From an uncultured Gemmatimonadales bacterium (lineage in GTDB: Bacteria > Gemmatimonadota > Gemmatimonadetes > Gemmatimonadales > GWC2-71-9), in contig CAVZZO010000001.1 of the NCBI GenBank assembly GCA_963779755.1, forward strand, positions 672,001 through 736,000: a DNA stretch of 64,000 nt, written 5' to 3'. Below the pieces are notes generated by a model. That model was not told where the DNA came from. It ran no database searches and saw only the letters and a program-made list of their open reading frames with translations. Positions 1-64,000 of this stretch are shown one piece after another; within the stretch, counting starts at the first letter, position 1, and every line of letters begins with the position of its first letter. The translations under genes were made by a program, and so were the position numbers.

Positions 1-396
1 ACCCCGGATGTAGCACAGCCGGTAGATATCCTGGTACTGGACCACCTGGCCGACCAGCTCCGCACCCCGCCGGCGGAGCCTGACGAGCGTCTCGTCGAGG
101 TCGTCCACAGTGAACATGACGCGCAGGTAGCCGAGCGCGTTCACCGGGGCGTTCCGGTGATCGGCGACGACGGGCGGGGTGAGGAATCGCGAAAGCTCGA
201 GCCGACTGTGGCCGTCTGGGGTGACCAGCATGGCGATCTCGACGCGCTGGGACCCCAGTCCGGTGACGCGCCCGGCCCACTCTCCTTCGATCGTGGCGCG
301 CCCCTCGAGTGTCAGGCCGAGCTCGAGGAAGAATGGGATCGCGGCATCGAGGGATTCTACCACGATGCCTACGTTGTCCATCCGCTTGAGAGTCAT
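1..396 (-). CDS. VOC/glyoxalase family protein (3' end outside window)
   Basis: Manual translation: MTLKRMDNVGIVVESLDAAIPFFLELGL...WAGRVTGLGSQRVEIAML...GYLRVMFTVDD...YRLCYIRG. Confidence 0.9.
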   Translation of the reverse strand, partial: MTLKRMDNVGIVVESLDAAIPFFLELGLTLEGRATIEGEWAGRVTGLGSQRVEIAMLVTPDGHSRLELSRFLTPPVVADHRNAPVNALGYLRVMFTVDDLDETLVRLRRRGAELVGQVVQYQDIYRLCYIRG

Positions 397-538
397 GTCA
401 TCCCCGCTTTATGACCGAAACGCCCGGCATGGCGTTTGTCATGGCGTCCAGAGTGTTCAGGGTCGGTTGCGCGGCGCGAGATGACGTATGACTCCAGGCG
501 CAACCTGGCGCCGCGACAACTGCACCCGAATCTTTGCA

Positions 539-1183
539 TCACCGGCCAGGATTCCAGGTGCCACGATTGAGACCGGCTGTTCTACCGTCACTCAGTGTGC
601 CCTGAGGTGCGGCCTGCAGCGAGCCGACGTGCCGGTAGGTGTTAAAGAGCACGCCCGTCGGCGTGGCCTTGGTACTGACGAGAGTGAGCGCGCGCGCGTC
701 GACCCGGTCCGAGAAGAAGCATTTGCCCCGGCCCAGCAGGACCGGATAGACCAGCAGTACCACGTCGTCAACCAGTCCCTGTTCGAGCAGCGTCGATGTC
801 AGGGTGGAGCTGCCCCAGAGAACGAGGTCCGGGCCGTCCTTCGACTTGATGCGGCGCACGCCGGCGACGAGGTCCGGTCCAACGCCCTCGAAGGGGCCCC
901 ATTCAAGACTCTCCGGACGGTGGGTAGCGACATATTTCGTTGCCGCATTGAGGCCGTCCGCGAGCGGACTGCTTGGCGCCTTTGGCCAGAAGCGCGACCA
1001 GATATCGTAGGTGCGACGGCCAAGCAGCAGATCGAAGCTCGTTCCATGCGCGGCGACGATTGCGTCCCGGCCAGCCGGGGTCCGATAGGGCGCTTTCCAG
1101 TCGCCGTAGGGGAAGCCGTCCTCGCCGGAGGCCTGAATCACGCCGTCCAGCGAGATGTGTTCGATGATTCTGAGCCTTCTCAT
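539..1183 (-). CDS. Dihydrofolate reductase-like (RibD C-terminal domain) protein
   Basis: EHISLDGVIQ, LLLGRRTY, LWGSSTL, PVLLGRGK motifs. Confidence 0.9.
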   Translation of the reverse strand: MRRLRIIEHISLDGVIQASGEDGFPYGDWKAPYRTPAGRDAIVAAHGTSFDLLLGRRTYDIWSRFWPKAPSSPLADGLNAATKYVATHRPESLEWGPFEGVGPDLVAGVRRIKSKDGPDLVLWGSSTLTSTLLEQGLVDDVVLLVYPVLLGRGKCFFSDRVDARALTLVSTKATPTGVLFNTYRHVGSLQAAPQGTLSDGRTAGLNRGTWNPGR

Positions 1184-1339
1184 GTGAGTCTCCGTCCGTG
1201 AGTTGAGGAACCTCCAACCCGACGACGAACGGAGCCTGCGGAAATCGACACGCCGATTGGACCGGCCAGGACGGCTGAGGCTGCGTTACAGGGTGCGCCG
1301 ACCGTCATGTACTCGACGTGGATGGTGGTGTCAGGTGCT

Positions 1340-1651
1340 GCCTGACGGCCTGCCCTCAGCGGCAGCAGCCTGATCGGTTCAACCAGCGAAGGCTGCCGCC
1401 CCGGCAGCTGGAAGCGCAGGTAGGGGGGGCTGAGCGCCCGCTGGGTTGCAGGGCCGACGAAGCCCAGGGTGGCGAGATCATACCCGGAAGCAACGGCGTG
1501 GCCGAACCTACGTGAACGGGGAACGTGCGGGCATAGGCAGACTTTTCGTCGGGGGTCATGGCGCGGCTCCGGGTGGAGGGAATCACAGGAGTCGCGGAAG
1601 GAGCTACGGGCCGCGCAGCGGCGTCAAGCGGGTATAGATGTCTAGTTAGGC
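1340..1651 (-). other. attC site interrupted by mini-IS110 element; R' degenerate (GTCAGGC)
   Basis: R'' GCCTAAC at 1645-1651; the rest (CTGCG CTTCCAGC...GCTGAGG...GTCAGGC) resumes at 1419-1340. Confidence 0.7.
1420..1644 (-). mobile_element. Non-autonomous ~225-bp IS110 derivative (MITE-like)
   Basis: 1507-1644 matches the left end of the IS110 at 14651-14788; ends in CCTAC like the full element. Confidence 0.75.
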
Positions 1652-1665
1652 GGCAATGGTCAGCT

Positions 1666-2046
1666 TCAGGTCATCAAGGCCCGGATGTGCTGGCCGACCA
1701 CAAGGAGTTGGTCCGAGTCCATTGACCCTAGGACGCGGCGGGCTACAGGCCCCATGAGGCGACGAATGCCGCCGAGACCCATCTTCGTAGTCTGTGAGGC
1801 GACGAGTCCGGCCTTCGCCTCCTGGACGGGCTTGAGGAAGTAGTAGTCCAGGCCAGTCTCGGTGAGATCGAGGACGATTTCTGCCAGTTGATCGCAATGG
1901 TTTGTCGCATCCTCGGCGGCCTCCAACGCGTCCAGCACTTTCAGCGTCTTGGTCCGGAGCGCTCTCGAGTAGTAGAAGCGGAGTGAGGGGAGACCTGGGG
2001 GCACGGCCTCCTCATGGGGTCCTGTCCGGTCGGCGGCGCGTTTCAT
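1666..2046 (-). CDS. Hypothetical protein (cassette gene)
   Basis: 126-aa ORF ending just before attC R''. Confidence 0.75.
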   Translation of the reverse strand: MKRAADRTGPHEEAVPPGLPSLRFYYSRALRTKTLKVLDALEAAEDATNHCDQLAEIVLDLTETGLDYYFLKPVQEAKAGLVASQTTKMGLGGIRRLMGPVARRVLGSMDSDQLLVVGQHIRALMT

Positions 2047-2396
2047 GTAATCCCCACGAGGCTAGGGTAGGTGGCGGATCCGAGGCTCGCCTCAGCACTG
2101 GGTTCGACTCAGCACCGTCCCAGCCTGGAGGCTCGCTGGGCACCCTCAGGTCGCAGAAGAGCCTTGCGCGGAAGGATATCGGGAGGGACATGAGCGAAGG
2201 ATGAAGGCGCAAGGAAAAACGCTACGAGCTCGCCAGGTGCGTGTGGGAACATGGCCACCTATCGCTGCGGCAGCTCTGCTGCGGCGTTTTTCGGCAGCGC
2301 GGCGCGGTGCTGGCACGGCTGCACAGTGCGCCCCGTGGAGGACTGGGCGACTGGATCGGTGTGCGCAGCCGAGCCAATTGCCGGCAATCCCACCGG

Positions 2397-2948
2397 TCAA
2401 AACACCACTGCCAAGGCCATGCCAATTCTGGCCCCCGCCAGTGGCCTCAGGCTGACCCGTAGGCGCTCGAGCGGGATCTCCTGCCAGCCCTCGGTCCGGA
2501 TCAGCCCGCCGACAATGGCGCCCAGCCCGGCCCCAGCTACCCCTCCAAGAGCCGTCAGACCGATGCACTCGGCCGAGGCCATTGCGTCCTGATTCGCCGA
2601 CTGATCGCAGGGGCTGGTGGAACCGCCTGTGTATAGCACGGCGGCCGCAACGCCTCCCCCGACCAGTAGGCCGATGCCAGCACCGAAAAGAGCGTGCGAC
2701 TTGCGGCCCTGGCTAAGGTCAACCTGGTTCACAGACGCGAGCGAGACGCGCCAAGTATCCTTGCTGTCCTGGACCACAAGCGAGTCAGCCGTAAGTGCCA
2801 CGAAAGTGCCGACGAAAGGGCTACCTGGCACGCTTGGTGCGACAACCCGCACCCGGTCTCCGGCCTTCACGGCAGGTGCCTCCTGCGCTGCGACCGTAAC
2901 GAGTGGGGCGACAACGAGGCCGATGACCATACGTGTGCGGAGGCGCAT
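2397..2948 (-). CDS. Hypothetical exported protein with Gly-zipper-like hydrophobic segments (cassette gene)
   Basis: Signal-peptide-like N-terminus; GAGIGLLVGGG and GGVAGAGLGAIVG segments. Confidence 0.75.
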   Translation of the reverse strand: MRLRTRMVIGLVVAPLVTVAAQEAPAVKAGDRVRVVAPSVPGSPFVGTFVALTADSLVVQDSKDTWRVSLASVNQVDLSQGRKSHALFGAGIGLLVGGGVAAAVLYTGGSTSPCDQSANQDAMASAECIGLTALGGVAGAGLGAIVGGLIRTEGWQEIPLERLRVSLRPLAGARIGMALAVVF

Positions 2949-2985
2949 GGAGGGCCTCTTTCCCTGGGTGGATGCTCCTACCGCA

Positions 2986-3049
2986 GCCTAACGCTCGGGT
3001 TCAGTGGCGGGCCGCGCAGCGGACCGTTCGCTGCCACCCGTTGTTAGCC
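2986..3049 (-). other. attC site (64 bp, canonical)
   Basis: GGCTAAC-AACGG-GTGGCAGC...ACTGAAC-CCGAGC-GTTAGGC; upstream gene stop lies in R''. Confidence 0.9.
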
Positions 3050-3604
3050 GCGCGTGCGCCGGTAGTGCATAGCGACTGCGCCGCTGCGGAGCGGATTGGC
3101 CGAGACCAGTTCGAGAAGTCGCGTGCTGGGCAGCCCGCTCTGGTACAGTGTCGGGCCATGGCCGGCGATCCTGGGGTGGACGAGGAACTGGTACTCGTCG
3201 ATCAGATCCAGCCGGTCCAGCTCGGTCGCGAGCTTGCCGCTACCGAGGAGCACGCCGGCAGGGGTCGCATCCTTGAGATTCTGCAGGCTCGTGCGTAAGT
3301 CACCGGCGATGTGGTGGCTGTTGGTCCACGGGAAGTCGGTTCGCGTCGACGACACCACGTACTTCGGCTTGGCCTCCAGCTTGACCGCCCACTCGCGCAT
3401 CGCTGGCGGTGCCTCTTCGTCGCCGCGAGCGACCGCCGGCCAGTAGCCCTCCATCATCTCGTACGTGACGCGGCCCCACAGCATCGCCCCGCTCTCATCC
3501 ATGAGGCTGGTGAAGAAAGCGTGTGTCTCGTGGTCGGCGATTCCCTCCTGGTGGTCGACGCAGCCGTCCAGGGTTACGTTGAGGCTGAAGGTTAGAAGTC
3601 CCAT
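3044..3604 (-). CDS. Dihydrofolate reductase-like (RibD C-terminal domain) protein
   Basis: NVTLDGCVD, MLWGRVTYEMM, LLGSGKLA, HPRIAGHG. Confidence 0.9.
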   Translation of the reverse strand: MGLLTFSLNVTLDGCVDHQEGIADHETHAFFTSLMDESGAMLWGRVTYEMMEGYWPAVARGDEEAPPAMREWAVKLEAKPKYVVSSTRTDFPWTNSHHIAGDLRTSLQNLKDATPAGVLLGSGKLATELDRLDLIDEYQFLVHPRIAGHGPTLYQSGLPSTRLLELVSANPLRSGAVAMHYRRTRG

Positions 3605-3666
3605 GCGATCTTACTCCGAGTTTGCCATCCCGCTGGATTGTCGCTTGTCGACGAGTACCTCGCTGC

Positions 3667-3700
3667 GGCTGACGCTCGACATCACCGGGCCGCCGGACTG
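3667..3700 (-). other. Half/degenerate attC (right arm only; R' GTCAGCC)
   Basis: GGTGATGTCGAGC-GTCAGCC; R' matches the GGCTAAC R'' of the downstream cassette apart from T>C; no left arm found. Confidence 0.45.
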
Positions 3701-3728
3701 AGCCTGCGGCTTTTTAGTAGGACTAAAA

Positions 3729-4752
3729 CTAGAGAATCCCGCTCTCCTTGAGCCAGTTCTCTACAAGCGAAGGCCACATCGCCACCGGATGTTCTGTGCG
3801 CCTCAGTCCGAAGGCGTGCCCGCCCTTGGTAAAGAGATGGACCTCTGCCGGGACGCCCGCATCATCAAGGGCGCGCGCGTAAACCGTGCTGTTGCAGATT
3901 TCGTCCACGGGGTCATCCCACGCCTGCAACAGGAACGTCGGCGGCGTCTGCGTTGTGACGTGTATGCCGGGGTCGAGGGTGGCACCATCGCGGCACAGGT
4001 GACCCGGGTAAAGCGCGACGGCGAAGTCAGGGCGGCTACTTAGTTTGTCTGCCGCATCCACCGGCTTGTATGTGGGCTCGAATATGTTGCTGGTCTGCGC
4101 GACCAGATAGCCGCCTGCCGAGAAGCCGATCACCCCAATCTTGTTGGGATCAAGGTTCAACTCCTTCGCCCTGGCGCGAACGAGCCTGATCGTTCTTTGC
4201 GCGTCCTGAAGTGCGCGGGGACCTTGGGTGTGATGTGGCAATGGCAATCCTTGTCCCAGTAGTGATTGCTTTTGGGAACGCGATACTTGAGCAAGACGCA
4301 CGTGATGCCTTTGGCGGTCATCCAGTCACATATTTCAGTCCCTTCAAGGTCCATAGCCAAAAGCCGGAATCCGCCGCCGGGGAAAACCACCATTGACGCG
4401 CCGGTATTCCTGCCCACGGGTGGAAAGACCGTCATGGTCGGAGAAGTTACGTCATAGGCTGCGGTCCAAGGGCGCCCCGCGACGACATCCGGGGCTTTCG
4501 TGACTTCAACTCTCTCGGCCGGTTGAGAGACGCCTTCCATATCCGGCGCACCCTTCGGCCAGATCGGGATTTGTTCCAATCCTGAAGGCGGCTGCCAGAC
4601 GCCGGCCTTCCCGACATCCGTTTGTTGCCGGTCTGATGTCGTCGGCCTAGTCGCTTGCGCCGGCTCGGCCCAAGGTTTGTGCATCACGGCGACGCCACCC
4701 GCCAAGCCCGACAACCCCAAGGCGCATAATAGGCATGAGCAAAGGTCGGCAC
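3729..4752 (-). pseudogene. Alpha/beta hydrolase (xylanase/esterase-like), frameshifted
   Basis: VFPGGGF and GFSAGG (GxSxG) motifs split over ORFs 4157-4720 and 3729-4301; AGGAGG RBS before GTG at 4752; may be an assembly error. Confidence 0.8.
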
Positions 4753-4839
4753 ACTATCGACTCCTCCTTGACTCAACGGGCGTTGGCGGCGATTCCCGAT
4801 GGTTCGCAAAAGAACGATCGCAAGGAAGGCTATTCCGCA

Positions 4840-4880
4840 GGCTAACGCAGATTGGACCTGCAGGAACCACGTCCCCCCCA
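4840..4880 (-). other. attI site of integron B
   Basis: GTTAGCC core; flank (attggacctgc...gaaatt.atctta...cacaacat) homologous to the attI region at 18718-18806. Confidence 0.75.
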
Positions 4881-4894
4881 GCCATCCCGAAATT

Positions 4895-4923
4895 ATCTTA
4901 GGGGCCGCCACCTGAATTCACAA
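4895..4923 (-). promoter_or_regulatory. Putative Pc promoter of integron B
   Basis: TTGTGA-17 bp-TAAGAT, conserved with 18776-18804. Confidence 0.65.
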
Positions 4924-5000
4924 CATTGCCAACCGGCCCCGCCGCCGGCAGGTCCGCCGGGCTCCGTATACCCTGGCCGCCACGGTTGAGGACGTGGGTA
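4898..5000 (-). pseudogene. intI: 3' remnant of a second integron integrase
   Basis: Translates to [17 protein letters not shown]..., versus [18 protein letters not shown] in the intact IntI. Confidence 0.85.
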
Positions 5001-5004
5001 TTTT

Positions 5005-5049
5005 TTCACTTCAGTGATAAGCCTGGCCGAGACCCGGCTTCAGCCGAGG
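5005..5049. repeat. REP-like double hairpin, copy 1
   Basis: CACTTCAGTG...CCGAGAC(C/T)CGGCTTCAGCCGAG; also at 7000 and 8455. Confidence 0.8.
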
Positions 5050-5054
5050 TCCTC

Positions 5055-5113
5055 CATCATGGCGATCTCGACCCGCTGGCCGTGCAGACCGGTGACGCCG
5101 TCCGCCCAGTCGC
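5055..5113 (-). pseudogene. Short internal fragment of a VOC family gene
   Basis: WADGVTGLHGQRVEIAMM resembles WAGRVTGLGSQRVEIAML of the gene at 1-396. Confidence 0.65.
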
Positions 5114-5149
5114 TGAGCGCAGCGAAGCGGCCGGAGCCCGTTCCGCCCG

Positions 5150-5746
5150 TCACCCGGCGGGCATCCCTTCGCTCCGGGCGCGGGCCAGCAGGTCGTCCAC
5201 ACCCAGGCGCGGCGCCCAGGACTCGAGCCGAGTCCAGTCGAGCCGGGCGCCCTGGGCCCGGATAATCCCGATCACGTCGCGCCACTGCCGTTCCGAGACC
5301 TCGCCACCTCGCCGGTACCACTCCAGCTTCCGCAGGATGGTATCCTCGGCGCTGTCAATCGCGAGGGTGGATCCGGGGCTTTCCCCGAACCGCTGGCGGA
5401 TGCCGCGGGCGATGCGTTCGGCATCGAACGGATCCGTCCCCGCGACGAACAGATCAGCCTTCACCGCCGTCGCCAGGTGGACGACATTGAACGCACCGCC
5501 GGTGCCTGCGGCCTCCCGTGCGGCAGCGGTGCTGACGTAGTAGCCCTGGCCCAGGGCGCGGACGAGGGGGTCCACCTGTTCCGGGGTGAGCGCCACCACC
5601 AGGTCCACATCATTGGTGGACCGGGGCTCGCCGTGGAAGGAGCTGGCCAGCGAGCCGCCCGCGACATAGGGAATGCCGAGCCGGTCGAGATGGCCCGCCA
5701 GCTCGAGAGCGACGCAGAGGAAATCGGGGAGCTGGTCAGGCGCCAT
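5150..5746 (-). CDS. Nucleotidyltransferase-family protein (putative TA toxin)
   Basis: GGSLASSFHGEPRSTNDVDL motif; KLEWYRRGGEVSERQWRDV. Confidence 0.85.
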   Translation of the reverse strand: MAPDQLPDFLCVALELAGHLDRLGIPYVAGGSLASSFHGEPRSTNDVDLVVALTPEQVDPLVRALGQGYYVSTAAAREAAGTGGAFNVVHLATAVKADLFVAGTDPFDAERIARGIRQRFGESPGSTLAIDSAEDTILRKLEWYRRGGEVSERQWRDVIGIIRAQGARLDWTRLESWAPRLGVDDLLARARSEGMPAG

Positions 5747-6005
5747 CGGCGGGCGCCCGCCACCCGTAGGCACGCTGGACCACTTCCGGTCCCAGGCGGA
5801 GGGCCGCTAGGCGCAGCAGCAGTTCGGGCTCGGAGGCCGTGGGGAACCGGCGGCGGAGTCCCGCGAGCGCCAGCTCGTTCGCCGCCCGGGCAAGATCCCG
5901 CGCCCGTTCCAGCCGGCCCGTCGGAGACAGGCCGGCCACGGCAGTGTTGTAGATGCGGGCCGCGTCAGGTGAGGTGTCGGAGATGCCGCGGGAACGGTCG
6001 GGCAT
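5736..6005 (-). CDS. Small partner protein of the nucleotidyltransferase (putative antitoxin)
   Basis: 89 aa, DTSPDA...LAGLRRRFP; overlaps the downstream start. Confidence 0.75.
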   Translation of the reverse strand: MPDRSRGISDTSPDAARIYNTAVAGLSPTGRLERARDLARAANELALAGLRRRFPTASEPELLLRLAALRLGPEVVQRAYGWRAPADGA

Positions 6006-6159
6006 GGGGGGAAATATAGGGTTTGTGTCGGTTCCTGTCCCGCTTAGGGCCGGAGAAAGAGCACGCCGTCATTGCGAGGGCGCGCAGCGCCCGTGGCAAT
6101 CCCACCGCTTCCGGCGGGGAGCTCCCCACCTCACCGCTTGCTCCTCACGCTCACCGCCG

Positions 6160-6940
6160 ACCTAACCCCCTGTCCCCCTTCCCTGTTGGGAAGGGGGGAC
6201 CGGGACGACCAGTTCGAAGAGAAGGGGGAACCGGGACGGCCGATGTAAAAGAGGCTGTCACCCTGAGGCCGCGCCAGCGGCTGAAGGGGCCGAAGCTGGA
6301 GGATGGCTTCGGTCCCTTCGCTGCGCTCAGGGTGACAACCCCCTGTCCCCCTTCCCTGTTGGAAAGGGGGGACCGGGACGGGCGGTGCGAAAGGGCTGTC
6401 ACCCTGAGGCCGCATCAGCGGCCGAAGGGGCCGAAGCTGGAGGATGGCTTCGGTCCCTTCGCTGCGCTCAGGGTGACCTAACCCCCTGTCCCCCTTCCCT
6501 GTTGGGAAGGGGGGACCGGGACGACCAGTTCGAAGAGAAGGGGGAACCGGGACGGCCGGTGTAAAAGAGGCTGTCACCCTGAGGCCGCACGTGCGGCCGA
6601 AGGGGCCGAAGCTGGAGGATGGCTTCGGTCCCTTCGCTGCGCTCAGGGTGACCTAACCCCCTGTCCCCCTTCCCTGTTGGGAAGGGGGAACCGGGACGGC
6701 CGGTGCGAAAGGGCTGTCACCCTGAGGCCGCATCAGCGGCCGAAGGGGCCGAAGCTGAAGGACGGTTTCGGTCCCTTCGCTGCGCTCAGGGTGACCTAAC
6801 CCCCTGTCCCCCTTCCCTGTTGGGAAGGGGGAACCGGGACGGCCGGTGTAAAAGAGGCTGTCACCCTGAGGCCGCACGTGCGGCCGAAGGGGCCGAAGTT
6901 GAAGGATGGTTTTCGGCCCCTTCGCTGCGCTCAGGGTGAC
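6160..6940. repeat. Tandem array of ~5 composite palindromic (REP-like) units, ~140-175 bp
   Basis: TGTCACCCTGAG...CTCAGGGTGAC alternating with CCCCTTCCCTGTTGGGAAGGGG hairpins. Confidence 0.9.
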
Positions 6941-6999
6941 ATTACGCGCGCCGCCGGCGCTCATTGCCCGGGCGCGAGAGACACCCAGCGCCGCGATCC

Positions 7000-7043
7000 T
7001 TCACTTCAGTGATAAACCCGCCGAGACTCGGCTTCAGCCGAGG
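7000..7043. repeat. REP-like double hairpin, copy 2
   Basis: tcacttcagtgataaacccgccgagactcggcttcagccgagg. Confidence 0.8.
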
Positions 7044-7082
7044 GAAAGATCCCCTTGCGTGCCGCGAAACCCTGCCATTAAG

Positions 7083-7106
7083 ATACTGAACCATATGGTT
7101 CAGTAT
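7083..7106. promoter_or_regulatory. Perfect 24-bp palindrome, probable ArsR operator over the start codon
   Basis: ATACTGAACCATATGGTTCAGTAT. Confidence 0.75.
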
Positions 7107-7460
7107 AACACGACCCGGCTTGATACTGCGTTCGCCGCGCTCTCGGACCCCACGCGGCGCGGCGTGCTGGAGCAGCTCGGCCGAGCCGACGCTTCGATCA
7201 CGGACCTGGCCGGGAAGTTCCAGATGACGCTCACGGGCATGAAGAAGCACGTCGGCGTGCTGGAGCAGGCGGGGCTCGTCACCACGAAGAAGATCGGGCG
7301 GGTGCGGACCTGCCGGTTGGGACCGCGGCGACTGGAGGAAGAGGCGGCGTGGCTTGAGCGGTACCGCCGGCGCTGGGACGCACGCTTTGACGAGCTGGAC
7401 AGGGTGGTCGAGGAACTTACCCGAAAGGAGCAGAGCGATGAACGCAAGAACCGGAAGTGA
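7095..7460 (+). CDS. ArsR/SmtB family transcriptional regulator
   Basis: FAALSDPTRRGVL...KHVGVLEQAGLV...GRVRTC. Confidence 0.92.
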   Translation: MVQYNTTRLDTAFAALSDPTRRGVLEQLGRADASITDLAGKFQMTLTGMKKHVGVLEQAGLVTTKKIGRVRTCRLGPRRLEEEAAWLERYRRRWDARFDELDRVVEELTRKEQSDERKNRK

Positions 7461-7941
7461 ACCCGGCGCCGGGAAGCACCGCACGGCGGTGGAACGGAAG
7501 TCGGACCGCGAGCTGGCGGTGACGCGCACGTTCGATGCGCCGGTGCGCATCGTCTTCGAAGCCTGGAGCAAGCCCGAATTGTTCCAGCGCTGGTGGGTCC
7601 CGAAATCGGCGCCCCTGACGCTGCTCTCCTGCGAGATGGATGTGCGCACCGGGGGCGGGTATCGCCTGGTGTTCCGCCATCCCGCCTCCAATGAGCCGAT
7701 GGCGTTCTTCGGAACGTACAAAGACGTCGTGCCCAACAAGCGGATCGTCTGGACCAACGAAGAAAGCGATCAGGGTGCCGTGACCACGGTGACGTTCGAA
7801 GAAGATGCAGGCAAGACGCTGGTCACCCTGCACGAACGTTACCCCACGACCGCGGCGCTCGAGGAAGCCCTCGCCGGTTCGGCGGAAGGCCTGCCCGAAC
7901 AGTTCGCGCAGCTGGATGAGTTGCTCGCAGGAAGACTGTGA
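7438..7941 (+). CDS. SRPBCC/AHSA1 family protein
   Basis: VTRTFDAPVRIVFEAWSKPEL..WW, EMDVRTGGGYR. Confidence 0.92.
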   Translation: MNARTGSEPGAGKHRTAVERKSDRELAVTRTFDAPVRIVFEAWSKPELFQRWWVPKSAPLTLLSCEMDVRTGGGYRLVFRHPASNEPMAFFGTYKDVVPNKRIVWTNEESDQGAVTTVTFEEDAGKTLVTLHERYPTTAALEEALAGSAEGLPEQFAQLDELLAGRL

Positions 7942-8027
7942 CCACACCGCGGCCAACGGCACCGCCGAGCCGGCCAGGCCGGCGCGAGGTGAGGACGCTA
8001 TGCAGAGACGCGATTTCCTGAAGACGC

Positions 8028-8400
8028 GCTCAGGGTGACCTGACCCCCCTGTCGCCCCTTCCCTGTCGGGAAGGGGGAACCGGCGCCGGAAACCCCGTCG
8101 TCCCGAACCCCGCGAGCAACGCGAGCGGGTGAGGGACCTGATGCGCGTGTCTGGAGGGCCGGCCACAGCGTTCCGGGTGCCTTGCCTGGCGTCCGAAGCG
8201 CGTGAAGCATATCCCTCTCTCGCTGCGCTCGCTCGGGATGACAGGCGCCCTTGAGCCAAGGGAGGGAGCCGCCTTGCGGCGGGGGCCACGCTTCGCTTGT
8301 CACCCTGAGGCCGCGCAAGCGCCCGAAGGGGCCGATGCTGAAGGCATGATTTCGGCCCCTTCGCTGCGCTCAGGGTGACATTACGCGCGGGCGCCGGCGC
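8028..8400. repeat. Degenerate copies of the 6160-6940 REP-like units
   Basis: ctcagggtgacc, cccttccctgtcgggaagggg, gtcaccctgagg...ctcagggtgaca. Confidence 0.75.
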
Positions 8401-8454
8401 TCATTTCCCTGGCGCCTGGCGCAGTCACCAGCGCCTCCGAAGTCGATCCACCAC

Positions 8455-8497
8455 TTCACTTCAGTGAAAAAGCGCCGAGACTCGGCTTCAGCCGAGG
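8455..8497. repeat. REP-like double hairpin, copy 3
   Basis: tcacttcagtgaaaaagcgccgagactcggcttcagccgagg. Confidence 0.8.
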
Positions 8498-8498
8498 G

Positions 8499-8699
8499 GC
8501 GGCCGACGCCGACGCCATCCGGCCCGAGCACATGGTGGAGTTCTGGAAGGCCCTGGGCGGCGGCCGGCGCGATGCCGGGCTCGACGGCTCCCAGCGGCCC
8601 GCCGGCCAGCTCGCCATCGTGCCGGACACCACCCACTACTCGATTCCTGTGGATCCGATGCTGCCGGAGGTCGTCGAGCGGTTCCTCGGAATCGGATAG
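8499..8699 (+). pseudogene. C-terminal fragment of an alpha/beta hydrolase
   Basis: AADADAIRPEHMVEFWKALGGGRRDAGLDG...LAIVPDTTHY...ERFLGIG*; no start codon. Confidence 0.7.
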
Positions 8700-8729
8700 A
8701 AGGCGGTTGCCCTGGGTGAGAGCTTGGGG

Positions 8730-8842
8730 CAGTAACAGAGATGTGGATTTCGCGGTCGGTCGTCCGATGGTCCCGGCTCATCTCGCGCCGCGCCTTTGGG
8801 AGCGGAGCCCAAGCGCCCCGCCGGTGCAAGCAGCTGTTAGAC
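8730..8842 (-). other. Terminal attC of array A
   Basis: R'' GTCTAAC-AGCTG-CTTGCACC; R' GTTACTG (only GTTA canonical). Confidence 0.7.
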
Positions 8843-8855
8843 GGACCGCACGATC

Positions 8856-9146
8856 CTATTCCACGGGGCCGATGCTCGCCCGACGCCCATGGATCACAGC
8901 CAACACGGTCACGACGTCGGCTTGTGGCCGATAGATGATGCGATAGGATAGCTCGAGCAGCTCGCGAAGATCAGAATTGGAGCGTTCGGGAACTGGTCGG
9001 CCGACATTGGGAAAGTCTCGCAGTTGACCGGCCCGGCGGACGAGTCGGTGCACTGTGAGGTTGGCATATAGAGGAGAGGTCAGGGCAATGTAGGCCCGAA
9101 TGGCCTCCAGATGGGCTTGGGCCGTCTCAGTCCAGAGGAGCCTCAC
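8856..9146 (-). CDS. RelE/ParE family toxin
   Basis: WTETAQAHLEAIRAYI...FPNVGRPVPE...LRELLELSYRIIY...LAVIHGRR. Confidence 0.92.
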   Translation of the reverse strand: MRLLWTETAQAHLEAIRAYIALTSPLYANLTVHRLVRRAGQLRDFPNVGRPVPERSNSDLRELLELSYRIIYRPQADVVTVLAVIHGRRASIGPVE

Positions 9147-9331
9147 GCCGGGAGACTAAACCGTTTCGCAACGTCCTCATGGGAAATCACTCGCCCGGCT
9201 TCGGCATCGGCCAGGCCGCTATCAATGGCCTGCTGAACGTGAATCTCGTAGAGCAGGTCGTCCCACGAGGCTTGCTCGGCCATTCGTTCTACGATCTGGC
9301 GAGCGCGTTGCTTGATATCGGGAGCTGACAT
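9143..9331 (-). CDS. Antitoxin of the RelE/ParE pair
   Basis: SWDDLLYEIHV...GLADAEAGRVISHEDV; 4-bp overlap with the toxin. Confidence 0.88.
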   Translation of the reverse strand: MSAPDIKQRARQIVERMAEQASWDDLLYEIHVQQAIDSGLADAEAGRVISHEDVAKRFSLPA

Positions 9332-9396
9332 GAATCCCTCCGGGGTGCCTGAAATATGGCGTCCTTCAGGCCTGATGCCAAATCCGAGGGCGGGCC

Positions 9397-9495
9397 GCCT
9401 AACGGTTGGCGGTTGAGCGGTGATCCGCGCTCACAATATGCCAGCCATCCGACTGGTGCGCGGGCGCGGTTGACCGCTCCAAGCGCGTGTTAGGC
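9397..9495 (-). other. attC site (99 bp)
   Basis: GCCTAAC-ACGCG-CTTGGAGC...GCTCAAC-CGCCAACC-GTTAGGC. Confidence 0.9.
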
Positions 9496-9523
9496 GGCGC
9501 GCACTGGCCGACAAGCACACAAC

Positions 9524-9901
9524 CTACCGAGCTGAGCCGTCTAGGCACGCTTGCAGCGGCGGTTCAGGTGATCCGAAGGCGATGCGAGCCCGCACATATT
9601 CGCGGTCCAAGAGGGTCGCTACCTCCAGCGTGGTTGAAGCCGTACTGCGAAGATCTGCTATGGAAGGGTCGAGACGATAGTTGACTCGCTGTCGCGCGGC
9701 TGTCAACACGGATCTTACTTGGGTGAGGATGCCAGTGACCGTGTCTCGAACTGGCACGAAGGGGACGGAGACTTCCGCAAGGCGGAAATGCGTGATGTGG
9801 AGGTCCGCTCTTGGTAGAAAGAACTCGATCACAGCGCTCATGGTTGACGCCGTTACGGATGTCAGCTTGGATAGGTCTCTCTTGCCAAACAAGCTATCCA
9901 T
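9524..9901 (-). CDS. Hypothetical protein or frameshifted C-terminus of the upstream protease
   Basis: 125-aa ORF overlapping the protease 3' end, ending before attC. Confidence 0.5.
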   Translation of the reverse strand: MDSLFGKRDLSKLTSVTASTMSAVIEFFLPRADLHITHFRLAEVSVPFVPVRDTVTGILTQVRSVLTAARQRVNYRLDPSIADLRSTASTTLEVATLLDREYVRARIAFGSPEPPLQACLDGSAR

Positions 9902-10749
9902 GAGGTGTCGCGAGTTGTCGAGGAGGTATGCGGCGGAGCAGAGATCCCTCCGGGCACTATCTGCCTGAGCAACGCGACGCGATCCTCGGGCTGCGCTGGG
10001 TGCAGCGTTAGCGATGACTGCGGGCGTGATGCGTTCGCGAAGACCTCAGCGAGGGAACGGGAACTGACAGTGCTGTCCAGAAGTGCAGTGGCATACCGTA
10101 CTGGGACGGCAAAATTCAGCGCTTGGCCGCCCTGGAGGTAGGCCGTCGAGATCGCAATGACCGCCCCAGAATCGTTGAGGACAGGGCCGCCGCTCGAGCC
10201 CGGGCTTATCGGCGCGGATATCTGCAGTAGCTGGCGGCCTTCGACCACGCGATGTGCGCTGACAATCCCGTCCGTGACTGTTTGTGATAGACCGAGAGGG
10301 CTGCCAATAGCAACGATACGGCTGCCCACGGGAGGAAGCGTGGTGCTGGTGGATAACGTCGGCAGACTGGCTCCACGGATCCTGATAATCGCTACATCTG
10401 CGGTTGGATCAGCAGCGAGTGCGGTGACGTTGCTGAAACGCTCGCCTGTTGCCAGAAGGACGGCAGCCGATGTGGCACCAGCCATGACATGATAGTTGGT
10501 GACGACCACTCCATCCGGGACTATAATGAAACCGCTCCCTTGTCCTACTGTGTCACCTCGCGCATCAACAGCGAGGATTGTAACTGTGGCCGGAATGGCG
10601 CGCTTCGCAAGTTGGACGGTAGTTAGAGGGCGCTGGGCTGCTGCCATGGCGCTATAGGCGACAAGGCCGACGAGCACCGCAGTCGTTCTGATCGCTGCTT
10701 GCAAGTATGAACTCCGAAGCGGGTAGGCGCCACTCGGTAGTTGAGGCAA
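9862..10749 (-). CDS. Trypsin-like (S1C/HtrA-type) serine protease; start uncertain
   Basis: GSGFII, VTNYHV, DVAII, ISPGSSGGP catalytic motifs. Confidence 0.88.
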   Translation of the reverse strand: MPQLPSGAYPLRSSYLQAAIRTTAVLVGLVAYSAMAAAQRPLTTVQLAKRAIPATVTILAVDARGDTVGQGSGFIIVPDGVVVTNYHVMAGATSAAVLLATGERFSNVTALAADPTADVAIIRIRGASLPTLSTSTTLPPVGSRIVAIGSPLGLSQTVTDGIVSAHRVVEGRQLLQISAPISPGSSGGPVLNDSGAVIAISTAYLQGGQALNFAVPVRYATALLDSTVSSRSLAEVFANASRPQSSLTLHPAQPEDRVALLRQIVPGGISAPPHTSSTTRDTSWIACLARETYPS

Positions 10750-10779
10750 CGCCGCGTGGCATCGGGGCCAGAGCGAGTA

Positions 10780-11061
10780 TCAAATGCAGGAGAACACATG
10801 TTCCTCTCGAAAATCAATAGCAGATCCTGCAGTGAGCCCTTTGAAGTCAGCGGCGTTCCAGTCTTCGAAGCCAATTATGGTGCCGGAGATCGCTCCTCCG
10901 AGAACACGCACTACTTGAACGACGAGGATAACCCGCCCGTCCCGAAGGGAGACTTGGGCACCAACACGGATGGTCGAAGGGACTGCCGTACCGGGAGCCT
11001 GAAAGCCCCCGAACACGATAGATCTGTCTGCACGGGTGGCGAGTGCAAGCGGTTCATTCAT
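10780..11061 (-). CDS. Hypothetical protein (cassette gene)
   Basis: 93-aa ORF MNEPLAL...HVFSCI. Confidence 0.6.
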   Translation of the reverse strand: MNEPLALATRADRSIVFGGFQAPGTAVPSTIRVGAQVSLRDGRVILVVQVVRVLGGAISGTIIGFEDWNAADFKGLTAGSAIDFREEHVFSCI

Positions 11062-11306
11062 GGGTCGCTTCGACTCCGAAGACTTTAGAATGCGGCTGAA
11101 TGCGATTTGGCACAATGCGGCTACTTGGCACCGGTACCCGACTGGGCTGTGAACCGGCGCGCGAGCTTCAAGTCCTTGTGCGCTTTATGCTTGCGTGTGA
11201 TCTTGTGATTCCTTGCTCGGGCAATGCGGCAAAAAAGAGGCCGGAGGCCGTGCGCGCATTTGCCGCGCGGTGTTGGGTGACTGCGTTTCGTACGAAAGGC
11301 CGCGCC

Positions 11307-11410
11307 GCCTAACGAAATGCGTTTCAGCCGCGAAGGCGCGGCCCTAGCGCCCGGAGGGCTTTTTTGAGCGGGTGCGCCGCGCCTTCGCCGTCTGCAAACG
11401 CTTGTTAGGC
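11307..11410 (-). other. attC site (104 bp)
   Basis: GCCTAAC-AAGCG-TTTGCAGA...GCTGAAA-CGCATTTC-GTTAGGC. Confidence 0.9.
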
Positions 11411-11709
11411 CTCCCGGCCAGCCGGCTCCGGCGACGTTCGGTCTCGACCCGATCGGCAAGGTACACCTTGAGCAGACTCTGATAGGGGACATCCCGCTCG
11501 TTGGCGAGCAACTTGAGCTCGGTAAGCAGGGTATCGGGCAGCCGGACCGAAATGGCTGTGGACGAAGGCCGGAGATGGGGAAAGCGCATCACCCGTGCCT
11601 TCGACCAATCCACATATTCGGTCGAGTCATGCGTGGCCCAGAAGTCGCGCTCCTCGTCCTCAGTCCGGAAGGTCGGGATGTTCTTCAATGCTCGCTTGGG
11701 CTTGGGCAT
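11344..11709 (-). CDS. BrnA-like antitoxin (RHH/CopG), C-terminus reads into attC
   Basis: IPTFRTEDEERDFWATHDSTEY...AISVRLP...DVPYQSLLK. Confidence 0.88.
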   Translation of the reverse strand: MPKPKRALKNIPTFRTEDEERDFWATHDSTEYVDWSKARVMRFPHLRPSSTAISVRLPDTLLTELKLLANERDVPYQSLLKVYLADRVETERRRSRLAGRPNKRLQTAKARRTRSKKPSGR

Positions 11710-12013
11710 ACTGGTGCCGCTCCTTCCGATTCATGTCCCGGGCCGCGATCACGCGAATCAGAGATCCGCGCACCGTGAAGACGAGGTAGAGCCTCCGGTT
11801 CGCGAGGGTCCGGCCGAGCGCTTGCCACCGGAGCTCGGTGCCGGAGTGCTTCGCATCGAATGCGGCGACCAGAGGTTCCTGAAAGAACGCCTGTTCGCAC
11901 TCCCCCGGCTCCACGTTGTGGCGCGCCAGCACTTTGGGCGCGTTGCCGGCGTCCCATTCAAAGCCGGTGCAGCGGCCCAGAATCGCGTAGGCGTCCGGCG
12001 GCTCTCCCGTCAC
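11660..12013 (-). CDS. BrnT family toxin
   Basis: FEWDAGNAPK...H..ECEQAF...RWQALGRT...VFTVRG..IRVIAAR. Confidence 0.92.
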   Translation of the reverse strand: MTGEPPDAYAILGRCTGFEWDAGNAPKVLARHNVEPGECEQAFFQEPLVAAFDAKHSGTELRWQALGRTLANRRLYLVFTVRGSLIRVIAARDMNRKERHQYAQAQASIEEHPDLPD

Positions 12014-12019
12014 TCAGGA

Positions 12020-12048
12020 AGTATATGTGGGGTATATACGCCAGTCAA
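12020..12048 (-). promoter_or_regulatory. Sigma70 promoter of the BrnT/BrnA cassette
   Basis: TTGACT-17 bp-TATACT, 6 nt before the GTG (leaderless); GTATATAC palindrome in the spacer. Confidence 0.8.
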
Positions 12049-12071
12049 CCGGTAGGCTCCGCCATCCGGAG

Positions 12072-12203
12072 GCCTAACGAAGTGCGCGTCAGCTGCAGCG
12101 CGATGCTTTAGGTCTTCACAAACTACGCTTCCTTAGCCGCGCCGCTAGGAACTCCGGATGATGCGACCGGCCCGCGCGACTGGCCTGCCAGCTGGACGCG
12201 CTC
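12072..12203 (-). other. attC lacking its R'' box (R'' displaced to 14789-14795)
   Basis: GAGCG-CGTCCAGC...GCTGACG-CGCACTTC-GTTAGGC; homologous to the attC at 16001-16140. Confidence 0.85.
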
Positions 12204-12658
12204 ATGTACGCGGATCCTTTCGGGCTGCTTGCCCAGGATTGTTGTATCGAAACGGGGGATTGGCGAAAGGATAACCTGCTTCACCCTGCTGTTACAGCGG
12301 CAAGAGAGACAACCCGATGCTGGGAGTAGCTGTGGGTCTCCTGGCCGTTGCAGGTGGGGCCGAACTGGCTGCTCCCAGGTTATTTGCCGCGGCCACCGCT
12401 GCTCTTCCTAAGGTACCGTTTGAGAAATTCCAGGACTGGGGACGAAATGTTGTCCAATGGGGCCGTGGGGCAGCGGGGGCAATTCAGCGGGTTTCTGAAG
12501 TGACGGCCGAGCAGGCCTCTAAATTGGATCCACAGAAAGTGAAGATGGCTCGCGACTTCTACCAGAAAGCTGTTGATGCTGGCCGAGGGGGAGCCGCCGC
12601 ACCTGAACGAGTAAAGCTGATGGAACGCATTTTAGACCTGCAGCAGAGAACCCATTAG
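12204..12658 (+). CDS. Orphan Rhs C-terminal toxin tip (DUF4951-like), one apparent frameshift
   Basis: Starts MYADPFGL (Rhs DPxGL); removing 2 nt in the GA repeat at ~12305 joins ORF 12317-12658 (WGRG..GA..R...RDFY...ER..LM.RI). Confidence 0.65.
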
Positions 12659-12705
12659 TGGCTCGGTCCGGTCTATTCGAGCATTGCAACACGGAGGAAG
12701 AGCCA

Positions 12706-12953
12706 TGCTGGAAGCAGCGGTCACACTTCGGCTTACGAATAGATGCGAAACTGCGCGGAAGCTCGTGATTGAGCCATGGACCACCGAGTTTCGACTGCAA
12801 CCTGGGCACACTTACGACTTGGTGATATCAGGGGACCTTGGCCTCCCCTTAGAGGTTGAGTTCGAGGACGACGAACTAACCGTATACACTTTCGATTCCG
12901 CCAATGCCTCCTTCAAGATTTCCGAAGGCGGGGCTGAACTTAAACCACTGTAG
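12706..12953 (+). CDS. Putative immunity protein
   Basis: 82-aa acidic ORF directly after the toxin tip, GGAGG upstream; its stop codon lies in the IS end. Confidence 0.55.
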
Positions 12954-13437
12954 GAGCCCGGCCCTGTCTAGCCTGGGGCGCTCGGGGCGCCTCCGGGTTG
13001 TCGGGCCTGAACTCCGAGGGGTCGGGTCTAGTAGGAGCCTCGCGGGCTGCCGCGCGTGGCGGACCTCGGCCGGCGGAAAAGGAAAGTGGTGGGGGCCCCA
13101 CGAGTTCAGCGGAACCCATCGGCTCCAGACCTGCCGCGAGCCGGCTCCCTCGTCGGGCGTCATGCGCCCACGGGAGCAGACGGGGTCACCCCACCGGCTC
13201 CAAGGTGCTACCCGGTCCTTCGATTGTCAAAGAGCGCCGCGTTCCGCGTGCCGGCGGGATCCTGGCACCACCCTCATAGGTCGTTGAGGCTCGGGGCCTC
13301 CCACATCTTCATGGATGCTCTCCGATCCGCGGCCGGGCGGCCAGCAACTCTGTGCGCGGAACTCACCGAAGACGCCGGCGGCTCAAGGCAAATAGAGGGC
13401 GGCCCGGCGCGCACGCGCGGCTCCCCCCGGTCTCCGA
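12950..13437 (-). ncRNA. Putative bridge/seek RNA region (exact boundaries unknown)
   Basis: Non-coding end contains the donor-junction 14-mer (13026-13039) and candidate target guides (13277-13283, 13232-13237). Confidence 0.65.
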
Positions 13438-14703
13438 CTATTCGATCACCACCGGCTCTGCGTGATGCCGCTGGGTCTCCCAGCGCTCCCGGTCGAACGG
13501 CTGGCCCGACTGGAGCACGGCCAGGAGGAGCGGCACCAGCTTGCGGGCCACCGCGCAGACCGCCTTGGTCCGGAGCCCGCCATTGCGGGCCAGCAGGGCC
13601 TGGTAGACCCCGGTACAGCCCCCGGGGCTGGCACCAGCGGCCGCCGAGCAGAAAGAGTTGGCGGCGCAGCAACGGCCGGCCCCGTTTGGACTGCTTGCGC
13701 CGGCCCTGCACCGTGCCGCTGGAGCGCTCGACCAGATTCATGCCTGCGAGTTTCAGCACCTGGCGGGGATGAGTGAAGCGCTCCGGAGCGCCCAGCTCGG
13801 CCACGATCGTGGCCGCACAGGTGGCGCTCACCTCGGGAATGGTGGTCAGCGCCTTGGCCGCGGGGCACTGCTCCACCGAGCGCGGCGATCTGCTGGTCCA
13901 CCTCCGCGAGTTGCGCCCGCAGCAGGTCCCAGCGGGCCAGCAGCTGCTGGATCTCCAGCGCCGCTCGGGAGCGGCGCCGGCCAGGGCGACACTGGTGCGG
14001 GCGGACTCGCGCAGGACGTGGAGCTGCCCTGGGCTCACGTGGCCCCGCGAGACGGACCGCGCCAGGCGAGTCACCGCGGCCGGGGCGGCCGCCAGGAAGT
14101 CCTGCGGCAGCGGCCAGCGCGCCAGCAGGGCGCGCGGCGTGGGCTTGCGCACCTGCGAGAAGTGCGTCAGGAACTCGGGCCAGGCCAGGTCGAGCAGGCT
14201 CTGGAGACGGTTCTTGAACCGGGTTTCCTCGACGGTGAGCCGATGACGGTGGGTGGTGAGCAGCCGCAGCTCGAGATACGGGGGCTGCAGCGCCGGATAT
14301 CCCACGAAGATCCCCAGGCTCACCAGCTTGCAGATCTCGGCGGCATCCTTCGCGTCCGTCTTGTTGGGGCTGTTATCCTCCAGTTCCTTGGCCCGCTTGG
14401 TGTGGGCCGGCAGGATATTGACCAGCGCATAGCCGCGCGCCCGCAGGCACTCGGCAAACGTGAAGCCGTGATGGCCGGCGAACTCCAGCCCCACCAGCAT
14501 CTGGCCGGGCCGGATGCCGGGAAACCAGGCCGTCAACTGCGCGCGGCGGCCTCGAAGCCCGCGCGGCTCACCGGCACTCGGACCGGCTTCGTGCGGCGCC
14601 CATCGGGGCCCTGAGCAACCAGCACGTGGACCCGCTTCGCGGTATCCACGCCTACGTGAACGGGGAACGTGCGGGCATAGGCAGACTTTTCGTCGGGGGT
14701 CAT
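13438..14703 (-). CDS. IS110 family recombinase/transposase (about 4 apparent frameshifts)
   Basis: VGVDTAK, VGLEF, NKTDAKDA (DEDD); LTTIPEVS; LAGMNLVERSSG; SKRGRPLLR; AVARKL. Confidence 0.92.
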
Positions 14704-14789
14704 GGCGCGGCTCCGGGTGGAGGGAATCACAGGAGTCGCGGAAGGAGCTACGGGCCGCGCAGCGGCGTCAAGCGGGTATAGATGTCTAG

Positions 14790-15530
14790 TTAGGTAGCAC
14801 CACGAATCAGACGGCGGCCGTGAGGAGTGAGTTCCGCGTGTCTGACGCTCCCAATCTGGTAGTCCCCGGGACCTCCTGTGGTAATGATTCCGAGGTCTTT
14901 CAAGCCGCGCAAGATCAGATCAAGTCGCGCAACCGGGATGCCCGTCACCTCAAGCACCGTGGTCGTGTGAAGTCGGTACTGGTCTGGCGTCAGGGTGCGG
15001 AACTGGGCAAGTACCGCAGCCACCTCGGCGGCCGAGTCCACATCTGGGAGTAGCGACGGAGCAAGGGCGATGTATGTGCCAGGCACGAGGCGCGTTCGCG
15101 CGATTCCGACAGCGTGATTCAAGTCTGGATCAATACGAATGAAGCCGAAATCGCGAAGATCCTCCGCTGCCTCCAAGTACTCATGCGGCGAAACATCCAA
15201 ATCGGTAATGGCATCCTCTGCTTCAGCAAACTGGAACAGCTGGCTGGCCTCGCGATAGAGGCAGTAGGCCAGCAACCGCAGGGGCGTACCAGAAAGGCGG
15301 ACGAATGGAACTTGAATTGCTTCGAGCGCGGTCACGCGCTCTTCGAGACTGCCAACCCGGACACCGAGTTTCGATACCTGCTCATTCGCTACGCCGTAGC
15401 CGCCCAGGGCGGCAAGACGCGCTACCAAGGACGCCACGCCCGAAATCGGCTCGACAACCAAGGCCACGCCAGTGAGTGTCCACGCAGCGATGGTCGGCCA
15501 ATCGAGGCTCGAATCCTTTGCTGAGGTCAT
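14790..15530 (-). CDS. Hypothetical protein (hydrophobic N-terminus, possible winged-helix domains)
   Basis: MTSAKDSS... 246 aa, GAGG RBS, stop inside R'' ACCTAAC. Confidence 0.8.
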   Translation of the reverse strand: MTSAKDSSLDWPTIAAWTLTGVALVVEPISGVASLVARLAALGGYGVANEQVSKLGVRVGSLEERVTALEAIQVPFVRLSGTPLRLLAYCLYREASQLFQFAEAEDAITDLDVSPHEYLEAAEDLRDFGFIRIDPDLNHAVGIARTRLVPGTYIALAPSLLPDVDSAAEVAAVLAQFRTLTPDQYRLHTTTVLEVTGIPVARLDLILRGLKDLGIITTGGPGDYQIGSVRHAELTPHGRRLIRGAT

Positions 15531-15545
15531 CCCGCCTCGTAGTGC

Positions 15546-15685
15546 TACTAACGAAGTGCGTTTCAGCGGCGGCGCGATGCCCCGCTCCCTCACATCCGAC
15601 GCTTCCTTACCGCGACCGCTAGATGTCCCAGAAATGCACCAGCGGGCTGCAGCACCGTGCCCGCCGCTGCAAACGCTTGTTAGCT
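15546..15685 (-). other. attC site (140 bp)
   Basis: AGCTAAC-AAGCG-TTTGCAGC...GCTGAAA-CGCACTTC-GTTAGTA. Confidence 0.9.
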
Positions 15686-16000
15686 GCCGGCCGCAATGAC
15701 AATTTCGGGTGCGATGACGCTGCCGGTATGTGCGGAGCCCCCGCGCCGGGAGACCGGGCCGCCAACCGGGAGCCTCGGCGGGGCGGGAGAACGCTGGACG
15801 CCTCCGAACCTGCTCGGCGCACCTTCCTTGCCATGGAGCGCCCCGCGGAGAGAAACCTTGGGCGGCATCGCGGAGCCTTCCAGGCGTCCCGCGCAAGGAG
15901 GCCGGTGCCGCCTCACCGCTACCAACCAACTGCAGAGTTCCGGCGGCACCACCAGGCGCCCACCAAGAGATCAGCACTGGGCGGCCCGACTGGCGCGTGC
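15686..16000 (-). other. Gene-less cassette body, diverged copy
   Basis: Homologous to 17950-18262 with frame-breaking indels. Confidence 0.75.
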
Positions 16001-16140
16001 AGCTAACGAAGTGCGCGTGTGCTGCAGCGCGATCCCTCAGGATTTCACAAACCTACGCTTCCACAGCCGCACCGCTAGGAGGCCCGAGTGGGGGCCGGCG
16101 GCCCGCGCGACCGGCCTGCAGAACGACGCGCTTGTTAGGC
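16001..16140 (-). other. attC site (140 bp)
   Basis: GCCTAAC-AAGCG-CGTCG...CGCACTTC-GTTAGCT. Confidence 0.85.
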
Positions 16141-17228
16141 CCCGCGGATTCATATACTAAGTGCAACAACGGAAGGCGACGAAAGCGGTGATCTGACAGC
16201 AAGTAGACTTCTCTGTCCGCCAAGACAAGGAAGCCGACCATGAACTACCGCCAGATCACCGCCGCTGAACGGTACACCCTCGGCCTGCTTCGCCGACAGG
16301 GGCTGACGGCGGCAGCCATCGCGCGCCTCCTCGGTCGCCACCGCAGCACCATCGGCCGCGAGGTCCGGCGCAACCGCACCCACCACGACGGGGGCTACCG
16401 CCCCCAGCTCGCCGACTGGTACGCGCGGGGCCGGCGGAGCCACTCGCGCCGCAACACCCGGTTCACCGCCACGGATTGGGCGGAGGTGGAACGCCTGGTG
16501 CGCGAGGACTGGAGCCCCGAACAGATCGCCGGCCGCCTCGCCGCGGACGGACACCTCGCCATCAGTCACGAGACGATCTATCGGTACGTCTGGGCGGACC
16601 GCGCGGACGGCGGCACGCTCTACCAGCACCTCCGCGGCGCCCGCAAGCAGCGCCGCAAACGGTACGGGCGCTACGACAGCCGGGGCCGCCTGGCCGGGAA
16701 GCGGATGATCACGGAGCGGCCTGCGATCATCGAAGGCCGCAGCCAGGTCGGTCACTGGGAAGGCGACACCGTCCTCGGCGCGGGACAGGCCGGCCCCTGC
16801 GTGCTGACGCTGGTGGAACGGAAGACCGGCTATCTGATGCTCGGCCAACTCCACCAGCGGACGACCACCGCCGTCACGCGCCGGGCGACCCAGCTGATTC
16901 ATCGGGAAGCTCGCCCGGTGCGCACCATCACCGTGGACAACGGCACCGAGTTCCATGACTACGCGGCGATCGAACGGGAGACCGCCACGCGCTTCTACTT
17001 CGCCACGCCGCACCACAGCTGGGAGCGCGGAACCAACGAGAACACCAACGGCCTGCTGCGGCAGTACCTCCCGAAAGGCCACTCTATGGCGCACCTCACC
17101 CAGGCCGCGTGTGATCGCCTCGCCCGCAAACTCAACCGCCGACCCCGGAAGCGCCTCCTCTACCGCACCCCGGAGGAATGCTATGCACGATGAGGCTCAG
17201 TGTTGCACTACAAACTTGATATCAGACG
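16141..17228 (+). mobile_element. IS30 family insertion sequence
   Basis: Imperfect IRs ...TCATATACTAAGTGCAACA / TCAAGTTTGTAGTGCAACA; GC (or GGC) direct repeat. Confidence 0.88.
16240..17193 (+). CDS. IS30 family transposase
   Basis: WSPEQIAG, ISHETIY, GHWEGD, TVDNGTEF, WERGTNENTNGLLRQYLPKG. Confidence 0.97.
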   Translation: MNYRQITAAERYTLGLLRRQGLTAAAIARLLGRHRSTIGREVRRNRTHHDGGYRPQLADWYARGRRSHSRRNTRFTATDWAEVERLVREDWSPEQIAGRLAADGHLAISHETIYRYVWADRADGGTLYQHLRGARKQRRKRYGRYDSRGRLAGKRMITERPAIIEGRSQVGHWEGDTVLGAGQAGPCVLTLVERKTGYLMLGQLHQRTTTAVTRRATQLIHREARPVRTITVDNGTEFHDYAAIERETATRFYFATPHHSWERGTNENTNGLLRQYLPKGHSMAHLTQAACDRLARKLNRRPRKRLLYRTPEECYAR

Positions 17229-17229
17229 G

Positions 17230-17799
17230 CTATTGAGAGCGACATTGGAGGCCCTCGCCCGTCAGCGCTCGGAGGACCTTCAGCATGCGCTGATCATCAC
17301 GCGAGCAAAAGACCTCGGGATTGTCCGCTCCGGCCGCACCACTTGCTCCGTCGAATCGCCATTCTAGAAGGAAGGAGCGGCCATCATCCACTAGGAAGAT
17401 GGAAGGTTCCTGCGGCGCGGGCGGTAGCTCGCGTAAGCCTGCGCGCTGTGCCGCAGCAATTCGACTCTCCCAGTTGGCCGAGTCGGGCAATGCCTGATGG
17501 AACGGTACGTGCGCTGTATTCGTTGCGTACTCCTCGGCATGCCAACGCCGTCCCTCCAGCAGGAACCGGTACAGGCGGATGCCAGTGAGGCCGAAGCCAT
17601 CCCACAGGCGAATCTCCGCGTCTACACCAGGGCGCGAATCCGCAATACTGGGTAGAGCTAGGTTGCGAGCGAGTTCTGTGGCATACGGCGAGAGTTCCGC
17701 AGCCCCTGCCCGCGTCGAGCGCGGACTCGGTTGCTGCCCAGCGGCGACCGCGGTTGGCAGCGCCAGGAGCCCGAATATGAAACTCAGTCGGATCGCCAT
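17230..17799 (-). CDS. Hypothetical exported protein (cassette gene)
   Basis: 189 aa with signal-peptide-like N-terminus, starts just after R'. Confidence 0.8.
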   Translation of the reverse strand: MAIRLSFIFGLLALPTAVAAGQQPSPRSTRAGAAELSPYATELARNLALPSIADSRPGVDAEIRLWDGFGLTGIRLYRFLLEGRRWHAEEYATNTAHVPFHQALPDSANWESRIAAAQRAGLRELPPAPQEPSIFLVDDGRSFLLEWRFDGASGAAGADNPEVFCSRDDQRMLKVLRALTGEGLQCRSQ

Positions 17800-17807
17800 A
17801 TCAGTCC

Positions 17808-17949
17808 GCCTAACGGTCTGCGTTTCAGCGGCGGCGCGATGCCCCGCTCCCTCATAATCCTACGCTTCCTTACCGCGACCGCTAGATGTCCGAGCAATGC
17901 ACCAGCGGCCTGCAGCACCGTGCCCGGCCGCTGCAAACGCTTGTTAGCT
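17808..17949 (-). other. attC site (142 bp)
   Basis: AGCTAAC-AAGCG-TTTGCAGC...GCTGAAA-CGCAGACC-GTTAGGC. Confidence 0.92.
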
Positions 17950-18723
17950 GCCGGCCGCAATGACATTCTCGGTTGCGATGACGCTGCCGGCAGGTGCGGA
18001 GTCCCCACCCCGGGAGGCCCGGCCGCCCCCTCGGAGCTCCGGCGGGGCGGAAGATCGCTGGACGCTTGTCCACCGGGAACGACGCTGACCCTGCCCCGAC
18101 CGCCCCGCGGGGAGGGGCCCCGGGCGGCATGGCGGAGCCTGCCAGACGACCCGCGCAAGGAGGCCGGTGCCGCCTCACCTCCGCCAACCAGCTGAGGAAC
18201 TCCGGCGGCACCACCAGGAGCCCACCAAAAGATCAGCACTGGGAGGCCCGGCTGGCGCGTGCAGCTAACGGTCTGCGTTTCAGCGGCGGCGCGATGCCCC
18301 GCTCCCTCATAATCCTACGCTTCCTTACCGCGACCGCTAGATGTCCGAGCAATGCACCAGCGGCCTGCAGCACCGTGCCCGGCCGCTGCAAACGCTTGTT
18401 AGCTGCCGGCCGCAATGACATTCTCGGTTGCGATGACGCTGCCGGCAGGTGCGGAGTCCCCACCCCGGGAGGCCCGGCCGCCCCCTCGGAGCTCCGGCGG
18501 GGCGGAAGATCGCTGGACGCTTGTCCACCGGGAACGACGCTGACCCTGCCCCGACCGCCCCGCGGGGAGGGGCCCCGGGCGGCATGGCGGAGCCTGCCAG
18601 ACGACCCGCGCAAGGAGGCCGGTGCCGCCTCACCTCCGCCAACCAGCTGAGGAACTCCGGCGGCACCACCAGGAGCCCACCAAAAGATCAGCACTGGGAG
18701 GCCCGGCTGGCGCGTGCAGCTAA
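17814..18723 (-). repeat. Two tandem, apparently identical 455-bp gene-less cassettes
   Basis: Period 455 (17808 vs 18263); no credible ORF. Confidence 0.9.
18263..18404 (-). other. attC site (142 bp)
   Basis: Same as 17808-17949; R' GTTAGCT. Confidence 0.92.
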
Positions 18724-18760
18724 CAAATATTGGACCTGCGTACCTCCCATTGAACTCCCG
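18718..18760 (-). other. attI site of integron A
   Basis: CAGGTCCAATATTT-GTTAGCT; cassette homology stops at the GTT; no attC hairpin upstream. Confidence 0.8.
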
Positions 18761-18775
18761 ACCAACCAGAAATTC

Positions 18776-18804
18776 ATCTTACGGTCCGCAGTCTAATTCC
18801 ACAA
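18776..18804 (-). promoter_or_regulatory. Putative Pc promoter
   Basis: TTGTGG-17 bp-TAAGAT pointing to attI. Confidence 0.65.
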
Positions 18805-18806
18805 CA

Positions 18807-19784
18807 TCACCCCGTCTGGCCCAGCAGGTCCGCGGGACTCCGTACCCCCAGGCCGCCCCGGTTCAGGACATGGGTGTAGATCATCGTGGTCGAGACATCC
18901 CGGTGGCCCAGGAGCTCCTGTACGGTCCGGATGTCGTAGCCCGCCTCCAGCAGATGCGTGGCAAAGCTGTGCCGCAGGGTGTGACAGGTCGCCCGTTTGC
19001 CGATACCGCTGGCCCGCACCGCCTCCGCCATGGCCCGCTGCACTGCGGTCTCGTGGTAGTGATGCCGGCGCAGCTGCCCCGAGGCCGCGTGACGATGCCG
19101 CCGCCGAGCCGGAAAAACCCACTGCCAGGGCCAGGAGCATCCCGCTCGCGGATACTTCCGCTCCAGGCCATCGGGGAGCTCGACCCAGCCCGCCCCCTCA
19201 GCCAGATCCCGCCGGTGCCGCTCCCGCACCCGCTCCAGGTGGAGATGCAACGGCTGACGCACCGACTGCGCCAGGACGGTGACCCGATCCTTGGCGCCTT
19301 TGCCTCGGCGCAGCCGTATCTCCCCCCGTTCCAGGTCCAGATCCTTGACCCGCAAGGTGAGGCACTCAAGCAGCCGCAGGCCACTGCCATAGAGCAGGGC
19401 GGCTACCAGCGCCGAGACGCCACGCAGGTGTGCCAGTACGCTCCGGACTTCTCCCGGCGTCAGCACGACCGGCAGGCGCACCGGAGCCTTCGGCCGGGGA
19501 ATGCTCCCCATGTCCACCAATGGCCGCTCCAGGACCTCGGAGAAAAGGAACGAGAGGGCCGCCTGCGCCTGCGCCTGAGTTGAGGCGGAAACGTGCCGCT
19601 CGATGCGCAGATCGGCCAGGAATTGGAGTACTTCTTCCCGCCCCAGTTCCGCCGGAGGACGGAGGCCGTGAAACCGCACAAACCGCCGAACCCAGCCCAC
19701 GTAGGCCTCCTCGGTCCGCGGGCTGAAGTGCCGTAGCCGCAGGTTGAGCCGCAGGGCCTGCAGCAGTTTCGGTTTGGACTGCAT
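18807..19784 (-). CDS. intI: Integron integrase
   Basis: [16 protein letters not shown], IntI-specific [14 protein letters not shown]...[29 protein letters not shown]. Confidence 0.97.
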
Positions 19785-19892
19785 GAGAGTATCCCCGCGG
19801 AAATCCACAAGCTTGATCCGCGACGCCTTTCCACCCGTACCCCGCCAATGCCGAGAGGACCGAAAACGCCCGCGAACTCCTCCCTTGTGTAT

Positions 19893-19918
19893 CGAACAGT
19901 TGTTTTATACGTTTGTTC
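19893..19918. promoter_or_regulatory. Two putative LexA boxes (GAAC-N4-GTTC type) over the intI promoter
   Basis: CGAACAGTTGTTT and ATACGTTTGTTC overlapping a minus-strand TATAAA. Confidence 0.55.
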
Positions 19919-19943
19919 TCCACGCCCCCGGGAGCTCCGACCA

Positions 19944-20891
19944 ATGGCCCGTAAGTTCGTCATCACGCTCCTCGTCCTCGGGGCCGCCCTTACCGCCCTC
20001 GTCTTTTTCCGAAGGCATCCCACCCCCCTCACCCTCACCGGCACCGTCACCACCAACGACGTCCTGGTCAGCCCCCAGGTCACCGGCCGGCTCGATAGCC
20101 TGCTCGTGGCCGAGGGCGACTCGGTGGCGTCCGGTCAACTAATAGCGCTCCTGAGCCCCGAGGAGCTCCGCGGCCGACCGGACCTTCTATACCCACAGCG
20201 CCGAGGCGCTCGGCTCCCAGGTCCAGGCCAGCTCGGCCAACCTGGCCGCCGCCATGGCCCAGGACAGCGAGGCCGCCGCCACCCTGGCCGATGCCCAGCG
20301 CACCTACCAGCGCGACTCGGCGCTGACCGACGCGACGGTGCTGAGCCAGGCGGACCTGGACCGGGCCCGGACGTCGTACCAGGTGGCCCAGGCCCGCGCC
20401 GCCGCGGCGAAGAAGCAGGTGGCCGCCGCCCAGAGCTCCCTCGCCATGGCCCGGCAGCAGCAGGACGCGGCCTCGGCCCAGGCGACGAAGGCGGGGGTGC
20501 GGCTGGGATATACCGAGGTGCGGGCGCCGGGAGCGGGGATTGTGGATGTGCTCGCCGCCCGGCAGGGGGAGATCGTGGGCCCCGGCCAGCCGATCCTGAC
20601 GCTGATCAACCCGGACGATCTCTGGATCCGGGCCGACGTGGAGGAGAGCTACATCGACCGGATCCGCCTGGGCGACACGCTTGACCGTGCGGCTCCCCTC
20701 CGGCGCCGAGCGCCGCGGGGTGGTGTTCTACCGCTCGGCGGACGCGGACTTCGCCACGCAGCGCGACGTCTCCCGCACCAAGCGCGACATCAAGACGTTC
20801 GAGATCCGGCTCCGGGTGCCCAACCAGGACCGCCGGCTGGCGGTGGGGATGACGGCCTACGTGCTGCTGCCGGCTGCCGAAGACCTCATGA
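19944..20891 (+). CDS. HlyD family periplasmic adaptor (frameshifted)
   Basis: VSPQVTGRLDSLLVAEGD; VRAPGAGIV; ADFATQRDVSRTKRDIKTF. Confidence 0.88.
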
Positions 20892-21882
20892 GCGCCATAG
20901 ACGTCCAGAGCATCACCCGGAAGTTCGGCGACTTCACCGCGGTGGACGCGCATCTCCTTCGAGGTGGAGGAGGGCGAGATCTTCGGCCTCCTGGGCCCCA
21001 ACGGGGCGGGGAAGAGCACGCTGATCCGCATGCTCACCACCCTGCTCAAGCCCACCGCCGGCACCGCGGTGGTGGGCGGGTACGACGTGGTGCGCGAGGC
21101 CGACAAGGTGCGGCGGGTGATCGGGGTGATCCCCCAGGCGCTCACCAGCGATCTCGACCTGTCGGTGGAAGAGAACCTGCTCATCTTCGCCAAGCTCTAC
21201 GGCGTGCCGCGCTCGACGCGGAAGGACCTGATCGCCCGGCTGCTGGAGGCGGTGGAGCTGTCGAAATGGGCCGACAAGCCGGTGAAGAACCTCTCCGGCG
21301 GCATGCGGCGCCGGGTGGAGATCGCCCGCGGGCTGGTGCACCAGCCGCGCATCCTCTTCCTGGACGAGCCCACCACCGGGCTGGACCCGGTCTCCCGCAC
21401 CGCCGTCTGGGAGATGCTGCGCGAAGATCAAGGCGGAGCACGACCTCACGGTGCTGCTCACCACCCACTACATGGACGAGGCCGACCGGCTGTGCGACCG
21501 GGTGGCCATCGTGGACCACGGGCAGCTGCTGGCGCTGGACTCGCCCATCCACCTGAAGGCGGCGATCCCGGGCGAGAACACGCTGGACGTGAGCTTCGAG
21601 CAGCCGCCCGCCGGCTGGGCCGAGCGACTGCGGAGCCTGCCCGGGGTGGAGAGCGTGGACGGGGAGGGAGCGGTCTACCGCATCCTTTCCGGCAACGGCC
21701 CCGCCACCACCACGGCTCTCCTGGGCCTGGCCGCCGGGCAGGGCGTCGCCATCCGGTCGCTGGGCGTGCAGAGCACCACGCTGGACGATGTGTTCGTGCA
21801 CTACACCGGTCACGAGCTGCGGGACGAGCTGGTGGAGGCCTCGGCGCTGGACCGGAGCGTCATCGCCTCGCGGAGGCGCTGA
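20888..21882 (+). CDS. ABC transporter ATP-binding protein (frameshifted)
   Basis: GPNGAGKST, LSGGM, LFLDEPT, LTTHYMDEA. Confidence 0.92.
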
Positions 21883-21885
21883 GCC

Positions 21886-23016
21886 ATGGAGCGGATGTGG
21901 GCCATCGTGGAGCGGGACATGCGGCGCTTCCGCCGCAGCCCGATGCTGATCTTCGTCTCGCTCATCTTCCCCATCGTGCAGCTGGTGGTGCTGGGCTACG
22001 CCTTCGGCGGACAGGTGAAGCACCTGAAGCTGGGCGCTGGTGGACCAGGACGGCCACGTCCCCGCCGTCCAGCTCCAGGCCCTGGGGAACGCCATCACCG
22101 CCAACGCCAGGACCTTCTCTTTCATTAGATACGACGACCAGGGCCGGGCCCTCACCGCCCTGCGCAACGGCCAGCTCAACGGCGTCCTGACCATCCCGCC
22201 CGGCTTCTCGCGCCGAGTGCTGGCGGGCGAGTCGCCCAGAGTGGCGCTGATCGAAGACAACACCGACAACTTCGTCGCCTCCGCCCTGGCCAACAGCGTG
22301 AACGGCATGGTCCGCGCCTACGGAGACCCGCTCCCGTCTTCCTCCCGTCCAGTCTCCCGTCTTTCTTCCCGTCCTTCTCTCGACATCGTCGAGCTCTACC
22401 CCTACGTCCCCTACATCCAGTACCTGCTGCCGGGCAGTATCGTCATGTCCATCTTCATGATGGTGATGATCGGCGGCGGGATCATCTTCATCGACGACAA
22501 GGCGCGGGGGCTGCACGAGGGCTACCTGGTCACCCCCATCACCCGGTTCGAGCTGATCCTGGGGTTCAACGTGGCCGGTGCCGCCAAGGCGATCATGGCC
22601 GGCACGGTGCTGATGCTGGTGGGCTCGGTGATCGCCGGGATCCCCAACCCCTGGGATCCGCTCCGGCTGCTGCGGCTCCTGGTGGTGGTGGCGGCGGCGT
22701 CGGTGGCGCTGGTGAGCATGATGTTCCTCTTCATGGTGCGGATGAGCGATCCGCTGCTGCCCCGGGCGCTCTTCGGCGTGCTCAACACGCTGCTCTTCTT
22801 CCCCAGCGGCGCGGTCTATCCCCAGCAGGCCTTCCCCGGCTGGATGCGGGTGATCGCCAAGGTGGATCCCGTTCACCTACGCGGTGCACGCGCTGAAGAG
22901 CCTGCTGCTCAAGAACACCGGCTTCAGCGCCATCTGGCTCGACCTGGCCTATCTGGCGCGCCTTCGCCGCGGTGACCATGACGGCGGCGACGCTCCTGTT
23001 CCGGAGAGAGCTGTGA
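21886..23016 (+). CDS. ABC-2 type permease (frameshifted)
   Basis: YIQYLLPG, FFPSGAVYP, multiple TM segments. Confidence 0.88.
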
Positions 23017-23693
23017 TGGACGGCGGTAAGGGCGGTAAGGGCGGTAGCGGCGGTAAAGGGAGCCGGCCCAGGCATGACGAGGCCACGCGCGATCGGCCTG
23101 ATGGCCGCGGCGCCGGCGGCTCTTCGCGCGAGCGGGGCTACCACGGTGTCGTGGTGCGCGACCTCTGCGACGCGGCCGGCGCCAACCTGGCGGCGGTGAA
23201 CTACTACTTCGGCGGGAAGCTGGGGCTCTACCGGGCGGTGCTGGAGGAGGTGCTGGGGAAGATCCGGGATTTCCCCATCCTCAGGGCGCCGCCGGGGAGC
23301 AGCGCGGAGGAGCGGATCCGGCACTACGTGCTGAACTACGTGCCCAGGCTGGCCAATCCCGAGGGCCCCGGCGTCATGATTCAGCGGATCATGAGCCACG
23401 AGATGCAGGAGCCGACCGAGCTGGCGCCGTGGATCGCGCAGGAGGTGATCCTGCCGCGGGCGCGGTACCTGGCCGAGGCGGTATCAGAGCTCATGGGTTG
23501 CGCGCTCGATGATCCCCGGGTGGGGCGGTGCGTGATCAGTCTCCAGGCGCAGTGTCATTTCTATCTGCCCAGCCGGTTCCGGGCGCGGGCGATGCCGGAG
23601 GCAGACCGGTACCTCAAGGAGTCGCTGCCCGAGGCGGCGGAGCATATCGTGGAGTTCACGCTGGCGGGCATCCGGCGGATCGCCGGATTGTAG
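23016..23693 (+). CDS. TetR family regulator with CerR-type C-terminal domain
   Basis: VRDLCDAAGANLAAVNYYFGGK..LY; EHIVEFTLAGI. Confidence 0.88.
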   Translation: MDGGKGGKGGSGGKGSRPRHDEATRDRPDGRGAGGSSRERGYHGVVVRDLCDAAGANLAAVNYYFGGKLGLYRAVLEEVLGKIRDFPILRAPPGSSAEERIRHYVLNYVPRLANPEGPGVMIQRIMSHEMQEPTELAPWIAQEVILPRARYLAEAVSELMGCALDDPRVGRCVISLQAQCHFYLPSRFRARAMPEADRYLKESLPEAAEHIVEFTLAGIRRIAGL

Positions 23694-23759
23694 CGTTACC
23701 TCTCCCCCGCGCTGTCATTGCGAGCCGCAGAGCGGCGAAGCAATCTCCGGAACAGCTAT

Positions 23760-24260
23760 CCGCAGATTACGCAGATTACGCAGATTTGTCTCCCTGCCAG
23801 GAGCAGCTCCGCGGAGCGTTGCCGTCTATCCCCCAACAAAAGAAGACTGAATTCTTTTTGGGTGCATGGGCGGGCCTCAGCGGAACGCGGCAGGTCCCCA
23901 GGAAATCATCTGCGTAATCTGCGTAATCTGCGGTTCCACTACTGGGAAGCGTCCGGGGGCACGGACGCCCGGCGTAGCCCCAGCGGGTTGTTTCGCCCGC
24001 TAGGAACTGCTCACCGCGAAGGGCGCGATGGGGGGAGCATGGGCGGGCCTCAGCGGAACGCGGCAGGTCCCCAGGAAATCATCTGCGTAATCTGCGTAAT
24101 CTGCGGTTCCACTACTGGGAAGCGTCCGGGGGCACGGACTCCTGGCATAGCCCCGGGGGATTGCTTCGGCGGCTGCGGCGCCTCGCAATGACGGCGGGAG
24201 TGAGGCTGGGCGACCCTCAGAGGCGAGCGGCAGGTCACCGCATGATCATCTGCGTAATCC
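23760..24260. repeat. ACGCAGATT/AATCTGCGT palindromic repeat cluster
   Basis: cgcagattacgcagattacgcagatt and atctgcgtaatctgcgtaatctgcgg; internal ~175-bp duplication. Confidence 0.85.
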
Positions 24261-24338
24261 GTGGAGCCTGCGGCTGCTCGGAGCGGGCGGACGCCGGCTG
24301 CGCGTCCGCCCCTGACCGCCTTCCCGCCGCTACCCCGC

Positions 24339-25157
24339 TCAGGGGGTAGCGTGCGGTTCCCCCGAGATGAAGTCGTCCATGGCCACCAGGTCGGCATCGC
24401 CGCCGGCGCTGATATCCGCGTTGCGGCCGGTGATGGCCGACCGGCCCGACTGGATCCGGACACTGGCCACGATCGGCGCATTGAAGCTGACGCCGACAAA
24501 GGAGAAGCCGGCCCGGTCGGAGCGCACCGGCGCACTGACCCGGGCGAGCAGCTCGCCCCTCGCGTTGAAGAACGCGAGACCGGCGCCGGCCTCCACGTCC
24601 ACATCGGAGAAGACAACCCCGAAGCCGTTCACCCGGGCGGGCGTGCCTGCTCCGGCGACGACGAACCGTACCGTCATCGTCTGCCGGCCCACCGGAATGA
24701 AGATCTTGGGCGGGCTGAAGGCGGCGAATTCAGCGCCGTACGCGGGATTGAGGTCGCTGAGGGCGTTGTCGCTCACCCGGAAGCCGCTGCCTTCGGTGCT
24801 GAAGAGCTGGCCCCGCGGGACCACCCGGTTGAAGAAATCCCCCGGGAAGGTATCCACGTTGACCAGCGCCGCGGCGACGCCGTCCCAGTTGATCTCCCGC
24901 CGGCCGGAGGCCTGCTCGCCCGGCAGCAGATTGACGCCGCCGCCCAGCACGGCGCGGAACGCCGCCAGTGCCTCGGTCAGATCGCCGCTCGCGGCGAACA
25001 CCTGGCGGCCCGACGCCGCCGACTGGGACACTCCTCCCGTGTCGTTCCCGTACCCCGGCCCCGTGGTATCGGTGGGGTGGTCGTAGCCGCACGCCCCGGC
25101 CGCGAGCAGGAGCAGAACCATCCTTGCGGCGCTGCCGCCGCGAAACATACCGGTCAT
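24339..25157 (-). CDS. Hypothetical lipoprotein
   Basis: LLLAAGAC lipobox-like; RREINWDG...FSPPKIF...MDDFI.GEP. Confidence 0.8.
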   Translation of the reverse strand: MTGMFRGGSAARMVLLLLAAGACGYDHPTDTTGPGYGNDTGGVSQSAASGRQVFAASGDLTEALAAFRAVLGGGVNLLPGEQASGRREINWDGVAAALVNVDTFPGDFFNRVVPRGQLFSTEGSGFRVSDNALSDLNPAYGAEFAAFSPPKIFIPVGRQTMTVRFVVAGAGTPARVNGFGVVFSDVDVEAGAGLAFFNARGELLARVSAPVRSDRAGFSFVGVSFNAPIVASVRIQSGRSAITGRNADISAGGDADLVAMDDFISGEPHATP

Positions 25158-25462
25158 GACTTGCCTCCCTGATGAATCGGGCTTCCGTGAGCCCATTGGT
25201 GAAGCGCGGTCACGCCGGCTCCTGCCGTGGGTTCGAGGTGGCGGCGGTCGTTCTGGCGATCGTCGAATCACCCTCGTGGCGCGCGGCACTAGTCTCGCTA
25301 CCAAGTGCGATGCGGCCAATGATCTGTCGTCCCCATTTCCTGCCCCGGCGTATCGATTCCGGTAACGCCGGATATTTTCCTCCGGTCCACATGACAAACG
25401 CCGGCGTTTCTTCCGCGGAAGAACCGGCTGCACACCCGAGACGCCGTCTGGTCCATGTTCTC

Positions 25463-26074
25463 TCAGGGATCATCGCGGCAAGTGTCCGCGGCTTCCGCCC
25501 CCGGCACGAAGATCACGTCAACATGCACCACGATGTGCTCGTTCATCTTGAACATGCCGAGCAGCTTCGACAGGCCGCGAACACCATGGTCCTTCACGTT
25601 GACCGGGAAATCGGTGCGGACCTCGATCGAGTCGCTCCGCCAGGCCAGCCGGGCGGGCAGGGTATCGAGCCGGGTGACGCCGTGCAGTGTCAGGTCTCCG
25701 ATCAGATTCACCCGGGTCGAATCCGCCACGTCGTCCGCCGGGACGACCTCCCGCAGGCGAAACCGCAGGGTGGGGAATCGTTCCGTCTCCATGGATTTGT
25801 TGAGATCCCGGTCGCGGTGCCCGTTGCCGGTGACCAGCGTGCCGGCCGGGGCCTGAACGCAGCCCCGCACCTCGCCCAGGGCCGAGCCGCCCGTCATGCC
25901 GCCTGCAACCGACGTGGTGGCGCCGGTGAAGTCTCCGGCCGTGGCGTGCGCGTCGAAGCTGAGCCTGCCCGTCGCGATGTGGGAGGGCGGGATGATGCCG
26001 GCCTGCGCGGCCAGGCTCGCGACCGGCAGGGCCGCGGCGAGAAGCAGGATCCGAAGAGTGCGGCGCATGATCAT
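25463..26074 (-). CDS. YceI family protein
   Basis: TGNGHRDRDL, RFPTLRF, GDLTLHGVTR. Confidence 0.88.
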   Translation of the reverse strand: MIMRRTLRILLLAAALPVASLAAQAGIIPPSHIATGRLSFDAHATAGDFTGATTSVAGGMTGGSALGEVRGCVQAPAGTLVTGNGHRDRDLNKSMETERFPTLRFRLREVVPADDVADSTRVNLIGDLTLHGVTRLDTLPARLAWRSDSIEVRTDFPVNVKDHGVRGLSKLLGMFKMNEHIVVHVDVIFVPGAEAADTCRDDP

Positions 26075-26923
26075 TGTCTCCAGGTGGTCCGGACGACCAT
26101 GCGTCCGGTAACGGCATCGGCCGGTGCGGCGTGGGCCTCGGCGGTGAGGCCGATCGCGCTGCTCAGGCGCAGGGTGGCGCCCGCGGTGAGGGTGAGCCGG
26201 TCCAGATCCACCTCCACTCGGCGCCGGTCGGTTTCGTTGAAGCGGTTAGTGAAGTTGACCCGGAACCGGGGCGCCAGGTGGCTGTAGCCGGCGCCGCCGT
26301 AGAGCGTCAGCCCTCCGTTCCCGGTTTCCCGCGCCGCCAGCACCTCGAGGGCGAAGATGTTGGGCCGGTAGCTGTCATCCGAGACCGTTCCGTTTAAGCA
26401 TTCGCTGGCAGGGTCGCGCAGCGCGCCGGAGTCACAGGTGATGGGCGCGTGAATCACGCCCAGCGTTGCCTCCGCCCGGAAGGCCAGCCGGAAGGCCCCG
26501 GCAGGCACGATCCGGGCGAGCGCGAGACCGACGAGATTGGCGCTGGCGCCGCGCACCCGGATGGGCGGCACCCAGCCGAGCTCGACCAGGAAGCGCGCCG
26601 GGAGCCCGACACTGATCCTCGGCCGCAGGAAACCGGGCAGGAGATTGACGTTCTCGGGTCCTTTACCCGGGCGGCAGACGGTGGGGGTGGCGGTGGCGCC
26701 ATCCACCCGCGAGAGGTAGGTCGCTTCCAGTCCGGCGCGAATCGACCACCGGCGCGATTCCGCCGGGACCCCGGCGGCGGTGAAGGCGAGCGGCACTGAG
26801 AGGATGCCGAAGACCCGTCGCCTCGTTCGAGCTCGCGCCCGGGAAGCAGTCGCCCTGGGCCAGGAGCGGAGCCGCCAGGGCTCCGCTCAGGACCAGGCAG
26901 GCGTACCACGCATGCCGGATCAT
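26071..26923 (-). CDS. Hypothetical exported/outer-membrane protein (frameshift near 5' end)
   Basis: Signal peptide in ORF 26663-26926, beta-rich body in ORF 26071-26796. Confidence 0.65.
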
Positions 26924-27915
26924 CACTGCACCACGATGGTGCCGCGCATGCCGGTGGTCTGCTGGCCTGCCAGGCCGCCGTGAATGGTGCAGATGTACTG
27001 GTAGGTACCCGGGGTGTTGAAGGTGACGGGCCCGTAGCTGAACGGCGCGTTCCGCGTGGCGCTCGACGCGAAGGAGGGTGCCAGCACCGATGTCACGTTG
27101 TGGCTCTGGCCGTTCCAGTTCCAGGTGACCGTGCCCCCGGCCGCGATGGTGGCCACCTGGGGGGAGAAGGAGTTGTTGTTCACCTGGATGGTCACCGCCG
27201 TGGGCGGCGGCGGGGTAACGCTGCCCGTCGCCGCGAAGGTGAGCGGGGAGCCTGCCAGCCCGGCGGCCGAGGCCTGGAGGGTGTTCGGACCGGCCGTGCC
27301 GCCCAGCATCCAGGCGGTGGCCGCGAGTCCCTGCTGGTTACTGGCCGTCGTGGCGGGATTCACCGAGCCGCCGCCGCCGGTGACAGTCCACTGTACCGAC
27401 GCGCCGCTCACCGGATTGCCGAACTGGTCCGTCACCCGCGCCACGATGAGCTGCGGGAGGATCGAGCCGGTGCGGGCGGTCTGCGCATCGCCGGACGACT
27501 TGACGAGTGCGATGGGGGGCCCGGGTTGGGCGGTCGCCGTGAAGCCCGCCGGCGAGCCGCCGGCGCCCGGCACGATGGCCTGTGCCGTCTGCAGGCCAGC
27601 CGCCTGCCCCAGGGTCCACCGCGTGCTCGCGGTGCCGTCATCCGCCGTGGTCGAGCTGGCCGGGTTCAGGATTGCACCGACGCCCGTGGTTCTCCACTGC
27701 ACCGTGATCCCCGCTTCGGGGGTGCCGTCCCGCGTCACCAGGACCTGGAGCGCCTGGGCGAGCGGTTGCCCCGCCGTCCCGGTCTGGGCGTTACCGCTTT
27801 GGGCTGTCCTGGCCACCTGCTCACTCGGCCCGGGGCCGGAGGAGCCGTCGCCGCCACAGGCACTCGCCAGCAGGGCAAATCCCGCGGCGGCCGTCATCAA
27901 TCTGCGCGATATCAT
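26923..27915 (-). CDS. Lipoprotein with Ig-like repeats and C-terminal cupredoxin domain
   Basis: LASAC lipobox; SGNAQTG and SGDAQTA repeats; HNV...YICTIH...GM copper ligands. Confidence 0.85.
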   Translation of the reverse strand: MISRRLMTAAAGFALLASACGGDGSSGPGPSEQVARTAQSGNAQTGTAGQPLAQALQVLVTRDGTPEAGITVQWRTTGVGAILNPASSTTADDGTASTRWTLGQAAGLQTAQAIVPGAGGSPAGFTATAQPGPPIALVKSSGDAQTARTGSILPQLIVARVTDQFGNPVSGASVQWTVTGGGGSVNPATTASNQQGLAATAWMLGGTAGPNTLQASAAGLAGSPLTFAATGSVTPPPPTAVTIQVNNNSFSPQVATIAAGGTVTWNWNGQSHNVTSVLAPSFASSATRNAPFSYGPVTFNTPGTYQYICTIHGGLAGQQTTGMRGTIVVQ

Positions 27916-27991
27916 GTCACACCTCTTCGCAGTTCGAATGTTCCTGTGTGGCCGGCCTTTGCCGGCGCGAAAACCGATTGTGCCGGGCCCC

Positions 27992-29059
27992 TCAGTACAG
28001 GGGCAGGCCCGGAGGTTTGGGCCAGAATGCCACGCTCCAGAGGAGATTGTGCCCCGTGAGCTGGAGCCGGATCCTCGGTTCCGGCGCGCCGGACTGGAGC
28101 AGGCTTGCCCGGTCGAACTCCCTGAGACTTCCCTCGCCCCCGGCCACCCAGAGATTGCCGGCGCTGTCGAAGGCGAGGGCGACCGGCAGATTGAGCGATT
28201 CCTCTCTTGAGGAGAGCACGACGTGGGGTGCCGGGTCGCCGCCGCCGGCCAGCTGTGCCGGCGTGAAGGCAAGGATGTCGGGCCCGCCGCTGTTGGCGAT
28301 CCACAGATTCCCCGCGGCGTCGAAGGCCATCCCCGCGGGGAAGGCCAGCCCGTTCGCCCCGGTGAGAACGTGAACTCCGGCCGGCGCGCCCGAAGCCTCG
28401 AGCTGGTCGGCGGCGTAGCGGGAAATGGTGTGAAACTCGTGATCCGAGACCCAGAGCGATCCGGCGGCATCGAAGGCGAGGGCCGTCGGCGTGCCGGGTA
28501 CAGCCAGGCAGACGGCCGGCGTTCGCACGCCGTCGCCGGTCAGCTGCGTCCGGTCGAAACGCACCACGGTGCCCGCCTCGTTGTTGGCGGCCCAGAGCCG
28601 GTGTTGGGCGTCGAAGGCGAGACCGGTGGGGTTATCCAGACACCTGCCGGCAGACCGGATCACGGTGGAGGCGGTGCGCTCCCCCGGGCGCGCCAGCGCC
28701 GCCGGCGCGAAGCCCAGCAGCAGACTGTCGTCCCGGCTCGCCACCCACAGCGTGCCGTCCTGATCGAACGCGATCGCCGCCACGGCCAGGCGCGGTGCGC
28801 TGGGAGTGGTGATCACCGTGGCCGGGATGGCCCCGCCGGAGGCGGTCAACTGCCCTGGAGCCAGCCGCAGAATCGCGGCGGGATCGCCGCTCGCCGTCCA
28901 GAGCCCGGATGCCGGCATGGAATCCTCTACCGGCGGGCGGTCGCCGTGGGACGGGGCCGTGGTGTCCGGCCGGCAGCCCGCCAGCATTGCCAGTTGCAGC
29001 GCCAGCAGGGGCCGGTAGACGGTGGCGCGCGTGGGCGGGCCCTTTCGAATCGAAGTCAT
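27992..29059 (-). CDS. NHL-repeat beta-propeller lipoprotein
   Basis: Repeated P..LAFD..G.LWV; LAGC lipobox. Confidence 0.85.
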   Translation of the reverse strand: MTSIRKGPPTRATVYRPLLALQLAMLAGCRPDTTAPSHGDRPPVEDSMPASGLWTASGDPAAILRLAPGQLTASGGAIPATVITTPSAPRLAVAAIAFDQDGTLWVASRDDSLLLGFAPAALARPGERTASTVIRSAGRCLDNPTGLAFDAQHRLWAANNEAGTVVRFDRTQLTGDGVRTPAVCLAVPGTPTALAFDAAGSLWVSDHEFHTISRYAADQLEASGAPAGVHVLTGANGLAFPAGMAFDAAGNLWIANSGGPDILAFTPAQLAGGGDPAPHVVLSSREESLNLPVALAFDSAGNLWVAGGEGSLREFDRASLLQSGAPEPRIRLQLTGHNLLWSVAFWPKPPGLPLY

Positions 29060-29559
29060 GGAGCGGGTCGGGCGCCGCGCGCCGCCTCGACGGTGGCGCG
29101 GATCTTCGCCAGGTGGTGGTAGCTGTGCCGCAGGGCATGATCTTCCACGAAGAACTGGCAGGTGAGCGGCGCATTGGCATTGAGTGATACCGGGGCCGCC
29201 CGGTCGAGTTGCGCGTCGGTCAGCGCCCGGACCGCGGCGGCGGCGGCCCGGCTGTTGGCCTGCAGGGCCGCGAGCGCCGTCGCCTGGTCCACCCCGGCGT
29301 TCTCGCGCGCGTGTCCGGCATTCACCTGGTGTACGTCATCCCAGGTGACGCCTTCGATCGGCTTCCCCGCGGCGAGCGCCTGGGCCAGCTGGATCTCCAG
29401 GGGATACATGCTCGCCACGTGGTGCACCACTACCCCGACCGACCGGCCGTCGTGCGGAATCCTCAGCTCCCACTCTTCCTGCGTCAGCGAACCGGCATCG
29501 CGGGCGAGTGCGTCGGCGCCGGCCTCGAGCCGGCGGGCGAGTTCATTGCTGCGTGTCAT
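29056..29559 (-). CDS. DinB-like protein
   Basis: SVGVVVHHVA...HALRHSYHHL. Confidence 0.75.
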   Translation of the reverse strand: MTRSNELARRLEAGADALARDAGSLTQEEWELRIPHDGRSVGVVVHHVASMYPLEIQLAQALAAGKPIEGVTWDDVHQVNAGHARENAGVDQATALAALQANSRAAAAAVRALTDAQLDRAAPVSLNANAPLTCQFFVEDHALRHSYHHLAKIRATVEAARGARPAP

Positions 29560-29591
29560 GGCGGTTTCTCCTGTAGTGTGCAGTGACGGTG

Positions 29592-30452
29592 TCAGGCGAC
29601 CAACGCCCGCACCTCGAGGTACTCACCGGCCACGACGGTTTCGCCGCGGCCGGCGAGATTGTGTCCGGTGAAGAGCCGCGTCAGCTGTTCGCGGAGTTGC
29701 TGGCGGCCGGCGGGCTCCGCCGCCGCCAGGGTGGTGAGCGTCGGCCCGTAGCAGGTCGCGAAGAGTTCGGTGACCGCGGCCGGGGGCAGGGAGAAGCGGA
29801 GCTGGAGGCTGTGCCGCACACAGGTCAGCTGCCGGACCTGGGGGAGGCGGCAACGCACCACTTCCTCGTCGCCCCACAGCAGCGCGCTGGGCACCCCGGC
29901 CGGGGGCGGCGCCACGGCCGCATGCGCCTCGAACAGCCGGGCGACAAATCCGTCCGGCGTCCAGTTGGCCATCGCGATCCGTCCGCCGGGCCGGGTGACC
30001 CGGAGAAGCTCCGCGGCCGCCCGCTCGGGCCGGTAGGCGAACATCGCGCCGAACATGCTGACGGTGGTGTCGAACTGTCCGTCGGTGTAGGGGAGCGCTT
30101 CGGCGTCGCCCACCTCGAACGCGACCGGCAGGCCCGCCGCGCGCGCTTCGCGCTGCGCCTCCGCGATCAGATTCGGTGCGATGTCCACTCCGGTGACCCG
30201 GGCGCCGGCCCTGGCCGCCGGGATGGCGAGGTTGCCGGTGCCGCAGGCGACATCGAGCACCGCCTCGCCGGGACGAATGCCGAGCCGCTCGATGAACAGG
30301 GCGGCGCCCGCCGCGAAACTCCGGGCGATGGGCAGGAAATCGGCGGCCGACCAGACAGCCCGCGCGCGGGCGGTGAGACGATCCTCAGACCACGCACGCA
30401 GCCGGCCCGTCGTGCCGGGGCTGTCGAGGCAGGGGTTGGGTTCGGACGACAT
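29592..30452 (-). CDS. Class I SAM-dependent methyltransferase
   Basis: VLDVACGTGN, GDAEALP, SMFGAMF, RVTRPGG. Confidence 0.92.
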   Translation of the reverse strand: MSSEPNPCLDSPGTTGRLRAWSEDRLTARARAVWSAADFLPIARSFAAGAALFIERLGIRPGEAVLDVACGTGNLAIPAARAGARVTGVDIAPNLIAEAQREARAAGLPVAFEVGDAEALPYTDGQFDTTVSMFGAMFAYRPERAAAELLRVTRPGGRIAMANWTPDGFVARLFEAHAAVAPPPAGVPSALLWGDEEVVRCRLPQVRQLTCVRHSLQLRFSLPPAAVTELFATCYGPTLTTLAAAEPAGRQQLREQLTRLFTGHNLAGRGETVVAGEYLEVRALVA

Positions 30453-30616
30453 GGGACTCCTCGGTCAAGGCTCGCCAGGCAGCTTTCCTGGGCGCGGACA
30501 GAGTATGTCTGCGCGCTGCGCGGCGACCTATGACTGGCCGTCCGTGTTTGCTGCTCCATCGTACTGGCGAATCGAAGTCTTGTCCGGGAGTCCCGCGGAG
30601 TTGCCTGAGCGTCCCC

Positions 30617-31570
30617 TCAGCCGCGGGTGGTGTGGCGGGATTTGCGCCAGGCGCCGGGCGCCTGGCCGGTGGCCAGCTTGAAGGCGCGGCTGAAGGCGGC
30701 CTCCGAATCGTAGCCGACGTCGGCGGCGATCGCGGCGACCTTGGCGCTTCCCTGCAACAGCAGGTTGGCTGCCACCTGCATGCGCCACCGGGTCAGGTAC
30801 TGCATGGGGGGCTGGCCCACCAGGAGCGTGAACCGTTCGGCCAGCTTGGATCGGGAGGAGGCGACCTCCCGGGCCAGCTCCGCGAGGGTCCAGTGGTCGC
30901 CGGGCCGGCCGTGGAGCATCGCCAGCGCGCGGCCCACGACTTCGTCACGCAACCCGGCGAGCCAGCCGGTCTGCCCCGCGGGGAGCTCATCGAGATAGCG
31001 GCGCAGCAGCTCGATGAACATGAGCTCCGCCAGACGGGTGAGGACGCAATCGGCCCCGGGACGGCCCAGGCGGGCTTCTTCCGTCACCTGCCGGGTGAGG
31101 CCGCCCAGCCAGGCGGTCGGCATCCCGCGCATGTGCATCTGGCGCGGGAGACTGGCGAGCAGGGGATTGAACGGGCGCAGGTCGCAGCCGAGGAAGCCGC
31201 AGACGAAGACGGAGGTGCGGGGGCGGCCCTCGCCCAGAACCACGGTGTTGGGATAGCGGTCGGGGACGTGATATCCCTCGGGACTCGACGGCAGGCCCTG
31301 GGCACTCGACATGACATAACCGTCGCCCTGGGGAAAGACGATGACATCGCCCGCCTCCAGCGCGACCAGGTCGTGCCCGGCGACTCCGCCGAAGGCGCGG
31401 CCCTCGGTCAGGAAATGGTAGGAGATCAGATGTTCCGCACTGGGCAGGATCCGCTTCGAGAGGCGGGTCACCGGCGGCGACTCGACAATCCACGGCTCCG
31501 AGGCTTCGACAGAGTAGAAATAGGCGCCGTCGAGCCGAATCACCCGCAGCACGTCGGACAGGGCATCCAT
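30617..31570 (-). CDS. AraC family regulator with cupin domain
   Basis: MDALSDVL; PPMQYLTRWRM; VGYDSEAAFSRAFK. Confidence 0.94.
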   Translation of the reverse strand: MDALSDVLRVIRLDGAYFYSVEASEPWIVESPPVTRLSKRILPSAEHLISYHFLTEGRAFGGVAGHDLVALEAGDVIVFPQGDGYVMSSAQGLPSSPEGYHVPDRYPNTVVLGEGRPRTSVFVCGFLGCDLRPFNPLLASLPRQMHMRGMPTAWLGGLTRQVTEEARLGRPGADCVLTRLAELMFIELLRRYLDELPAGQTGWLAGLRDEVVGRALAMLHGRPGDHWTLAELAREVASSRSKLAERFTLLVGQPPMQYLTRWRMQVAANLLLQGSAKVAAIAADVGYDSEAAFSRAFKLATGQAPGAWRKSRHTTRG

Positions 31571-31613
31571 GACGCACACTCCCGACCGGTTCCACCGGTT
31601 CGCGACGAAGACC

Positions 31614-32140
31614 CTACCGCCTCGAATACACGCTTCCGTCCAGACTGATGAGTCCGGCGGGCCGGGAGCGGCCGGCGGCGAACAGGGTGTAGCCCCGGCT
31701 GGTACCGTCCGCGAACCGGAGGCGCAAGGTCAGCCCGCGGATCTCATATCGGCCGCGCGCTGCCCCTGTGCGATGGCATAGGCCACCCGGACGACCGGTC
31801 CGCCCTTCGCCGGGGTGACGCGCACGGTAGCAGTGAGGGCGTCCATCCCGATGATCGGCCGCGCCTCGGTGGCACCGCGCTGCAGCACGGTCTCGCCGGG
31901 GAAGGTGAGGCGTCCCTCGAACCATTCCCCAACGCGCGGCCCGCCGGCAGCTGCTCGGCGGGCCAGACGGTGATCAGGAGCAAGTCGCCGCGTTTCAACC
32001 CGGGTGGCGTATAGGCGCGGAGCGGCGGGGCCTCGACCTGGATCCAGGTGGGGGGCGCACGGAACTCCACCCCCGGGGCGGCGCCGGCGCCGGTGCCACC
32101 CTGGACCAGGAGGAGCAAGGCGAGGGAAGGATCATTGGGG
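31614..32140 (-). pseudogene. Hypothetical exported protein, frameshifted or fragmentary
   Basis: LALLLLVQG...FRAPPTW and RGRYEIRGLTLRLRFADG in different frames. Confidence 0.4.
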
Positions 32141-32244
32141 CTGTCCCCGGTGGAAGGTTCTCCCCCTCGCTGCCCCCATATACCAGGCTCCAATCTGGGG
32201 TATTGCACCCCAGGACGCGAGGTCCGGCGTCCGGGGCAGGTCTC

Positions 32245-33114
32245 CTATTGCTGCCGGGTGTCCGCGAGGAACTTCAGCAGCGCCGCGTTGAACAGCGCCG
32301 GTTCGTCCAGGTGCACCCCGTGGCCGCCGCCGGGGATGATCACCTTGCCGGCATGCGGCATCCAGCGGACCAGCGAGTCGGCCACCAGGTTCCAGCGGGG
32401 TCGTTCCCACGCGCCGGAGATGAACAGCACGGGGAAGCTCCACCGGCGCACCACGTCGGTGGAGGGGCGGGGAAACCGGCCCGACTCCGGATGGGGATCG
32501 AGCAGGTCGAGTGCGTTGTAGCCGGCCAGGATGGTGTCGAGCCGGGCGGTCATCACCGCGGTTCGGTGGGGTCCCGGCCGGAACATCGGCATGCTCGCCA
32601 CCAGTTTCCAGAGCGAGTCCGTGCCGTAATGTCGCACGATCGGGGCCAGCATCATCAGGCTGATCTTCGAGGTATCCGGTACCGGGAATGCCGCGGGTTC
32701 GCCGCCGCCGTAGAGCACCAGCCCGTTCACCCGGTCCGGCATGGCCGCGGCGAAACGGATCACCACATCCGCCCCGGCCGAGTGCCCGACCAGCACCGCC
32801 GAGTGGATGTGCAGGGTATCGAGCAGCGTCTGCAGGTCGCCGGGATCGGCCGACGGATCGGCGTAGCCGGTGGACTTGCCGTAGCCCCGGCGATCGTAGG
32901 CCACCACCCGGTAGCGGGGTGCCAGGGCCGCGATCTGGTCGTCCCACTCATGGAGGTTCAGCGCCCAGCCGTGGACCAGGATCACCGCGGGCCCGCTGCC
33001 GGCCACGGTGCAGTTGATGGTCGCGTCGCCGACGTTGAGTGTCGATTGGCCGGCGGCTGGGCGGTTCGCCAGCACCAGGCTTGGCAGGAGGGCGACCGTC
33101 ATGAGGGTTCGCAT
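32245..33114 (-). CDS. Alpha/beta fold hydrolase
   Basis: LVHGW, YDRRGYGKS, GHSAG, GGGHGVHLDEP. Confidence 0.92.
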   Translation of the reverse strand: MRTLMTVALLPSLVLANRPAAGQSTLNVGDATINCTVAGSGPAVILVHGWALNLHEWDDQIAALAPRYRVVAYDRRGYGKSTGYADPSADPGDLQTLLDTLHIHSAVLVGHSAGADVVIRFAAAMPDRVNGLVLYGGGEPAAFPVPDTSKISLMMLAPIVRHYGTDSLWKLVASMPMFRPGPHRTAVMTARLDTILAGYNALDLLDPHPESGRFPRPSTDVVRRWSFPVLFISGAWERPRWNLVADSLVRWMPHAGKVIIPGGGHGVHLDEPALFNAALLKFLADTRQQ

Positions 33115-33229
33115 GAGCCACCTCCGGTCAATAGGGTCTCCCGCTGGGATCGGCTCGTTGCAGGGGTACGAGCGTCCGGTGTCAGGCATTTTTCTGGCCC
33201 GCTGCGGTGCCGTGTGCTAGTTTGGCCCC

Positions 33230-36178
33230 ATGTGGTCCGTGCCCGAGGCGCTCCAGAACGCACTGGCCGACCGCTACACCATTGTAGCCGAGTTGGGCCG
33301 CGGGGGCATGGCGATCGTCTACCAGGCGCTGGACGAGCGGCACCAACGTACCGTCGCGCTCAAGGTCTTGGCGGATGAAGGCGCCGCTGCGATCGGAGCG
33401 GACCGTTTCCTGCGCGAGATCGCCATCGCCGCCGGCCTGTCCCATCCGCACATCCTTCCCCTGTACGACTCCGGCGAGGCCGGGGGCTTCCTCTATTATG
33501 CCATGCCGCTGGCCGAAGGCGAGTCGCTCCGGACCCGCCTGGATCGGGAAGGCCAGCTGCCTCTGGATGACGTGCTCCGGCTCACGCGCGAGGTGGCGGA
33601 CGCCCTCACCTACGCCCACGCGCACAACGTGGTCCACCGCGACATCAAGCCGGAAAATATTCTGCTGCACGACGGCCACGCGCTGGTGGCGGATTTCGGC
33701 ATTGCCCGTGCCATCGAGGCCGCCGGCGTCGAGCGCCTGACCCGCACCGGCGTGGTGGTGGGAACCCCGGCCTACATGAGTCCGGAGCAGGCCACCGGCG
33801 GGACGCACCTGGATGGGCGCACCGACGTGTACTCGCTGGGCTGTGTCGTCTATGAGATGGTGAGCGGCGAGCCGCCCTACACCGGGCCGACGCCGCAGGC
33901 CATCCTCGCCCGGCAGCTGAGCGAAGAGGCGCGTCCCCTCCGCCATGTCCGCCCAAGCGTGAGCCCCGCGTTCGACGCGGCAGTCCGCCGCGCCCTGGCG
34001 CCGACGCCGGCCGACCGGTTTCAGCCGCCGGCCGAGTTCGCCGACGCCCTGACCCGGGCAACGGAGGCGGCGGTGCGCCCGGGGCGGTGGGCCGTGTCAC
34101 GCAAACGGATCTACCAGCTGGTGGGCCTGGCCCTGGCCCTGCTGGCGGCGCTCCTGCTGTACCGGCACGGGTCGCGTGCCGGCGAGGCCGACCCGCGTCT
34201 GGGTGTCGCGGTTTTTCCTTTCCGCGCAGCCGGGTCCGCCACGGAATGGACCGAACGGCTGGCGGACTATGTAGCCACGGCGCTGGACGGGACTCCCGGA
34301 ATCCGGGTGGCGGATCCCTGGTCCTTGTGGCGGACGTTGCGCCCGACCCGGGAGGAGGCGGCGGAGAGCCCGGACCCGGTCCAGGCCGCCCGGCTGGCGT
34401 CCGCAGCCGGCGTCGCGTACTTCGTGCTGGGTGCCCTGGCCCAGAGCGGGGAGCAGCTCGATCTCACCATGCGGGTCTATCGGGTGGGCCGGCGGGATCC
34501 CATCGAGACGTTGAGAGACACCGCCTCCCTGAACAGCCTCCCGGCGCTGGTGCAGCGGCTGGCGGTGGCCGTGATCGGGCGCCTGGGACTGGGCGGGGCG
34601 CCTTCCTACCTCTCCCGGGCCACCCAGTCGGCGGATGCGCTCAAGGCCTACCTCGCCGCGCGGGAAGCCATGCGGCGCGGCCAGGTGGATTCCGCCGACA
34701 TCGCCATTGATCGGGCCCTCGCCCTGGATTCCAACTTCGCCCTCGCCCTGGTCGCGGCGGTCAACATCAAATCGTGGAAGCAGTTCAACTCGGCCCAGCC
34801 CTATGCCGGATTGCAGTCCCTGGCGGAGCGGGCGGTGCGCGCCAGCGACTCCCTGGGCGAGCGGGAGCAACTGCGTGCCCGTGCCATGCTCGCGATGGTG
34901 CGCACCGACGGCCCCCCCGCGGCAGTCGCGCTGAAGCGCATCGTTCAGCTGGACAGCACCGATCTCCTGGCCTGGGGGCTTCTGTCCTATTGCGACCTGG
35001 TGTACGGGTGGCAGTACGGCGCGGGCCCCGCCGCGGCGGCGGAGGCAAATGACCATGTCCTGCGCCTCGATCCCGAAAGCGTCCCGGCCCTGCTGCGGCA
35101 GGCCCACCTGATCTCGATAGGGGGAGACACCGCGGAAGGATGGGCGGAGATAGCCCGTCTGAGCCGCGCCGACACCACCAACCCCCTGATACTGGGCGCC
35201 CTGCTCAGTCTCCGGGCGCTCCGGGCTCCGGAGGACAGCGCCGGGCCGCTGCTGGATTCTGTCGCCGCGCGGCCGATGGCGCTGTGGCTCTCGGTGTTCC
35301 GTACGCTGCGCTCCACTGTACCGGCCCGCGCGCGGCGGCTGGTCGAACGGGTGCTGGCGACGGTGGGCTTCGGCTACCCGCAGCGGGTCGCGTTCGGGGC
35401 GCGTCTGCAGCTCGCCGTGGCCCAGGGCCGGATCCGGGAGGTGGATTCCATCATCCGGGAGCCGGGCTTCAAGGGCCTGCCGGGATTCGACAAGCAGGTG
35501 GCCGCCTTTCTGCTGGGGAGTGCCATCGCCGGCCTGGGCGACAGCGCGCTTACCCAGCGGGTGGTCGCCGATCTGAGTCGCTACGTGCCGCGGGACTCGG
35601 CACCCGCCTATTTCGAGACCCGGCCGGTCTGGTGGATGGGCTGGGAGCTGGCCGCCTGGCACGCGACCTTCGGCGACACGGCCGAGGCCCGGCAGTGGCG
35701 GTCGGTGTTCGGCCGGCTGCCGGCGGGAGGACCCTCCGAGGACTATCGCGGCTCGCTGCAGGCGGACATTGACGCCCGGCTGGCGATCCGGCGGGGGGAT
35801 CTGGCGTCTGGCCTGACGCTGGAAAAACGCGCATACGACCTCTGGGCCATCCACTCCGAGAACGTCCTGGAGGCGCAGCCGGAACCGGCCATGCGGTTCC
35901 AGCTGGCGCTCCTGCTCCGGGCCAGGGGCATGCCCGACAGCGCGGTCGCGATCCTGCGCTCCCTCATTCCGCCGACTACCTGGATGGGGTTCTACTCGGG
36001 CCGGGCCTGGCTCGAACTGGGGGAGATTGCCGAGGGCCGGGGAGATCGGGCGGACGCCGCACGATCATATGGCCTGGCCGCCGCGCTCTGGCGAGACGGC
36101 GGGAAAGAGATCTCTCCCTGGCGGGATCGTGCGTTTGCCGGACTGCGGCGGACGCTGGAGGAACTGCTGAGCCCCTGA
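33230..36178 (+). CDS. Serine/threonine protein kinase with TM and TPR-like C-terminus
   Basis: GRGGMA, VALK, HRDIKPEN, DFG, GTPAYMSPE. Confidence 0.95.
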   Translation: MWSVPEALQNALADRYTIVAELGRGGMAIVYQALDERHQRTVALKVLADEGAAAIGADRFLREIAIAAGLSHPHILPLYDSGEAGGFLYYAMPLAEGESLRTRLDREGQLPLDDVLRLTREVADALTYAHAHNVVHRDIKPENILLHDGHALVADFGIARAIEAAGVERLTRTGVVVGTPAYMSPEQATGGTHLDGRTDVYSLGCVVYEMVSGEPPYTGPTPQAILARQLSEEARPLRHVRPSVSPAFDAAVRRALAPTPADRFQPPAEFADALTRATEAAVRPGRWAVSRKRIYQLVGLALALLAALLLYRHGSRAGEADPRLGVAVFPFRAAGSATEWTERLADYVATALDGTPGIRVADPWSLWRTLRPTREEAAESPDPVQAARLASAAGVAYFVLGALAQSGEQLDLTMRVYRVGRRDPIETLRDTASLNSLPALVQRLAVAVIGRLGLGGAPSYLSRATQSADALKAYLAAREAMRRGQVDSADIAIDRALALDSNFALALVAAVNIKSWKQFNSAQPYAGLQSLAERAVRASDSLGEREQLRARAMLAMVRTDGPPAAVALKRIVQLDSTDLLAWGLLSYCDLVYGWQYGAGPAAAAEANDHVLRLDPESVPALLRQAHLISIGGDTAEGWAEIARLSRADTTNPLILGALLSLRALRAPEDSAGPLLDSVAARPMALWLSVFRTLRSTVPARARRLVERVLATVGFGYPQRVAFGARLQLAVAQGRIREVDSIIREPGFKGLPGFDKQVAAFLLGSAIAGLGDSALTQRVVADLSRYVPRDSAPAYFETRPVWWMGWELAAWHATFGDTAEARQWRSVFGRLPAGGPSEDYRGSLQADIDARLAIRRGDLASGLTLEKRAYDLWAIHSENVLEAQPEPAMRFQLALLLRARGMPDSAVAILRSLIPPTTWMGFYSGRAWLELGEIAEGRGDRADAARSYGLAAALWRDGGKEISPWRDRAFAGLRRTLEELLSP

Positions 36179-36235
36179 TGCTTCTTGCCATGCGCGGTGA
36201 TGCCTCCTTCGCGGCGGATAACTCCCGGAGGGGGA

Positions 36236-36695
36236 ACACAGATTACGCAGATCAAAAAGGGATTACACAGATTTGCCCCGATCGACGGCGCAGCTTCGCG
36301 GAGCGTTGCCGAGATCCCCAACATACAAGAATCAGATTCTTTTGGGGTGCGCCGGCATGCTCTGGCGGAGCCTCACCCAGGGAACGGAGACCAATCTGCG
36401 TCACTCTGCGTAATCTGCGGTTGCAGTTTGCTCGATCCAACCTTTTCAGGAACACCTCCGGGTCCTACGCGGTGGCGGCTCCTTCCCGGCGGATAACTCC
36501 CGGAGGAGGAACACAGATTACGCAGATTAAAAAGGGATTACGCAGATTTGCTCCGATCCGCCGCGCAGCTCCATGGAGCTGCGCCGGGGATTCACACTAC
36601 TGATTCTTTGTTGTTGTTCTTGAGTGGGCGGGATCTGGATCGGAGGGCTGACCCGGCACGGGATCAATCCGTGTAATCTGTGTAATCTGTGGATT
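36236..36695. repeat. ACGCAGATT-type repeat cluster
   Basis: Two ~275-bp related units with inverted CAGATT/AATCTG arms. Confidence 0.85.
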
Positions 36696-36803
36696 CACGA
36701 TGAACAGCTTTCCGGGCGCGTGAACTCCTGGCGCCCATGTAGTCCGTGCCCGAGCCGCTCCAGGAGTCCAGGCGCAGCGCCGAGCGTCGCCGGCCCGCCC
36801 GAC

Positions 36804-37106
36804 TCAGAGCGCTGCCCCGAAGTACAGCCACCAGATGCCCGCCAGCAGGATGGCCGCGCACGCCGTCACGATGAACGGCCAGGTCTGCCAGCCCGCCCAG
36901 GGGCGCGGCTCCGTGACCAGCCCCCACGCCGATCCGGCCAGCGAGAGCAGGGCCGCCAGGAGCAGGACGGCGCCCAGATGACTGGAAAGCCCGCTGGCGC
37001 CACCACTGCCCTCGGAGAGCGAGCCGGCCAACGAGATCAAAGGGCCGACCACCAGAAGCGGCGCCAGAGCGAGCAGAAGGGGAAGGGCACGGGAACGGGC
37101 GCGCAC
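36804..37106 (-). CDS. Small membrane protein
   Basis: AGGAGG RBS then GTG; three hydrophobic segments. Confidence 0.6.
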   Translation of the reverse strand: MRARSRALPLLLALAPLLVVGPLISLAGSLSEGSGGASGLSSHLGAVLLLAALLSLAGSAWGLVTEPRPWAGWQTWPFIVTACAAILLAGIWWLYFGAAL

Positions 37107-37136
37107 GGCGAGCACCTCCTGGGTCCACAGGGTACG

Positions 37137-38940
37137 TGATCCACAGATTACGCTGCGGACCCTGACGGCAGCCCTGGTACCTGACGGCCGGCGCAGGTCC
37201 GTTTGTGATCCGCAGATTGCGCAGATTGCGCAGATTTTGCTCCAATGCTTGCAGCACTCCGCAGAGCGTTGCCGGGCGACGTACAACGAACAACTGGTTC
37301 TTCTTTTTGTGGGTGCCTGGGCCGGCATCGGAGCACGGCCCGCGCCGGGAACCATCTGCGTAATCTGCGTAATCTGTGGATCAACAATTCGGATCTGTCC
37401 CGATCACCGAGCCCGAGGGACCGGCTGTGGAGCCCTGCCGGCAGGTGCCTGGGCCGGCATCGGAGCACGGCCCGCGCCGGGAACCATCTGCGTAATCTGC
37501 GGATCAACAATTCGGATCTGTCCCGATCACCGAGCCCGAGGGACCGGCTGTGGAGCCCTGCCGGCAGCCTTGGCACAGGGGGGTCAGCGCAGGTCCGTTT
37601 ATGTGATCCGCAGATTGCGCAGATTACGCAGATTTTGTTCCAATGCTTGCAGCACTCCGCAGAGCGTTGCCGGGCGACGTACAACGAACAACCGGTTCTT
37701 CTTTTTGTGGGCGCCTGGGCCGGCATCGGAGCGCCACCCGGTCTGGGAAGCCATCCGTGTAATCTGTGTAATCTGTGGATCAACAATTCGGATCTGTCCC
37801 GATCACGGAGCCCGAGGGACCGGCTGTGGAGCCCTGCCGGCAGCCTTGGCACAGGGGGGTCAGCGCAGGTCCGTTTATGTGATCCGCAGATTACGCAGAT
37901 TACGCAGATTTTGTTCCAATGCTTGCAGCACTCCGCAGAGCGTTGCCGGGCGACGTACAACGAACAACCGGTTCTTCTTTTTGTGGGCGCCTGGGCCGGC
38001 ATCGGAGCGCCACCCGGTCTGGGAAGCCATCCGTGTAATCTGTGTAATCTGTGGATCAACAATTCGGATCTGTCCCGATCACGGAGCCCGAGGGACCGGC
38101 CGTGGAGCCCTGCCGGCAGCCCTGGTACAGCGGGGTCACCGCAGGTCCGTTGATGTGATCCGCAGATTACGCAGATTTTGTTCCAATGCTTGCAGCACTC
38201 CGCAGAGCGTTGCCGGGCGACGTACAACGAACAACCGGTTCTTCTTTTTGTGGGTGCCTGGGCTGCATCGGAGCGCCACCCGGTCAGGGAAGCGATCCGT
38301 GTAATCTGTGTAATCTGTGGATCAACAATTCGGATCTGTCCCGATCACGGAACTCGAGGGACCGGCCGTGGAGCCCTGCGGGCAGCCCTGGTACAGCGGG
38401 GTCACCGCAGGTCCGTTTATGTGATCCGCAGATTACGCAGATTGTGCTCCAATGCTTGCAGCACTCCGCAGAGCGTTGCCGGGCGACGTACAACGAACAA
38501 CCGGTTCTTCTTTTTGTGGGTGCCTGGGCTGCATCGGAGCGCCACCCGGTCAGGGAAGCGATCCGTGTAATCTGTGTAATCTGTGGATCAACAATTCGGA
38601 TCTGTCCCGATCACGGAACTCGAGGGACCGGCCGTGGAGCCCTGCGGGCAGCCCTGGTACAGGGGGGTCACCGCAGGTCCGTTTATGTGATCCGCAGATT
38701 ACGCAGATTACGCAGATTTTGCTCCAATGCTTGCAGCACTCCGCAGAGCGTTGCCGGGCGACGTACAACGAACAACCGGTTCTTCTTTTTGTGGGTGCCT
38801 GGGCTGCATCGGAGCGCGGCCCGGTCGTTGAATCAATCCTCGTAATCTGCGTAATCTGCGGTTGCACCACACACAACCGACCCTTTCACGGATCCGTGCG
38901 ACCGAGCTCGCGGAGCCGATCTGCGTAATCTGCGGATCAG
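37137..38940. repeat. Tandem array of ~266-276-bp units with ACGCAGATT inverted arms
   Basis: gtgatccgcagatt recurs at ~37205, 37603, 37879, 38155, 38421, 38688. Confidence 0.92.
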
Positions 38941-39335
38941 ATAGACGTCGCCGCCCGCCGGCCGATCCAGGCGCCCATGGCAGATCCCGCCAGGCCGAGC
39001 ACGGCGCCCAGCATCCCCAGCAGCAGCACCGTCATCAGGCGGGCTTCGACGGATGTCGTGGCGTATAGCTCCGCCATCCCGGCCGACCCGAGCAGGGCCG
39101 ACAGCGGCCAGCCCACGGCCGCCTCGATCGCCCCGGTAGTGGCGCCGACCACGGCACCGGCCCACCAGCCCACCCGGTATCCCGCCAGCAGGCCGGCCGC
39201 GAAGTAGAGTACATAGGAACCGGGAGCCAGCAGGCTGTAGTTGAAGCCCAGAGCTCTTGCCCCCAGGGCGCCCAGCGCGTCGAAGACCAGGATGACGGCC
39301 GCGGCTTGCAGGATGGTGAAAAGCACGGATCGCAT
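38937..39335 (-). CDS. Small membrane protein
   Basis: GGAGG RBS; four hydrophobic Gly-rich segments. Confidence 0.75.
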   Translation of the reverse strand: MRSVLFTILQAAAVILVFDALGALGARALGFNYSLLAPGSYVLYFAAGLLAGYRVGWWAGAVVGATTGAIEAAVGWPLSALLGSAGMAELYATTSVEARLMTVLLLGMLGAVLGLAGSAMGAWIGRRAATSI

Positions 39336-39570
39336 GGCATACCTCCGCGGTGAGACGGAGCGTGCGGGCGCCGGGCGGGCGGGGGGGAGGCGGCGCGTGC
39401 TGGCTCTCCAAGCTATGGTGCTGCGCCCCCGCCGCCAGATACCCGGCCGCTCTTCGACGGCCTCCGCCATGCCGGAGCGCCGTGAAACTACCTTCAGCAA
39501 ATATTCGTGAATCCTTCATGATCGGTTCCCTACGGTTCCTTCAAATTCCCTTCACAGGTCGGGGGTACCG

Positions 39571-41238
39571 ATGAGCGCTATCCGCGTCAGGGCTTGCTCC
39601 GGAATTCTCACCGTCGCGCTGCTGCTGGGCCTGAGCGCGTGCACCGATGTGGTGTACCGCGACCGGCTGACCTATAACTCGCCGCCCGATACCTCCAGCG
39701 GCTTTCTGGGATACTTCACCGCGTCCACCAGGCAGACCACCTGCGGCAACTGCCACGTGGGCCAGCAGGCCGACTGGATCCAGACTAAGCACTCCAATGC
39801 CTGGGCCGATCTCCAGGCCAACCCCTCGGCGCAGCCCTTCTGCGAGAATTGTCACTCGGTGAACTCGCGCGGCAATCAGCCGCCCGCCATCGTCGGCTAC
39901 GAGAAGGTGAAGGACGAGGCCTACCACGACGTGCAATGCGAGAGCTGCCACGGGCCCGGATTCGAGCACGTGCAGAATCCCACCACCGTCGCCACCCGGC
40001 CGATCCCCAGTATTCAGGTCTATCCGAACGACGCCCCCGTGAGCGATACCGCGGCGGTGGTCAACAGCAGTTGCGGCGCCTGCCACCAGGGTGCCGGCCC
40101 GTCCCAGAATCACAATTACCTGAAGGAATGGCTCTCCTCGCGCCATGGACAGCTGAATACACACGCGGCACCCAACCCAAGCTGCCAGCCCTGCCACGAA
40201 GCCAAGGGCGCGCTGCTGGCCTTCGGCGTGAACACCGTGTACCAGCAGCTGGGCAGCAGCACCCTGATGCCGCAGAACTGCGTCGTCTGCCACGATCCGC
40301 ACGGGACCGCCAAGGACGCCAACGGGCAGCCGCTGCCGGGGCAGCTCCGCTTCGCCATCAACACGCCGGTGCTGGACCAGAACCTCTGCACCCGCTGCCA
40401 TAACCGGATTCCCCAGCCGTCGGCCGCCAACTTCCGCGGACCGCACGGGACCCAGGGGCCGGTGCTGTTCGGGTCGGCGGGCTACTTCCCGCCGGGAAGC
40501 TCCTACGACACCACGGAGATCCTGACCACCCACGGGTCCACGGCCAATCCCCGGCTGTGCGCCGGGTGCCATGTGAACGAGCTCAACGGGGTGGATGCCG
40601 GGGGCAATCCGACGTCGTTCACCGGCCACACCTTCCATCCGCTTCCCTGCCTGTCGCAGAAGAGCCCGCCGGTGGTGGACACCACCTACTCCAATACCTG
40701 TGCTTACGACGAGCCCAGCCGGTCCTGGGGCGCGTGCACGGCGTCGGGCTGCCACGGGACCGAGGCGGTCGCCGTCCAGCGGCTCACCAGTATCTGGGCC
40801 GAACGGGACGGGTACGTGGATGTGCTATGGAAGGACATGAACGGCAACCAGGCGGTGGATTCCTTCCCGACCGACAGCGGGTACCTGGCCCTGATCAAGC
40901 TGAATGCACCCAACGATCTCGACTTCACCAACGCGCCCTATAATACCATCCTCACACCGGCCAAGGGCGCCCTGTTTAACGCCCAGATGCTGGGCGAGGA
41001 TCTGACCGGCCATCCCGACGGCTCGCACGGGGTCCACAATCCGTTCCTCTACCGGGCCCTGCTGCAGGCGTCCATCGCCGATCTGGAGGCAAACTACAGC
41101 AGCTTCCTGCCGGCGCCGCCGGCCCCGGTCCTGAGCGAAATCCAGAACGCGCTGCGGAGCGGTGCTCTCAAGGTGGCGCCCGCCACGGCGCGGGTGATGA
41201 TGAGCCTGACGCCGGGAGGTCGGGTAGCCTCCCACTGA
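39571..41238 (+). CDS. Multiheme cytochrome c lipoprotein (8 CxxCH + 1 CX4CH)
   Basis: LSAC lipobox; CGNCH, CENCH, CESCH, CGACH, CQPCH, CVVCH, CTRCH, CAGCH, CTASGCH. Confidence 0.93.
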   Translation: MSAIRVRACSGILTVALLLGLSACTDVVYRDRLTYNSPPDTSSGFLGYFTASTRQTTCGNCHVGQQADWIQTKHSNAWADLQANPSAQPFCENCHSVNSRGNQPPAIVGYEKVKDEAYHDVQCESCHGPGFEHVQNPTTVATRPIPSIQVYPNDAPVSDTAAVVNSSCGACHQGAGPSQNHNYLKEWLSSRHGQLNTHAAPNPSCQPCHEAKGALLAFGVNTVYQQLGSSTLMPQNCVVCHDPHGTAKDANGQPLPGQLRFAINTPVLDQNLCTRCHNRIPQPSAANFRGPHGTQGPVLFGSAGYFPPGSSYDTTEILTTHGSTANPRLCAGCHVNELNGVDAGGNPTSFTGHTFHPLPCLSQKSPPVVDTTYSNTCAYDEPSRSWGACTASGCHGTEAVAVQRLTSIWAERDGYVDVLWKDMNGNQAVDSFPTDSGYLALIKLNAPNDLDFTNAPYNTILTPAKGALFNAQMLGEDLTGHPDGSHGVHNPFLYRALLQASIADLEANYSSFLPAPPAPVLSEIQNALRSGALKVAPATARVMMSLTPGGRVASH

Positions 41239-41249
41239 GGGGCATCGCC

Positions 41250-41980
41250 GTGCGTCACTGGATCGCGTTCGCTCTCCTGGCGGGCGCCGTCACTGCCGCG
41301 AAACCGCGGCCGGTGGCGGCGCCCCCCCGTTTCCATCGACGGCCATCGCGCCGCCCCAGGCGGCGCGCGACACCTTTCCGCATGCCCGGCACACCAGGTT
41401 CTCCTGCCTGACCTGCCACCTGAGCACGTCGCAGTCCATGCTCACCTTCAAACGGCCCGACGGGTGCCGGACCTGCCATCACGCCGACCCGGCCCGGGCG
41501 GAATGCTCCCACTGCCACCAGCCGGACAGCCTGCCGGCGACGATCGAGCGGCACCTTACCATCGCCGCGGCGGGCCGGCCGCCGCATGACCGGGTGGTAG
41601 CCTTCCCCCACGCGCGCCACACCCGCCTGGGCTGCACCACCTGCCACGGCGAGGCGGAGAGCCTGGCGCCGGTCGACTCCGCCGCCACCTGTCAGGGCTG
41701 CCACGACCAGCACCACCGGGCGGGACGGGCCTGCGCCACCTGTCATGCCAACCCATCCATTCTCTCGATCCACGCGCCGCCCGTGCGGGTCCACGTCGCC
41801 TGCGACGCGTGCCACGCCACCGTGGCCATCGCCGCCCTGACCCCGACCCGTTCGTTCTGTCTGGTCTGCCACCGGACCCAAGCGGATCACCAACCGGGCG
41901 GGGAGTGCACCGAGTGCCACTTCCAGGCCAGTCCGGAGGAGTATCGCGCCCGTCTGTTGCGGCGGAGGAAGACCGGATGA
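41250..41980 (+). CDS. Periplasmic multiheme cytochrome c (9 CxxCH; 5' frameshift)
   Basis: FPHARH repeats; CLTCH upstream in frame plus 8 motifs in ORF 41438-41980. Confidence 0.88.
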
Positions 41981-43461
41981 GAACGGGCCTCCGGCTGGCG
42001 CTCCTCGCGCTCCTCGCGACACCCGCGGCGGCTACGGCGCAACAGTATCTGCTCCGGCTCGACAGCCGCATGCAGCGGGTGGACTTCCGCGGCCTGGTGA
42101 AGGACAGCATCCCCGCCTCCCAGGTGGTGACCGGCGCCAACGGCCGCCCCGAAACCACTGATGGCTACGCCGTCACCTGCGGCGGCCAGTCCACCTGCAT
42201 CTTCTACCGCCCCGGGCCGGTGCTCCGGGGAGCGCCGATGGTGAACGGCGCCGACCTCACCGTCTGGGGCTTCGGCCTTCCCGGCCTGCGCCTGCGGGCC
42301 AACGGGCGGGTGGGCTTCGACCTGGGGAACAGCGAGGTCTGGCCCGGGACAAATCCGGCGCTGCAGGTGAACGAGGCCTATATCGAGTACGCTCCCGATC
42401 GCCTGGTCGCCCGCCTGGGCCGCCAGATCGAACACACGCGCCTCGGCTCCTACGGTTACGACGGCCCGCGCCTGGCCTGGGGGTTCCCCTCCCTGGGGCT
42501 CACCGTCATCGGCTATGGCGGGCTCGGGCTGGCGCGCGCGGTGGCCCTGCCGGTGACCAGCGACGCGCTCAATCCGCTGGATGAGTTTCAGCCCCGGCGG
42601 CGCCAGCTGCTCGCCGCCGGGGCCGTCGAATGGCAGCGCCCCATGGTGGACGCCCGGCTGGATTACGAGCGGGAGGTGGACCGGGAGACGCGCAACTTCG
42701 TCTCCGAACGGATGGCGCTCTCGGCCACCTTCCGTCCCTACGGGGGATGGAGCCTCTCCGGCGGCGCGGATTACGACCTGGCGTGGGGCTGGTGGGGCAG
42801 CGCCGACCTGACCGTCCGCTACGGCGGCACCCGCTACGGCGGGGCGGCGGGGGTGCGCCGCTATCGCCCCTATTTCGATCTCTGGACCCTGTGGGGCGCG
42901 TTCAGTCCGCTGCCCTATTCGGCCGTCAACGGGTCCGCCTGGGTGTCGCCCATGCAGGGCCTCACTCTGCATGCCTGGGGGGAGCGCTACTGGTACCCGG
43001 ACGCCGAGGCGGATACCCCGCTCCTCACGGTCGAGACCCGGGGTTGGCGCTGGAACGCCGGCGGCAGCTACGCCGTTTCGCCCAGCGTCAGCGTGGATGC
43101 CGGCTATCAGGCGGCGTACGGCCCTGGCGCGTCATCCCGCGGGGTGGACGGCAGTCTGGACTACCGGGTGAACCCCCGGCTCACGCTCACGGCGGAGGGC
43201 GGTTACCAGATCCGGCCGCTGGAGTACCGGCTGGAAGACCCGGCCCTGACCTGGTACGGGCTGGCGGTGAATTTCCGGCCTACCGAACGGCTGCGGCTGG
43301 ACCTGCGGGCCACCCGGTACCAGGAGAATCGCCGCCGCCCCGATGCCGGGGGAATTGACTGGTCGAATACCCGTTTCAGCCTGAGCTTCGCCTGGCTGCT
43401 GGGCTCGAGCATTGACCGCCTTCCCCTGCCGCCGGCGGTTCGCCGGGAGGGCCGGCGATGA
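41977..43461 (+). CDS. Outer-membrane beta-barrel (porin-like) protein
   Basis: Signal peptide; aromatic/Gly-rich alternating strands; sits between cytochromes. Confidence 0.8.
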   Translation: MRTGLRLALLALLATPAAATAQQYLLRLDSRMQRVDFRGLVKDSIPASQVVTGANGRPETTDGYAVTCGGQSTCIFYRPGPVLRGAPMVNGADLTVWGFGLPGLRLRANGRVGFDLGNSEVWPGTNPALQVNEAYIEYAPDRLVARLGRQIEHTRLGSYGYDGPRLAWGFPSLGLTVIGYGGLGLARAVALPVTSDALNPLDEFQPRRRQLLAAGAVEWQRPMVDARLDYEREVDRETRNFVSERMALSATFRPYGGWSLSGGADYDLAWGWWGSADLTVRYGGTRYGGAAGVRRYRPYFDLWTLWGAFSPLPYSAVNGSAWVSPMQGLTLHAWGERYWYPDAEADTPLLTVETRGWRWNAGGSYAVSPSVSVDAGYQAAYGPGASSRGVDGSLDYRVNPRLTLTAEGGYQIRPLEYRLEDPALTWYGLAVNFRPTERLRLDLRATRYQENRRRPDAGGIDWSNTRFSLSFAWLLGSSIDRLPLPPAVRREGRR

Positions 43462-44885
43462 CCGTCACCCGTTTCTCCCTCATTGCTGGCCTCGGGCTCA
43501 TGCTCGCCGGCTTCGGCGGGCGGGCCGTCCGTCGGCAGCAGGACACGTTCGATCACGCCCGGCATCGCAAGGTGTTCCCGGAATGCGAGGGCTGCCATGC
43601 CGGCATCCGGCAGGCCGGACGCCCGGTATTCCCGGCGCCGGAGGTGTGCGCCAGATGTCATGATGGGACGGTGGAACGGAAGGTGGACTACACTCCACCG
43701 GAGCCGTCCATCCGGACCAACCTCCGCTTCCGTCACGCGGAGCACGACGCGCGGTCCGGCCGGCGGCTGCCGGGCGATTCCATTCTTGCCTGCAGCCAGT
43801 GCCACATCCCCCAGGGCGCGCCCTGGCTCACCGTCCGGCGCACTAATCCGCGCAACTGTCTCGACTGCCACGGAGTGACCGCGCCGCATCTTTCCGCTCC
43901 GGATACCGCCTGCGCCACCTGCCATCTCCCGCTGCCTCAGGCCGCGGCCTGGTCTCCGGAGCGGATTGCCCGACTGCCCCATCCGCCCTCACACGACCAG
44001 GCGAACTTCCCGAGCGCCGAGGGGCATGGCGCGCTGGCCCGGCAGAGTGAGCGGAACTGCGCCGTCTGCCACGCGCGCGATTTCTGTATCCGGTGCCATG
44101 TCAACGCGCCCGAGGTGAAGGCCATCCAGGCGCTGGCGCCCGATCCCCGCTCCCTGGCCATCAAGGTCGCGCTGGAGGCTCCCCAGTCGCACCGTGAAGC
44201 GGGCTGGCTGGACGAACATGGCGGGGTGGCGAAGCGCGAGGCGGCGAAGAGCTGCGCCTTCTGCCACACGCGGCAGAGCTGCATGGTCTGCCATCGGACC
44301 CGGCCGGCGCTGGCGCTGTCGCTGCCCGACAGCGGAGCGGGACGCGGGATCGGGGCGCGCATCCCGCGGAAGGCGGGGGGATACCACGGACCTGACTGGG
44401 TGGATCAGCATCCGGGGCCAGCCCGGTCGGCGCCCGAAACCTGCGAGACCTGCCACGCGCGGACGGAGTGCCTGGAGTGCCACCGTCCCAATCCCGGCGC
44501 GGCGGGGAACTATCACCCGGCGGGCTTCCTGACCCGGCATCCCGCGCTGGCCTTTAACCGGCAGGTGGACTGCACCGACTGCCACAGCCAGAGCCAGTTC
44601 TGCGTCACCTGCCACCAGGAGGCCGGCCTGGTGTCAACGGCTCCGCTGCGGCAGGGCTTCCATGACGCCAACGGCGCTTTTGCGCTCAACCACGGAGTGG
44701 CGGCACGGCAGAATCTCGAGTCCTGCGTCTCCTGTCATGCCGAGCGCGACTGCCTGACCTGCCATTCGGCGCAGGGCGGACGCCGCTTCAATCCCCACGG
44801 GCCGGGCTTCGACCCGGACCGCTTGCGGCAGCGCAATCCTCAGATGTGCGCCGGGTGTCACGGGAGAAATATTCCGACCAGGTGA
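43458..44885 (+). CDS. Multiheme cytochrome c (16 CxxCH)
   Basis: 16 CxxCH motifs counted, CEGCH to CAGCH. Confidence 0.93.
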   Translation: MTVTRFSLIAGLGLMLAGFGGRAVRRQQDTFDHARHRKVFPECEGCHAGIRQAGRPVFPAPEVCARCHDGTVERKVDYTPPEPSIRTNLRFRHAEHDARSGRRLPGDSILACSQCHIPQGAPWLTVRRTNPRNCLDCHGVTAPHLSAPDTACATCHLPLPQAAAWSPERIARLPHPPSHDQANFPSAEGHGALARQSERNCAVCHARDFCIRCHVNAPEVKAIQALAPDPRSLAIKVALEAPQSHREAGWLDEHGGVAKREAAKSCAFCHTRQSCMVCHRTRPALALSLPDSGAGRGIGARIPRKAGGYHGPDWVDQHPGPARSAPETCETCHARTECLECHRPNPGAAGNYHPAGFLTRHPALAFNRQVDCTDCHSQSQFCVTCHQEAGLVSTAPLRQGFHDANGAFALNHGVAARQNLESCVSCHAERDCLTCHSAQGGRRFNPHGPGFDPDRLRQRNPQMCAGCHGRNIPTR

Positions 44886-44918
44886 GCGGTGAGCGGTGAG
44901 CGGTGAGCGGTGAGCGGT
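44881..44918 (+). repeat. Heptamer tandem repeat (GGTGAGC)x5
   Basis: Direct reading. Confidence 0.9.
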
Positions 44919-45017
44919 GCCGAAGGTAACACTGTCATTGCGAGCCGCGGAGCTGCGAAGCAATCCCCCTGGGCTGCGCCGGGAGCCCCTGCGCCTCGCA
45001 GGGCTGTTCATCAGGAA

Positions 45018-46456
45018 TCCACAGATTTCACAGATTGCGCAGATTGGCTCGGTGCGCTTGCGGCGCTTCGCCAAGGCCTGCCAGTATCCCCAGAAGAAAC
45101 TCGTTGTCTTTGTTGGGAGCGCAGGGCAACGCTCCATACGCCTGGTTCCCGGGCGTCGTGGCGCGGGGAAGGCTACCGGATCACGGGGGAACCGCAGATT
45201 ACGCAGATGTACGCAGATTTGGCTCCGTTCGCCTGCAGCGATCCGCCAAGCCTCGCCTCACGCCAACAAAACAGAAGATTCGTTGTTTGCTGGGAGCGCA
45301 GGCAAGGCTCCATGGAGCTGCGCCGACAGACGAGGCAATCTGCGTACATCTGCGTTCAATCTGCGTAATCTGTGTTCCCCCTCCGGGAACCCAGCCGTGC
45401 AAGGAGCCCGGGACGTAACCGACGCTTCGCCCTGGTTGGCCGACCTGGCCGATTGATTGAGACCGCAGATTACGCAGATTACGCAGATTTGGCTCCGTTC
45501 GCCTGCAGCGCTCCGCCAAGCCTCGCCTCACGCCAACAAAACAGAAGATTCGTTGTTTGCTGGGAGCGCGGGCAACGCTCCATGGAGCTGCGCCGGCAGA
45601 CGAGGCAATCTGCGTACATCTGCGTTCAATCTGCGTAATCTGTGTTCCCCCTCCGGGAACCCAGCCGTGCAAGGAGCCCGGGACGTAACCGACGCTTCGC
45701 CCTGGTTGGCCGACCTGGCCGATTGATTGAGTCCACAGATTTCACAGATTACGCAGTTTTGGCTCGGTTTGCCTGCAGCGATCCGCCAGGCCTCACCTCA
45801 CGCCAACAAAACAGAAGATTCGTTGTTTGCTGGGAGCGCAGGCAACGCCCCATGGAGCTGCGCCGGCAGACGAGGCAATCTGCGTACATCTGCGTTCAAT
45901 CTGCGTAATCTGTGTTCCCCCTCCGGGAACCCAGCCGTGCAAGGAGCCCGGGACGTAACCGACGCTTCGCCCTGGTTGGCCGACCTGGCCGATTGATTGA
46001 GTCCACAGATTTCACAGATTACGCAGTTTTGGCTCGGTTTGCCTCAAGCGATCCGCCAAGCCTCACCTCACGCCAACAAAACAGAAGATTCGTTGTTTGC
46101 TGGGAGCGCAGGCAACGCCCCATGGAGCTGCGCCGACAGACAGGGCAATCTGTGTACATCTGCGTTCAATCTGCGTAATCTGTGTTCCCCCTCCGGGAAC
46201 CCAGCCGTGCAAGGAGCCCGAGACGTAACCGACGCTTCGCCCTGGTTGGCCGACCTGGCCGATTGATTGAGTCCACAGATTTCACAGATTACGCAGTTTT
46301 GGCTCGGTTTGCCTGCAGCGATCCGCCAAGCCTCGCCTCACGCCAACAAAACAGAAGATTCGTTGTTTGCTGGGAGCGCAGGCAACGCCCCATGGAGCTG
46401 CGCCGGCAGACGAGGCAATCTGCGTACATCTGCGTTCAATCTGCGTAATCTGCGGT
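45018..46456. repeat. Tandem array of 270-bp units with ACGCAGATT inverted arms
   Basis: gattgattga at 45451, 45721, 45991, 46261. Confidence 0.95.
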
Positions 46457-46518
46457 TCCCTCTTGGTAGCCGCCGCGGCCCAAGGGCCCGAGGTCGCGAT
46501 GGCCCCGGCGCCCCGGGC

Positions 46519-47496
46519 TCAGTGGTCCTCTGGTGTCTCTTTCCTGGTGCCTGCCTCCTTCTTGCCGGCCGCCCTGGCGGGCCCTTCCCCGGCCGTCATG
46601 GACGTATCGGGGCCCTCTTTCGATATCAGGCGGCCGCCTCCCGCCATCCCCAGCAGCGACGGCACATTGAGCGAGTCGGCCAGGCCCGACGGCACCACCA
46701 TGAGCGAGCCCCGCTTGACGATACTCTCGTACAGCATGTTCATCGCCCGCAGCTGCATGGCGTCGGGGTGATTGCGGTAGGAGTCGGCCGCGTCCACGAA
46801 CTTGTGGGCGATTTCGGTCTCGGCGGTACCCAGGATGATGCGCGCCTGCCGTTCCCGTTCCGCCTGGGCCTGGCGGGACATGGCGTCTTCCAGCCCGGCG
46901 GGGATGATGACATCCCGGATCTCCACCGACTGCACCTGGATGCCCCAGGTCGCCATCTTCTCCTCCAGGGCCAGCTTGAGCCCGTGGCCCAGCTCGACCC
47001 GCGACTGGATCAGCTCCGCCAGGTCGTGCTTGCCGATGGCGTCCCGCAGCTGCGTCTGCGCCGAGAGGATGACCGCCTCGTCGTAGTCCTGTACCTCCAG
47101 GGCGGCGCGCTCGGCGTCTCGGACGATCCAGAACGCAATGGCATCCACGTTCACCGGCACCGTGTCGCGGGTGAGGCACGATTCGGCTCCGAACGCGGCG
47201 GTCCGGATCCGCTGGTCGATGGTGTAGGCCACCCGGTCCAGGATGGGGATGATGACGAAGTAGCCGGGCCCGCGGAGGCCCCGGTAACTGCCCAGCCGCA
47301 GGAGGACGGCCTTCTCCCACTGGTCGGTGTACTTGATGGCGGAGGCGATCAGCACCCCCAGCGCCAGGCCGGCCAGGCCGGCCAGCGGCGGCGCCACGCC
47401 GGCAAGGAACAGCGCGCCGGCCAGACCGGCCCCGACGATCAGCCCTGCTGAGAGCGCGGCGAAGGAGTATCGCGTGTCATTCGGCCTGTGTCTCAT
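46519..47496 (-). CDS. SPFH/band 7 (stomatin-like) protein
   Basis: WEKAVLLRLG, LTRDTVPVNVDA, AQTQLRDAIG, QAQAERERQA. Confidence 0.93.
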   Translation of the reverse strand: MRHRPNDTRYSFAALSAGLIVGAGLAGALFLAGVAPPLAGLAGLALGVLIASAIKYTDQWEKAVLLRLGSYRGLRGPGYFVIIPILDRVAYTIDQRIRTAAFGAESCLTRDTVPVNVDAIAFWIVRDAERAALEVQDYDEAVILSAQTQLRDAIGKHDLAELIQSRVELGHGLKLALEEKMATWGIQVQSVEIRDVIIPAGLEDAMSRQAQAERERQARIILGTAETEIAHKFVDAADSYRNHPDAMQLRAMNMLYESIVKRGSLMVVPSGLADSLNVPSLLGMAGGGRLISKEGPDTSMTAGEGPARAAGKKEAGTRKETPEDH

Positions 47497-47547
47497 GACC
47501 CTCACCTCGCAAAAGAAAAAGCTGGTAGCGCGGTTGCCACCGGTGCT

Positions 47548-48837
47548 TCATCGTGTCCGGACCGGGCGTACGTCCTCATGCCGCGGCCGGGTGCTTCGCG
47601 GCCGGACCATCCGGGCCAGCGGTTCCTGCTTCAGGTACGGACTGCGGACGCTGCCCAGCTCGATGGGGAGCGCCACCTTCACCAGCACGGTCAGGACGAA
47701 CATGCCCATCGCCCAGATGCCGGCCGTGACGCTCAGCTCCACCCAGGTCGGCCGGTACTCGACCATCTCGCCCAGCGGGGAGGGGATGAATCCGGGGATC
47801 ACCAGGCCCATGCCCTTTTCGATCCAGATGGCGACGAAGAGCATGGCACAGGCCAGCATCAGCAGGTAGGTGTTGCGCCTGATTGCATGCACCATGAGCG
47901 AACCCGTCGCCAGCACGTTCATCCCGATCGCCGTCCAGATCCACGGCACCAGGGCGTGGTGGCCCCGCAGGCCGAAGAAGAGATAGACGGCGCTGGTGCC
48001 GTGTTCCGTGGGCCAGTAGAACTCGTAGAACAACTCCGAGAACAGCATGATGAGGTTGATCTGGGCCGTCACCGTGGTGATCAGCGCCAGCTTGGTAAAG
48101 GCCCGGTCGGCCACCGGGTACTCGGTGTTCTTCCGCACCACGTAGAGCATCAGGATCATGAACGCCGGGCCCGCGGTGAAGGCGGAAGCCAGGAAGCGCG
48201 GCCCCAGCAGCCCGCTGTTCCAGAACGGCCGCGCCGGCAGCCCGGCGAGCAGGAATGCCGTCACCAGGTGGATGCTCACCGCCCACATGACCGAGATGTA
48301 CATGAAGGGCAGGTATTTCCGTTTGGGCGGCGGGGTGCCCTTGTAGCGGTTGTAGAGGATGTAGAACGGGATGGCCAGGTTCAGCGCCAGGTAGCCGTTC
48401 AGCACCAGCACGTCCCAGGAGAGAAGCGAGCGGGGCCAGTTGAGGTACCCCAGCCCGGGAATGAGATGCCAGAACCGCTGGGGGCCGCCAAGATCGACCG
48501 TCACGAATCCCAGGCACATCACCAGCGCCGCCACCGCGACCCCTTCGGCCAGCAGCACCGCCTTGCCGAAGTCCACGTCCTCCAGGATGTAGGCCGGCAG
48601 CACCAGCATCATGGCGGCCGCCGCCAGCCCCACCAGGAAGGTGAAGTTCGAGATGTAGAGTCCCCAGCTCACATGGTCGCTCATCCCGGTGACGCCGAGG
48701 CCGAAGCGCACCTGCTGGGAATAGGCGTAGGCGCCCAGCAGCATGATCGCCGTCAGGCTGCCCATCCACAGGTGGTAGCGGCGGCCCCCGGAGGTGGCCG
48801 ACCGCAGCGCGGTACGCAGGAAGGCTCCCAGATGCAC
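47548..48837 (-). CDS. NrfD/PsrC family membrane subunit
   Basis: VSWGLYISNFTFLVG, VDLGGPQR, SLLSWD. Confidence 0.92.
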   Translation of the reverse strand: MHLGAFLRTALRSATSGGRRYHLWMGSLTAIMLLGAYAYSQQVRFGLGVTGMSDHVSWGLYISNFTFLVGLAAAAMMLVLPAYILEDVDFGKAVLLAEGVAVAALVMCLGFVTVDLGGPQRFWHLIPGLGYLNWPRSLLSWDVLVLNGYLALNLAIPFYILYNRYKGTPPPKRKYLPFMYISVMWAVSIHLVTAFLLAGLPARPFWNSGLLGPRFLASAFTAGPAFMILMLYVVRKNTEYPVADRAFTKLALITTVTAQINLIMLFSELFYEFYWPTEHGTSAVYLFFGLRGHHALVPWIWTAIGMNVLATGSLMVHAIRRNTYLLMLACAMLFVAIWIEKGMGLVIPGFIPSPLGEMVEYRPTWVELSVTAGIWAMGMFVLTVLVKVALPIELGSVRSPYLKQEPLARMVRPRSTRPRHEDVRPVRTR

Positions 48838-48844
48838 GGTTGCC

Positions 48845-49822
48845 TCAGTCGGTGAAGTACCAGAATCGCGGATCCGTCTGCAGGTCTTCCTTCAGACGGA
48901 ACACGTGCTTGTTGGCCAGCACCCAGCGGATCTCGGAATCCGGGTCCAGCAGGTTGCCGAAGACCCGAGCCCCGGTGGGACAGGCCTCGGCACAGGCCGG
49001 CAGCCGGCCCAGGCGGGTCCGGTGGATGCAGAAGGTGCACTTCTCCACCACCCCGCGCCGGCGCGCCCGGTTACCCAGGTAGTGCTGGTTGGGGTTCAGC
49101 TCCGCCGCGGGCACCTCGGGGTCGCTCCAGTTGAAGCGGCGCGCCCAGTAAGGGCAGGCGGCCATGCAGTAACGGCACCCGATGCACCAGTTGTAGTCGA
49201 TGACCACGATGCCGTCCGGCTCCTGCCAGGTGGCCCCGACGGGGCAGACCCGGGTGCAGGGAGGATCGCCGCACTGGAAGCACTGGGTCCCCAGATAGAA
49301 GTGGCCTTCGGCCGGCACCTCGTGCTGGAAGGTCGCGTCGGCCTCGGCGAAATCCACCTCGCCGTCTTCCATCTCGAAGATGCGGATGTACTGCGTCGCC
49401 GCCCGCCGGTCGAGGTTGTTCTCGTTGATGCAGGCCTGGACGCAGTTCCGGAACCCCTGGCACTTCGAGATGTTGAAGGCGTAGCCGAAGATCACCCCCG
49501 GCTGCGCGGCGGTGGAATGGATGGCCACGTCCTCGCCGCGCTCCAGCTTCGCCAGCCGCTCCAGCCGGGCGATGGTCTCCGCCCGTTCCTCCTCCGTCAT
49601 GAACCGGTAGTTGCCCTTGATGTACTCCCGCCATTTGAGCAGCCGGATCTCGCGCTCCTTGGGCGTCTCCGCGCTCAACGGCGTGCAGGCATTGAGCGCC
49701 GCGGCGCCGGCCACCGCCCCGGCGACCATCATCCCCACCGCTGCGCGCCGGTCCACCCGCTTCTGCAGCAGGGTCGCGTTTTCCTGGGCCTCCGGGCTCT
49801 GGCGGTCGCGATCGTTGCTCAT
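48845..49822 (-). CDS. 4Fe-4S dicluster protein (NrfC/PsrB-like) with Tat-like signal
   Basis: CQGFRNCVQAC, CFQCGDPPCTRVCP, CIGCRYCMAACP, KCTFC. Confidence 0.93.
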   Translation of the reverse strand: MSNDRDRQSPEAQENATLLQKRVDRRAAVGMMVAGAVAGAAALNACTPLSAETPKEREIRLLKWREYIKGNYRFMTEEERAETIARLERLAKLERGEDVAIHSTAAQPGVIFGYAFNISKCQGFRNCVQACINENNLDRRAATQYIRIFEMEDGEVDFAEADATFQHEVPAEGHFYLGTQCFQCGDPPCTRVCPVGATWQEPDGIVVIDYNWCIGCRYCMAACPYWARRFNWSDPEVPAAELNPNQHYLGNRARRRGVVEKCTFCIHRTRLGRLPACAEACPTGARVFGNLLDPDSEIRWVLANKHVFRLKEDLQTDPRFWYFTD

Positions 49823-50529
49823 GGCTGGCTCGTGGTCGGAGTTCTGGCGATCCGCGGCGCGCGGAACGGGATCCGCGGCTGAAGCGCGGGCCGGTGCGGG
49901 TCATGGCAATCCGGGCAGGCCATCACCACCCGCCGCCCCTGCCAGCCGTCCAGCCGTTTCCCGTGCGCGCCGTTGGCCCACGCCGTGGCCTGGGGGATGT
50001 GGCACTGGGCGCAGAGCTGGTAGCTCTCATCCAGGCTGACCCGCTTGCCATTGAGCAGGACCAGCGTCCCCACGTCCTCCGGCGCATGGCAGGTGGAGCA
50101 GAGCGCCCCGGTCCGGCTGGGGTGCACCGGCTGGATATTCTGGTGCGCGTCGGCGACCCGCCTGGCCTGCATGACCAGCTTCCGGCCCTGGTGGCAGGAG
50201 GTACAGGGATACTGGCTCAGCGCGGCGGAACGGTTGCGTAGCGCGATGGACAGATTGATCTGGCCGAACTGGCGCGCCTGCCCGGCCTCTGCCTCGGTGG
50301 TCCGGCGGGCCACTTCGAACGGCTGGCCGCCCGGTCCCGTCCATCCTTCCACCGCTATCGCCTCCACCGTCCCCAGCACCCCCGGCTCCCGCGCCGCATT
50401 GCGGGCGCGGGTGGCGGAATCGAGCGGCGCCATCATCTCGGCCGCCTGCTCGCTCCGCGCCAGGGAGCCGTTCCGGCACCCGACGACGATCCCCGCCGCC
50501 AGCAACAAGAGACCGATTCCGCGGGTCAC
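49819..50529 (-). CDS. Tetraheme cytochrome c lipoprotein
   Basis: CTSCH, CSTCH, CAQCH, CPDCH; VVGC lipobox-like. Confidence 0.88.
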   Translation of the reverse strand: MTRGIGLLLLAAGIVVGCRNGSLARSEQAAEMMAPLDSATRARNAAREPGVLGTVEAIAVEGWTGPGGQPFEVARRTTEAEAGQARQFGQINLSIALRNRSAALSQYPCTSCHQGRKLVMQARRVADAHQNIQPVHPSRTGALCSTCHAPEDVGTLVLLNGKRVSLDESYQLCAQCHIPQATAWANGAHGKRLDGWQGRRVVMACPDCHDPHRPALQPRIPFRAPRIARTPTTSQP

Positions 50530-51344
50530 GGGGCGGCTCCGGTGCTGTCAGCCGGAGTCCACGGCTGGTGCGCGAATGCCTGGGTTTCCCCGCCCGCCTG
50601 TACGTGGCATTGCCGGCAATCGGCCCGGTCGGGATGGGTGGTGCGGACCTCGGCTACCGCCGCGGGCCCCGAGTGGCAGGCCAGGCAGTTCTCCCGGAAC
50701 TGGAGATCGTGCGGGATGGGGGGCGGCGCCTGGTCCCGGGTCAGCGCCGGCAGGGTGGTCCAGACCGTCGTCGGCCAGGTGTAGGACGCCTCCGGCCGGG
50801 GCGCACCGCCGGCGGGGCCGTGGCAGAGATGACAGCGGTCGCTGGGACCGGCGTCGGGGGAGGCGAAGCCCATGACGCGGTCCTCTCCGAGATGGCATTG
50901 CAGGCACATGGTGCGCTCGGGATGGGGCGTCACCGGCGCATAGGCGGCGAAGCGGCGGGAGTAGCCGCCCCGGGCGTGACAGGCGCCGCAGGAGCTCGAG
51001 CGGTACTCGTCGGCGGTAAGGCCGTGGGGAATGCGGGGCGGCGCGCCCTCGTAGGCCCGGAGAAAATGGAATGTCCGCAGGTCGCGCGGGTGCGCCGTGC
51101 GCTGGCGCGGGTCGGCCGGCTCGATGGCCAGCATCGCGGGACTGGTCCGGAAGACCTGGGCCTCGCTGGCGATGGGTTCCTCCGGGACGGCGAGCAGTGG
51201 TACCGCTGGGGCCGGCGCCCGCTCGACCCGGGCGGCATAGGCCCGGCGGACCGCCGCCACCGTTGCCGCCGCCGCCGTGGCCAGGGACGCGACCAGAAGC
51301 GCGCTCATGAGGAGGACCGCGGGCCGCGGGCCGGTGGGGTTCAC
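50526..51344 (-). CDS. NapB-like cytochrome c (5 CxxCH)
   Basis: AYEGAPPRIPH and APPPIPH NapB-type motifs. Confidence 0.82.
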   Translation of the reverse strand: MNPTGPRPAVLLMSALLVASLATAAAATVAAVRRAYAARVERAPAPAVPLLAVPEEPIASEAQVFRTSPAMLAIEPADPRQRTAHPRDLRTFHFLRAYEGAPPRIPHGLTADEYRSSSCGACHARGGYSRRFAAYAPVTPHPERTMCLQCHLGEDRVMGFASPDAGPSDRCHLCHGPAGGAPRPEASYTWPTTVWTTLPALTRDQAPPPIPHDLQFRENCLACHSGPAAVAEVRTTHPDRADCRQCHVQAGGETQAFAHQPWTPADSTGAAP

Positions 51345-53656
51345 GGTGCCGGCGTTCCCGCGGGCAGCCGCTCCACGCGCACGGCGCACTTGCTGCCGTC
51401 CGGCTCCCCCGACAGCGGGCAGGCCGCATCGAGCATGAGACGCTTGACCGGCAGGTTCTCGTCGAAGTCCGGCGCGAACAGGTGGCCCACCGGCGGCTGC
51501 GACCGATAGTCGATACGCGCCTCCATCACCAGCGATCCCCGGCGGCTCACCACACGGACCATCTCCCGGTTGCGGATGCCGAGGCGCCGCGCGTCTTCCC
51601 GATTGATCTCCACGTAGGCGTGCGGCAGCGCCCGGTGCAGTGCCGGGATCCGCTGGGTGAGTGTCCCCGTGCCCTGATGCTCGAGCACCGCGCCGGTGGT
51701 GAGCCAGAACGGGTAGGCATGATCAGGAGCTTCTGCCGGCGGCTCATAGGGGCGCAGCCAGATCCAGGCCCGGTGGTCCGGGTGGCCGTAGAAGTCGTAC
51801 TCCCCCTTGCCGGCCTCTGCGGCGGGATCGTGGGCCGTGCTGTAGCGCCACTGGACTCCCCGATCGGTGGGGTAGGGCCAGTACGGCCACTGCACGCCCG
51901 GCTGGGAGCGCAGCGCGCTCAGGAGCGGGAGCCGGTCGGGAGCCTCGTCGTGGAAGTGGCGGTATTCCTCCCAGATCTGCTCCACGTGGCGGCTGGGGTC
52001 ATAAGGGAAGAGCTTCGCAAAGCCCAGACGACGCGCGACTTCGATCGTGAGCCAGGCGTCGCCCGTGGCATCGCCCGGCGGCCCCACCAGCCGGTCGAAC
52101 TGCTGGATACGGCGTTCGACGTTGGCGTAGAGGCCCTCCCGCTCAAACCAGAGGGCCGCGGGGAGCACCACATCGGCTACGTCGGTGCTCGCCGTGGGAT
52201 AGGCCGCCGAGACCACGAGGAAGCGGTCCGGCCGGGCCGCGGCGCGGCGGTACCGGTCCAGATCCGGCAGGCTCACCATCGGGTCAGTGGACTGGATCCA
52301 GAGCAGGCGGATGTCTCCAGACTCCAGCCGGCGGAACATCCCCAGCACCGGGGCCGCTGGCCGGAGATCGATCCGCTCCAACGGCACGCCCCAGATTTCG
52401 GCGGCGCGGCGGCGGTCGGCCTTGTTCCGTACCGTTCCACGGGGCAGCGCGTCGGTCAGGCTGCCGGCGTCATGCACCGCGCACCCGCCACTAGGCTGTT
52501 CGCTGAGTCCCAGGGCCCCGTTGCCGGGGCTGGCGATCTTGCCCACCAGCAGATGGAGATTGTACAGCGCGTTGTTGGCCCAGGTCCCTCGGATATCCTG
52601 ATTCACGCCTCGGCCCCAGACGGACATCACCCGCCGCAGCGGATCCCCATAGAGCGAGGCCAGCCAGCGGATGTCCGCCACCTGCATGCCGGAGAGGGCC
52701 TGGACCCGCTCGGGCCGGTAGTCCGAGAGGAACGCCACGTAGTCGTCCCACGTGGCGTCGGCCGGCTGCTCCAGGGCCAGGGTGTCGCCGGCGTCCGCTC
52801 CGAAATCGGTGCGCCCGCGCTGGAACGCGACATGCCGGTCGAGAAAGGCGTTGTCGGCCCAGTTGCGGGCGACGATCTCCTGGCAGATCCCATGGGCGAT
52901 GGCCAGCGTGGCGTGCGGCTGGTACAGCAGGACCTGATCGGCGGCGTAGCTGGTGCGGGTGGCGCGGGTGGCGAGACAGACGATCCGGACGGCCGGATCG
53001 CGCCGCTTCCGCTCCAGCATGCGGGAGAACAGCACCGGGTCGGTCTCGGCCAGGTTGATGTCCCAGAGGACGATGACGTCCGCGTGGTCGATGTCCTCGT
53101 AGCAGCCTGGGGCGCCGTCCTGGCCGAAGCTGCTCCGGAGACCGGCGCTGATGCTGCCGGCGTACAGCCGCGAGCTGGTCTCGATGTTGTTCGTACCCAG
53201 GGCCCCTTTGAACAGCTTGGCCGCGACGTAGGCGTCGGGAATGCTCCAACCGGCCGAGCCGTACATCGCGACGCTGTCCTTGCCGTGCTCCCGCACGGTG
53301 TCCCGGATCCGCTGCGCCACCAGGTCCAGCGCCTCGCCCAGCGGGACCGACACCAGGCCTCCTCCGCGCCGCACCATCGCCTGCCGGATCCGGTCGCGGC
53401 CGTAGAGCGCCTCGACGGAGTTGTAGCCTTTGGCGCAGGCGGACCCCTGGCTCACCGGCGAATCCGGATCGCTCCTGACTGCCACCGCGCGGCCGTTCTG
53501 GATCCCCACCAGCAAACCGCACCCCACACCGCACAATTCGCAGGGTGCTCGTTTCCAGGCCGGTCCGAGAACCGGCAAGACAATCCGGGGGGCGACGACT
53601 GCGGCGGAGGCAAGACCGGCGCTCCCGAGAAACGTCCTGCGGGTGACTCGTCTCAT
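51341..53656 (-). CDS. NapA-like molybdopterin oxidoreductase
   Basis: TRRTFL Tat signal; APCELCGVGC...CAKG; ADVVLPAA; YPFWLTTG..LEH. Confidence 0.9.
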   Translation of the reverse strand: MRRVTRRTFLGSAGLASAAVVAPRIVLPVLGPAWKRAPCELCGVGCGLLVGIQNGRAVAVRSDPDSPVSQGSACAKGYNSVEALYGRDRIRQAMVRRGGGLVSVPLGEALDLVAQRIRDTVREHGKDSVAMYGSAGWSIPDAYVAAKLFKGALGTNNIETSSRLYAGSISAGLRSSFGQDGAPGCYEDIDHADVIVLWDINLAETDPVLFSRMLERKRRDPAVRIVCLATRATRTSYAADQVLLYQPHATLAIAHGICQEIVARNWADNAFLDRHVAFQRGRTDFGADAGDTLALEQPADATWDDYVAFLSDYRPERVQALSGMQVADIRWLASLYGDPLRRVMSVWGRGVNQDIRGTWANNALYNLHLLVGKIASPGNGALGLSEQPSGGCAVHDAGSLTDALPRGTVRNKADRRRAAEIWGVPLERIDLRPAAPVLGMFRRLESGDIRLLWIQSTDPMVSLPDLDRYRRAAARPDRFLVVSAAYPTASTDVADVVLPAALWFEREGLYANVERRIQQFDRLVGPPGDATGDAWLTIEVARRLGFAKLFPYDPSRHVEQIWEEYRHFHDEAPDRLPLLSALRSQPGVQWPYWPYPTDRGVQWRYSTAHDPAAEAGKGEYDFYGHPDHRAWIWLRPYEPPAEAPDHAYPFWLTTGAVLEHQGTGTLTQRIPALHRALPHAYVEINREDARRLGIRNREMVRVVSRRGSLVMEARIDYRSQPPVGHLFAPDFDENLPVKRLMLDAACPLSGEPDGSKCAVRVERLPAGTPAP

Positions 53657-53819
53657 GGATTCCTGACGGGGACTCTAGGGATGCCGCGAAGCCCGACTGC
53701 GGTCATCCAAGACTTATTAAGAGAGATTAAAGGTTTCAGGAAGGCGCGATGAAGGCTCCTTAAAGCCGCAGATTCGCTCCGCCGATGAACGCCGTGCTAC
53801 CAGTCGGCGGTCCGGCGGT

Positions 53820-54600
53820 GAAACCTGACGGCGGCCCTGGTACAGCGCGGTTGGCTCAGGTCAGTTTATGGAACCGCAGATTACACAGATTACACAGATT
53901 ACGCAGATTGGCTCCGATGCCTGCGGCGCACTCCATGGCGCGTTGCCGGGCGACTCATAGAAAACATTCTGTTCACTTTTTTGGTGGGTGACTGGGTTGG
54001 ATCGGCGTGCCACCCGGGTCTGCGTAATCTGCGGCTACCTCAACGGATCCGTCCTGCTCGCCATGGTCGGCGGACCGGTTGTGGATCCTGACGGCGGCCC
54101 TGGTACAGCGCGGTTGGCTCAGGTCAGTTTATGGAACCGCAGATTACACAGATTACGCAGATTGGCTCCGATGCCTGCGGCGCACTCCATGGCGCGTTGC
54201 CGGGCGACTCATAGAAAACATTCTGTTCTCTTTTTTGGTGGGTGACTGGATTGGATCGGCGCGCGGCCCGGGTCTGCGTAATCTGCGGTTACCTCAACGG
54301 ATCCGTCCTGCTCGCCATGGTCGGCGGACCGGTTGTGGATCCTGACGGCGGCCTTGGTACAGCGCGGTTGGCTCAGGTCAGTTTATGGAACCGCAGATTA
54401 CACAGATTACACAGATTACGCAGATTGGCTCCGATGCCTGCGGCGCACTCCATGGCGCGTTGCCGGGCCGCCACAAAGAACAAGTGTTCTCTCTTTCTTC
54501 TGGGTGAGCGGGGCTAGGATCGGCGCGCCGCCCGCGGCGGAAGTAATCTGCGTACATCTGCGTAATCTGCGGCTAACTCAATCGATCCGTCCTGCTGGCC
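53820..54600. repeat. Three ~255-265-bp tandem ACGCAGATT-type units
   Basis: ggctcaggtcagtttatggaaccgcagatt at ~53853, 54116, 54370. Confidence 0.92.
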
Positions 54601-54839
54601 GGGGTCCGCCGACCGGCTGCGGACCCCGCCGGGACGCTGGGATCCATGCGATCCCGTGCCGGGCCCACCCTGCTCCTGCCGGCCGTCAGCGCCTCCGTCG
54701 GGAATACGGTGAGGCCGACGCCGATCTAGAAGGGGAGAGGAGGCGATATCCCCCAGAAGCGGGCTAGAAGCCAAGGAAAAGCCAAGGGGCCGGAGACGGC
54801 CGCTGTGGACTTTCTTTTCCCCCAACTAAAGGAGCGAGG

Positions 54840-55349
54840 ATGCGCGTCAGCGATCTTGAACGCCTGTACGACTATCACTACTGGGCCAACCGGCGATTGC
54901 TCGGAGCTGTCTCCTGGCTTACGCCGGAGCAATTCACCCGGTCCATCGCCGGCAGTTACGGCTCGATTCGGAATACCCTGGTCCACATTCTGAGCGCCGA
55001 GTGGGGCTGGCTCGATCGGTGTGGCGGCCACCAACGGGGCGAGCGGTTGAATCCGCGGGATTACGCGACCGTCGAAGCGGTTGCCCAGGCCTGGGCCCGG
55101 GTGGAGGGGCACGTCCGGAGCTTCCTGTCCGGCCTCGAGGATGAGGACCTGACACGCAGTATCGAATTCACCATCGGCGGTGGCCCTGAACAGTCGGCTC
55201 CGCTGGGGGATCTGCTGCAGCACGCGGCGGTGCACGCGGTGCATCATCGGGGACAAGTGGCTCTGCTGTTGCGCGTCCTGGGCTATGTGCCTGGCAATTT
55301 CGACCTGCTCCTGTACGTCGGCGAGGAACGCGACGCACCTGCCCTCTGA
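54840..55349 (+). CDS. DinB family protein
   Basis: YHYWANRRLL, SIRNTLVHI, HAVHHRGQ. Confidence 0.93.
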   Translation: MRVSDLERLYDYHYWANRRLLGAVSWLTPEQFTRSIAGSYGSIRNTLVHILSAEWGWLDRCGGHQRGERLNPRDYATVEAVAQAWARVEGHVRSFLSGLEDEDLTRSIEFTIGGGPEQSAPLGDLLQHAAVHAVHHRGQVALLLRVLGYVPGNFDLLLYVGEERDAPAL

Positions 55350-55394
55350 TTTTCAGGCGAATCATGGAGACTAGCGGACCCGCTGTAGACACTG

Positions 55395-56300
55395 CCGGCG
55401 GCCCTGGTACAGCGCGGTTGGCTCAGATCAGTTTATGGAACCGCAGATTACACAGATTACGCAGATTGGCTCCGATGCCTGCGGCACTCCCCGGAGCGTT
55501 GCCCGGGTGACTCATAGAAACTTGTGTTCCTGTTTCGGTGGGTGACTGGATTGGATCGGCGCGCCGCCCGGGCCGGAGGTAATCTGCGTACATCTGCGTA
55601 ATCTGCGGCCGCGGACCGGTTGTGGATCCTGACGGCAACCTTGGTGCTGACGGTTGGCCCAGGTCCGTTTAGTGATCCACAGATTACACAGATTACGCAG
55701 ATTGACTCCGATGCCAGCGGCACTCCATGGCGCGTTGCCGGGCCGCCACAAAGAACAATTGTTCTCTCTTTTTTCTGGGTGAGCGGGGCTAGGATCGGCG
55801 CGCCGCCCGGGCCGGAGGTCATCTGCGTACATCTGCGTAATCTGCGGTTACCTGAACGGATCCGTCCTGCTCGCCATGGTCCGCGGACCGGTTGTGGATC
55901 CCGGCGGCGGCCCTGATACAGCGGGGTTGGCTCAGGTCCGTTTAGTGATCCACAGATTACGCAGATTACGCAGATTGACTCCGATGCCTGCGACACTCCG
56001 TGGAGCGTTGCCGGGCCGCCACAAAGAACAATTGTTCTCTCTTTTTTCTGGGTAGTCGGGGTTAGCATCGGCGCGCCGCCCGTGGCGGAAGTAATCTGCG
56101 TACATCTGCGTAATCTGCGGCTACCTCAGCCGATCCGTCCTGCTCTTTTCATGGTCCTCGGACCGGTCGTGGATCCTGACGGCAACCTTGGTACTGACGG
56201 TTGGCCCAGGTCCGTTTGGTGATCCACAGATTACACAGATTTACGCAGATTTTGCTCCCATGCCTGCAGCGCTCCGTGAAGCGTTGCCGGGCCGTCACAA
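55395..56300. repeat. ACGCAGATT-type tandem units (same subfamily as 53820-54600)
   Basis: About 3.5 units of ~240-270 bp. Confidence 0.9.
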
Positions 56301-56394
56301 AGGGCCGCATTCTTTTCTTTGTTGTTATTACCAGCAGTTGTTCTTCGCGTGTCTTCGCGCTCTTGGCGTCTTCGCGGTTTCATTCGTCCATGAC

Positions 56395-56853
56395 TCAGCC
56401 GTAATGCTCCGCCAGTCGCTCCAGGAACGGCATCTGACCGCTCAGGATCCTCCGGCGCGCCTCCTCCAGCCCGAACCAGGCTGCCCGGTCCACTTCGGGG
56501 AACTCCACCATCCGCCCCGACCCCTTCGGCAACTCAAGCGGAAAGGTGTTGCTCCGGAGCGCCCCCGGGTCGGCGTCACGCCCGAGAGCCCAGGCATGCA
56601 CGACTTTCCCGCCAGGCTGCTTCACCTGGCCCAGGCTGACGGCTTCGCCCTGGGTATCGAAGCCGGTCTCCTCGGCCACCTCGCGGCGGGCGGCGGTCAG
56701 CGGATCCTCACCCGGCAGAATCTCGCCCTTGGGGATGGACCACGCCCCCAGGTCCTTCCGCGCCCAGAACGGGCCACCGGGATGGACCAGTAGCACCTCG
56801 AGGCCGGCGGGCCCGCTGCGGAAGAAGAGCAGGCCGGCGCTGATCCGGGGCAT
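56395..56853 (-). CDS. NUDIX hydrolase
   Basis: LVHPGGPFW, PKGE...AARREVAEETG. Confidence 0.93.
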   Translation of the reverse strand: MPRISAGLLFFRSGPAGLEVLLVHPGGPFWARKDLGAWSIPKGEILPGEDPLTAARREVAEETGFDTQGEAVSLGQVKQPGGKVVHAWALGRDADPGALRSNTFPLELPKGSGRMVEFPEVDRAAWFGLEEARRRILSGQMPFLERLAEHYG

Positions 56854-56917
56854 GAGAATGGCAGGAACCAGGGACCAGGAATCGGGAATCAGGGCTCAGC
56901 TGGAGGCGGTCCCCTCC

Positions 56918-57226
56918 TCATCCCTGGTCCCCGACTCCCGGCCCCTCTCTCAGAGACATCACTACTTCGGCGATCCGCAGGTCCGGCTCGCCCGTGACCT
57001 GGTAGGCTTCCGGAATGGTCCGGGCCAGCTCGGAGCCGCGAAACCGATCCAGCGACTCGCGGGAATCCCAGAGGTACACCGCGCCGTGCTCTCCCCCGGC
57101 ATAGCTGAGGTAGTACTTCTGGATCAGACCGGGGACCTGGCGGTAGCGTTTCGCCCTGGTCTGGTATTGCGCGTAGACTTCGTCCGGCGAGAGCGCCGAC
57201 TTGAAGCGGACGATGTAGGCAATCAT
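56918..57226 (-). CDS. YdhR-like putative monooxygenase
   Basis: VPGLIQKYY...GAVYLWDS. Confidence 0.75.
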   Translation of the reverse strand: MIAYIVRFKSALSPDEVYAQYQTRAKRYRQVPGLIQKYYLSYAGGEHGAVYLWDSRESLDRFRGSELARTIPEAYQVTGEPDLRIAEVVMSLREGPGVGDQG

Positions 57227-57311
57227 GGCTGGTACCCATCCGGCTGTGCCCAGGCGTAGTGTTAAGGCCGCTGCCGGTCGTACGCAAGCACCCCGGAGCG
57301 CTGCGCCAGGC

Positions 57312-58961
57312 TCAGTCGGCGGACTCCGCCGGCCGGGCCGGCACATCGGCCTCCGCCCCGACGGCGCGGAACCGTTGCGCGGCCTCGGCCGCTTCGCCGT
57401 GGCGTCCCTGCGCCTCCAGCGCGAGCGCCAGCCCGTGCAACGACCAGCCGTTGTCGGGGAAGCGCTGCAGGTCCTCCCGGAACACCCGCTCCGCCGCCCG
57501 GGGCTGGTCCGCCGCCAGCAGAACCCGGCCCAACTCCTGGCGCACGGGGATGGTCCAGTCCGGCGGCTCGCCGTAGGTGAGCGCGTCCTCCCGCCGCGCC
57601 GCTTCGCGCAGGTGCGACTCGGCCGCAGGCCACTCCGCCCGCGCGGCGGCGATGTGGCCTGCGAGTACCTCGTCCGCGATGCCCAGGACGGCGCCGGAGT
57701 AGTTGAATTCCAGACGCAACGCGGCGAGGTCTGGACTGGTCGCGGCCGCATGCAGATGCGCCAGCTCGGTCTCCGCCGCGTGGGTCTTTCCCAGGGCGGC
57801 CAGCGCGCGGCCGCGCGCGTAGTGCCACATGGCGCGCGCATGCGGCAGATCCGCGGCGGGCGCCGCCGCTGCCAGAATGTCCTCCCACCGCTCGAACCGG
57901 ACCTTGAGCTGGAGGTGGCGGGTCCGGTGGTGCTGCACGAACGCCATGCCCGGCTCCCGCAGCATTTCCGGCGGCGCCAGCGTGGCCAGCCGCTCGGCCG
58001 CGCCCAGCGACTGCTCGCTGCGGCCGATCATGCTGGCGGCGAAGGCCAGGAAATCGTAGTTGTGGGGGTAATAGCCCGCGACATACACGCCGAACACGGG
58101 ATTCTGGTCCTGAATCCAGGACTCGTCCATATGCACGGCGTGCTGATTAGCGCGGATGGCCTCCGCATAGCGTCCCACCCGCACGTAGATATGGCCCGGC
58201 ATGTGGACCAGGTGCCCCGCGCCAGGCATGAGCCCGGCCAGCCGTTCGGCCGCCGCCACCGCCCGTTCGGGCTGCACCGCTTCCACCGCGTGGATATAGA
58301 AATGATTGGCGCCCGGGTGGCGGGGATCCGCCAGCATCACCGTCTCCAACTGCTCCAGCAGCTCGGTGGTGCCGGCCCGTGGCATTCCATCCCGCTGCCA
58401 GTAGTTCCAGGGACTCAGATCCATCAGGGCTTCGGCGTAGAGCGTGCGCGCTTCGGCATCGTCCGGGAAGTGGGCCACGACGTCCTTCATGCCCGCGGCG
58501 TAGGCCGAGTCCAGAGCCGCACGATGAGCCGGAGGAACGGCGAGATAGCGGCGGCTCAACGCCCCGATCAGCGCCTGCTCACCGGCGCTCGAGCGCTGCG
58601 CCACCTCCACTGCCCGCTGCAGGGCCTGGAAGGCCGCCCTGCCCGAAACCGAATCCATGGGGAGATTGATATTGGGCCCGTAAGACAGAGCCACGCCCCA
58701 GAAACACATGGCGCACCCGGGGTCGCGCCGGGCGGCTTCCTCGAATGAGCGGATGGCCTCGGCATGGTTGAAGGCGTAGTACAGCCGCAGCCCCTGGTCG
58801 AAATATTTCTGCACCAGTGAATCGTGCGTACTGACGGCGTAATGATGGTCGCCGAGATTCCCGTACAAGGGAACCGCGCGGGCGGATTCCTGTCCGTGCG
58901 CGGGCGCAGCAGTGACGGCCAGTCCGGCAAGCCAGAGCAGGGAGATGATCCGGGTTTCCAT
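57312..58961 (-). CDS. Exported TPR-repeat protein
   Basis: YAFNHAEA, HPGANHFYIH, HLVHMPGHIY, PDNGWSL. Confidence 0.88.
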   Translation of the reverse strand: METRIISLLWLAGLAVTAAPAHGQESARAVPLYGNLGDHHYAVSTHDSLVQKYFDQGLRLYYAFNHAEAIRSFEEAARRDPGCAMCFWGVALSYGPNINLPMDSVSGRAAFQALQRAVEVAQRSSAGEQALIGALSRRYLAVPPAHRAALDSAYAAGMKDVVAHFPDDAEARTLYAEALMDLSPWNYWQRDGMPRAGTTELLEQLETVMLADPRHPGANHFYIHAVEAVQPERAVAAAERLAGLMPGAGHLVHMPGHIYVRVGRYAEAIRANQHAVHMDESWIQDQNPVFGVYVAGYYPHNYDFLAFAASMIGRSEQSLGAAERLATLAPPEMLREPGMAFVQHHRTRHLQLKVRFERWEDILAAAAPAADLPHARAMWHYARGRALAALGKTHAAETELAHLHAAATSPDLAALRLEFNYSGAVLGIADEVLAGHIAAARAEWPAAESHLREAARREDALTYGEPPDWTIPVRQELGRVLLAADQPRAAERVFREDLQRFPDNGWSLHGLALALEAQGRHGEAAEAAQRFRAVGAEADVPARPAESAD

Positions 58962-59030
58962 GGCTGTCCTCCGCAGACTCAGGGGGCGGATGGGGTGTTC
59001 CCGCTCTACGCGGGTGGGCGCGCCCGGGTG

Positions 59031-59537
59031 TCAGGGGGCACGGTGGCCCCGCGGGTGACCTGTGGAGTCCGGCCTTGCCGCCGTCCCGGTTCCCAGGGTC
59101 TGCAGCCGCGCGAGCAGAACCTCCGCATCGGCTACACTGAGCAGCACGGCATAGTCCTTCGTGGTCGGGATGTACACCACCCGCCGCCGGTCGGTGAGAT
59201 ACACCAGCGCCTTCTCGCCATTGGCCAGCCGGAACCAGCCGGCGCCATAGCCCGGCAACCCGGTGCCGAACCGGCGGCTCACCGGCATCAGGCTGTCCCG
59301 CACATCCAGATCCACCAGCTCGGCGGCGCCGCCGCGCAGCTGCGCGGCCGGGATCATCCGCCCGTAGAGCCCGCCGTGGAGCCGCAGGCCGGCGGGAGAC
59401 AGCTCGAACCAGGCGCGCTGCGAAGCCCAGCCTTCGGCGGCCAGCACGGCGAGCACCACCAGCATCAGTGCGAAGATAGGCAGGAGGAGCCAGAAGGGCC
59501 TGGCGCCGGCGGGTACGATGTGAAAAACGCTGCTCAT
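59031..59537 (-). CDS. Membrane-anchored bacterial PH-domain protein
   Basis: TM helix; GTGLPGYGAGWFRL. Confidence 0.8.
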   Translation of the reverse strand: MSSVFHIVPAGARPFWLLLPIFALMLVVLAVLAAEGWASQRAWFELSPAGLRLHGGLYGRMIPAAQLRGGAAELVDLDVRDSLMPVSRRFGTGLPGYGAGWFRLANGEKALVYLTDRRRVVYIPTTKDYAVLLSVADAEVLLARLQTLGTGTAARPDSTGHPRGHRAP

Positions 59538-59606
59538 GGCGGATGCTCCGGAAGAAGAGGCATCGAGGAGCGGCCGGTCATTCCGGCCGGCAGGCCGTTG
59601 CCGGCT

Positions 59607-60086
59607 TCAGGGTTCCTGCTGGATCAGGGGCAGCAGTCGCGAGTCCTCCACGGCCGCCTGCCGATGCCCCAGCCCGGCGAGATATGCCGTATTCGACGCG
59701 AACGCGCGAAAGGCTTCGGGGCTGTGGTGGCGGACCAGCATCGCCAGATCCCACCGCTCGTGGGGAGGGCCAATGAGATAGTCGCCCCCCGAGCCCAGGA
59801 AAAGGAGCGTGCCGCCCGATGCCTCCAGGAACGGCCGGGTATGCTCTACGTAGCGCTGGTAGGCCTCGGCCCCGGAGATGGGCTCCGCCGGCGCCAGGTC
59901 CGGTGCGGCGGAATAATCGGCCGTCGCACGGAAGCGCAGCAGGTTCAGCATCACGACCGGCCCGGTGATGCCGCGGGTGAAATACTTCCGTCCGGCTTCC
60001 TGAGTGGGTTCCTCCCTCCGCTGTCGGCGAAGTGGCCGGAATAGACCAACGGTGCCGGTGCCATGGGCGCCCCCCTCGCCTCGCAC
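59607..60086 (-). CDS. DUF1330 family protein (start uncertain)
   Basis: GPVVMLNLLRFR, SGAEAY.RY, ERWDLAMLV, HRQAAVEDSRL. Confidence 0.82.
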   Translation of the reverse strand: MRGEGGAHGTGTVGLFRPLRRQRREEPTQEAGRKYFTRGITGPVVMLNLLRFRATADYSAAPDLAPAEPISGAEAYQRYVEHTRPFLEASGGTLLFLGSGGDYLIGPPHERWDLAMLVRHHSPEAFRAFASNTAYLAGLGHRQAAVEDSRLLPLIQQEP

Positions 60087-60148
60087 TGATCGCCCGCCAC
60101 CAGAACGCGTGTGCCGTCGCGTGCGCCGCGTACCAATATATTCCCCCC

Positions 60149-62083
60149 GTGCCGGTACTCGCCTTTTCCGATGTGGCCGTCGAGTTCGGGGCCACGGCCC
60201 TGCTCCGCGACGTCAATTTCTCCGTCAGTGCGGGGGAACGCTGGGGTGTGGTGGGCCGGAACGGCGCCGGCAAGACCACACTCTTCCGGCTGGCCACTGG
60301 CGCGGTCGAGCCCAGCCGGGGCGTGGTGGTGCGGGAGCCCGGCCTGCGCGTGTCGCTGCTCGATCAGGACCGCGACCTGGGCGGCGCCGGCACCGTCTGG
60401 GAGGCGGCGGCCATCGGCTACCGGGACCTGCTGCGGCTGGAACAGCGGCTGGAGCGGGACGCCGGCCGCATCGCCGGCCTGGGCGATGCCGTCACGCCGG
60501 AAGACCTGAACGCCTACGGCCACGATCTGGAGCGTTTCCAGCATGCCGGCGGCTACGAGTTTCATGCCCGGGTGGATGCGGTGCTGCAGGGTGTCGGCTT
60601 CGACCCCGAGGAGGCCCGGCTCCGGCGGCTCGAGACCCTCTCCGGCGGCGAACGCGGGCGGGTGGGGCTGGCCGCGCAGCTGGCCGCGCCGGCCGACCTG
60701 GTCCTGCTGGATGAGCCCACCAATCATCTCGACCTCGCCACCATCGACTGGCTCACCCGCTATCTGGGACAGCTGGGAGAGACCGTTCTGGTGATCAGCC
60801 ACGACCGCGCGTTCCTCGACGAAACGGTTGACCATGTGCTGCACGTGGCGGAGGGAACGGCGACCCCCTACCGGGGCGGCTACTCCGGCTTTGTCAGGCA
60901 GCGGGCCGAACGGGTGCTGGCGCTGGAGCGCCAGGTGAACGAGCAGCGGCGGATGATCGCGCGGGAAGAGGACTACATCCGCCGCAATATCGCGGGCGGC
61001 AACAGCGCGCAGGCGAAAGGACGCCGCGCCCGGCTGGCGCGCCTGCCTCGCCTCTCGGCGCCGCCGGCCGACGCCGACGCCATGGCCCTGCGCCTCACCC
61101 CTGCCGAGCGGGGCGGCGACCAGGTCATGGTGATCGACCGCCTGGGCGTGCAGGCCGGGGAACGCCGGCTGGTGCGGGACTTCAGCGCCGTCGTGCGTCG
61201 GGGCGACATCATCGCCCTGGTGGGGGCCAATGGGGCCGGGAAGACTACCCTCCTGGCGACGCTCCTGGGCGAGCGGCCGCCCGAATCCGGCAGTGTCCGC
61301 CTCGGCGCGGGGGTTTCTACCGCGTGGTTCCGGCAGGATCTGGCCCAGGTGCCCGACCACGGCACGCTGTATGACAGCATTGCCGAGCTGCGGCCTGCCT
61401 GGGGACGCGGCCCCGTCCAGGCGCTGCTGGGCCGGTTCGGTTTCACCGGCGCTGCGGTGCAGCGAATGGTTCCCACCCTGAGTGGGGGCGAGCGGGCCCG
61501 GCTGGCCCTGGCCCTGCTCACGCTCTCGCGCGCCAACCTCCTGGTGCTGGACGAGCCCACCAATCACCTGGATGTCGAGTCCATCGAAGCGCTGGAGGAT
61601 GCGCTGGACGAGTACGACGGCAGCGTGATCGTGGTGAGCCACGATCGCGCCTTCCTGCGGGAGCTGGCCCGGCGGGTCTGGGCGCTGGAAGAGGGGCGCA
61701 TCCTGGACTACGGGGGCACCTTCGCGGAATGGGAAGCCCATGCGGCCGCGCGGGACGCCGACCGTGCCGGGAAAGCGGCGGAAGCCTCCGCGGCGAAGCG
61801 GGTCTCGGACCGGGCGGAGCGGAAGGATGCTGCCGCCGCCCGCCGGGCCGAAGCCGAAGCCGGGCGTCTGGCGCGCCGGGAAGTGAAGGCGCTGGAGGCC
61901 GAGGCCCACCAGTGGCAGGAGAGGGTGGCCGGTCTCCAGTCCGCCCTGGCCGATCCCGCGCTCTATGCTGGAAGCCCGGAGGGCGCCCGCGAAGCGGGAC
62001 GGCTCAATCAGGCGCTGAGAGCTGCCCGGGAGGAGCTGGACCAGGCACTGGCCCGGTGGGCCAGCGCCGCGGAGCGACTATAA
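60149..62083 (+). CDS. ABC-F family ATP-binding protein (Uup-like)
   Basis: Two ABC domains (GRNGAGKTT / GANGAGKTT, LSGGE, DEPTNHLD). Confidence 0.94.
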   Translation: MPVLAFSDVAVEFGATALLRDVNFSVSAGERWGVVGRNGAGKTTLFRLATGAVEPSRGVVVREPGLRVSLLDQDRDLGGAGTVWEAAAIGYRDLLRLEQRLERDAGRIAGLGDAVTPEDLNAYGHDLERFQHAGGYEFHARVDAVLQGVGFDPEEARLRRLETLSGGERGRVGLAAQLAAPADLVLLDEPTNHLDLATIDWLTRYLGQLGETVLVISHDRAFLDETVDHVLHVAEGTATPYRGGYSGFVRQRAERVLALERQVNEQRRMIAREEDYIRRNIAGGNSAQAKGRRARLARLPRLSAPPADADAMALRLTPAERGGDQVMVIDRLGVQAGERRLVRDFSAVVRRGDIIALVGANGAGKTTLLATLLGERPPESGSVRLGAGVSTAWFRQDLAQVPDHGTLYDSIAELRPAWGRGPVQALLGRFGFTGAAVQRMVPTLSGGERARLALALLTLSRANLLVLDEPTNHLDVESIEALEDALDEYDGSVIVVSHDRAFLRELARRVWALEEGRILDYGGTFAEWEAHAAARDADRAGKAAEASAAKRVSDRAERKDAAAARRAEAEAGRLARREVKALEAEAHQWQERVAGLQSALADPALYAGSPEGAREAGRLNQALRAAREELDQALARWASAAERL

Positions 62084-62156
62084 GTATTAGCGAGGAGTCA
62101 GGAGCCGGTCGTCAGAGCCCCCCCGGGTCCTGAATCCTGACCTGTCTCCTCCTCCC

Positions 62157-62693
62157 TCAGGCCTCCGGCGCCGCTCCCTGCCAGGCCGGCCGCACCTCGC
62201 CCGTCTGATCCTTCTGGTAGAATCCCAGATCCTGGCCGGTGAACTGCTTCACCAGAAGCAGAATCTGCCCGGTGTGGGTGGCAAAGTGCTCCACGGCGTG
62301 ATACACCGCCCGCATGATCATGACCTCGCGGCCCTGGATCTGCCTTCGCTCGAGGAGACTCGCCGGGTCGAGGCTTTGCAGGACCTTGGCCGCCTCCTCC
62401 ACCGCCGAGGAGAGGCGAGTGAGCAGTTCCTCGCCTGGGGGGCCACCTCGAGCATCGAATTCCTCCTGCCGTGCTCGCCGGTCGGTCTCGCCACCCAGGC
62501 CGCTCAGCACCCACTGCCGCAGATTGCCGGTGAGGTGGAGCAGGAGATTCCCGATGCTGTTGGAGGCTTCGTGGGGCCTCCACCAGATCTCCTCTTCGCT
62601 GAGATCCGCGACGGCACGGCGGATCTTGGGCAGGTATTCGTCGGTCAGGTAATACCTGGAGAGGTCCAGGAACTGGCGGCCGGTCTCAGGCAT
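62157..62693 (-). CDS. DinB/DUF1572-like protein
   Basis: SNSIGNLLLHLTGN, HAVEHFATHTGQI. Confidence 0.88.
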   Translation of the reverse strand: MPETGRQFLDLSRYYLTDEYLPKIRRAVADLSEEEIWWRPHEASNSIGNLLLHLTGNLRQWVLSGLGGETDRRARQEEFDARGGPPGEELLTRLSSAVEEAAKVLQSLDPASLLERRQIQGREVMIMRAVYHAVEHFATHTGQILLLVKQFTGQDLGFYQKDQTGEVRPAWQGAAPEA

Positions 62694-62737
62694 GGCGCGT
62701 CCCTCCGAATGGTTTCTCGTCTGCACTAATGCCGCAT

Positions 62738-63376
62738 TCAGCGGCGATAGGCAACCAGCAGCCCATCACGAATCGGTACCAGCGAGCCAATCCAGTTCGG
62801 CGAGTCCATGACGGCGCGTGTGAGCGCCCGCACACCTTCCGTAGCTGGCGAGTGGTCGCTCTCATCAAAGATTCGTCCGCTCCAGAGCAGGTTGTCGACG
62901 ACCAGCACGCCACCCGGGCGCAGCTTTTCTTCGATCACCGGCAGGGAGTCAGGGTAGCCTTCCTTATTGATGTCGTTGAAGACCAGGTCCCAGGGGCCGG
63001 TGCTCTGGCGCAGGGCCTCGACCGCCTCGCCTACGTGGTAGCGGACGAAGGCTCCCAGCCCCAGGGCCTCGAGGTGTCCCCGGGCTTCCCGCGAAAGCTC
63101 CTCGTCCCAGACCACGTGGTGGACCACGCCGCCCCCGTTCTCCCGGACCGCCCGGGCGAACCAGGCGGTGGAATAGCCGAAACCGGAGCCCAGCTCATAG
63201 ATCCGGCGGGCACTCGCCATCCGGGCAATCAGGTAGCAGAGGTGGCCGCACGCGGGGCCGATGATGGGAAAGTCGGTCGTCCGGGCGCGCTCCTCCATCC
63301 GGACCATCTCCGGCGGACGAGGCGGCACCAGTCCATCCAGGTAATCGCGCAGCCGGTCGGGCAGCAGGTCTTCCAT
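62738..63376 (-). CDS. O-methyltransferase
   Basis: ELGSGFGYS, DLVFNDINK, LRPGGVLVVDN. Confidence 0.92.
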   Translation of the reverse strand: MEDLLPDRLRDYLDGLVPPRPPEMVRMEERARTTDFPIIGPACGHLCYLIARMASARRIYELGSGFGYSTAWFARAVRENGGGVVHHVVWDEELSREARGHLEALGLGAFVRYHVGEAVEALRQSTGPWDLVFNDINKEGYPDSLPVIEEKLRPGGVLVVDNLLWSGRIFDESDHSPATEGVRALTRAVMDSPNWIGSLVPIRDGLLVAYRR

Positions 63377-63828
63377 TGCCGGCAACCTCCATCCATTCCA
63401 CGGGCAAATGCCCCGGGCCCCACTGGTGACCCGGTTATCGGGGCAATGACTCCCAACAAGTGGCCGATCCGGTAATCCAGCACAAGGGGCTCAGGTTCTC
63501 AGGTGGTGGCTTCAGATGACTCGGATTTCGTGCAGCCAACTGCATGCTGCAAATAAGTGCGCCAGGTGCCACGCCGACGCCCAATCTGCTGGCCTCCTGC
63601 AACAGAAGCCGGTCTCCTGCTGTGCTCTTGAGGCCACATGCCATGCTCGACGACGGAGCTGAAGGAACCTTAACGAACAAGTCATTCTTCCACAACATCT
63701 TACATGAGATGGACACGCTCAATGTTGTGCCGCAGCCCGGCCCGATCCCTGCACCTCGCATCGGACGGCCCCTGCTCGTGACGCAATCACGCTGTTAGAT
63801 TCTGCTGCGGTGTAGAACGGAGAACCGT

Positions 63829-64000
63829 ATGAATTTTAGAGGTCTTGCGATCCTGGCTTCTCTTGCCCTGGCCGTCGGCCTGCTCAACAGTTGCTCCGGG
63901 GCCGCTCCGACGAGCCCTGCCAACGGCACCATCCACTATGCCATCGTATCCGGCGACGGGCAGACGGGCGGTGCGGGGCTTCCCCTGTCCCAGCAACTGG
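63829..64000 (+). CDS. Ig-like lipoprotein (partial, runs off window)
   Basis: MNFRGLAIL...LNSC lipobox; SGDGQTG motif as in 26923-27915. Confidence 0.65.
   Translation, partial: MNFRGLAILASLALAVGLLNSCSGAAPTSPANGTIHYAIVSGDGQTGGAGLPLSQQL

Follow-up and report, generated by a model that had tools for sequence, protein, structure and literature searches.

Members of the IS1111-attC group (ISPa21, ISPst6, ISKpn4, and ISPa25) insert near the 5′ end of attC sites, antisense to the gene cassettes (PMC3001079, PMC11187229). In Pseudomonas putida, the MITEPpu9/ssr9 module of ISPpu9 lacks a transposase, is present in several copies, and forms minicircles that have been detected experimentally (PMC12288879). 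In expanded IS110 loci, cargo is flanked by the IS core on one side and an alternative right end on the other, and the ends are recognized flexibly (Hu et al., 10.64898/2026.08.14.744561); flexible “half-match” ends have been reported for IS110 elements (10.64898/2026.08.14.744561, 10.64898/2026.08.31.748434). In Rhs and CDI systems, a new tip is joined at a DPxGL motif and the old tip lies downstream as an orphan (PMC3150448, PMC3967940). Here, we compare with these systems a 225-bp insert in an integron attC and a larger IS110-family unit, referred to below as the large copy, that occupies a second attC.

The window, as we call the whole stretch of 64,000 nucleotides that was analyzed (67% G+C), contains an integron whose cassette run goes leftwards from attI, its open reading frames (ORFs) lying mostly on the minus strand. 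The two features that anchor it are as follows:

18807 to 19904, minus strand: integron integrase gene of the tyrosine-recombinase type (Pfam Phage_integrase and Phage_int_SAM_4).
About 18719 to 18727, left of the integrase gene: attI-like junction, placed from the sequence.

All seven intact attCs of the array (at 2986, 9397, 11307, 15547, 16002, 17808, and 18263) have, when read on the plus strand, a CTAAC box first and GTTAG last. The unpaired extra bases of the attCs are on their plus strand, which makes the minus strand the cassette (top) strand. The integrase gene (region 18727-19904) points in the same direction as the cassettes, and its stop precedes attI by ∼80 bases, an arrangement of the “inverted” integron type; beside attI, an ORF-poor 455-bp cassette occurs twice in tandem (17810-18719; 300 bases at 100% identity). 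Within the array, at 16240-17193 on the plus strand, is a transposase gene of IS30-like type (HTH_38 and rve domains), and toxin-antitoxin cassettes are found at 8856-9146 (ParE) and 11344-12013 (BrnT with a CopG-type antitoxin). At 4822-4865, GGCTAAC followed by ATTGGACCTGC forms a second attI-like stretch, similar to the junction at 18719-18745, that may mark a second, integrase-less array on the left. Five to six tandem palindromic units of 143 to 175 bp, each reading GTCACCCTGAG ... CTCAGGGTGAC and then CTAAC, occupy 6159-6950 and 8038-8389 and may be attC-like or REP-like repeats. Away from the array, after multihaem cytochrome genes, BLAST seeds that recur each 270 bases at 45289-46382 (45289, 45829, 46099, and 46369) suggest a tandem repeat.

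The 225-bp insert parts the first box of an attC from the rest of the site, and the region is made up as follows:

1645 to 1651, minus strand (the cassette strand): first box of the target attC, GCCTAAC, severed from the rest of the site.
1420 to 1644, minus strand: the 225-bp insert, delimited by junctions, alignment, and folds.
1507 to 1644, minus strand: fragment of an IS left end, comprising an 85-nt leader, an ATG at 1559, and codons 1 to 17 plus two bases.
1420 to 1506, minus strand: 87 bases ending, on that strand, in CCCCCCCTAC, with no match found anywhere searched.
1340 to 1419, minus strand: rest of the target attC, with the partner box GCCTGAC at 1340-1346, recognized by alignment and folds.

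No bases are duplicated at the junctions, so the register of the insert is defined to ±1 base, with 1419-1643 equally possible. The original prediction held that 1507-1644 repeats the left end of an IS110 element at 14651-14788, directly after GCCTAAC, and that GTAGG and CCTAC bound the 87 bases; all of this was confirmed. By BLAST within the window, 1507-1650 and 14651-14794 are identical at 144 of 144 bases, a match that comprises the 138-base left end and its GTTAGG flank. A separate repeat listing (family D9) gives 99% identity across 149 bases for this repeat, and with the 261-base query the second-best hits in the window span only 15 to 16 bases, which leaves the left-end identity far above chance. 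The shared left end, which is of IS110-family type, starts with TAGACATCTAT on the minus strand, reaches its ATG at 1559 in the insert and at 14703 in the large copy, and breaks off two bases into codon 18 of the transposase gene. It directly follows CCTAAC in both cases, within GCCTAAC at 1651-1645 in the insert and ACCTAAC at 14795-14789 in the large copy, so that each copy joins an attC at the identical base beside the CCTAAC box, and in the same orientation. GTAGG stands at 1420-1424 and CCTAC at 1507-1511.

A false join within the 144-base repeat would be in keeping with a sequence that is probably a metagenome-assembled genome (MAG) or draft genome and in which the large copy's transposase gene has four frame changes. 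Such a join alters one flank only, however, and cannot produce the join of codon 18 to the 87 bases; furthermore, the flank in question is exactly the box complementary to 1340-1346. Indel errors are not frequent, given that three other ORFs of the window, of 700 to 985 codons, run without interruption, and we regard an assembly artifact as very improbable.

The insert contains neither a transposase gene nor the structured 3′ RNA of the family, and therefore it is unable to move by itself. No promoter or terminator was found in a scan of 1150-1750, and searches of Rfam at the gathering threshold and at E values up to 1 returned no family in the window, the element, or the insert.

Excision of 1420-1644 had been predicted to restore an attC, a claim that stands for the hairpin, the boxes, and their spacing and is weak on the sequence profile and the fold score. 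The stretch 1340-1419 aligns with intact attCs as far as two bases before GTTAG. Joined to 1645-1651, it gives an 87-nt hairpin (−20.4 kcal/mol) whose terminal boxes pair at 5 of 7 positions and in which GCGC and GTTAGG are 2 nt apart, as in intact attCs; this hairpin closes only with the insert removed. Against a sequence profile of six intact attCs, the joined site scores 4.5 bits (E of 2, not significant), and its fold z score is only −1.07. An excision scan by minimum free energy was uninformative, as longer GC-rich joins always fold lower. We therefore call the site attC-like on the strength of its boxes, its hairpin, and the cassette ORF that it follows. The integrase can probably no longer excise the cassette at 1666-2046.

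The nonsignificant profile score would also suit a history with no bounded insert, in which GTAGGGG (1420-1426) would be the degenerate last box of the attC and the 87 bases ordinary DNA downstream of it, brought by a deletion next to a truncated IS left end that stands on the box of another, lost attC. GTAGG does resemble GTTAGG minus one T, but GTAGGGG pairs at 0 of 7 terminal positions, where GTTAGGC pairs at 5, and the GTTAG common to all intact attCs of the array is missing from it. GCCTGAC at 1340 is, in addition, complementary to GTTAGGC but for one G-T pair. We consider this history improbable and retain the reading of a bounded insert.

The large copy interrupts its attC at the equivalent position, with the following parts:

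14789 to 14795, minus strand: first box of the interrupted attC, ACCTAAC, abutting the left end.
12204 to 14788, minus strand: inserted unit of 2,585 bp, comprising the left end, a transposase pseudogene, ∼490 nt of noncoding sequence, and a 750-bp module.
13438 to 14703, minus strand: transposase gene of the IS110 family (Pfam), its frame changed four times in comparison with the intact 422-aa relative P0003.
13215 to 13437, minus strand: family-conserved structured RNA in the 3′ noncoding part, a candidate guide RNA, decayed here.
12950 to 13038, minus strand: GCTCCTAC twice, 81 bases apart, the first copy followed by TAGAC to give the 10-mer CCTACTAGAC.
12204 to 12953, plus strand: module with an RHS-type start, YADPFGL (D codon at 12213), and ORFs at 12317-12658 (DUF4951) and 12705-12953.
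12072 to 12203, minus strand: remainder of the interrupted attC (attC profile).

The limits of the unit (again ±1 base) follow from the two halves of one attC that flank it. The stretch 12072-12203 matches positions 1 to 111 of the 119 in the attC profile (42.6 bits) and stops exactly where the last box is due; joined to 14789-14795, it reaches profile position 118 with 50.6 bits (E of 1e-14), a fold z score of −2.65, and 6 of 7 box pairs, while the boxes of the unjoined sequence stay unpaired in the single-strand fold. The target of the large copy is an attC. Beyond the right junction, both hit attCs have GCGC(T/G)TCCAGCTG, which is absent from the seven intact, unhit attCs. A comparison over 29 bases finds the two hit sites alike at 22 positions, versus 13 to 21 with unhit sites, a weak excess only.

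The transposase gene of the large copy matches DEDD_Tnp_IS110 (PF01548, 8.8e-17) and Transposase_20 (PF02371, 5.9e-16). Its intact relative P0003 scores 197 bits against NF033542 (cutoff, 140) and is 90% identical to the resident transposase, a figure lowered by out-of-frame stretches. The frame changes lie near 14542, 13967-13990, 13876-13900, and 13608; because the three long ORFs elsewhere in the window are intact, they are probably real and not general assembly noise, although they could include errors particular to repeated elements. With these four changes, the resident copy is unable to supply transposase. Intact 422-aa transposases that are 96 to 98% identical to P0003 are encoded on other contigs of 1.82, 0.71, and 0.02 Mb. 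The large copy has no end-to-end inverted repeat and no duplicated bases at its junctions, and the combination of DEDD and Transposase_20 domains with the lack of terminal inverted repeats and of a multibase target duplication places it in the IS110 family.

Directly after the transposase stop, the first ∼230 nt have 39 predicted RNA pairs, 17 of them with compensatory changes, in a comparison of the window copy with seven related loci (L001, L003, L004, L006, L007, L008, and L010). The window copy keeps 26 of the 39 pairs and the other seven sequences keep 35 to 39. A k-mer scan of the noncoding regions for guide-target matches found only a 9-mer to the large-copy flank, with ∼0.1 estimated by chance, and this was set aside. 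The AC core proposed for these insertions was not supported when the copies were compared: AC flanks the 225-bp insert on both sides, but the large copy would need a 4-nt spacer pairing worse than the 2-nt one, and no dinucleotide is common to the two junctions of the relatives. Two other candidates were rejected, a CT core that fits the 225-bp insert and not the large copy and an AG core that fits the large copy and not the insert.

Like the IS1111-attC group, the large copy has a DEDD-type IS110/IS1111 transposase, both window copies sit near the 5′ end of an attC, and the gene is followed by a long noncoding region, the position at which those elements encode a seekRNA. Unlike the members of that group, which are antisense (PMC3001079), the window transposase gene runs in the direction of the cassettes, on the minus strand. 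The 11- to 13-bp subterminal inverted repeats of the IS1111 family are not found near the ends of either window copy (seed 6, minimum 8). The window unit also carries a module, and relatives of its lineage sit in RHS genes rather than in attCs. By tblastn, the best identity to plasmid-borne IS110-family genes is 31% (166 records, all <60%). The same base of two different attCs has been hit by a lineage that is unrelated to the plasmid-borne attC group and inserts in the opposite orientation, and we suggest from this that attC targeting arose independently in the window lineage.

We compared 10 related loci (L001 to L010), all from Gemmatimonadota MAGs other than the window's own genome; the transposase relatives that carry a name are all from Gemmatimonadetes or Gemmatimonadales. 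The left-end word GACATCTAT occurs in seven of the 10 and is absent from L002, L003, and L007, the last two of which share another left end. In L010, at oriented positions 700-730 (∼codon 140 of the transposase gene), there is a stretch like the element's own left end (GACATCTAT..CTCGA..GAGCTCC). Targeting of attC, which the original prediction took to be supported, holds for the two independent window hits, at the same base of two attCs, and is not supported as a family trait. Tabulating the flanks of the left ends showed that six of the seven loci with a defined left end and flank (L001, L005, L007, L008, L009, and L010, the miss being L003) abut an RHS DPxGL coding site, not an attC. On the opposite strand, the neighboring codons belong to an RHS-type tip and read x-[FYL]-x-D-P-x-G-L, with 9 to 12 bases between the left end and the D codon.

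A second DPxGL motif lies 1.2 to 1.8 kb past the transposase stop in all seven loci with enough downstream sequence and in the window (in L006 it reads DAFGL). The NCBIfam RHS repeat-associated core domain ends exactly at this motif in six of the seven downstream ORFs, L003 giving no hit, and in L001 and L006 the downstream ORF continues for >600 codons of RHS core. A non-RHS location for L003 was entertained and dropped, since its right flank is the decayed end of an RHS core. When left and right flanks are joined, an uninterrupted, in-frame core end plus displaced tip results in all four loci where both flanks are present, directly in L001, L008, and L010 and with a 2-base overlap in L007; L003 has no left motif, the contigs of L004 and L006 start at the left end, and those of L005 and L009 end inside the gene. 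Over 1,977 nt (left end, gene, and noncoding region), L003 and L007 are 89% identical; beyond this, their modules of 930 to 1,000 nt are unrelated, and the two become alike again for 45 nt at the motif. A profile of the DPxGL end scores 17.3 bits at 12205-12236 in the window, where the next best site scores 7.5.

From these sequence comparisons, the inserting unit appears to include the tip module, with the DPxGL-coding stretch as its right end. Gemmatimonadota members of this IS family (L001, L007, L008, and L010, and also L003 to L006 and L009) appear to carry RHS toxin tips, to sit in frame inside RHS genes, and to displace the old tip. As in Rhs C-terminal displacement, the new tip stands at DPxGL and the old tip is left as an orphan; unlike what is given in the accessible literature on that process, the new and old tips are separated here by an IS110-family element whose boundaries fall at the swap point. 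A literature search, by titles and the first parts of abstracts, found no paper that links IS110 with Rhs tip displacement. The cargo of expanded IS110 loci is mostly plasmid DNA and resistance genes, the text nowhere using the word “toxin” (10.64898/2026.08.14.744561), whereas the cargo of the family described here is an RHS tip.

This right end bears directly on the 87 bases of the small insert, which had been said to end in CCTAC like the full element. The CCTAC sequences of the large copy, on the minus strand at 13035-13031 and 12954-12950 (GTAGG on the plus strand), each lie within GCTCCTAC and are internal; the unit ends at 12204, and the DNA past 12950 is the end of a plus-strand ORF, not an attC. 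Neither does the claimed loose resemblance of the 87 bases to the right end hold up: local alignments to the noncoding end of the large copy, the noncoding regions of L001 and L008, and the module end gave z scores of −0.6 to 1.85, the best of them, to the noncoding end, being equaled by 20 of 300 shuffles and not significant. With the 87 bases as a BLAST query, neither the window nor the 10 related loci gave a hit below an E of 0.29, blastn of the 261-base region against plasmids found no match, and the DPxGL right-end profile found no match on the insert (score of −21.5). Derivation from the element at 14788, as first supposed, is not supported; a simple internal deletion of the copy at 12204-14788 was rejected because the 87 bases are absent from that copy, whose true right end at 12204 differs.

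The right tip of the small insert, CCTAC, followed by its left tip, TAGAC, makes the 10-mer CCTACTAGAC; counting both strands, the window has this 10-mer a single time, inside the noncoding region of the large copy. There, the first GCTCCTAC with TAGAC resembles a head-to-tail junction of element ends. The longer tip CCCCTAC agrees with 6 of the last 7 bases of GCTCCTAC, which stands twice at the noncoding end. CCTAC is plausible as a genuine end sequence of the IS lineage, judged from these five bases, for which base composition gives an estimated ∼2.6 chance occurrences in 2,585 bases against the two seen. Both ends of the parent are retained in a MITE; here, the left end is kept at 138 of 138 bases and, on the right, CCTAC only, matching an internal site of the large copy.

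We judge the 225 bp to be a non-autonomous derivative whose junctions the IS recombinase made: the left junction is that of the large copy, base for base, and past the right junction the remainder of the attC is intact. The original prediction of a non-autonomous derivative moved in trans is upheld in that the unit is IS derived and without a transposase; its movement in trans is not supported, a single copy having been found across the window, the 10 related loci, and a protein search. In that search, no protein of 36 to 118 aa shares three 5-residue words with the read-through ORF of the insert.

Our tentative preference, held at somewhat less than even strength, is decay in place of a full-length sibling copy at this attC. 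The source would be a copy of the window's IS110-family element that entered the attC by its own site-specific recombination. A complete sibling with its own variable right-hand module would have inserted, and its interior would then have been deleted in place, from codon 18 to 87 bases before the sibling's right end. This route is favored because it needs fewer actors and because the lineage is visibly decaying in the window, with its frame-shifted gene and eroded RNA. Since the right-hand modules of the family vary, as in L003 and L007, the last 87 bases of a sibling need not match the resident copy. The 144-base identity that runs into the flank, the shared junction base next to CCTAAC, the right flank that continues as an attC with the GCGC(T/G)TCCAGCTG of the other hit site, and the lack of a further copy in the scope searched are all consistent with it. 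Against it, we know of no sibling element with these 87 bases, and their end is unlike a DPxGL right end (−21.5 bits, versus 17.3 in the resident copy). The CCTAC-TAGAC 10-mer fits a unit that the recombinase processed as such, and so fits mobilization equally, and a left end that is 100% identical argues for recent events, with little time for decay.

Mobilization in trans, by which the 225-bp unit would have been excised and inserted by the transposase and guide RNA of an intact copy, is a possibility we take seriously but find slightly less likely than decay in place. In that case, the 87 bases could be foreign DNA, trapped with a truncated left end on one side and a surrogate right end on the other. 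Both junctions are exact, the tip shares its 6 of 7 bases with GCTCCTAC and its 10-mer with a unique site in the large copy, and intact transposases exist on other large contigs; MITEPpu9 of ISPpu9 and the half-match ends of IS110, as far as the available texts describe them, provide precedents. The single copy, a right end that shares just 5 to 6 bases with the large copy at about the number of sites expected by chance, and the inability of the resident copy to supply transposase argue the other way.

Like MITEPpu9, as described in the available text (PMC12288879), the insert is a transposase-less unit with boxes like IS110-family ends that would depend on an element's transposase. Unlike MITEPpu9, for which that text gives several copies and minicircles, it is known from sequence alone and in one copy, and while the boxes of MITEPpu9 are said there to resemble both IS ends, the insert shares the left end and 5 to 6 right-tip bases only. 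The smallest expanded IS110 elements keep their recombinase (∼800 bp), and a recombinase-less 225-bp unit is not described in the accessible part of that report (10.64898/2026.08.14.744561).

Taken jointly, the observations may reflect an undescribed Gemmatimonadota class of IS110-family elements of the guide-RNA type, whose cargo would be an RHS toxin tip with a downstream gene and whose right end would be the DPxGL-coding stretch. Insertion in an RHS gene would fuse the core in frame to the new tip and leave the old tip orphaned beside the left end; the window copy would have landed in an attC instead, and the 225-bp insert would be a derivative without cargo or transposase at a second attC. 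We are evenly divided on whether this reading is correct as a whole.

Taken alone, the 225-bp insert makes a modest case, as attC-hitting IS110-family elements and one MITE-like IS110 derivative are already known. The nature of the large copy and its IS family is the more unusual result, and this by-product may matter more than the insert itself: elements that seem to bring in RHS toxin tips in frame came to light when the large copy's true right end was checked. If this holds up, the origin of orphan Rhs tips would be directly testable, RNA-guided recombinases would have a new kind of cargo, and the long-observed C-terminal displacement of Rhs toxins would have a mechanism.

Follow-up and report, generated by a model that had tools for sequence, protein, structure and literature searches.

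A split attC site in a chromosomal integron

The window, the 64,000-nt stretch of DNA analyzed here, contains one attC site whose two parts are separated by an IS110-family transposase gene and a toxin/immunity module. Did the two components enter the site together, as a single mobile unit, or were they brought in by separate events?

Integrons are recognized by an intI gene of the integron-integrase subfamily beside an array of attC-bounded cassettes. In the window, intI (18807-19904, minus strand) scores 425 bits against TIGR02249 (cut-off 265), matches the Pfam families Phage_integrase and Phage_int_SAM_4, and adjoins such an array. The integron is chromosomal, with intI and the cassettes on the same (minus) strand, and attC hairpins were found at 16140-16001, 11410-11307, and 9495-9397. 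The first of these (16001-16140, minus strand), judged by sequence and fold, is an intact paralog of the split site with a canonical hairpin and represents the best available proxy for the empty site.

The cassette with the split attC (body 14789-16000, minus strand) contains an ORF (14790-15977) that matched no Pfam or NCBIfam family and ends in the R'' heptamer ACCTAAC (14795-14789, minus strand), which overlaps its stop codon. In agreement with the sequence-only reading of this DNA, R'' borders directly on the left end of an IS110-family element; the remainder of the attC resumes at 12203. From there to 12072 (minus strand) the spacer, L'', variable loop, L', and R' (GTTAGGC, 12078-12072) follow; this stretch has no R'', and its elements, starting with the 5-nt spacer and ending with R', are collinear with those of the paralog at 16140-16001. 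The 5-nt spacer register that had been claimed holds, provided that one copy of the junction dinucleotide (TA or GA) is assigned to the attC. As it stands, the split site has lost its R-box pairing in the predicted fold, whereas excision of 2,585 bp restores the canonical hairpin, in that the two parts joined in silico fold into an R-box/spacer/L-box structure as in the intact attCs. The next cassette downstream (11307-12071, minus strand) encodes a BrnT toxin (11663-12013; Pfam BrnT_toxin, E 3e-19) and a CopG/BrnA antitoxin (11347-11730; CopG_antitoxin, E 4e-31), and has its own attC at 11410-11307.

Extent and ends of the insertion

The junctions, the hairpin restoration, and the architecture of relatives delimit an inserted unit that extends from the left end to a DPxGL leader (12202-14788, minus strand). 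The insert comprises 2,585 bp whether it is placed at 14788-12204 or at 14786-12202. Since the dinucleotides at the two junctions differ (TA at 14788-14787, GA at 12203-12202), no common core is visible. The position of the crossover is uncertain by 2-3 nt. As is usual for the IS110 family, there is no target duplication beyond, at most, this 2-nt ambiguous dinucleotide.

The left end is non-coding (14704-14788, minus strand) and reads, from 14786, GACATCTAT, the start common to relatives. Two copies of its 25-nt string are present in the window (14788-14764 and 1644-1620), against 0.00 expected from shuffles. The second occurrence marks another insertion of the element (1507-1651, minus strand) at a different R'' heptamer, GCCTAAC (1651-1645). 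This copy is truncated: all that remains of it is 138 nt from the start of the left end (1644-1507); tblastn places residues 1-21 of P0001, the intact transposase described below, at 1559-1497.

Inverted repeats linking the ends of the unit, either terminal or subterminal, were not found. The best reverse complement of the first 60 nt of the left end within 12190-13445 reaches 11/13 and lies at an internal position; near either candidate right end there is neither a reverse-complement match of the left end nor the subterminal inverted repeats that define the IS1111 subgroup. The sequence-only reading had set the right end of the IS at 12950. Non-coding homology with relatives does end nearby, close to 12960 (alignment A2), but no recombination end is located there.

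The transposase gene

Members of the IS110 family combine a DEDD/RuvC-like N-terminal domain with a Transposase_20 C-terminal domain and lack terminal inverted repeats. The transposase gene of the unit (13441-14703, minus strand) encodes both Pfam domains, DEDD_Tnp_IS110 and Transposase_20 (PF01548, E 9e-17, and PF02371, E 6e-16), and is interrupted by four frame breaks. These were defined against P0001, an intact, 98%-identical transposase of 422 aa whose gene is located on a 12.6-kb contig; the tblastn alignment of P0001 to the window passes through frames -2/-1/-2 and contains a compensated stretch internally. Against the NCBIfam model NF033542 ("IS110 family RNA-guided transposase"; cut-off 140), P0001 reaches 197 bits, whereas the broken window ORF, with 123 bits, stays under the cut-off. 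P0001 also matches the IS621 chains in PDB (E 2e-21). A tblastn search of 72,556 plasmids with P0001 gave identities of at most 34%, and Klebsiella and Pseudomonas were absent from the 25 best records.

Either decay of the window copy or assembly indels account for the four breaks in the transposase reading frame and for a further one in the toxin gene. An ABC ATPase gene in the window is also frame-broken.

The cargo is a putative Rhs toxin tip with its immunity gene

In Rhs and other polymorphic toxins the core typically ends at a DPxGL motif; a variable toxin domain comes next, with the cognate immunity gene downstream. The toxin/immunity DNA that had been described between the IS and the attC remainder, 746 bp in the opposite orientation, indeed holds a DPFGL leader, an ORF with a toxin domain, and an immunity ORF. 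The Rhs toxin tip (12204-12658, plus strand) consists of a leader in frame 0 (12204-12329), with the DPFGL motif at 12213, and a DUF4951 domain in frame 2 (12317-12658; Pfam, E 5e-8, 33.3 bits, cut-off 27.3); the difference in frame shows that the tip is broken by one frameshift. No RHS-repeat core lies upstream of the window tip. The predicted immunity gene (12705-12953, plus strand) is convergent with the transposase gene and matched no Pfam family. Both cargo genes are homologous to a toxin/immunity pair at a related locus, L031: the tips share 53% identity over 108 aa, with the parts in different frames, and between the immunity ORF and the ORF behind the L031 tip the identity is 42% over 77 aa (E 1e-23). 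The DPFGL motif, the DUF4951 domain, and the conservation of the pair in L031 point to a polymorphic-toxin tip.

Toxin/antitoxin cassettes are common in integron arrays, the adjoining BrnT/BrnA cassette being an example, and the module lies within the array. It could therefore be an ordinary cassette, or have been placed by the integrase, with the IS landing beside it. We consider this very unlikely: no attC is present between the immunity gene and the IS or at 12204, the boundaries of the module are the ends of the element and not the G/TT of an R' site, and the module genes are antisense to the array. The sequence-only reading had named an Rhs module in cassette form, complete with its own attC, as the observation that would speak against a single insertion; the Rhs module proved to have no attC of its own.

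Relatives carry toxin tips as a constant payload and fuse them to Rhs cores

A genome scan with P0001 alone gave 189 pattern matches, none of which was confirmed; the scan with alignment A1 yielded 38 loci. Twenty-three loci were evaluable, namely 22 Gemmatimonadota-type relatives and the window, and every one of them has an antisense DP[FYSIL]GL motif 1,000-2,100 nt past the transposase stop. The conserved order is left end, transposase gene, 3' non-coding region of about 0.5 kb, antisense immunity gene, antisense tip, and DPxGL leader, and throughout the family the right end of the unit falls within the codons of the leader. An antisense DPxGL also lies directly left of the left end at 14/25 loci and, in degenerate form, at a fifteenth (L036), while seven of the 25 left flanks show neither DPxGL nor a recognizable attC. 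All junctions are at a fixed offset: GGATC, 9 nt, 2 nt, and then the left end or the rhs core.

At six loci (L001, L002, L011, L020, L025, and L033) the right-hand DPxGL is in frame with an upstream ORF of 850-1,700 aa, and all four long ORFs tested contain RHS_repeat. As a rule, the element targets rhs genes at the end coding for DPxGL; the tip that it brings then continues the reading frame of an Rhs core of 1,200-1,700 aa, and the displaced old tip is found behind the element.

The payload is constant in kind and variable in sequence: among 29 tips, only four of the 406 pairs are related, and a single MAG (L021, L024, L025, and L028) holds similar IS copies with unrelated tips. An identical unit, with the same IS and the same cargo, was not seen in two places among the loci scanned, so that mobility of the whole unit rests on the anatomy of the junctions.

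These comparisons bear on the possibility that a cargo-free IS was once mis-excised from an rhs locus via a pseudo-end and took neighboring DNA along. Such captures have parallels: cargo-bearing IS110-family loci with single-sided boundary matches have been described (bioRxiv 10.64898/2026.08.14.744561), and ISPpu9 forms several kinds of circle (PMC12288879). We nevertheless regard a one-off capture as unlikely. Cargo-free members were found at none of the 23 evaluable loci, and the supposed pseudo-end is the right end conserved among clades with transposases showing 51-73% identity to the query. The statement that the recombinase delivered flanking cargo into the integron therefore needs to be divided: the single insertion stands, also in view of two further genomes discussed below, whereas the cargo is not flanking DNA but a constant payload (23/23).

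Whole units in attC sites of other genomes

The arrangement of R'', left end, DPxGL leader, and rest of attC occurs independently in the genomes of L007 and L023. In L007 a whole unit of 2,773 nt is flanked by GCCTAAC on one side and, on the other, by an attC remainder with GTTAGGC at its end; in L023, which belongs to a different clade, a whole unit of 2,861 nt is located in an attC. Including the window, three genomes hold three whole units in attC sites. The four junctions at R''-type heptamers (two in the window and one each in L007 and L023) are all in cassette orientation, with that of L023 located 3 nt further left. Such a fixed position and orientation in attC is a property of the IS1111-attC group.

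The two attC sites in other genomes also help to judge a history in two steps, with a plain 1.8-kb IS entering the attC and the 746-bp Rhs fragment added by a separate insertion, a deletion, or IS-IS recombination. This history would fit the unlike junction dinucleotides, the stop of non-coding homology near 12960, just short of the immunity stop codon, and the different tips on related IS copies in one genome. However, it requires the second event to end exactly at the attC spacer, a coincidence repeated in L007 and L023, and it has to accommodate a right-hand module at 23/23 evaluable loci and a distal end at the fixed junction offset of the family. It had originally been raised on the ground that the distal cargo end does not resemble the donor end. 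This ground is gone, since the distal end is the conserved right end of the family at its fixed offset, and we judge two separate events to be distinctly improbable.

An assembly artifact in the form of a chimeric join at a repeated IS is extremely improbable. The IS is repeated in the window, the frame breaks in the transposase, toxin, and ABC ATPase genes suggest indel-prone data, and the contigs of the relatives L002, L004, and L005 break at the left end. Yet the two parts of the attC, separated by 2.6 kb, are correctly ordered and oriented, and L007 and L023 yielded this structure in independent assemblies.

A single 2.6-kb insertion of IS110 plus cargo is by far the simplest reading. We conclude, with a probability of roughly 0.8, that transposase and cargo belong to a single mobile unit, an RNA-guided element of the IS110 family, which was inserted whole.

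Guide-like segments in the 3' non-coding region

IS110-family elements use a non-coding RNA in which segments match donor and target, and the 3' non-coding region (12954-13440, minus strand) is the presumed location of such a guide-RNA gene. Rfam gave no match in this region at E up to 1 and none at gathering scores window-wide. Three candidate guide segments, all on the minus strand, were recognized. The first, GAAGATGTG (13302-13310), is the reverse complement of the start of the element's own left end; this segment is conserved in 22 of the 26 elements listed, and L007 and L013 show compensatory changes. The second, ACAACCCGG (12993-13001), is a candidate right-target guide of the rhs type and mismatches the attC flank of the window copy. 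A segment of this type matches the rhs flank in L002 exactly over 9 nt, and in L032 a C-to-T variant is present both in the right-target segment and in the rhs sites of the same locus. The third, a candidate left-target guide (13026-13035), has 7 contiguous nt (ACTAGAC) in common with the R''/left-end junction, a weak match, given that 33/500 shuffles reach 7 nt.

Guide/flank pairing was controlled by shuffles at each locus. Matches of 9-10 nt to the right-target flank are significant at six loci (shuffles out of 500 in brackets): L011 (0), L012 (2), L018 (4), L027 (7), L031 (10), and L023 (13). Left-junction matches were obtained for L027 (9 nt, 1/500), L011 (9 nt, 5/500), and L023 (8 nt, 13/500). 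In the same 500-shuffle test, significant exact guide/target matches were absent in L016, L025, L032, and L001, and when the five closest elements were searched for guide/target matches by exact k-mers, scattered hits of 7-9 nt were obtained, none of them consistent. The best matches of the window copy to its own attC are 6 nt (equaled by 415/500 shuffles) and 7 nt (33/500), and the guide/attC matches of L007 are no better. On the basis of this test, we rejected the idea that the attC insertion in the window is fully guide-matched.

Overall, non-coding segments correspond to the left end and to the target flank and covary with both, as would be expected of an RNA guide. In one clade (L017, L018, L019, L023, and L036), all five elements have pairs of guide-like segments of both attC type and rhs type. 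L023 sits in an attC that matches its attC-type pair, and L018 in an rhs site that matches its rhs-type pair. We tentatively suggest, with the odds somewhat against us, that the guides of the family encode two alternative targets, the DPxGL end of rhs, where the tip is expressed as a fusion, and attC, where the unit is parked; one shuttle would then link both, and orphan-tip stacks would be built by RNA-guided insertion and not by homologous recombination.

A possible route of tip exchange

We infer circle formation and RNA guidance in the following scheme. Judging from its anatomy, the unit would exit as a circle in which the end with the DPxGL leader is joined to the left end. Conservative recombination between this circle and an rhs gene, at the end coding for DPxGL, would join the new tip to the resident core in the same reading frame, supply the matching immunity gene, and push the old tip behind the element; repeated insertions would build stacks of orphan tips. 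In the window, the whole unit would have been placed between R'' and spacer/L'' of an attC in cassette orientation, splitting the site, and the toxin/immunity pair would have entered the array without forming a cassette. The choice of this attC may reflect a weakly matching guide or a half-match event. Half-match recombination has been reported for bridge-RNA systems (10.64898/2026.08.31.748434) and would fit a site matched by some guides only.

Comparison with known systems

Displacement of Rhs C-terminal regions and orphan toxin/immunity modules have reportedly been described by Jackson 2009, Poole 2011, and Koskiniemi 2014. The loci found here resemble such modules in that tip/immunity stacks lie behind rhs, each starting at the DPxGL region, and old tips have no core. 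The known accounts of displacement invoke homologous recombination or leave the mechanism open, whereas here the modules pair with an RNA-guided recombinase gene and a fixed junction. We know of no defined mechanism so far for the swapping of Rhs/polymorphic toxin tips or for stacks of orphan tip/immunity modules, and in the literature searched no connection between IS110-family elements and Rhs tips came up. A recombinase-plus-guide unit with its right end in the DPxGL codons would supply a mechanism of tip swapping. For integron arrays, it represents a second route of gene loading, seen in three genomes, in which no cassette is formed and one attC is lost; if the two-target suggestion holds, a single shuttle connects integron arrays with rhs loci.

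The IS1111-attC group (ISPa21, ISKpn4, ISPst6, and ISPa25) is said to have been described by Tetu and Holmes in 2008 and Post and Hall in 2009, the former reportedly noting a truncated IS "footprint" at the far end of an array. The remnant at 1644-1507 resembles this array-end footprint. According to PMC11187229, the group inserts orientation-specifically at one end of cassette attC sites, the transposases of ISKpn4, ISPst6, and ISPa25 are 46-86% identical to one another, and the IS1111 subgroup has subterminal inverted repeats of 11-13 bp with terminal extensions of 7 bp and 3 bp. The window element shares with this group the DEDD transposase, the orientation-specific insertion at the attC end, and a downstream non-coding region longer than the upstream one (about 480 nt versus 85 nt). 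Unlike the group, it has no subterminal inverted repeats, is distant from plasmid-borne relatives (at most 34% identity), carries toxin/immunity cargo, and belongs to a family whose main target is rhs and not attC.

Like IS621, the element has a homologous recombinase and guide-like segments for the right side of the donor, the right side of the target, and the left side. In contrast to IS621 and its bridge RNA, the candidate guide region lies 3' of the gene, and at least one clade seems to carry two sets of guides for different target types, so that two target specificities may be present within one guide region.

Mobilization of extra genes within the unit by an IS110-family recombinase has precedents: "expanded" IS110 loci bear cargo and may have boundaries that match the guide only partly (bioRxiv 10.64898/2026.08.14.744561), and experimental cargo was moved inside ISEc11 (PMC11187229, section 11). 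The text of the preprint contains no mention of Rhs, toxin, integron, or attC. The family described here differs from the "expanded" loci in that its cargo class is constant, one end lies inside coding sequence, and in-frame fusion results; for bridge-RNA biology it would provide a natural, constant protein-coding cargo and an element end inside an ORF. ISPpu9 is similar in being an IS110-family element with a separable downstream module, but this module (PMC12288879) is a small-RNA gene and involves no in-frame fusion, whereas that of the window family is a protein-coding toxin tip.

A single insertion splits an attC site in a chromosomal integron

The window (67% G+C) contains a chromosomal integron whose intI ORF (18810-19904, minus strand) reaches 425 bits with the integron-integrase model TIGR02249 (cut-off 265), with Pfam support. 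On the same strand as intI, the cassette array runs from ~18724 down to at least 1651. Its attC sites, reading 5'-R''...R'-3' on the minus strand, are clear at 16140-16001, 11410-11307, and 9495-9397.

One attC is split. The heptamer ACCTAAC (14795-14789) forms the end of a cassette ORF (14790-15977), and the element begins immediately after it. The stretch from 12203 to 12072 (minus strand) is collinear with an intact attC paralog at 16140-16001: spacer, L'', loop, and L' are in place, as is R' (GTTAGGC), but R'' is missing; a BrnT/BrnA cassette pair, assigned by Pfam, lies directly downstream. Joining the two parts in silico restores the R-box/spacer/L-box hairpin of intact sites (-28.4 kcal/mol versus -30.6 for the paralog), and folding of the unjoined site loses the R-box pairing. 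The split proposed by the sequence-only reading is thus real, and its view of a single insertion of IS110 plus cargo was right. The insert measures 2,585 bp; the junction dinucleotides (TA left, GA right) can be assigned to either side, so that the crossover is placed to within 2-3 nt.

The element's first 25 nt recur at 1644-1620 (chance expectation 0.00), again directly behind an R''-type heptamer (GCCTAAC, 1651-1645). This second copy retains 138 nt and then breaks off.

An IS110-family transposase with a toxin tip and immunity gene

The transposase gene (14703-13441, minus strand) encodes two IS110-family Pfam domains and shows four frame breaks relative to P0001, an intact transposase of 422 aa that is 98% identical. 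P0001 scores 197 bits against the NCBI 'IS110 family RNA-guided transposase' model (cut-off 140) and matches IS621 chains in the PDB. Nearly all homologues come from Gemmatimonadota metagenome-assembled genomes. In a non-mobile ABC ATPase gene of the window (~20901-21880, plus strand), the ABC_tran and DrrA-type C-terminal domains likewise lie in different frames, with the break near 21400-21550, so the frame breaks of the element may be due to indels in the assembly and not to decay.

As in the IS1111 type, a long non-coding region follows the transposase gene; unlike that type, the window element has no subterminal inverted repeats. Homology of this region with relatives stops near 12960, seven bases short of the stop codon of a convergent immunity ORF. 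The cargo comprises a DPFGL leader (from 12204) and, in a different frame, a DUF4951 toxin domain (12317-12658), which is 53% identical over 108 aa to the toxin tip of the related locus L031. The adjoining ORF (12705-12953) is 42% identical over 77 aa to the post-tip ORF of L031. Since both have homologous counterparts there, we predict that they are a cognate toxin/immunity pair. The 64-kb window contains no rhs core.

Relatives carry the same class of cargo, usually in rhs loci

A genome scan with a 57-protein alignment of the transposase yielded 38 loci. All 23 with enough sequence, window included, carry an antisense DP[FYSIL]GL motif, typical of the Rhs core end, 1,000-2,100 nt past the transposase stop (in L005 the match is to DPIGL, which lies upstream of the terminal motif in the Rhs core end). 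The interval between the non-coding region and this DPxGL is taken up by an immunity-sized ORF and a toxin tip of 138-183 aa, both antisense. In six loci (L001, L002, L011, L020, L025, L033) an upstream ORF of 850-1,700 residues continues in frame into DPxGL; RHS repeats were found in 4/4 long upstream ORFs tested, and domain searches of four short ORFs gave no match. Nearly all tips are unrelated to one another (4 related pairs among the 406 pairs of 29 tips), that of L020 being an HNH nuclease. On its other side, the left end stands directly behind another antisense DPxGL leader in 14/25 evaluable loci, plus a degenerate fifteenth, behind an attC R'' in 3/25, and behind something else in 7/25.

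All junctions align at a fixed offset: GGATC (the Asp-Pro codons in reverse complement), nine variable bases, two bases, and then either the element left end (GACATCTAT or CACATCTAT), the reverse complement of an Rhs core end, or an attC spacer (window and L007). This fixed offset implies that the unit is bounded by its left end on one side and by the DPxGL leader of the tip it carries on the other. The cargo is an integral part of the element. A unit inserting at an rhs core end would fuse its tip in frame to the core and supply the immunity gene, and the old tip, stripped of its core, would stay behind the left end.

The stacks in L021, L024, and L032 resemble the outcome of several such insertions in succession. 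In L032 (5400-12600), one element stands in the middle of a run of five or more antisense tip/immunity modules; the locus is well suited to reconstructing the order of insertions. The right ends of four units (L017 10656, L019 5275, L029 2760, L036 10655) adjoin a left-end-like sequence of another kind, in which a pyrimidine-rich stretch follows GACCCCT; this suggests that a second, related element family is stacked in the same rhs loci.

Units in attC sites and their guide-like segments

In L007, a 5.8-kb contig labelled Chloroflexi, a 2,773-nt unit lies between GCCTAAC and the rest of an attC, which ends in GTTAGGC; next comes a putative toxin-antitoxin-like ORF identified by eye. In L023, from a different clade than the window element (transposase 56% identical to the query), a 2,861-nt unit separates an R''-type heptamer from the rest of an attC (joined fold -41.3 kcal/mol), and a further R' lies 250 nt upstream. 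Including both window junctions, the total is four independent junctions at R'' and three attC sites holding a whole unit, all in cassette orientation.

A conserved segment located 115-262 nt past the transposase stop (13310-13302 in the window) reads as the reverse complement of the start of the left end. In L007 and L013 the left end differs by a single base, and the segment carries the compensating change. Further downstream, another module shares 9-10 nt, in reverse complement, with the right target flank. Exact-match lengths were compared with 500 shuffles per locus. Matches of 10 nt were reached by 0/500 shuffles in L011, 2/500 in L012, and 13/500 in L023, where the flank is attC and not rhs; matches of 9 nt were reached by 4/500 in L018, 7/500 in L027, and 10/500 in L031. 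By the same control, L016, L025, L032, and L001 gave no significant exact match. A second module repeats the last left-flank bases and the first three left-end bases, with left-junction matches of 9 nt in L027 (1/500) and L011 (5/500) and 8 nt in L023 (13/500).

All five elements of the L023 clade contain both attC-type and rhs-type pairs of guide-like segments. The right-flank module of the window copy is of the rhs type and does not match the attC; between this copy and the attC it sits in, the longest matches are 6 nt (415/500 shuffles) and 7 nt (33/500). The copy may have entered through a weakly matching guide or through half-match recombination as described for IS621 (10.64898/2026.08.31.748434).

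Relation to known systems

Taken from sequence comparison, the element is best described as a predicted IS110-family shuttle for Rhs tips that also uses integron attC sites. Earlier reports describe attC-targeting IS1111-type elements (PMC11187229), modular circles of ISPpu9 (PMC12288879), and IS110 loci bearing cargo (bioRxiv 10.64898/2026.08.14.744561), the text of this last 2026 preprint mentioning neither Rhs, toxin, integron, nor attC. A 2025 preprint reports only that transposases, including IS110, are enriched near some polymorphic toxins. Our full-text literature searches found nothing linking IS110/IS1111 elements, bridge RNA, or seekRNA to Rhs tips, and in one of them the word Rhs was absent from all the RNA-guided recombination papers listed.

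Other features of the array and the window

Directly downstream of intI, 17810-18724 is a perfect 455-bp tandem duplication (100% over two copies), making the first two array cassettes identical. An intact IS30-family transposase gene (16207-17190, plus strand; NF033563, 293 bits) lies within the array between the attC at 16140 and an R' at 17814, antisense to the cassettes. The array also holds a tandem set of five 141-175-bp units and one solitary copy (6159-6950 and 8298-8389). Each combines an extended G+C-rich hairpin with a GTTAGG/CCTAAC end, and they could represent mini-cassettes lacking an ORF or a family of REP-like sequences. On the minus strand, the sequence upstream of the first R'-type GTTAGC by intI (18724) recurs upstream of GTTAGC at 4846, the two sharing an 11-nt string by eye; this may point to a second attI-like site or to what is left of another integron. 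Tandem repeats of 254-276 bp form three arrays (37204-38858, 45195-46589, 53756-56302) that match no Rfam family and have common 9-nt CAGATTACG-type sub-repeats, and a 36-nt core, likewise matching no Rfam family, is dispersed in 24 copies across the window.

Follow-up and report, generated by a model that had tools for sequence, protein, structure and literature searches.

The window, the whole 64,000-nt stretch of DNA analysed here, comes from an uncultured Gemmatimonadales bacterium and is part of a chromosomal integron, with an integrase gene at 18810-19808 (TIGR02249, 425 bits against a cut-off of 265). Positions 12203-14785 of the window hold one 2.6-kb unit, in which the gene for a putative Rhs-type tip, a small ORF and a 485-nt non-coding region are followed by a transposase gene of the IS110 family on the minus strand (Table 1). 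The window copy is a dead relic as a stand-alone locus, because indels have damaged the tip gene, the transposase gene and one guide-like segment, and nothing can therefore be demonstrated as working there. Its value lies in pointing to an element family, with further copies elsewhere in the same genome.

Table 1. Features of the interrupted attC site and its inserted unit in the window, and the three sister units on contig C3 of the same genome
Feature	Position	Strand	Remark
Left 129 nt of split attC, starting GCCTAAC and ending ...GGACGCG	12072..12200	.	Shares about 80% identity with the intact attC (16003-16140)
CT dinucleotide, probable recombination core	12201..12202	.	Same CT at 14786-14787 and, in the sister copies, at both junctions
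Element terminus and 5′ piece of the tip gene	12203..12329	+	Same 25-nt terminus in 4/4 copies
Frame break	12292..12293	+	One base fewer than in both sister copies (MAFFT, three copies)
3′ piece of the tip gene: hydrophobic Gly/Ala-rich linker, then DUF4951 domain	12317..12658	+	Pfam PF16309
Small acidic ORF, putative immunity gene	12705..12953	+	82 aa from ATG
Non-coding region 3′ of the transposase gene	12954..13437	-	Candidate guide segments 13026-13035 and 13052-13057
IS110-family DEDD transposase gene with several indels	13438..14730	-	NF033542 119.9 bits, below the cut-off of 140
Transposase-proximal element end (...GGGTATAGATGT) and second CT	14731..14787	-	Same end in 4 copies
Right remainder of split attC, A GTTAGGT	14788..14795	.	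Completes a 139-nt attC
Sister unit, intact DUF4951 tip (151 aa)	C3:374447-377040		Intact 431-aa transposase, NF033542 195 bits
Sister unit, tip gene broken	C3:380922-383506		Transposase gene also broken
Sister unit, same 25-nt terminus (CATGTACGCGGATCCTTTCGGGTTG), different 178-aa tip	C3:366171-368788		Intact transposase, same body

The tip gene opens directly at the attC junction. Its first letters, (CT)C ATG TAC GCG GAT CCT TTC GGG CTG, read (L)MYADPFGL; the ORF at 12204-12329 translates as MYADPFGLLAQDCC..., a Leu codon precedes it and the attC homologue at 12072-12202 abuts it, much as the first-pass annotation had described. The residues L-M-Y-A-D-P-F-G-L encoded from the junction correspond to the PxxxxDPxGL motif at the boundary of Rhs core and toxin, except that the Pro is absent because the DNA upstream is attC. 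The tip is not fused to an Rhs core in the window, as a stop lies 14 codons upstream and attC DNA stands before the tip. The 5′ frame ends with a stop at 12327-12329, and the ORF at 12317-12658, two frames on, matches DUF4951 (E 3.7e-8, 33.8 bits, cut-off 27.3), so that the DUF4951-like label of the first-pass annotation proved correct. The two ORFs are one gene split by a frame shift; the corresponding gene of the first sister unit is unbroken and scores 32.7 bits with PF16309 (gathering threshold 27.3). The earlier proposal of a single gene with a frame slip thus stands in its main point, but the slip is not of 2 nt in a GA run (about 12303-12308): one base is missing after 12292.

The small ORF behind the tip encodes, by translation count, about 15 Asp/Glu against 7 Lys/Arg, and it is identical in all three DUF4951-type copies of this genome. 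A word-index search returned only the ORF itself, and its relatives were found only through the DNA beside homologues of the tip. Seven metagenome loci carry DUF4951 tips, and in all six that have downstream DNA a homologue of the small ORF comes right after the tip. These homologues are 83-105 aa long, share 23-47% identity and have an invariant EPW motif, which is LEPW in most. The paired set takes in a PT-HINT-type protein and an Rhs frame of more than 1400 aa that ends in the DUF4951 domain (locus L106). The small acidic ORF, which the first-pass annotation had noted and taken for a putative immunity gene, therefore behaves as a cognate partner of the tip, and together the two genes have the pattern of a putative toxin/immunity pair, as far as sequence can tell.

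A search of 1.84 billion representatives with the DUF4951 part gave 103 homologues at E<=1e-3, and the match lies at the C-terminal end of the protein in most of these rows, P0087 being an exception. A DPxG core end stands just upstream in 16 of the 24 homologues inspected; among these is ...GDPVNFSDPFGL, which leads into a linker and then, as in the window, a stretch rich in Gly and Ala. In two others a ...LVHN motif, which we take to be of the PT-HINT type, stands before the domain, and the remaining six are short. The proposal that the window tip is an Rhs-type C-terminal tip starting at the core/toxin boundary is thereby supported, and the question that had been attached to it, whether homologues are Rhs C-termini with the same downstream gene, is answered by these 16/24 proteins and by the 6/6 paired loci. 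Using the tip query at E<=1e-5, no DUF4951 tip was found in 400 other genomes of the phylum.

The HMM and structure searches that had been suggested for the tip protein place its domain above the Pfam cut-off and lead to a single structural relative. In an AF2 model built from 52 sequences, residues 68-150 form a five-helix bundle (pLDDT >94) and the first 65 residues are unstructured. The relative is 2MMB, an uncharacterised protein of Acinetobacter baumannii (Foldseek E 1e-2, probability 1.0; VIA Z 11.2 over 86 residues, profile E 1.4e-6), on which the model superposes; apart from it, neither Foldseek nor VIA turned up a fold with a function. Residue W86 is invariant and R136 is conserved at >=90%, no acidic residue or His reaches 90%, and the domain, only about 85 aa long, has no obvious catalytic residues. 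In the ESM Atlas the tip part (0.77) and the small ORF (0.93) matched only unnamed clusters, and our literature search found no paper mentioning DUF4951. Unlike the Pfam family and 2MMB as they stand, the domain appears here, by its sequence context, as a polymorphic-toxin C-terminus with a conserved partner.

The boundaries of the unit are set by the attC site that it interrupts. The segment 12072-12202 can be aligned with the intact attC at 16003-16140 up to ...GACGCGCT, after which the window reads CATGTACGCGG instead of TGTTAGGC. The final GTTAGG box is missing from this segment and is present beyond the transposase gene, directly after ...GGGTATAGATGT CT; left part and right box together make an attC of 139 nt, compared with 138 nt in the intact copy. 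Because the remainder of the site lies 2.6 kb to the right, past the IS110 transposase, one attC has been split by the 2.6-kb unit. The left part is also about 80% identical to some 45 attC copies on contig C3. The ends of the element are defined only to within 2-3 nt.

The junction at 12203 is accordingly not a cassette boundary, and the module is not an integron cassette: a single attC encloses it, it brings no attC itself, and it shows element ends with CT at both junctions. The cassette genes, among them BrnT/BrnA, a trypsin-like protease and RibD_C, are on the strand of the integrase, so that the tip gene and the small ORF run antisense to the array. In the attC stems the 3′ arm has an additional base, which in our own reading marks the plus strand as the bottom strand. 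From the breakpoint, the first-pass annotation had suggested a link of polymorphic-toxin tip exchange to integron/IS110 recombination. The IS110 side of this suggestion is strongly borne out by the split attC and the recurrent units, whereas nothing points to the integron integrase. A short inverted repeat at 12072-12116 was considered as a complete 45-nt attC and ruled out, the intact homologue at 16003-16140 being about 138 nt long. A simple scan for attC pairs gave one site, its criteria being too strict, and a genome-wide count of attC ends, likewise too strict, was discarded.

The transposase is best judged from the intact sister copy, which reaches 195.3 bits with NF033542 (cut-off 140) and has both the DEDD_Tnp_IS110 and the Transposase_20 domain. 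The 485-nt non-coding region lies 3′ of the gene, and only about 55 nt lie 5′ of it. As to subterminal inverted repeats, a comparison of the ends by eye gives only a weak 6/9 match. An Rfam scan of the window at gathering thresholds gave no match, and RNA folds of the guide region were no better than those of shuffled sequences (z +1.5 and -0.8). A solo 144-nt fragment with the transposase-proximal end lies at window positions 1507-1650.

BLAST of the region against the 4.23-Mb genome, combined with views of the junctions, yields four units in four different attC sites, which have different flanks. All four are inserted at the same attC position with CT at both junctions, as befits an IS110 element; a related unit in an Rhs array has GT at both. 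The three sister units are on contig C3, within a large attC array at about 364-405 kb. The DUF4951 tip is present in 3/4 units and the YxDPFGL start in 4/4. The unit with the other tip, at C3:366171-368788, has a different small ORF of 78-80 aa, a membrane protein. The cargo of the three DUF4951-type copies differs at only 4 columns. Between the transposase bodies of all four copies there are differences at 32-101 of 1844 columns, distributed as a mosaic.

A transposase with 39-40% identity sits in the Rhs array of this genome (C3, 1.487-1.549 Mb; 13 core-end matches). Here an Rhs core end is split: its left half, ...GGGAATCCG GT, stands before a YTDPFGL tip, which is followed by a 161-aa ORF in the position of an immunity gene, a non-coding region and the transposase gene. 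Beyond the transposase end, GT CGCGTTTCGTGATCCG... encodes VAFRDPFGL, the start of an older tip. Joined together, the two flanks of the unit form an intact core end.

A scan by transposase alignment, with one genome per species, gave 66 loci, nearly all from Gemmatimonadota MAGs; these loci are not independent, because they are mostly MAG contigs of related bacteria. Where at least 2200 nt are available beyond the transposase gene (44 loci), an antisense DPxG[LMIVF] motif lies 1000-2200 nt beyond the transposase in 29. All 29 belong to the 35 loci with transposase identity of >=35%, against 0/9 below, a split chosen after the data had been seen; the sense-strand control gives 2/44 overall and 2/35 in the >=35% set. 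The Rhs core motif precedes the tip in frame in 15 of the 29. Among loci with a shorter flank of 1300-2199 nt, the DPxG[LMIVF] motif is present in 10/11. For ten of them, the tip is the end of an open Rhs frame, 632-896 aa long, that reaches the edge of the locus. Across transposases 35 to 100% identical the YxDPFGL terminus is conserved, and it keeps the reading frame with the Rhs core.

Many of these loci contain a second, apparently older tip. Within 500 nt before the transposase start such a tip occurs in 22/44 loci (>=35% identity, >=500 nt upstream), compared with 0/44 on the sense strand, and the peptide preceding these second tips is the translated element end. The 38 tips from other loci are all different. 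When the second tip type of this genome is added, 5/39 tips reach a Pfam cut-off, each in a different family (PT-TG, DUF4329, Ribonuclease, Peptidase_M23 and Ntox10). Neither the DUF4951 tip nor the small ORF was found at the other transposase loci scanned. In another MAG (locus L045), with a transposase 65% identical, the unit again lies in an attC: GCCTAAC-T-AG stands at one element end, and the remainder, to GTTAGGC, lies past a different YTDPFGL tip. The ATG of the terminus in the present genome may allow stand-alone translation of the tip; the L045 terminus is without it.

The non-coding region contains segments that match both the target and the element end, and that are candidate guides on sequence grounds. 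In the intact attC-type copy, CCTAACTAGAC comprises the attC box, the core and the first bases of the other element end, and ACGCGC, 24 nt before it, matches the other half of attC. In the window copy the first guide segment is one base short. At the same places the Rhs-array copy at C3:1486105-1487346 has ACGCGACAC and AATCCG, which match its own two flanks. An exact-word test, in which words of >=9 nt were compared between upstream DNA and the non-coding region, was rejected, as it gave chance matches in 1579/1980 mismatched pairs. Since words of this length are common by chance in G+C-rich DNA, a junction-anchored test was adopted. The locus's own junction 9-mer, consisting of flank, core and element end, recurs in its own non-coding region at 14/34 mapped loci and is absent as an exact word at the other 20, compared with 14/1098 for foreign regions and 0/34 each for the reverse complement and an internal 9-mer.

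A second match, of 6-10 nt and 24-37 nt upstream of the first, corresponds to the flank beyond the tip. In elements that target Rhs genes it reads ..GATCCGG, and in the one that targets attC, ACGCGC. The mismatched control is weak for this short match, because Rhs flanks resemble each other. As the second match adjoins the flank beyond the tip, the tip falls inside the element.

These observations are best explained jointly by a decayed IS110 element of IS1111-type layout that carried a tip and its immunity gene as cargo into an attC site, that has Rhs-targeting, tip-swapping relatives and that was placed by a guide RNA; we give this reading a probability of roughly 0.78. The transposase would presumably have placed the element just inside the GTTAGG/CCTAAC box of the attC, steered there by a guide RNA that the non-coding region supplies and that has a match to this box. 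Transposase and guide RNA together would excise and insert the whole unit, probably by way of a circular intermediate. For the relatives in Gemmatimonadota the insertion point would be in the codon behind the Pro of PxxxxDPxGL, between its second and third base. The inserted element would then supply x-[YF]-x-DPFGL with a new tip and an immunity gene, fused in frame to the Rhs core, and the resident tip would end up orphaned on the far side of the transposase. The lineage of the present genome may have been retargeted from Rhs genes to attC, and its tips would be parked unfused in integron arrays because its guide segments match attC instead. The wider proposition seems to us somewhat better than an even bet, namely that there is an IS110-family clade with a built-in, exchangeable cargo of Rhs tip and immunity gene, that its members are agents of C-terminal displacement in Gemmatimonadota and that a change in two guide segments turned one lineage to attC.

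Several alternatives need to be weighed against this element-borne origin of the tip. The tip and the small ORF might be integron cargo, joined to attC by integrase-type recombination at the toxin boundary, with the IS110 gene as a separate neighbour. The window does have a true integron integrase (18810-19808), and attC sites flank the region. The module, however, has no attC of its own and splits one whose last box lies past the transposase; its genes are antisense to the cassette array, and the unit from tip to transposase is found again at three further attC sites and in a second genome. We regard this origin as very improbable. The extent of the mobile unit could also be smaller than we propose: the 1.84-kb transposase body alone would move, with the Rhs core end as its target, the cargo having been dragged along on a few occasions by sloppy end recognition, as in expanded IS110 loci. 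Cargo carriage would then be accidental, and the Rhs arrays would reflect nothing more than a preference of insertion. Neither the four full copies nor L045 fit such a unit, as all of them end at the tip and no body-only boundary was found. No remnant of an Rhs core lies between small ORF and non-coding region at any locus scanned, and the YxDPFGL terminus is kept, in frame with the Rhs core, at 35 to 100% transposase identity. What speaks for a body-only unit is that body and cargo have different histories (4 cargo columns against a mosaic of 32-101/1844 body columns), and that IS110 loci growing by half-matched ends are described in the part of a 2026 preprint available to us (10.64898/2026.08.14.744561); on balance it appears improbable.

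A further alternative concerns the function of the cargo rather than its mobility. On this view neither a toxin nor an immunity protein is involved: the DUF4951 domain might serve, for instance, as an adaptor or plug, and the small ORF might encode a chaperone. This would agree with the lack of an enzymatic fold match, with 2MMB, itself uncharacterised, as the sole structural relative, and with a conservation pattern in a domain of about 85 aa (W86 invariant, R136 >=90%) that includes no acidic residue or His at 90%. That the domain forms the very C-terminus of Rhs proteins, behind DPxG, and also follows the motif taken to be of PT-HINT type argues instead for a toxin, as do the co-varying small ORF paired with the domain in 6/6 loci and the recognised toxin families in the same slot of sister elements. 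A non-toxin role is thus unlikely, and we favour a putative toxin/immunity pair as the cargo.

Elements of IS1111 type that target attC, IS110 elements that bear cargo and Rhs C-terminal displacement are each already known, as far as the accessible parts of the sources go. According to the accessible part of PMC11187229, elements of IS1111 type have an RNA, derived from the stretch 3′ of the transposase gene, with short matches to both target strands, of which the top-strand match comes first. The same part names ISKpn4, ISPst6 and ISPa25 as members of an IS1111-attC group that insert at one end of attC. The window element resembles this group in its DEDD transposase, in its long 3′ non-coding region with matches to both target strands and in its insertion at the attC end, beside the CCTAAC/GTTAGG box. 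Unlike the group as described there, it is 2.6 kb long, has two protein genes between guide region and end, and has relatives that target Rhs genes rather than attC. Because its transposase is at most 33% identical to the IS110-family genes of a plasmid collection, its attC targeting looks independently acquired.

Expanded IS110 elements (Hu et al., bioRxiv 10.64898/2026.08.14.744561) carry mostly plasmid DNA and resistance genes and have flexible end recognition, judging from the text available. They are similar in that their boundaries enclose extra genes and that occupied loci receive repeated insertions. In contrast to what that text describes, the cargo slot found here is fixed and exchangeable, and it reads in frame from the element terminus. 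The words Rhs, toxin, attC and integron are absent from the main text of the preprint. An integron gene cassette resembles the window unit in its place in a cassette array beside attC sequence; the unit differs in interrupting an attC while having none of its own, and in running antisense to the array.

In Rhs C-terminal displacement (Jackson et al. 2009, PMC2935791), a new tip with its immunity gene replaces the old one, which is left as an orphan downstream. As set out in the accessible part of that paper, the model had to invoke recombination by the host, there being no known recombinase that accompanied the tips. The loci described here likewise have a new tip and immunity gene position at the core end and an old tip orphaned downstream. 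They depart from the model, as given there, in two respects: the tip is accompanied by its own dedicated site-specific recombinase, and the displaced tips have no core remnant and are preceded by an element end. Our literature search found no paper linking attC-targeting IS1111 elements, cargo-bearing IS110 elements and Rhs displacement, and none combining bridge RNA with Rhs; among the IS110/Rhs/toxin titles listed, none concerned tip-carrying elements, and nothing closer than the 2026 cargo preprint was found.

The route by which new tips reach the ends of Rhs genes has been a question since the displacement model of 2009. An apparently RNA-guided recombinase that travels with a tip, an immunity gene and a frame-keeping end would offer a concrete and testable mechanism of weapon exchange, and would show that the smallest RNA-guided mobile elements known can have a cargo slot built for the purpose. 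The attC-targeting lineage may illustrate how retargeting happens in nature, with changes in two short guide segments leading from an Rhs codon to an integron attC. If this is true, two systems of gene shuffling, Rhs tip exchange and integrons, are linked. Additionally, DUF4951 and an unnamed family of small proteins with an EPW motif can be assigned to a putative toxin/immunity pairing.

Some details at the junctions and in public data add to this description. The L054-type lineage has an offset of 1 nt. Five loci have mismatched cores, with CT at the transposase end and GT at the Rhs side; a heteroduplex at the mismatched core could explain this, which is speculation on our part. Among public sequencing runs, no RNA run was listed as containing the stretch. 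Three public soil runs, all from one study and with fragmentary contigs lacking joints, contained no circle junction or empty site. These runs may represent the source sample of the genome, so that they are not independent evidence; in one of their contigs the shared terminus is followed by the other tip type, and a second contig carries the guide base in its undamaged form.

A solo fragment of 144 nt at window 1507–1650 matches the element's transposase-proximal end (14651–14794) with 100% identity and is adjoined by GTTAGGC at 1645–1651. This fragment is the leftover of an additional element insertion, in a different attC. Contig C3 of the same genome, where three further copies lie, carries a second and far larger array at ~364–405 kb, with ~45 matches to the same ~130-nt attC family. 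The cargo also varies within the genome. At locus L016, a second cargo type is preceded by the same 25-nt element terminus as in the other copies; its 178-aa tip, the presumptive Rhs-type toxin domain, has no Pfam match, and the accompanying small ORF contains two hydrophobic stretches.

At the related loci L051, L053, L067, L072, L088 and others, another element end precedes the tips located beyond the transposase, which indicates that transposase, tip and immunity units are arranged there as tandem arrays. At L037, L041, L049, L060 and L079, the 2-nt core at the element/target junctions differs within one element, being GT at the Rhs-side junction and CT at the transposase-end junction.

The window copy is situated within a chromosomal integron whose features are listed below. 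The BrnT/BrnA cassette lies directly to the left of the attC split by the element, and the 395-aa ORF yielded no Pfam or NCBIfam matches. On contig C1, ~70 nt of 16131–16200 are present at two further places, one of them the contig end.

Coordinates of integron, cargo and repeat features (window positions unless stated)
Feature	Position	Strand	Details
Chromosomal integron	8730–19808		
attC sites of the integron	9397–9495, 11307–11410, 16003–16140, 17808–17947		
BrnT/BrnA toxin-antitoxin cassette	11344–12013		PF04365, 69.5 bits; CopG_antitoxin, 108 bits
395-aa ORF	14790–15977	minus	occupies whole cassette adjoining element
IS30-family transposase	16240–17190		NF033563, 293 bits; directly after attC 16003–16140
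Integron integrase	18810–19808	minus	same orientation as its cassettes
Second cargo type	L016:272–1037 = contig C3:366171–366937		178-aa tip and 78–80-aa ORF
Direct repeats of cassette-end sequence	15660–16078, 17810–18109, 17924–18340, 18265–18564, 18379–18795		between array and integrase
Unit of ~140–175 nt, 5–6 copies	6159–6950, 8298–8389		long palindrome TGTCACCCTGAGG...CCTCAGGGTGACA
Large tandem arrays, 254–276-nt units	36200–38950, 45000–46600, 53750–56300		

Among the cassette-end direct repeats, a 300-nt stretch is duplicated at 100% identity with a spacing of 455 nt. The palindromic unit resembles a miniature repeat element. In each unit of the large tandem arrays, a 9-nt repeat similar to CGCAGATTA occurs in runs, as does its reverse complement.

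Follow-up and report, generated by a model that had tools for sequence, protein, structure and literature searches.

An IS110-family element in decay at a probable integron attC site, and the conserved RNA-like core of its 3' tail

The window analyzed here (the whole stretch of Gemmatimonadota DNA, 64,000 nt) carries an IS110-family element within a complete chromosomal integron (Table 1). Because an integron integrase gene is present, the CTAAC...GTTAG repeats found from about 1.6 to 18.4 kb are taken to be attC sites. The element lies in cassette orientation and directly adjoins an attC R'' box (ACCTAAC), of which the left-flank string CTACCTA (14797–14791) forms part. Insertion at this box had been proposed in a first-pass annotation of the locus and is borne out, as the box holds the stop codon of the cassette ORF and both intI and an attC array are present. 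A footprint of the element's left end lies at the array's far end, where the last six bases of the match (1645–1650, GTTAGG) are those of the adjoining attC box; this box (1645) is of the type GCCTAAC-T, as is the one at the element of a relative, L007, which is inserted in another attC array. Three sites therefore read CCTAAC-T followed by the element left end, two of them in the window (independent insertions) and one in L007. Across these three sites insertion in attC is site- and orientation-specific, yet 15 of 26 family copies lie at the ends of rhs core genes. Insertion at attC with footprints at the array end is reportedly a property of the IS1111-attC group, as described by Tetu and Holmes in 2008 and by Post and Hall in 2009; the window element resembles that group in its site-specific attC insertion and in the degenerate footprint at 1507–1644, and probably belongs to another lineage.

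Table 1. Features of the element and of the surrounding integron (window coordinates)
Feature	Position	Strand	Remarks
IS110-family element	12966..14787	-	1822 bp; left end common to relatives, right-end architecture Y-X-block by homology
Recombinase pseudogene	13438..14703	-	DEDD RuvC-like domain and Transposase_20 domain
Conserved RNA-like core of 3' tail	13224..13423	-	GAGCCGCGCG to motif CGGCGCUCUUUGACAA; about 200 nt
Helices P1 and P2, closing internal loop	13257..13328	-	covariation and RNAalifold
P1 in window copy	13328-13324 with 13261-13257		
P2 in window copy	13318-13315 with 13268-13265		
seg1, loop 5' strand	13303..13309	-	AAGAUGU within AUGAAGAUGUG; complementary to left end ACATCT at 14785-14780
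seg2, loop 3' strand	13273..13287	-	UCAACGACCUAUGAG; includes UCAA and CGACCUA
Family-wide motif CGGCGCUCUUUGACAA	13224..13239	-	includes GCGCUC-U-UUGA
X1 module	13020..13041	-	GAGGCUCCUACU-AGAC-CCGACC; internal target-like site
Right-end modules	12966..13008	-	Y 13008-12986; X2 12985-12966, ending in AGAC block
Left flank, attC R'' box ACCTAAC (14795-14789)	14789..14798	-	contains TAA stop of cassette ORF 14790-15977
Element footprint, left end	1507..1644	-	100% match spans 1507-1650 (144 bp)
Integron integrase gene	18807..19808	-	TIGR02249, 425.5 bits, cut-off 265
attC-like sites	2988, 9399, 11309, 12074, 15548, 16003, 17810, 18265		

The recombinase gene is frameshifted into three pieces, with frame changes near 14482–14560 and 13607–13623: when the closest relative by protein (P0002, intact and 90% identical) is compared by tblastn, its residues 1–74, 49–366, and 362–422 fall in frames -3, -2, and -3, respectively, at 78–93% identity. 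The frameshifted ORF matches PF01548 (E = 1e-16) and PF02371 (E = 5e-16), while intact P0002 scores 197 bits (cut-off 140) against NF033542, the NCBIfam equivalog for RNA-guided IS110 proteins. The closest solved structures are the IS621 and ISCro4 transposases, with a match to PDB 8wt6 at E = 2e-21. These Pfam and NCBIfam domains agree with the earlier assignment of the region to the non-coding end of an IS110/IS1111-type element. The non-coding sequence measures 84 nt from the left end to the start codon versus 468 nt in the 3' tail, and the same layout, with the longer downstream non-coding region typical of the IS1111 subgroup, is seen in relatives. Subterminal inverted repeats, an IS1111 trait of about 7–17 bp, were not found above chance when the two terminal 40-nt stretches of 17 elements were compared; the best inverted matches were 6–10 nt with one mismatch, and matches at least as long occurred in shuffles at frequencies of 0.07 to 1.00. 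A search of a plasmid collection by protein returned 169 matching records, all below 60% identity (best 32%) and none annotated as attC-type. The region near 13 kb probably forms the non-coding 3' tail of an IS110-family element in decay, one of the RNA-guided DEDD recombinase type. The window copy would be a new, diverged member among the known RNA-guided attC-targeting elements; being broken, it is of little experimental use.

Both junctions of the element carry AGAC (14787–14784 and 12969–12966), and the run common to the two in the window copy is CTAGACA, 7 bp. The left end, AGACATCTAT, is also found in relatives, while the right boundary of the window copy was placed by homology; the boundaries are approximate, and the crossover would fall somewhere within the AGAC block. 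By our reading, (A)GAC stands at both junctions in each of the window copy, L007, L001, and L035; six copies of clade C likewise have an AGAC or ACAC block (at least GAC) at both junctions, and empty sites have a single (A)GAC. From these alignments, the family appears to have a short, IS110-like core common to the two junctions, and the target is not duplicated outside it.

The tail holds an RNA-like core, which 35 of the 42 sources with related elements, most of these Gemmatimonadota, carry beside the recombinase gene. Rfam searches of the tail, at the gathering threshold and with E up to 10, gave no relevant match, and no covariance model matched. Two helices, P1 and P2, close an internal loop and are supported by covariation: 92.3% of 207 cells are paired and seven of nine pairs have changed on both sides, whereas none of 500 shuffles reaches any of these measures and slid controls are 25–45% paired. 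RNAalifold returns the same P1/P2 pairs on 23 and on 32 sequences. P1 of the window copy sits, by our reading, one column off the alignment. The family-wide motif at the end of the core has the form CGGCGCU(C/G)UUUGACAA, with GCGCU present in 30 of 32 relatives and the sixth base C confined to the six closest ones; a small hairpin between this motif and an upstream CACGC is predicted and invariant. Upstream helices seen by eye (P0, S1, and Pa) were not recovered by RNAalifold on the 32-sequence alignment and are not claimed. That the tail holds a guide-type RNA appears right in general: its conserved core has a bridge-RNA-like internal loop and is supported by covariation, and the RNA would be transcribed and bound by the recombinase.

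On the 5' side of the loop, the strand seg1 is complementary to the left end of the element and is therefore a candidate donor guide. In 21 of 22 copies, representing 10 clade labels, complementary 5-mers (within AGAUGU in the window copy) keep to one position of the alignment and one offset from the junction; the sole exception, L001, has one mismatch. Both sides of the pairing have changed in L007 and L028, to ACCTCT at the left end and AGAGG in the RNA. When RNA columns were scanned without bias, by 4-mers and 5-mers, against offsets from the left and right junctions, seg1 with the left end was the single strong signal, and no guide for the other donor arm emerged; seg1/left-end pairing is the one robust guide-like pairing in the element. 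The 3' strand, seg2, behaves differently. Its clade consensus is CCGACGAGCUGUGAG, from which the window copy differs at 4 of 15 positions, and its last two bases (AG in the window copy, AC or AU in ACAC-type elements) track the first two of the junction block. No further copies of the seg2 word were found in the elements or near flanks, and neither the left nor the right flanks gave a consistent match to RNA columns in the k-mer scans. P1 strands match GGATC in rhs-type flanks, in two clades only. Read in register with the junction as a left target guide, seg2 by our reading extends its match past the core dinucleotide in L013, L014, and L035 alone, and in part in L028; as a rule for the family this was rejected. 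Also set aside was a further same-sense strand upstream (NNNNN-AG/AC-...CGUC), which tracks the block type but does not match the left flank or the right end.

Downstream of the RNA core lie repeated modules that resemble the insertion site. X1 is the segment most similar to the left flank plus block, and in L001 and L007 the homologous place reads CCTAAC. The right end of the window copy consists of Y followed by X2, an arrangement also found in L002, L007, and L009; six clade-C copies have a homologous Y-X-ACAC end, and their similarity to one another stops just after the block. Aligned by eye, X2 and the right-end X of these six copies agree at 15 of 19 positions. The right-end rule is less tidy in L001 and L035, which end in Y plus GAC and are without X2, and L029 carries a 44-nt tandem duplication. 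The X modules resemble their own element's left flank (permutation p = 0.0004 to 0.008), a link that is statistical only and of which a cruder test gave no clear result.

The likely model that combines these features is as follows. A bridge/seek-type RNA of about 200 nt would have P1 and P2 stacked to close the internal loop, with a variable hairpin, P3, as its cap. In this loop seg1 would serve as donor guide, like the RDG of IS621, yet on the 5' side, as for IS1111-type RNAs; seg2 would end in the junction dinucleotide, the remainder being conserved by clade and untuned to individual flanks. One to three target-like modules downstream (GAGGnnC...-AGAC/ACAC-YnGGCC), the last of them being the right end, may carry or mirror left-target specificity, and recombination would cross over inside the AGAC block common to the junctions. 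A bolder and rather less likely extension is that this Gemmatimonadota IS110-type lineage has a bridge-type RNA of an undescribed family, about 200 nt long, whose left-target specificity may reside in repeated 3'-terminal modules (GAGGnnC-N5-8-AGAC/ACAC-YnGGCC) and not in the main loop. The modules would double as donor left arm and as nested alternative right ends, and a change of module may have switched the target between the attC R'' box (window, L007) and the DPxGL-coding end of rhs core genes, where more than half of the copies lie.

The first-pass annotation had offered a different account of target choice, in which CGACCUA and GCGCUC are left and right target guides in a loop closed by UCAA/UUGA and programmed for CTACCTA-AC-GAGCGC of attC. 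All the strings it named are present on the minus strand (UCAA 13287–13284, CGACCUA 13283–13277, GUGCC 13268–13264, GGCAC 13252–13248, GCGCUC 13237–13232, U 13231, and UUGA 13230–13227), and their exact arrangement is rare: in 2000 dinucleotide shuffles of the 473-nt minus-strand stretch 13442–12970 (tail plus 5 nt), the two words occur in order in 0.45% of shuffles, and together with a 4-bp closure in 0 of 2000. Against this, a flexible rule (any 7-mer of the 13-nt left flank with at most one mismatch, plus any 6-mer that begins at one of the first eight positions of the supposed right arm) is satisfied in 27.7% of shuffles, and in 2.1% with closure. CGACCUA is indeed part of the 3' strand in the genuine P1/P2 internal loop, and the unusual divergence of seg2 from its clade could be retargeting and not decay; this much of the proposed target-binding loop stands, whereas its closure, its hairpin, and its GCGCUC arm do not. 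UCAA is CCGA or CCCA in most relatives, and the first U-A pair forms in 3 of 23. Over these 23 relatives the closing helix plus hairpin pairs in 64.7% of cells, which 235 of 500 column shuffles equal, and the GUGCC/GGCAC hairpin competes with P2, its bases pairing elsewhere with strong covariation. GCGCUC was to be a programmable guide, but GCGCU is shared by nearly all relatives at attC-type and rhs-type sites alike, despite differing flanks. Its supposed target right arm, GAGCGC (12983–12978), lies inside the element's own X2 and not in the flank. CGACCUA reads as a decayed copy's variant of the conserved loop strand, with a 6/7 match to the left flank that is one base out of register; L007, at the same site type (GGCCTAAC-T) and without a matching seg2, has CGACGAACUGUGAG at the homologous place, by our reading a 4/7 flank match. 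Nor does the suggested AC core hold, being the end of CCTAAC, which is not repeated at the right junction; the boundary then assumed leaves no common dinucleotide in any of four copies. The proposed guide strands are GCGCUC and the CGACGAGCUG strand. Alignment of homologous non-coding ends, the check suggested at the time, revealed conserved structure and P1/P2 covariation, but the two segments do not follow insertion sites. The pattern is not trivially random, yet it is otherwise caused, by the family-wide motif (GCGCUC-U-UUGA) and the element's own module (GAGCGC). Largely refuted by the relatives, the full two-guide model is very improbable; the annotation is partly supported overall, and its two guides and closing helix are not working parts.

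One complementarity is unaccounted for by the model that we favor: RNA GGCGCUC is perfectly complementary to GAGCGCC of X2 in four of the six closest relatives (the window copy, L002, L007, and L009). If the element ended after Y (at about 12986), GAGCGCC... would be the L'' of a conserved attC type, read by GGCGCUC as right guide in these four. All six closest relatives have Y, L001 and L035 diverge just past it, and in uninterrupted attCs, both in the window and in L007, CCTAAC is followed by AAGCGCC, which GAGCGCC resembles. This boundary is nevertheless unlikely, as X2 aligns with the clade-C right-end X, after which the six clade-C copies diverge, and as near-identical 20-nt attC arms would be required in four genomes, though the attC sites of one array differ from each other. 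Moreover, the motif is unchanged in L001 and L035 despite their different flanks, and the junctions would be without a common dinucleotide in all four testable copies, against the IS110 mechanism in the part of the IS621 study that describes it (PMC11208160). Rejoining the junction flanks in silico gave no attC-like fold under either boundary (z +0.5 to +1.0), while two of four other attCs of the array fold well (z -3.4 and -5.9); the R' half of the interrupted attC may be degenerate. It is less likely still that the tail acts only as DNA, through recombinase-binding ends, a promoter, or a terminator, with no guide RNA. Such a role would suit the RNA's lack of an Rfam match and its being known here from sequence alone, as well as the repeated Y/X modules, which look like protein-binding or pseudo-end DNA sites; a small RNA downstream in ISPpu9 is described in part of that study as dispensable for transposition (PMC12288879). 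However, P1 and P2 have stayed paired through compensatory changes, as is characteristic of an RNA or single-strand fold, the complementarity of seg1 and left end with its two double changes fits guide logic, and NCBIfam places the protein among RNA-guided IS110 recombinases, bridge RNAs being predicted in 93% of IS1111-group elements in the section of the IS621 study concerned (PMC11208160).

With its proposed bridge-type RNA, the window element is comparable to the IS621 bridge RNA system of the IS110 group, as far as the relevant parts of that account describe it (Durrant et al. 2024, PMC11208160). Shared features are a recombinase with DEDD and Transposase_20 domains, a structured RNA in a non-coding end, a hairpin-capped internal loop in which one strand complements the donor arm's top strand after the core, and a short sequence common to donor and target. 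In contrast to IS621, the RNA lies downstream of the gene rather than upstream, the loop strand that complements the donor is the 5' one, the protein has about 420 aa versus 326–341, and the junction block is up to 4 nt (AGAC or ACAC). A second loop with clear target complementarity, as in IS621, was not found in the window element's RNA, nor did that RNA match Rfam or a covariance model.

RNA-guided attC targeting via seekRNAs was demonstrated for ISKpn4 and ISPst6 in 2024, in the part of the seekRNA study that treats them (Siddiquee et al. 2024, PMC11187229), and the novelty implied by the first-pass annotation lapses with it. Like the attC-targeting IS1111-family elements ISKpn4, ISPst6, and ISPa25 as presented there, the window element has a long non-coding region downstream of the recombinase gene, inserts at one end of attC, and places the top-strand-complementary strand before the same-sense strand. 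Unlike them, it has no subterminal inverted repeats, and its core of about 200 nt clearly matches only its own end, whereas their RNAs are 82–86 nt long with two target matches (PMC11187229). The proteins are probably not close, judged by the 32% identity of the best plasmid-borne IS110 match, and the hosts are Gemmatimonadota, not Proteobacteria. ISPpu9 of Pseudomonas putida, in the portion of its description used here (PMC12288879), is another IS110-family element in which an RNA gene lies downstream of that for the recombinase, and its targets are repeated sequences; it forms several alternative circles, which imply internal end-like sites comparable to the nested X modules. That modularity is experimental, whereas here it is suggested by the repeated target-like modules and the duplication in L029.

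RNA-guided recombinases of the IS110/IS1111 type are being developed into programmable tools for genome editing, and attC-targeting members reshape integrons. RNA-guided attC targeting having already been shown, nothing here is new in principle; what the window lineage adds is its divergence, a larger RNA absent from Rfam, and a clear covarying donor guide, together with repeated target-like end modules and a natural change of target between the attC boxes of integrons and the conserved ends of rhs toxin genes. If the module model is true, placement at rhs genes puts the elements where exchange of cassettes or toxin tips could be driven. The family, with 41 loci here and many more in metagenomes, is a compact natural data set on target choice by IS1111-like RNAs, which is still poorly understood.

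The ORFs within 13274-14730 carry DEDD_Tnp_IS110 and Transposase_20 domains, a pair that marks the predicted product as an IS110-family recombinase. P0002, an intact 422-aa relative that is 90% identical, scores 197 bits against the NCBIfam model "IS110 family RNA-guided transposase" (cut-off 140), and its closest solved structures are the IS621 and ISCro4 transposases. P0002 aligns to the window gene as three pieces, with frame changes near 14482-14560 and 13607-13623; the window recombinase gene is therefore a pseudogene. About 84 nt separate the element's left end from the start codon, against 468 nt beyond the stop, a layout with a long 3' non-coding side that agrees with descriptions of IS1111-type members (PMC11187229, PMC11208160). 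In one respect the lineage departs from the IS1111 definition: subterminal inverted repeats, sought in 17 elements, did not rise above chance. A protein search (8000 candidates scored) returned 492 proteins with E <= 1e-10; below P0002, identity to the recombinase is 68% or less and the named matches are Gemmatimonadetes, and proteins from a search of plasmids reach 32% at most. One scan of genome contigs yielded 41 related loci (L-numbered here), 38 of which bear Gemmatimonad taxon names.

A core bounded by UGAAGAUGUG and CGGCGCUGUUUGACAA is present 3' of the gene in 35 of 42 sources (the 41 loci plus the window), those without it being mostly truncated loci; it has no match in Rfam. From core alignments of 23 (A2) and 32 (A3) sequences, RNAalifold recovered the same two stacked helices, P1 (GGACC/GGUCC) and P2 (four adjoining pairs), together with a small invariant 3' hairpin; compensatory changes occur in 7 of the 13 predicted pairs. 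On A2, 92.3% of the 207 cells of P1 and P2 are paired, with changes on both sides in seven of nine pairs; none of 500 shuffles reached any of five measures, and sliding the partner strand by 1-3 columns left just 25-45% of cells paired. The two helices close an internal loop capped by P3, a hairpin of variable length. The 5' strand of this loop, seg1, is AUGAAGAUGUG, while the 3' strand, seg2, is CCGACGAGCUGUGAG in the window's clade.

The first-pass annotation had drawn a different structure, an attC-programmed loop closed by UCAA/UUGA around a GUGCC/GGCAC hairpin, in which CGACCUA and GCGCUC would read the target arms CTACCTA and GAGCGC. All of its strings are present where it placed them. 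Both words occur in order in 0.45% of 2000 dinucleotide shuffles of the tail, and never with the 4-bp closure; under a flexible fair rule the same shuffles give 27.7%, or 2.1% with closure. The coincidence is more than nothing, but the relatives give another explanation. On A2, the proposed closure and hairpin are paired in 64.7% of cells, as good a value being reached by 235 of 500 shuffles, and their covariation score (0.099) does not exceed the mean of the shuffles (0.102). The closure's first U-A pair occurs in 3 of 23 sequences, two hairpin pairs are kept in only 3 and 9, and P2 uses the hairpin's 5' arm as its own 3' strand. GCGCUC does not behave as a target guide: GCGCU recurs in 30 of 32 relatives irrespective of their flanks, the six closest being set apart at the sixth base alone of the GCGCU(N) motif. 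CGACCUA does lie on a genuine loop strand, as the window copy's form of seg2 (4 of 15 positions off the clade consensus), but not as a flank-matched left guide. L007, inserted within another attC array at a site of the same type (GGCCTAAC-T), has CGACGAACUGUGAG as seg2, which in our reading of the homologous register matches its own flank at 4 of 7 positions.

What the RNA pairs with was sought by comparing, in both senses, each RNA 5-mer (by alignment column) with each offset of the left junction of the same copy. A single signal was outstanding: seg1 is complementary to the element's first bases in 21 of 22 copies, spanning 10 clade labels. Its partner is ACATCT, which ACAC-type elements lengthen to ACACATCT. 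The sole miss, L001, has one mismatch, and L007 and L028, from two separate clades, show a two-sided change (end ACCTCT, seg1 AGAGG). Within its loop seg1 is the 5' strand, in agreement with the order reported for IS1111-type RNAs (PMC11187229). The final bases of seg2 are AG in AGAC-type and AC or AU in ACAC-type elements, L006 excepted; upstream of these two bases, a seg2 match to the flank is confined to L013, L014, and L035. Against the left and right flanks, no RNA column gave a consistent match. GGCGCUC (13238-13232) is perfectly complementary to GAGCGCC (12984-12978), the start of right-end module X2; among the six closest relatives the full complement is found in four (window, L002, L007, L009), with one mismatch in L001 and L035. 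This complementarity could be long-range RNA pairing, DNA contact, or chance.

Left ends are clear at 27 loci, where AGACATCTAT or ACACATCTA follows unrelated flanks. On the right, six copies forming a group of relatives, clade C, are common up to GAGGCCCUGGGAUCCGGAGAGCC (module Y), ACGAGGCTCCACGTT (module X), and ACAC, and diverge past a loose CNGG; two of the six are 98.7% identical and sit at different sites. X2, common to the window, L002, L007, and L009, can be aligned by eye with the X of clade C, 15 of 19 positions agreeing. A block occurs at both junctions, AGAC in the window and L007, GAC in L001 and L035, and ACAC in clade C, and uninterrupted sites carry it once; a shared core is needed by the IS110 mechanism (PMC11208160). 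From the clade-C right ends and the same block at both junctions, we place the element, with considerable confidence, at 12966-14787. The 7 bp common to both ends, CTAGACA, combine the shared block with neighbouring bases that are identical by chance.

Less probably, the element stops right after Y. The first-pass annotation took GAGCGC for the right arm of the target; that hexamer (12983-12978) falls inside the element as we place it. GAGCGCC is similar to AAGCGCC, the sequence found just after CCTAAC in uninterrupted attCs, and L001 and L035 end in Y plus GAC. Flanks rejoined in silico fold unlike attC with either boundary (z +0.5 to +1.0), whereas two of four other attCs give z of -3.4 and -5.9. 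The shorter element conflicts with the shared-core need of IS110: with it, none of the four testable close relatives shares any dinucleotide at both junctions. We retain the boundary after X2.

Features of the insertion sequence and its integron surroundings
Feature	Position	Strand	Remarks
Tail of insertion sequence	12950-13437	minus	
Recombinase stop codon	13440-13438	minus	
X1	13041-13020		window unit besides X2
Y	13008-12986	minus	order as in clade C
X2	12985-12966	minus	after Y; ends in AGAC
Integron integrase gene (intI)	18807-19808		TIGR02249, 425.5 bits (cut-off 265)
Complete integron	18807-19808 + 1645-18400		cassette array on 3' side of intI
Left-end footprint	1507-1650		144 bp
IS30-family transposase gene, intact-looking	16240-17193		NF033563, 292.7 bits; in cassette array, between attC-like sites 16003 and 17810
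BrnT/BrnA toxin-antitoxin pair (CopG-type antitoxin)	11344-12013		cassette flanked by two attC sites
Two 300-nt stretches	17810-18109; 18265-18564		100% identical, 455 nt apart; attC-like site at start of each; recent duplication of cassette-end region beside intI
Two small ORFs	12317-12953	plus	against cassette orientation; one is DUF4951, the second overlaps expected distal half of interrupted attC
Several large tandem/dispersed repeat families	6159-6950; 36263-38870; 45210-46589; 53756-56292		units of about 141-175, 266-276, and 270 nt; many with ATCTGCGTAATCTG, both orientations

Abutting the left end is ACCTAAC, an attC R'' box in cassette orientation whose TAA serves as stop codon for cassette ORF 14790-15977. 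CTAAC...GTTAG repeats of 100-145 nt are spread over 1.6-18.4 kb; intI and the cassettes share one orientation, and the array does not diverge from the intI 5' end. The footprint reproduces, at 100% identity, the element's left end together with the six bases that open the adjoining box. It stops at a second box, GCCTAAC (GTTAGGC on the other strand), at the array's far end, and nothing more of that copy survives. IS1111-attC elements with such a remnant at the array's far end have reportedly been described. As judged from sequence, this stretch is a genuine guide-RNA locus, conserved among relatives and belonging to a decayed element next to an attC box; to this extent the earlier reading stands, while its specific target-binding loop is unsupported.

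In 15 of 26 left flanks (L001, L003, L010, L013, L014, L017, L019, L020, L023, L025, L026, L028, L029, L030, and L035), the opposite strand encodes ...SDPFGL, these copies being inserted antisense to rhs core genes, at the conserved end that codes for ...GDPVNxxDPFGL. The rhs-type site is the lineage's second target, commoner than attC, and most relatives lie outside attC sites. An uninterrupted site (L025:5208-5250) encodes the last residues, at the very end of the Rhs-associated core domain (TIGR03696). The right flank of occupied sites does not continue the rhs core, and the elements therefore sit just upstream of orphan toxin-tip fragments. A literature search for IS110 together with Rhs gave nothing relevant among the matches listed.

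Between the RNA core and the right end, every element has from one to three units, each built of GAGGnnC, 5-8 variable bases, the block, and YnGGCC or CCGACC; these units resemble entire target sites. The window's X1 reads GCUCCUA-CU-AGAC against GCTACCTAA-CT-AGAC at the left junction; the homologous place holds CCTAAC in L007 and L001 and CCTAAC-AC in clade C. Of the 22 copies with both data, 17 representatives were compared (L014, L020, L026, L029, and L039 being dropped as duplicates in clade and flank class); in these, the six tail bases before the block match their own left flank at 3.35 of 6 positions and other elements' flanks at 2.49. Over 20000 permutations p was 0.0004 for 6 bases, 0.0015 for 7, and 0.008 for 8, values that relatedness can inflate; an earlier, cruder matrix did not clearly separate own from other. 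The link between module and own left flank is suggestive. The modules may encode a left guide in the same sense, or likeness to the left target may be forced on them as the donor's left arm. A precedent for nested end-like sites is ISPpu9, an element that yields circles of several kinds (PMC12288879). At L029:2917-3005 a 44-nt unit is tandemly duplicated with GTT-AGAC on both sides, about 33-120 nt past the RNA core, and resembles a scar left by recombination at an end-like site within the element.

It is established that IS110 and IS1111 elements choose their targets by means of a guide RNA: PMC11187229 describes, for the attC-targeting ISKpn4 and ISPst6, 82-86-nt seekRNAs with two target matches that were purified with the recombinase, and predicts the same matches for ISPa25. 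RNA-guided attC targeting, put forward as a novelty, was therefore already known. Literature searches on bridge RNA with attC, IS1111-attC, and seekRNA with IS1111 showed nothing about this lineage. The lineage is a diverged new relative within the already known RNA-guided elements, and the interest of the finding is moderate, at the level of the family.
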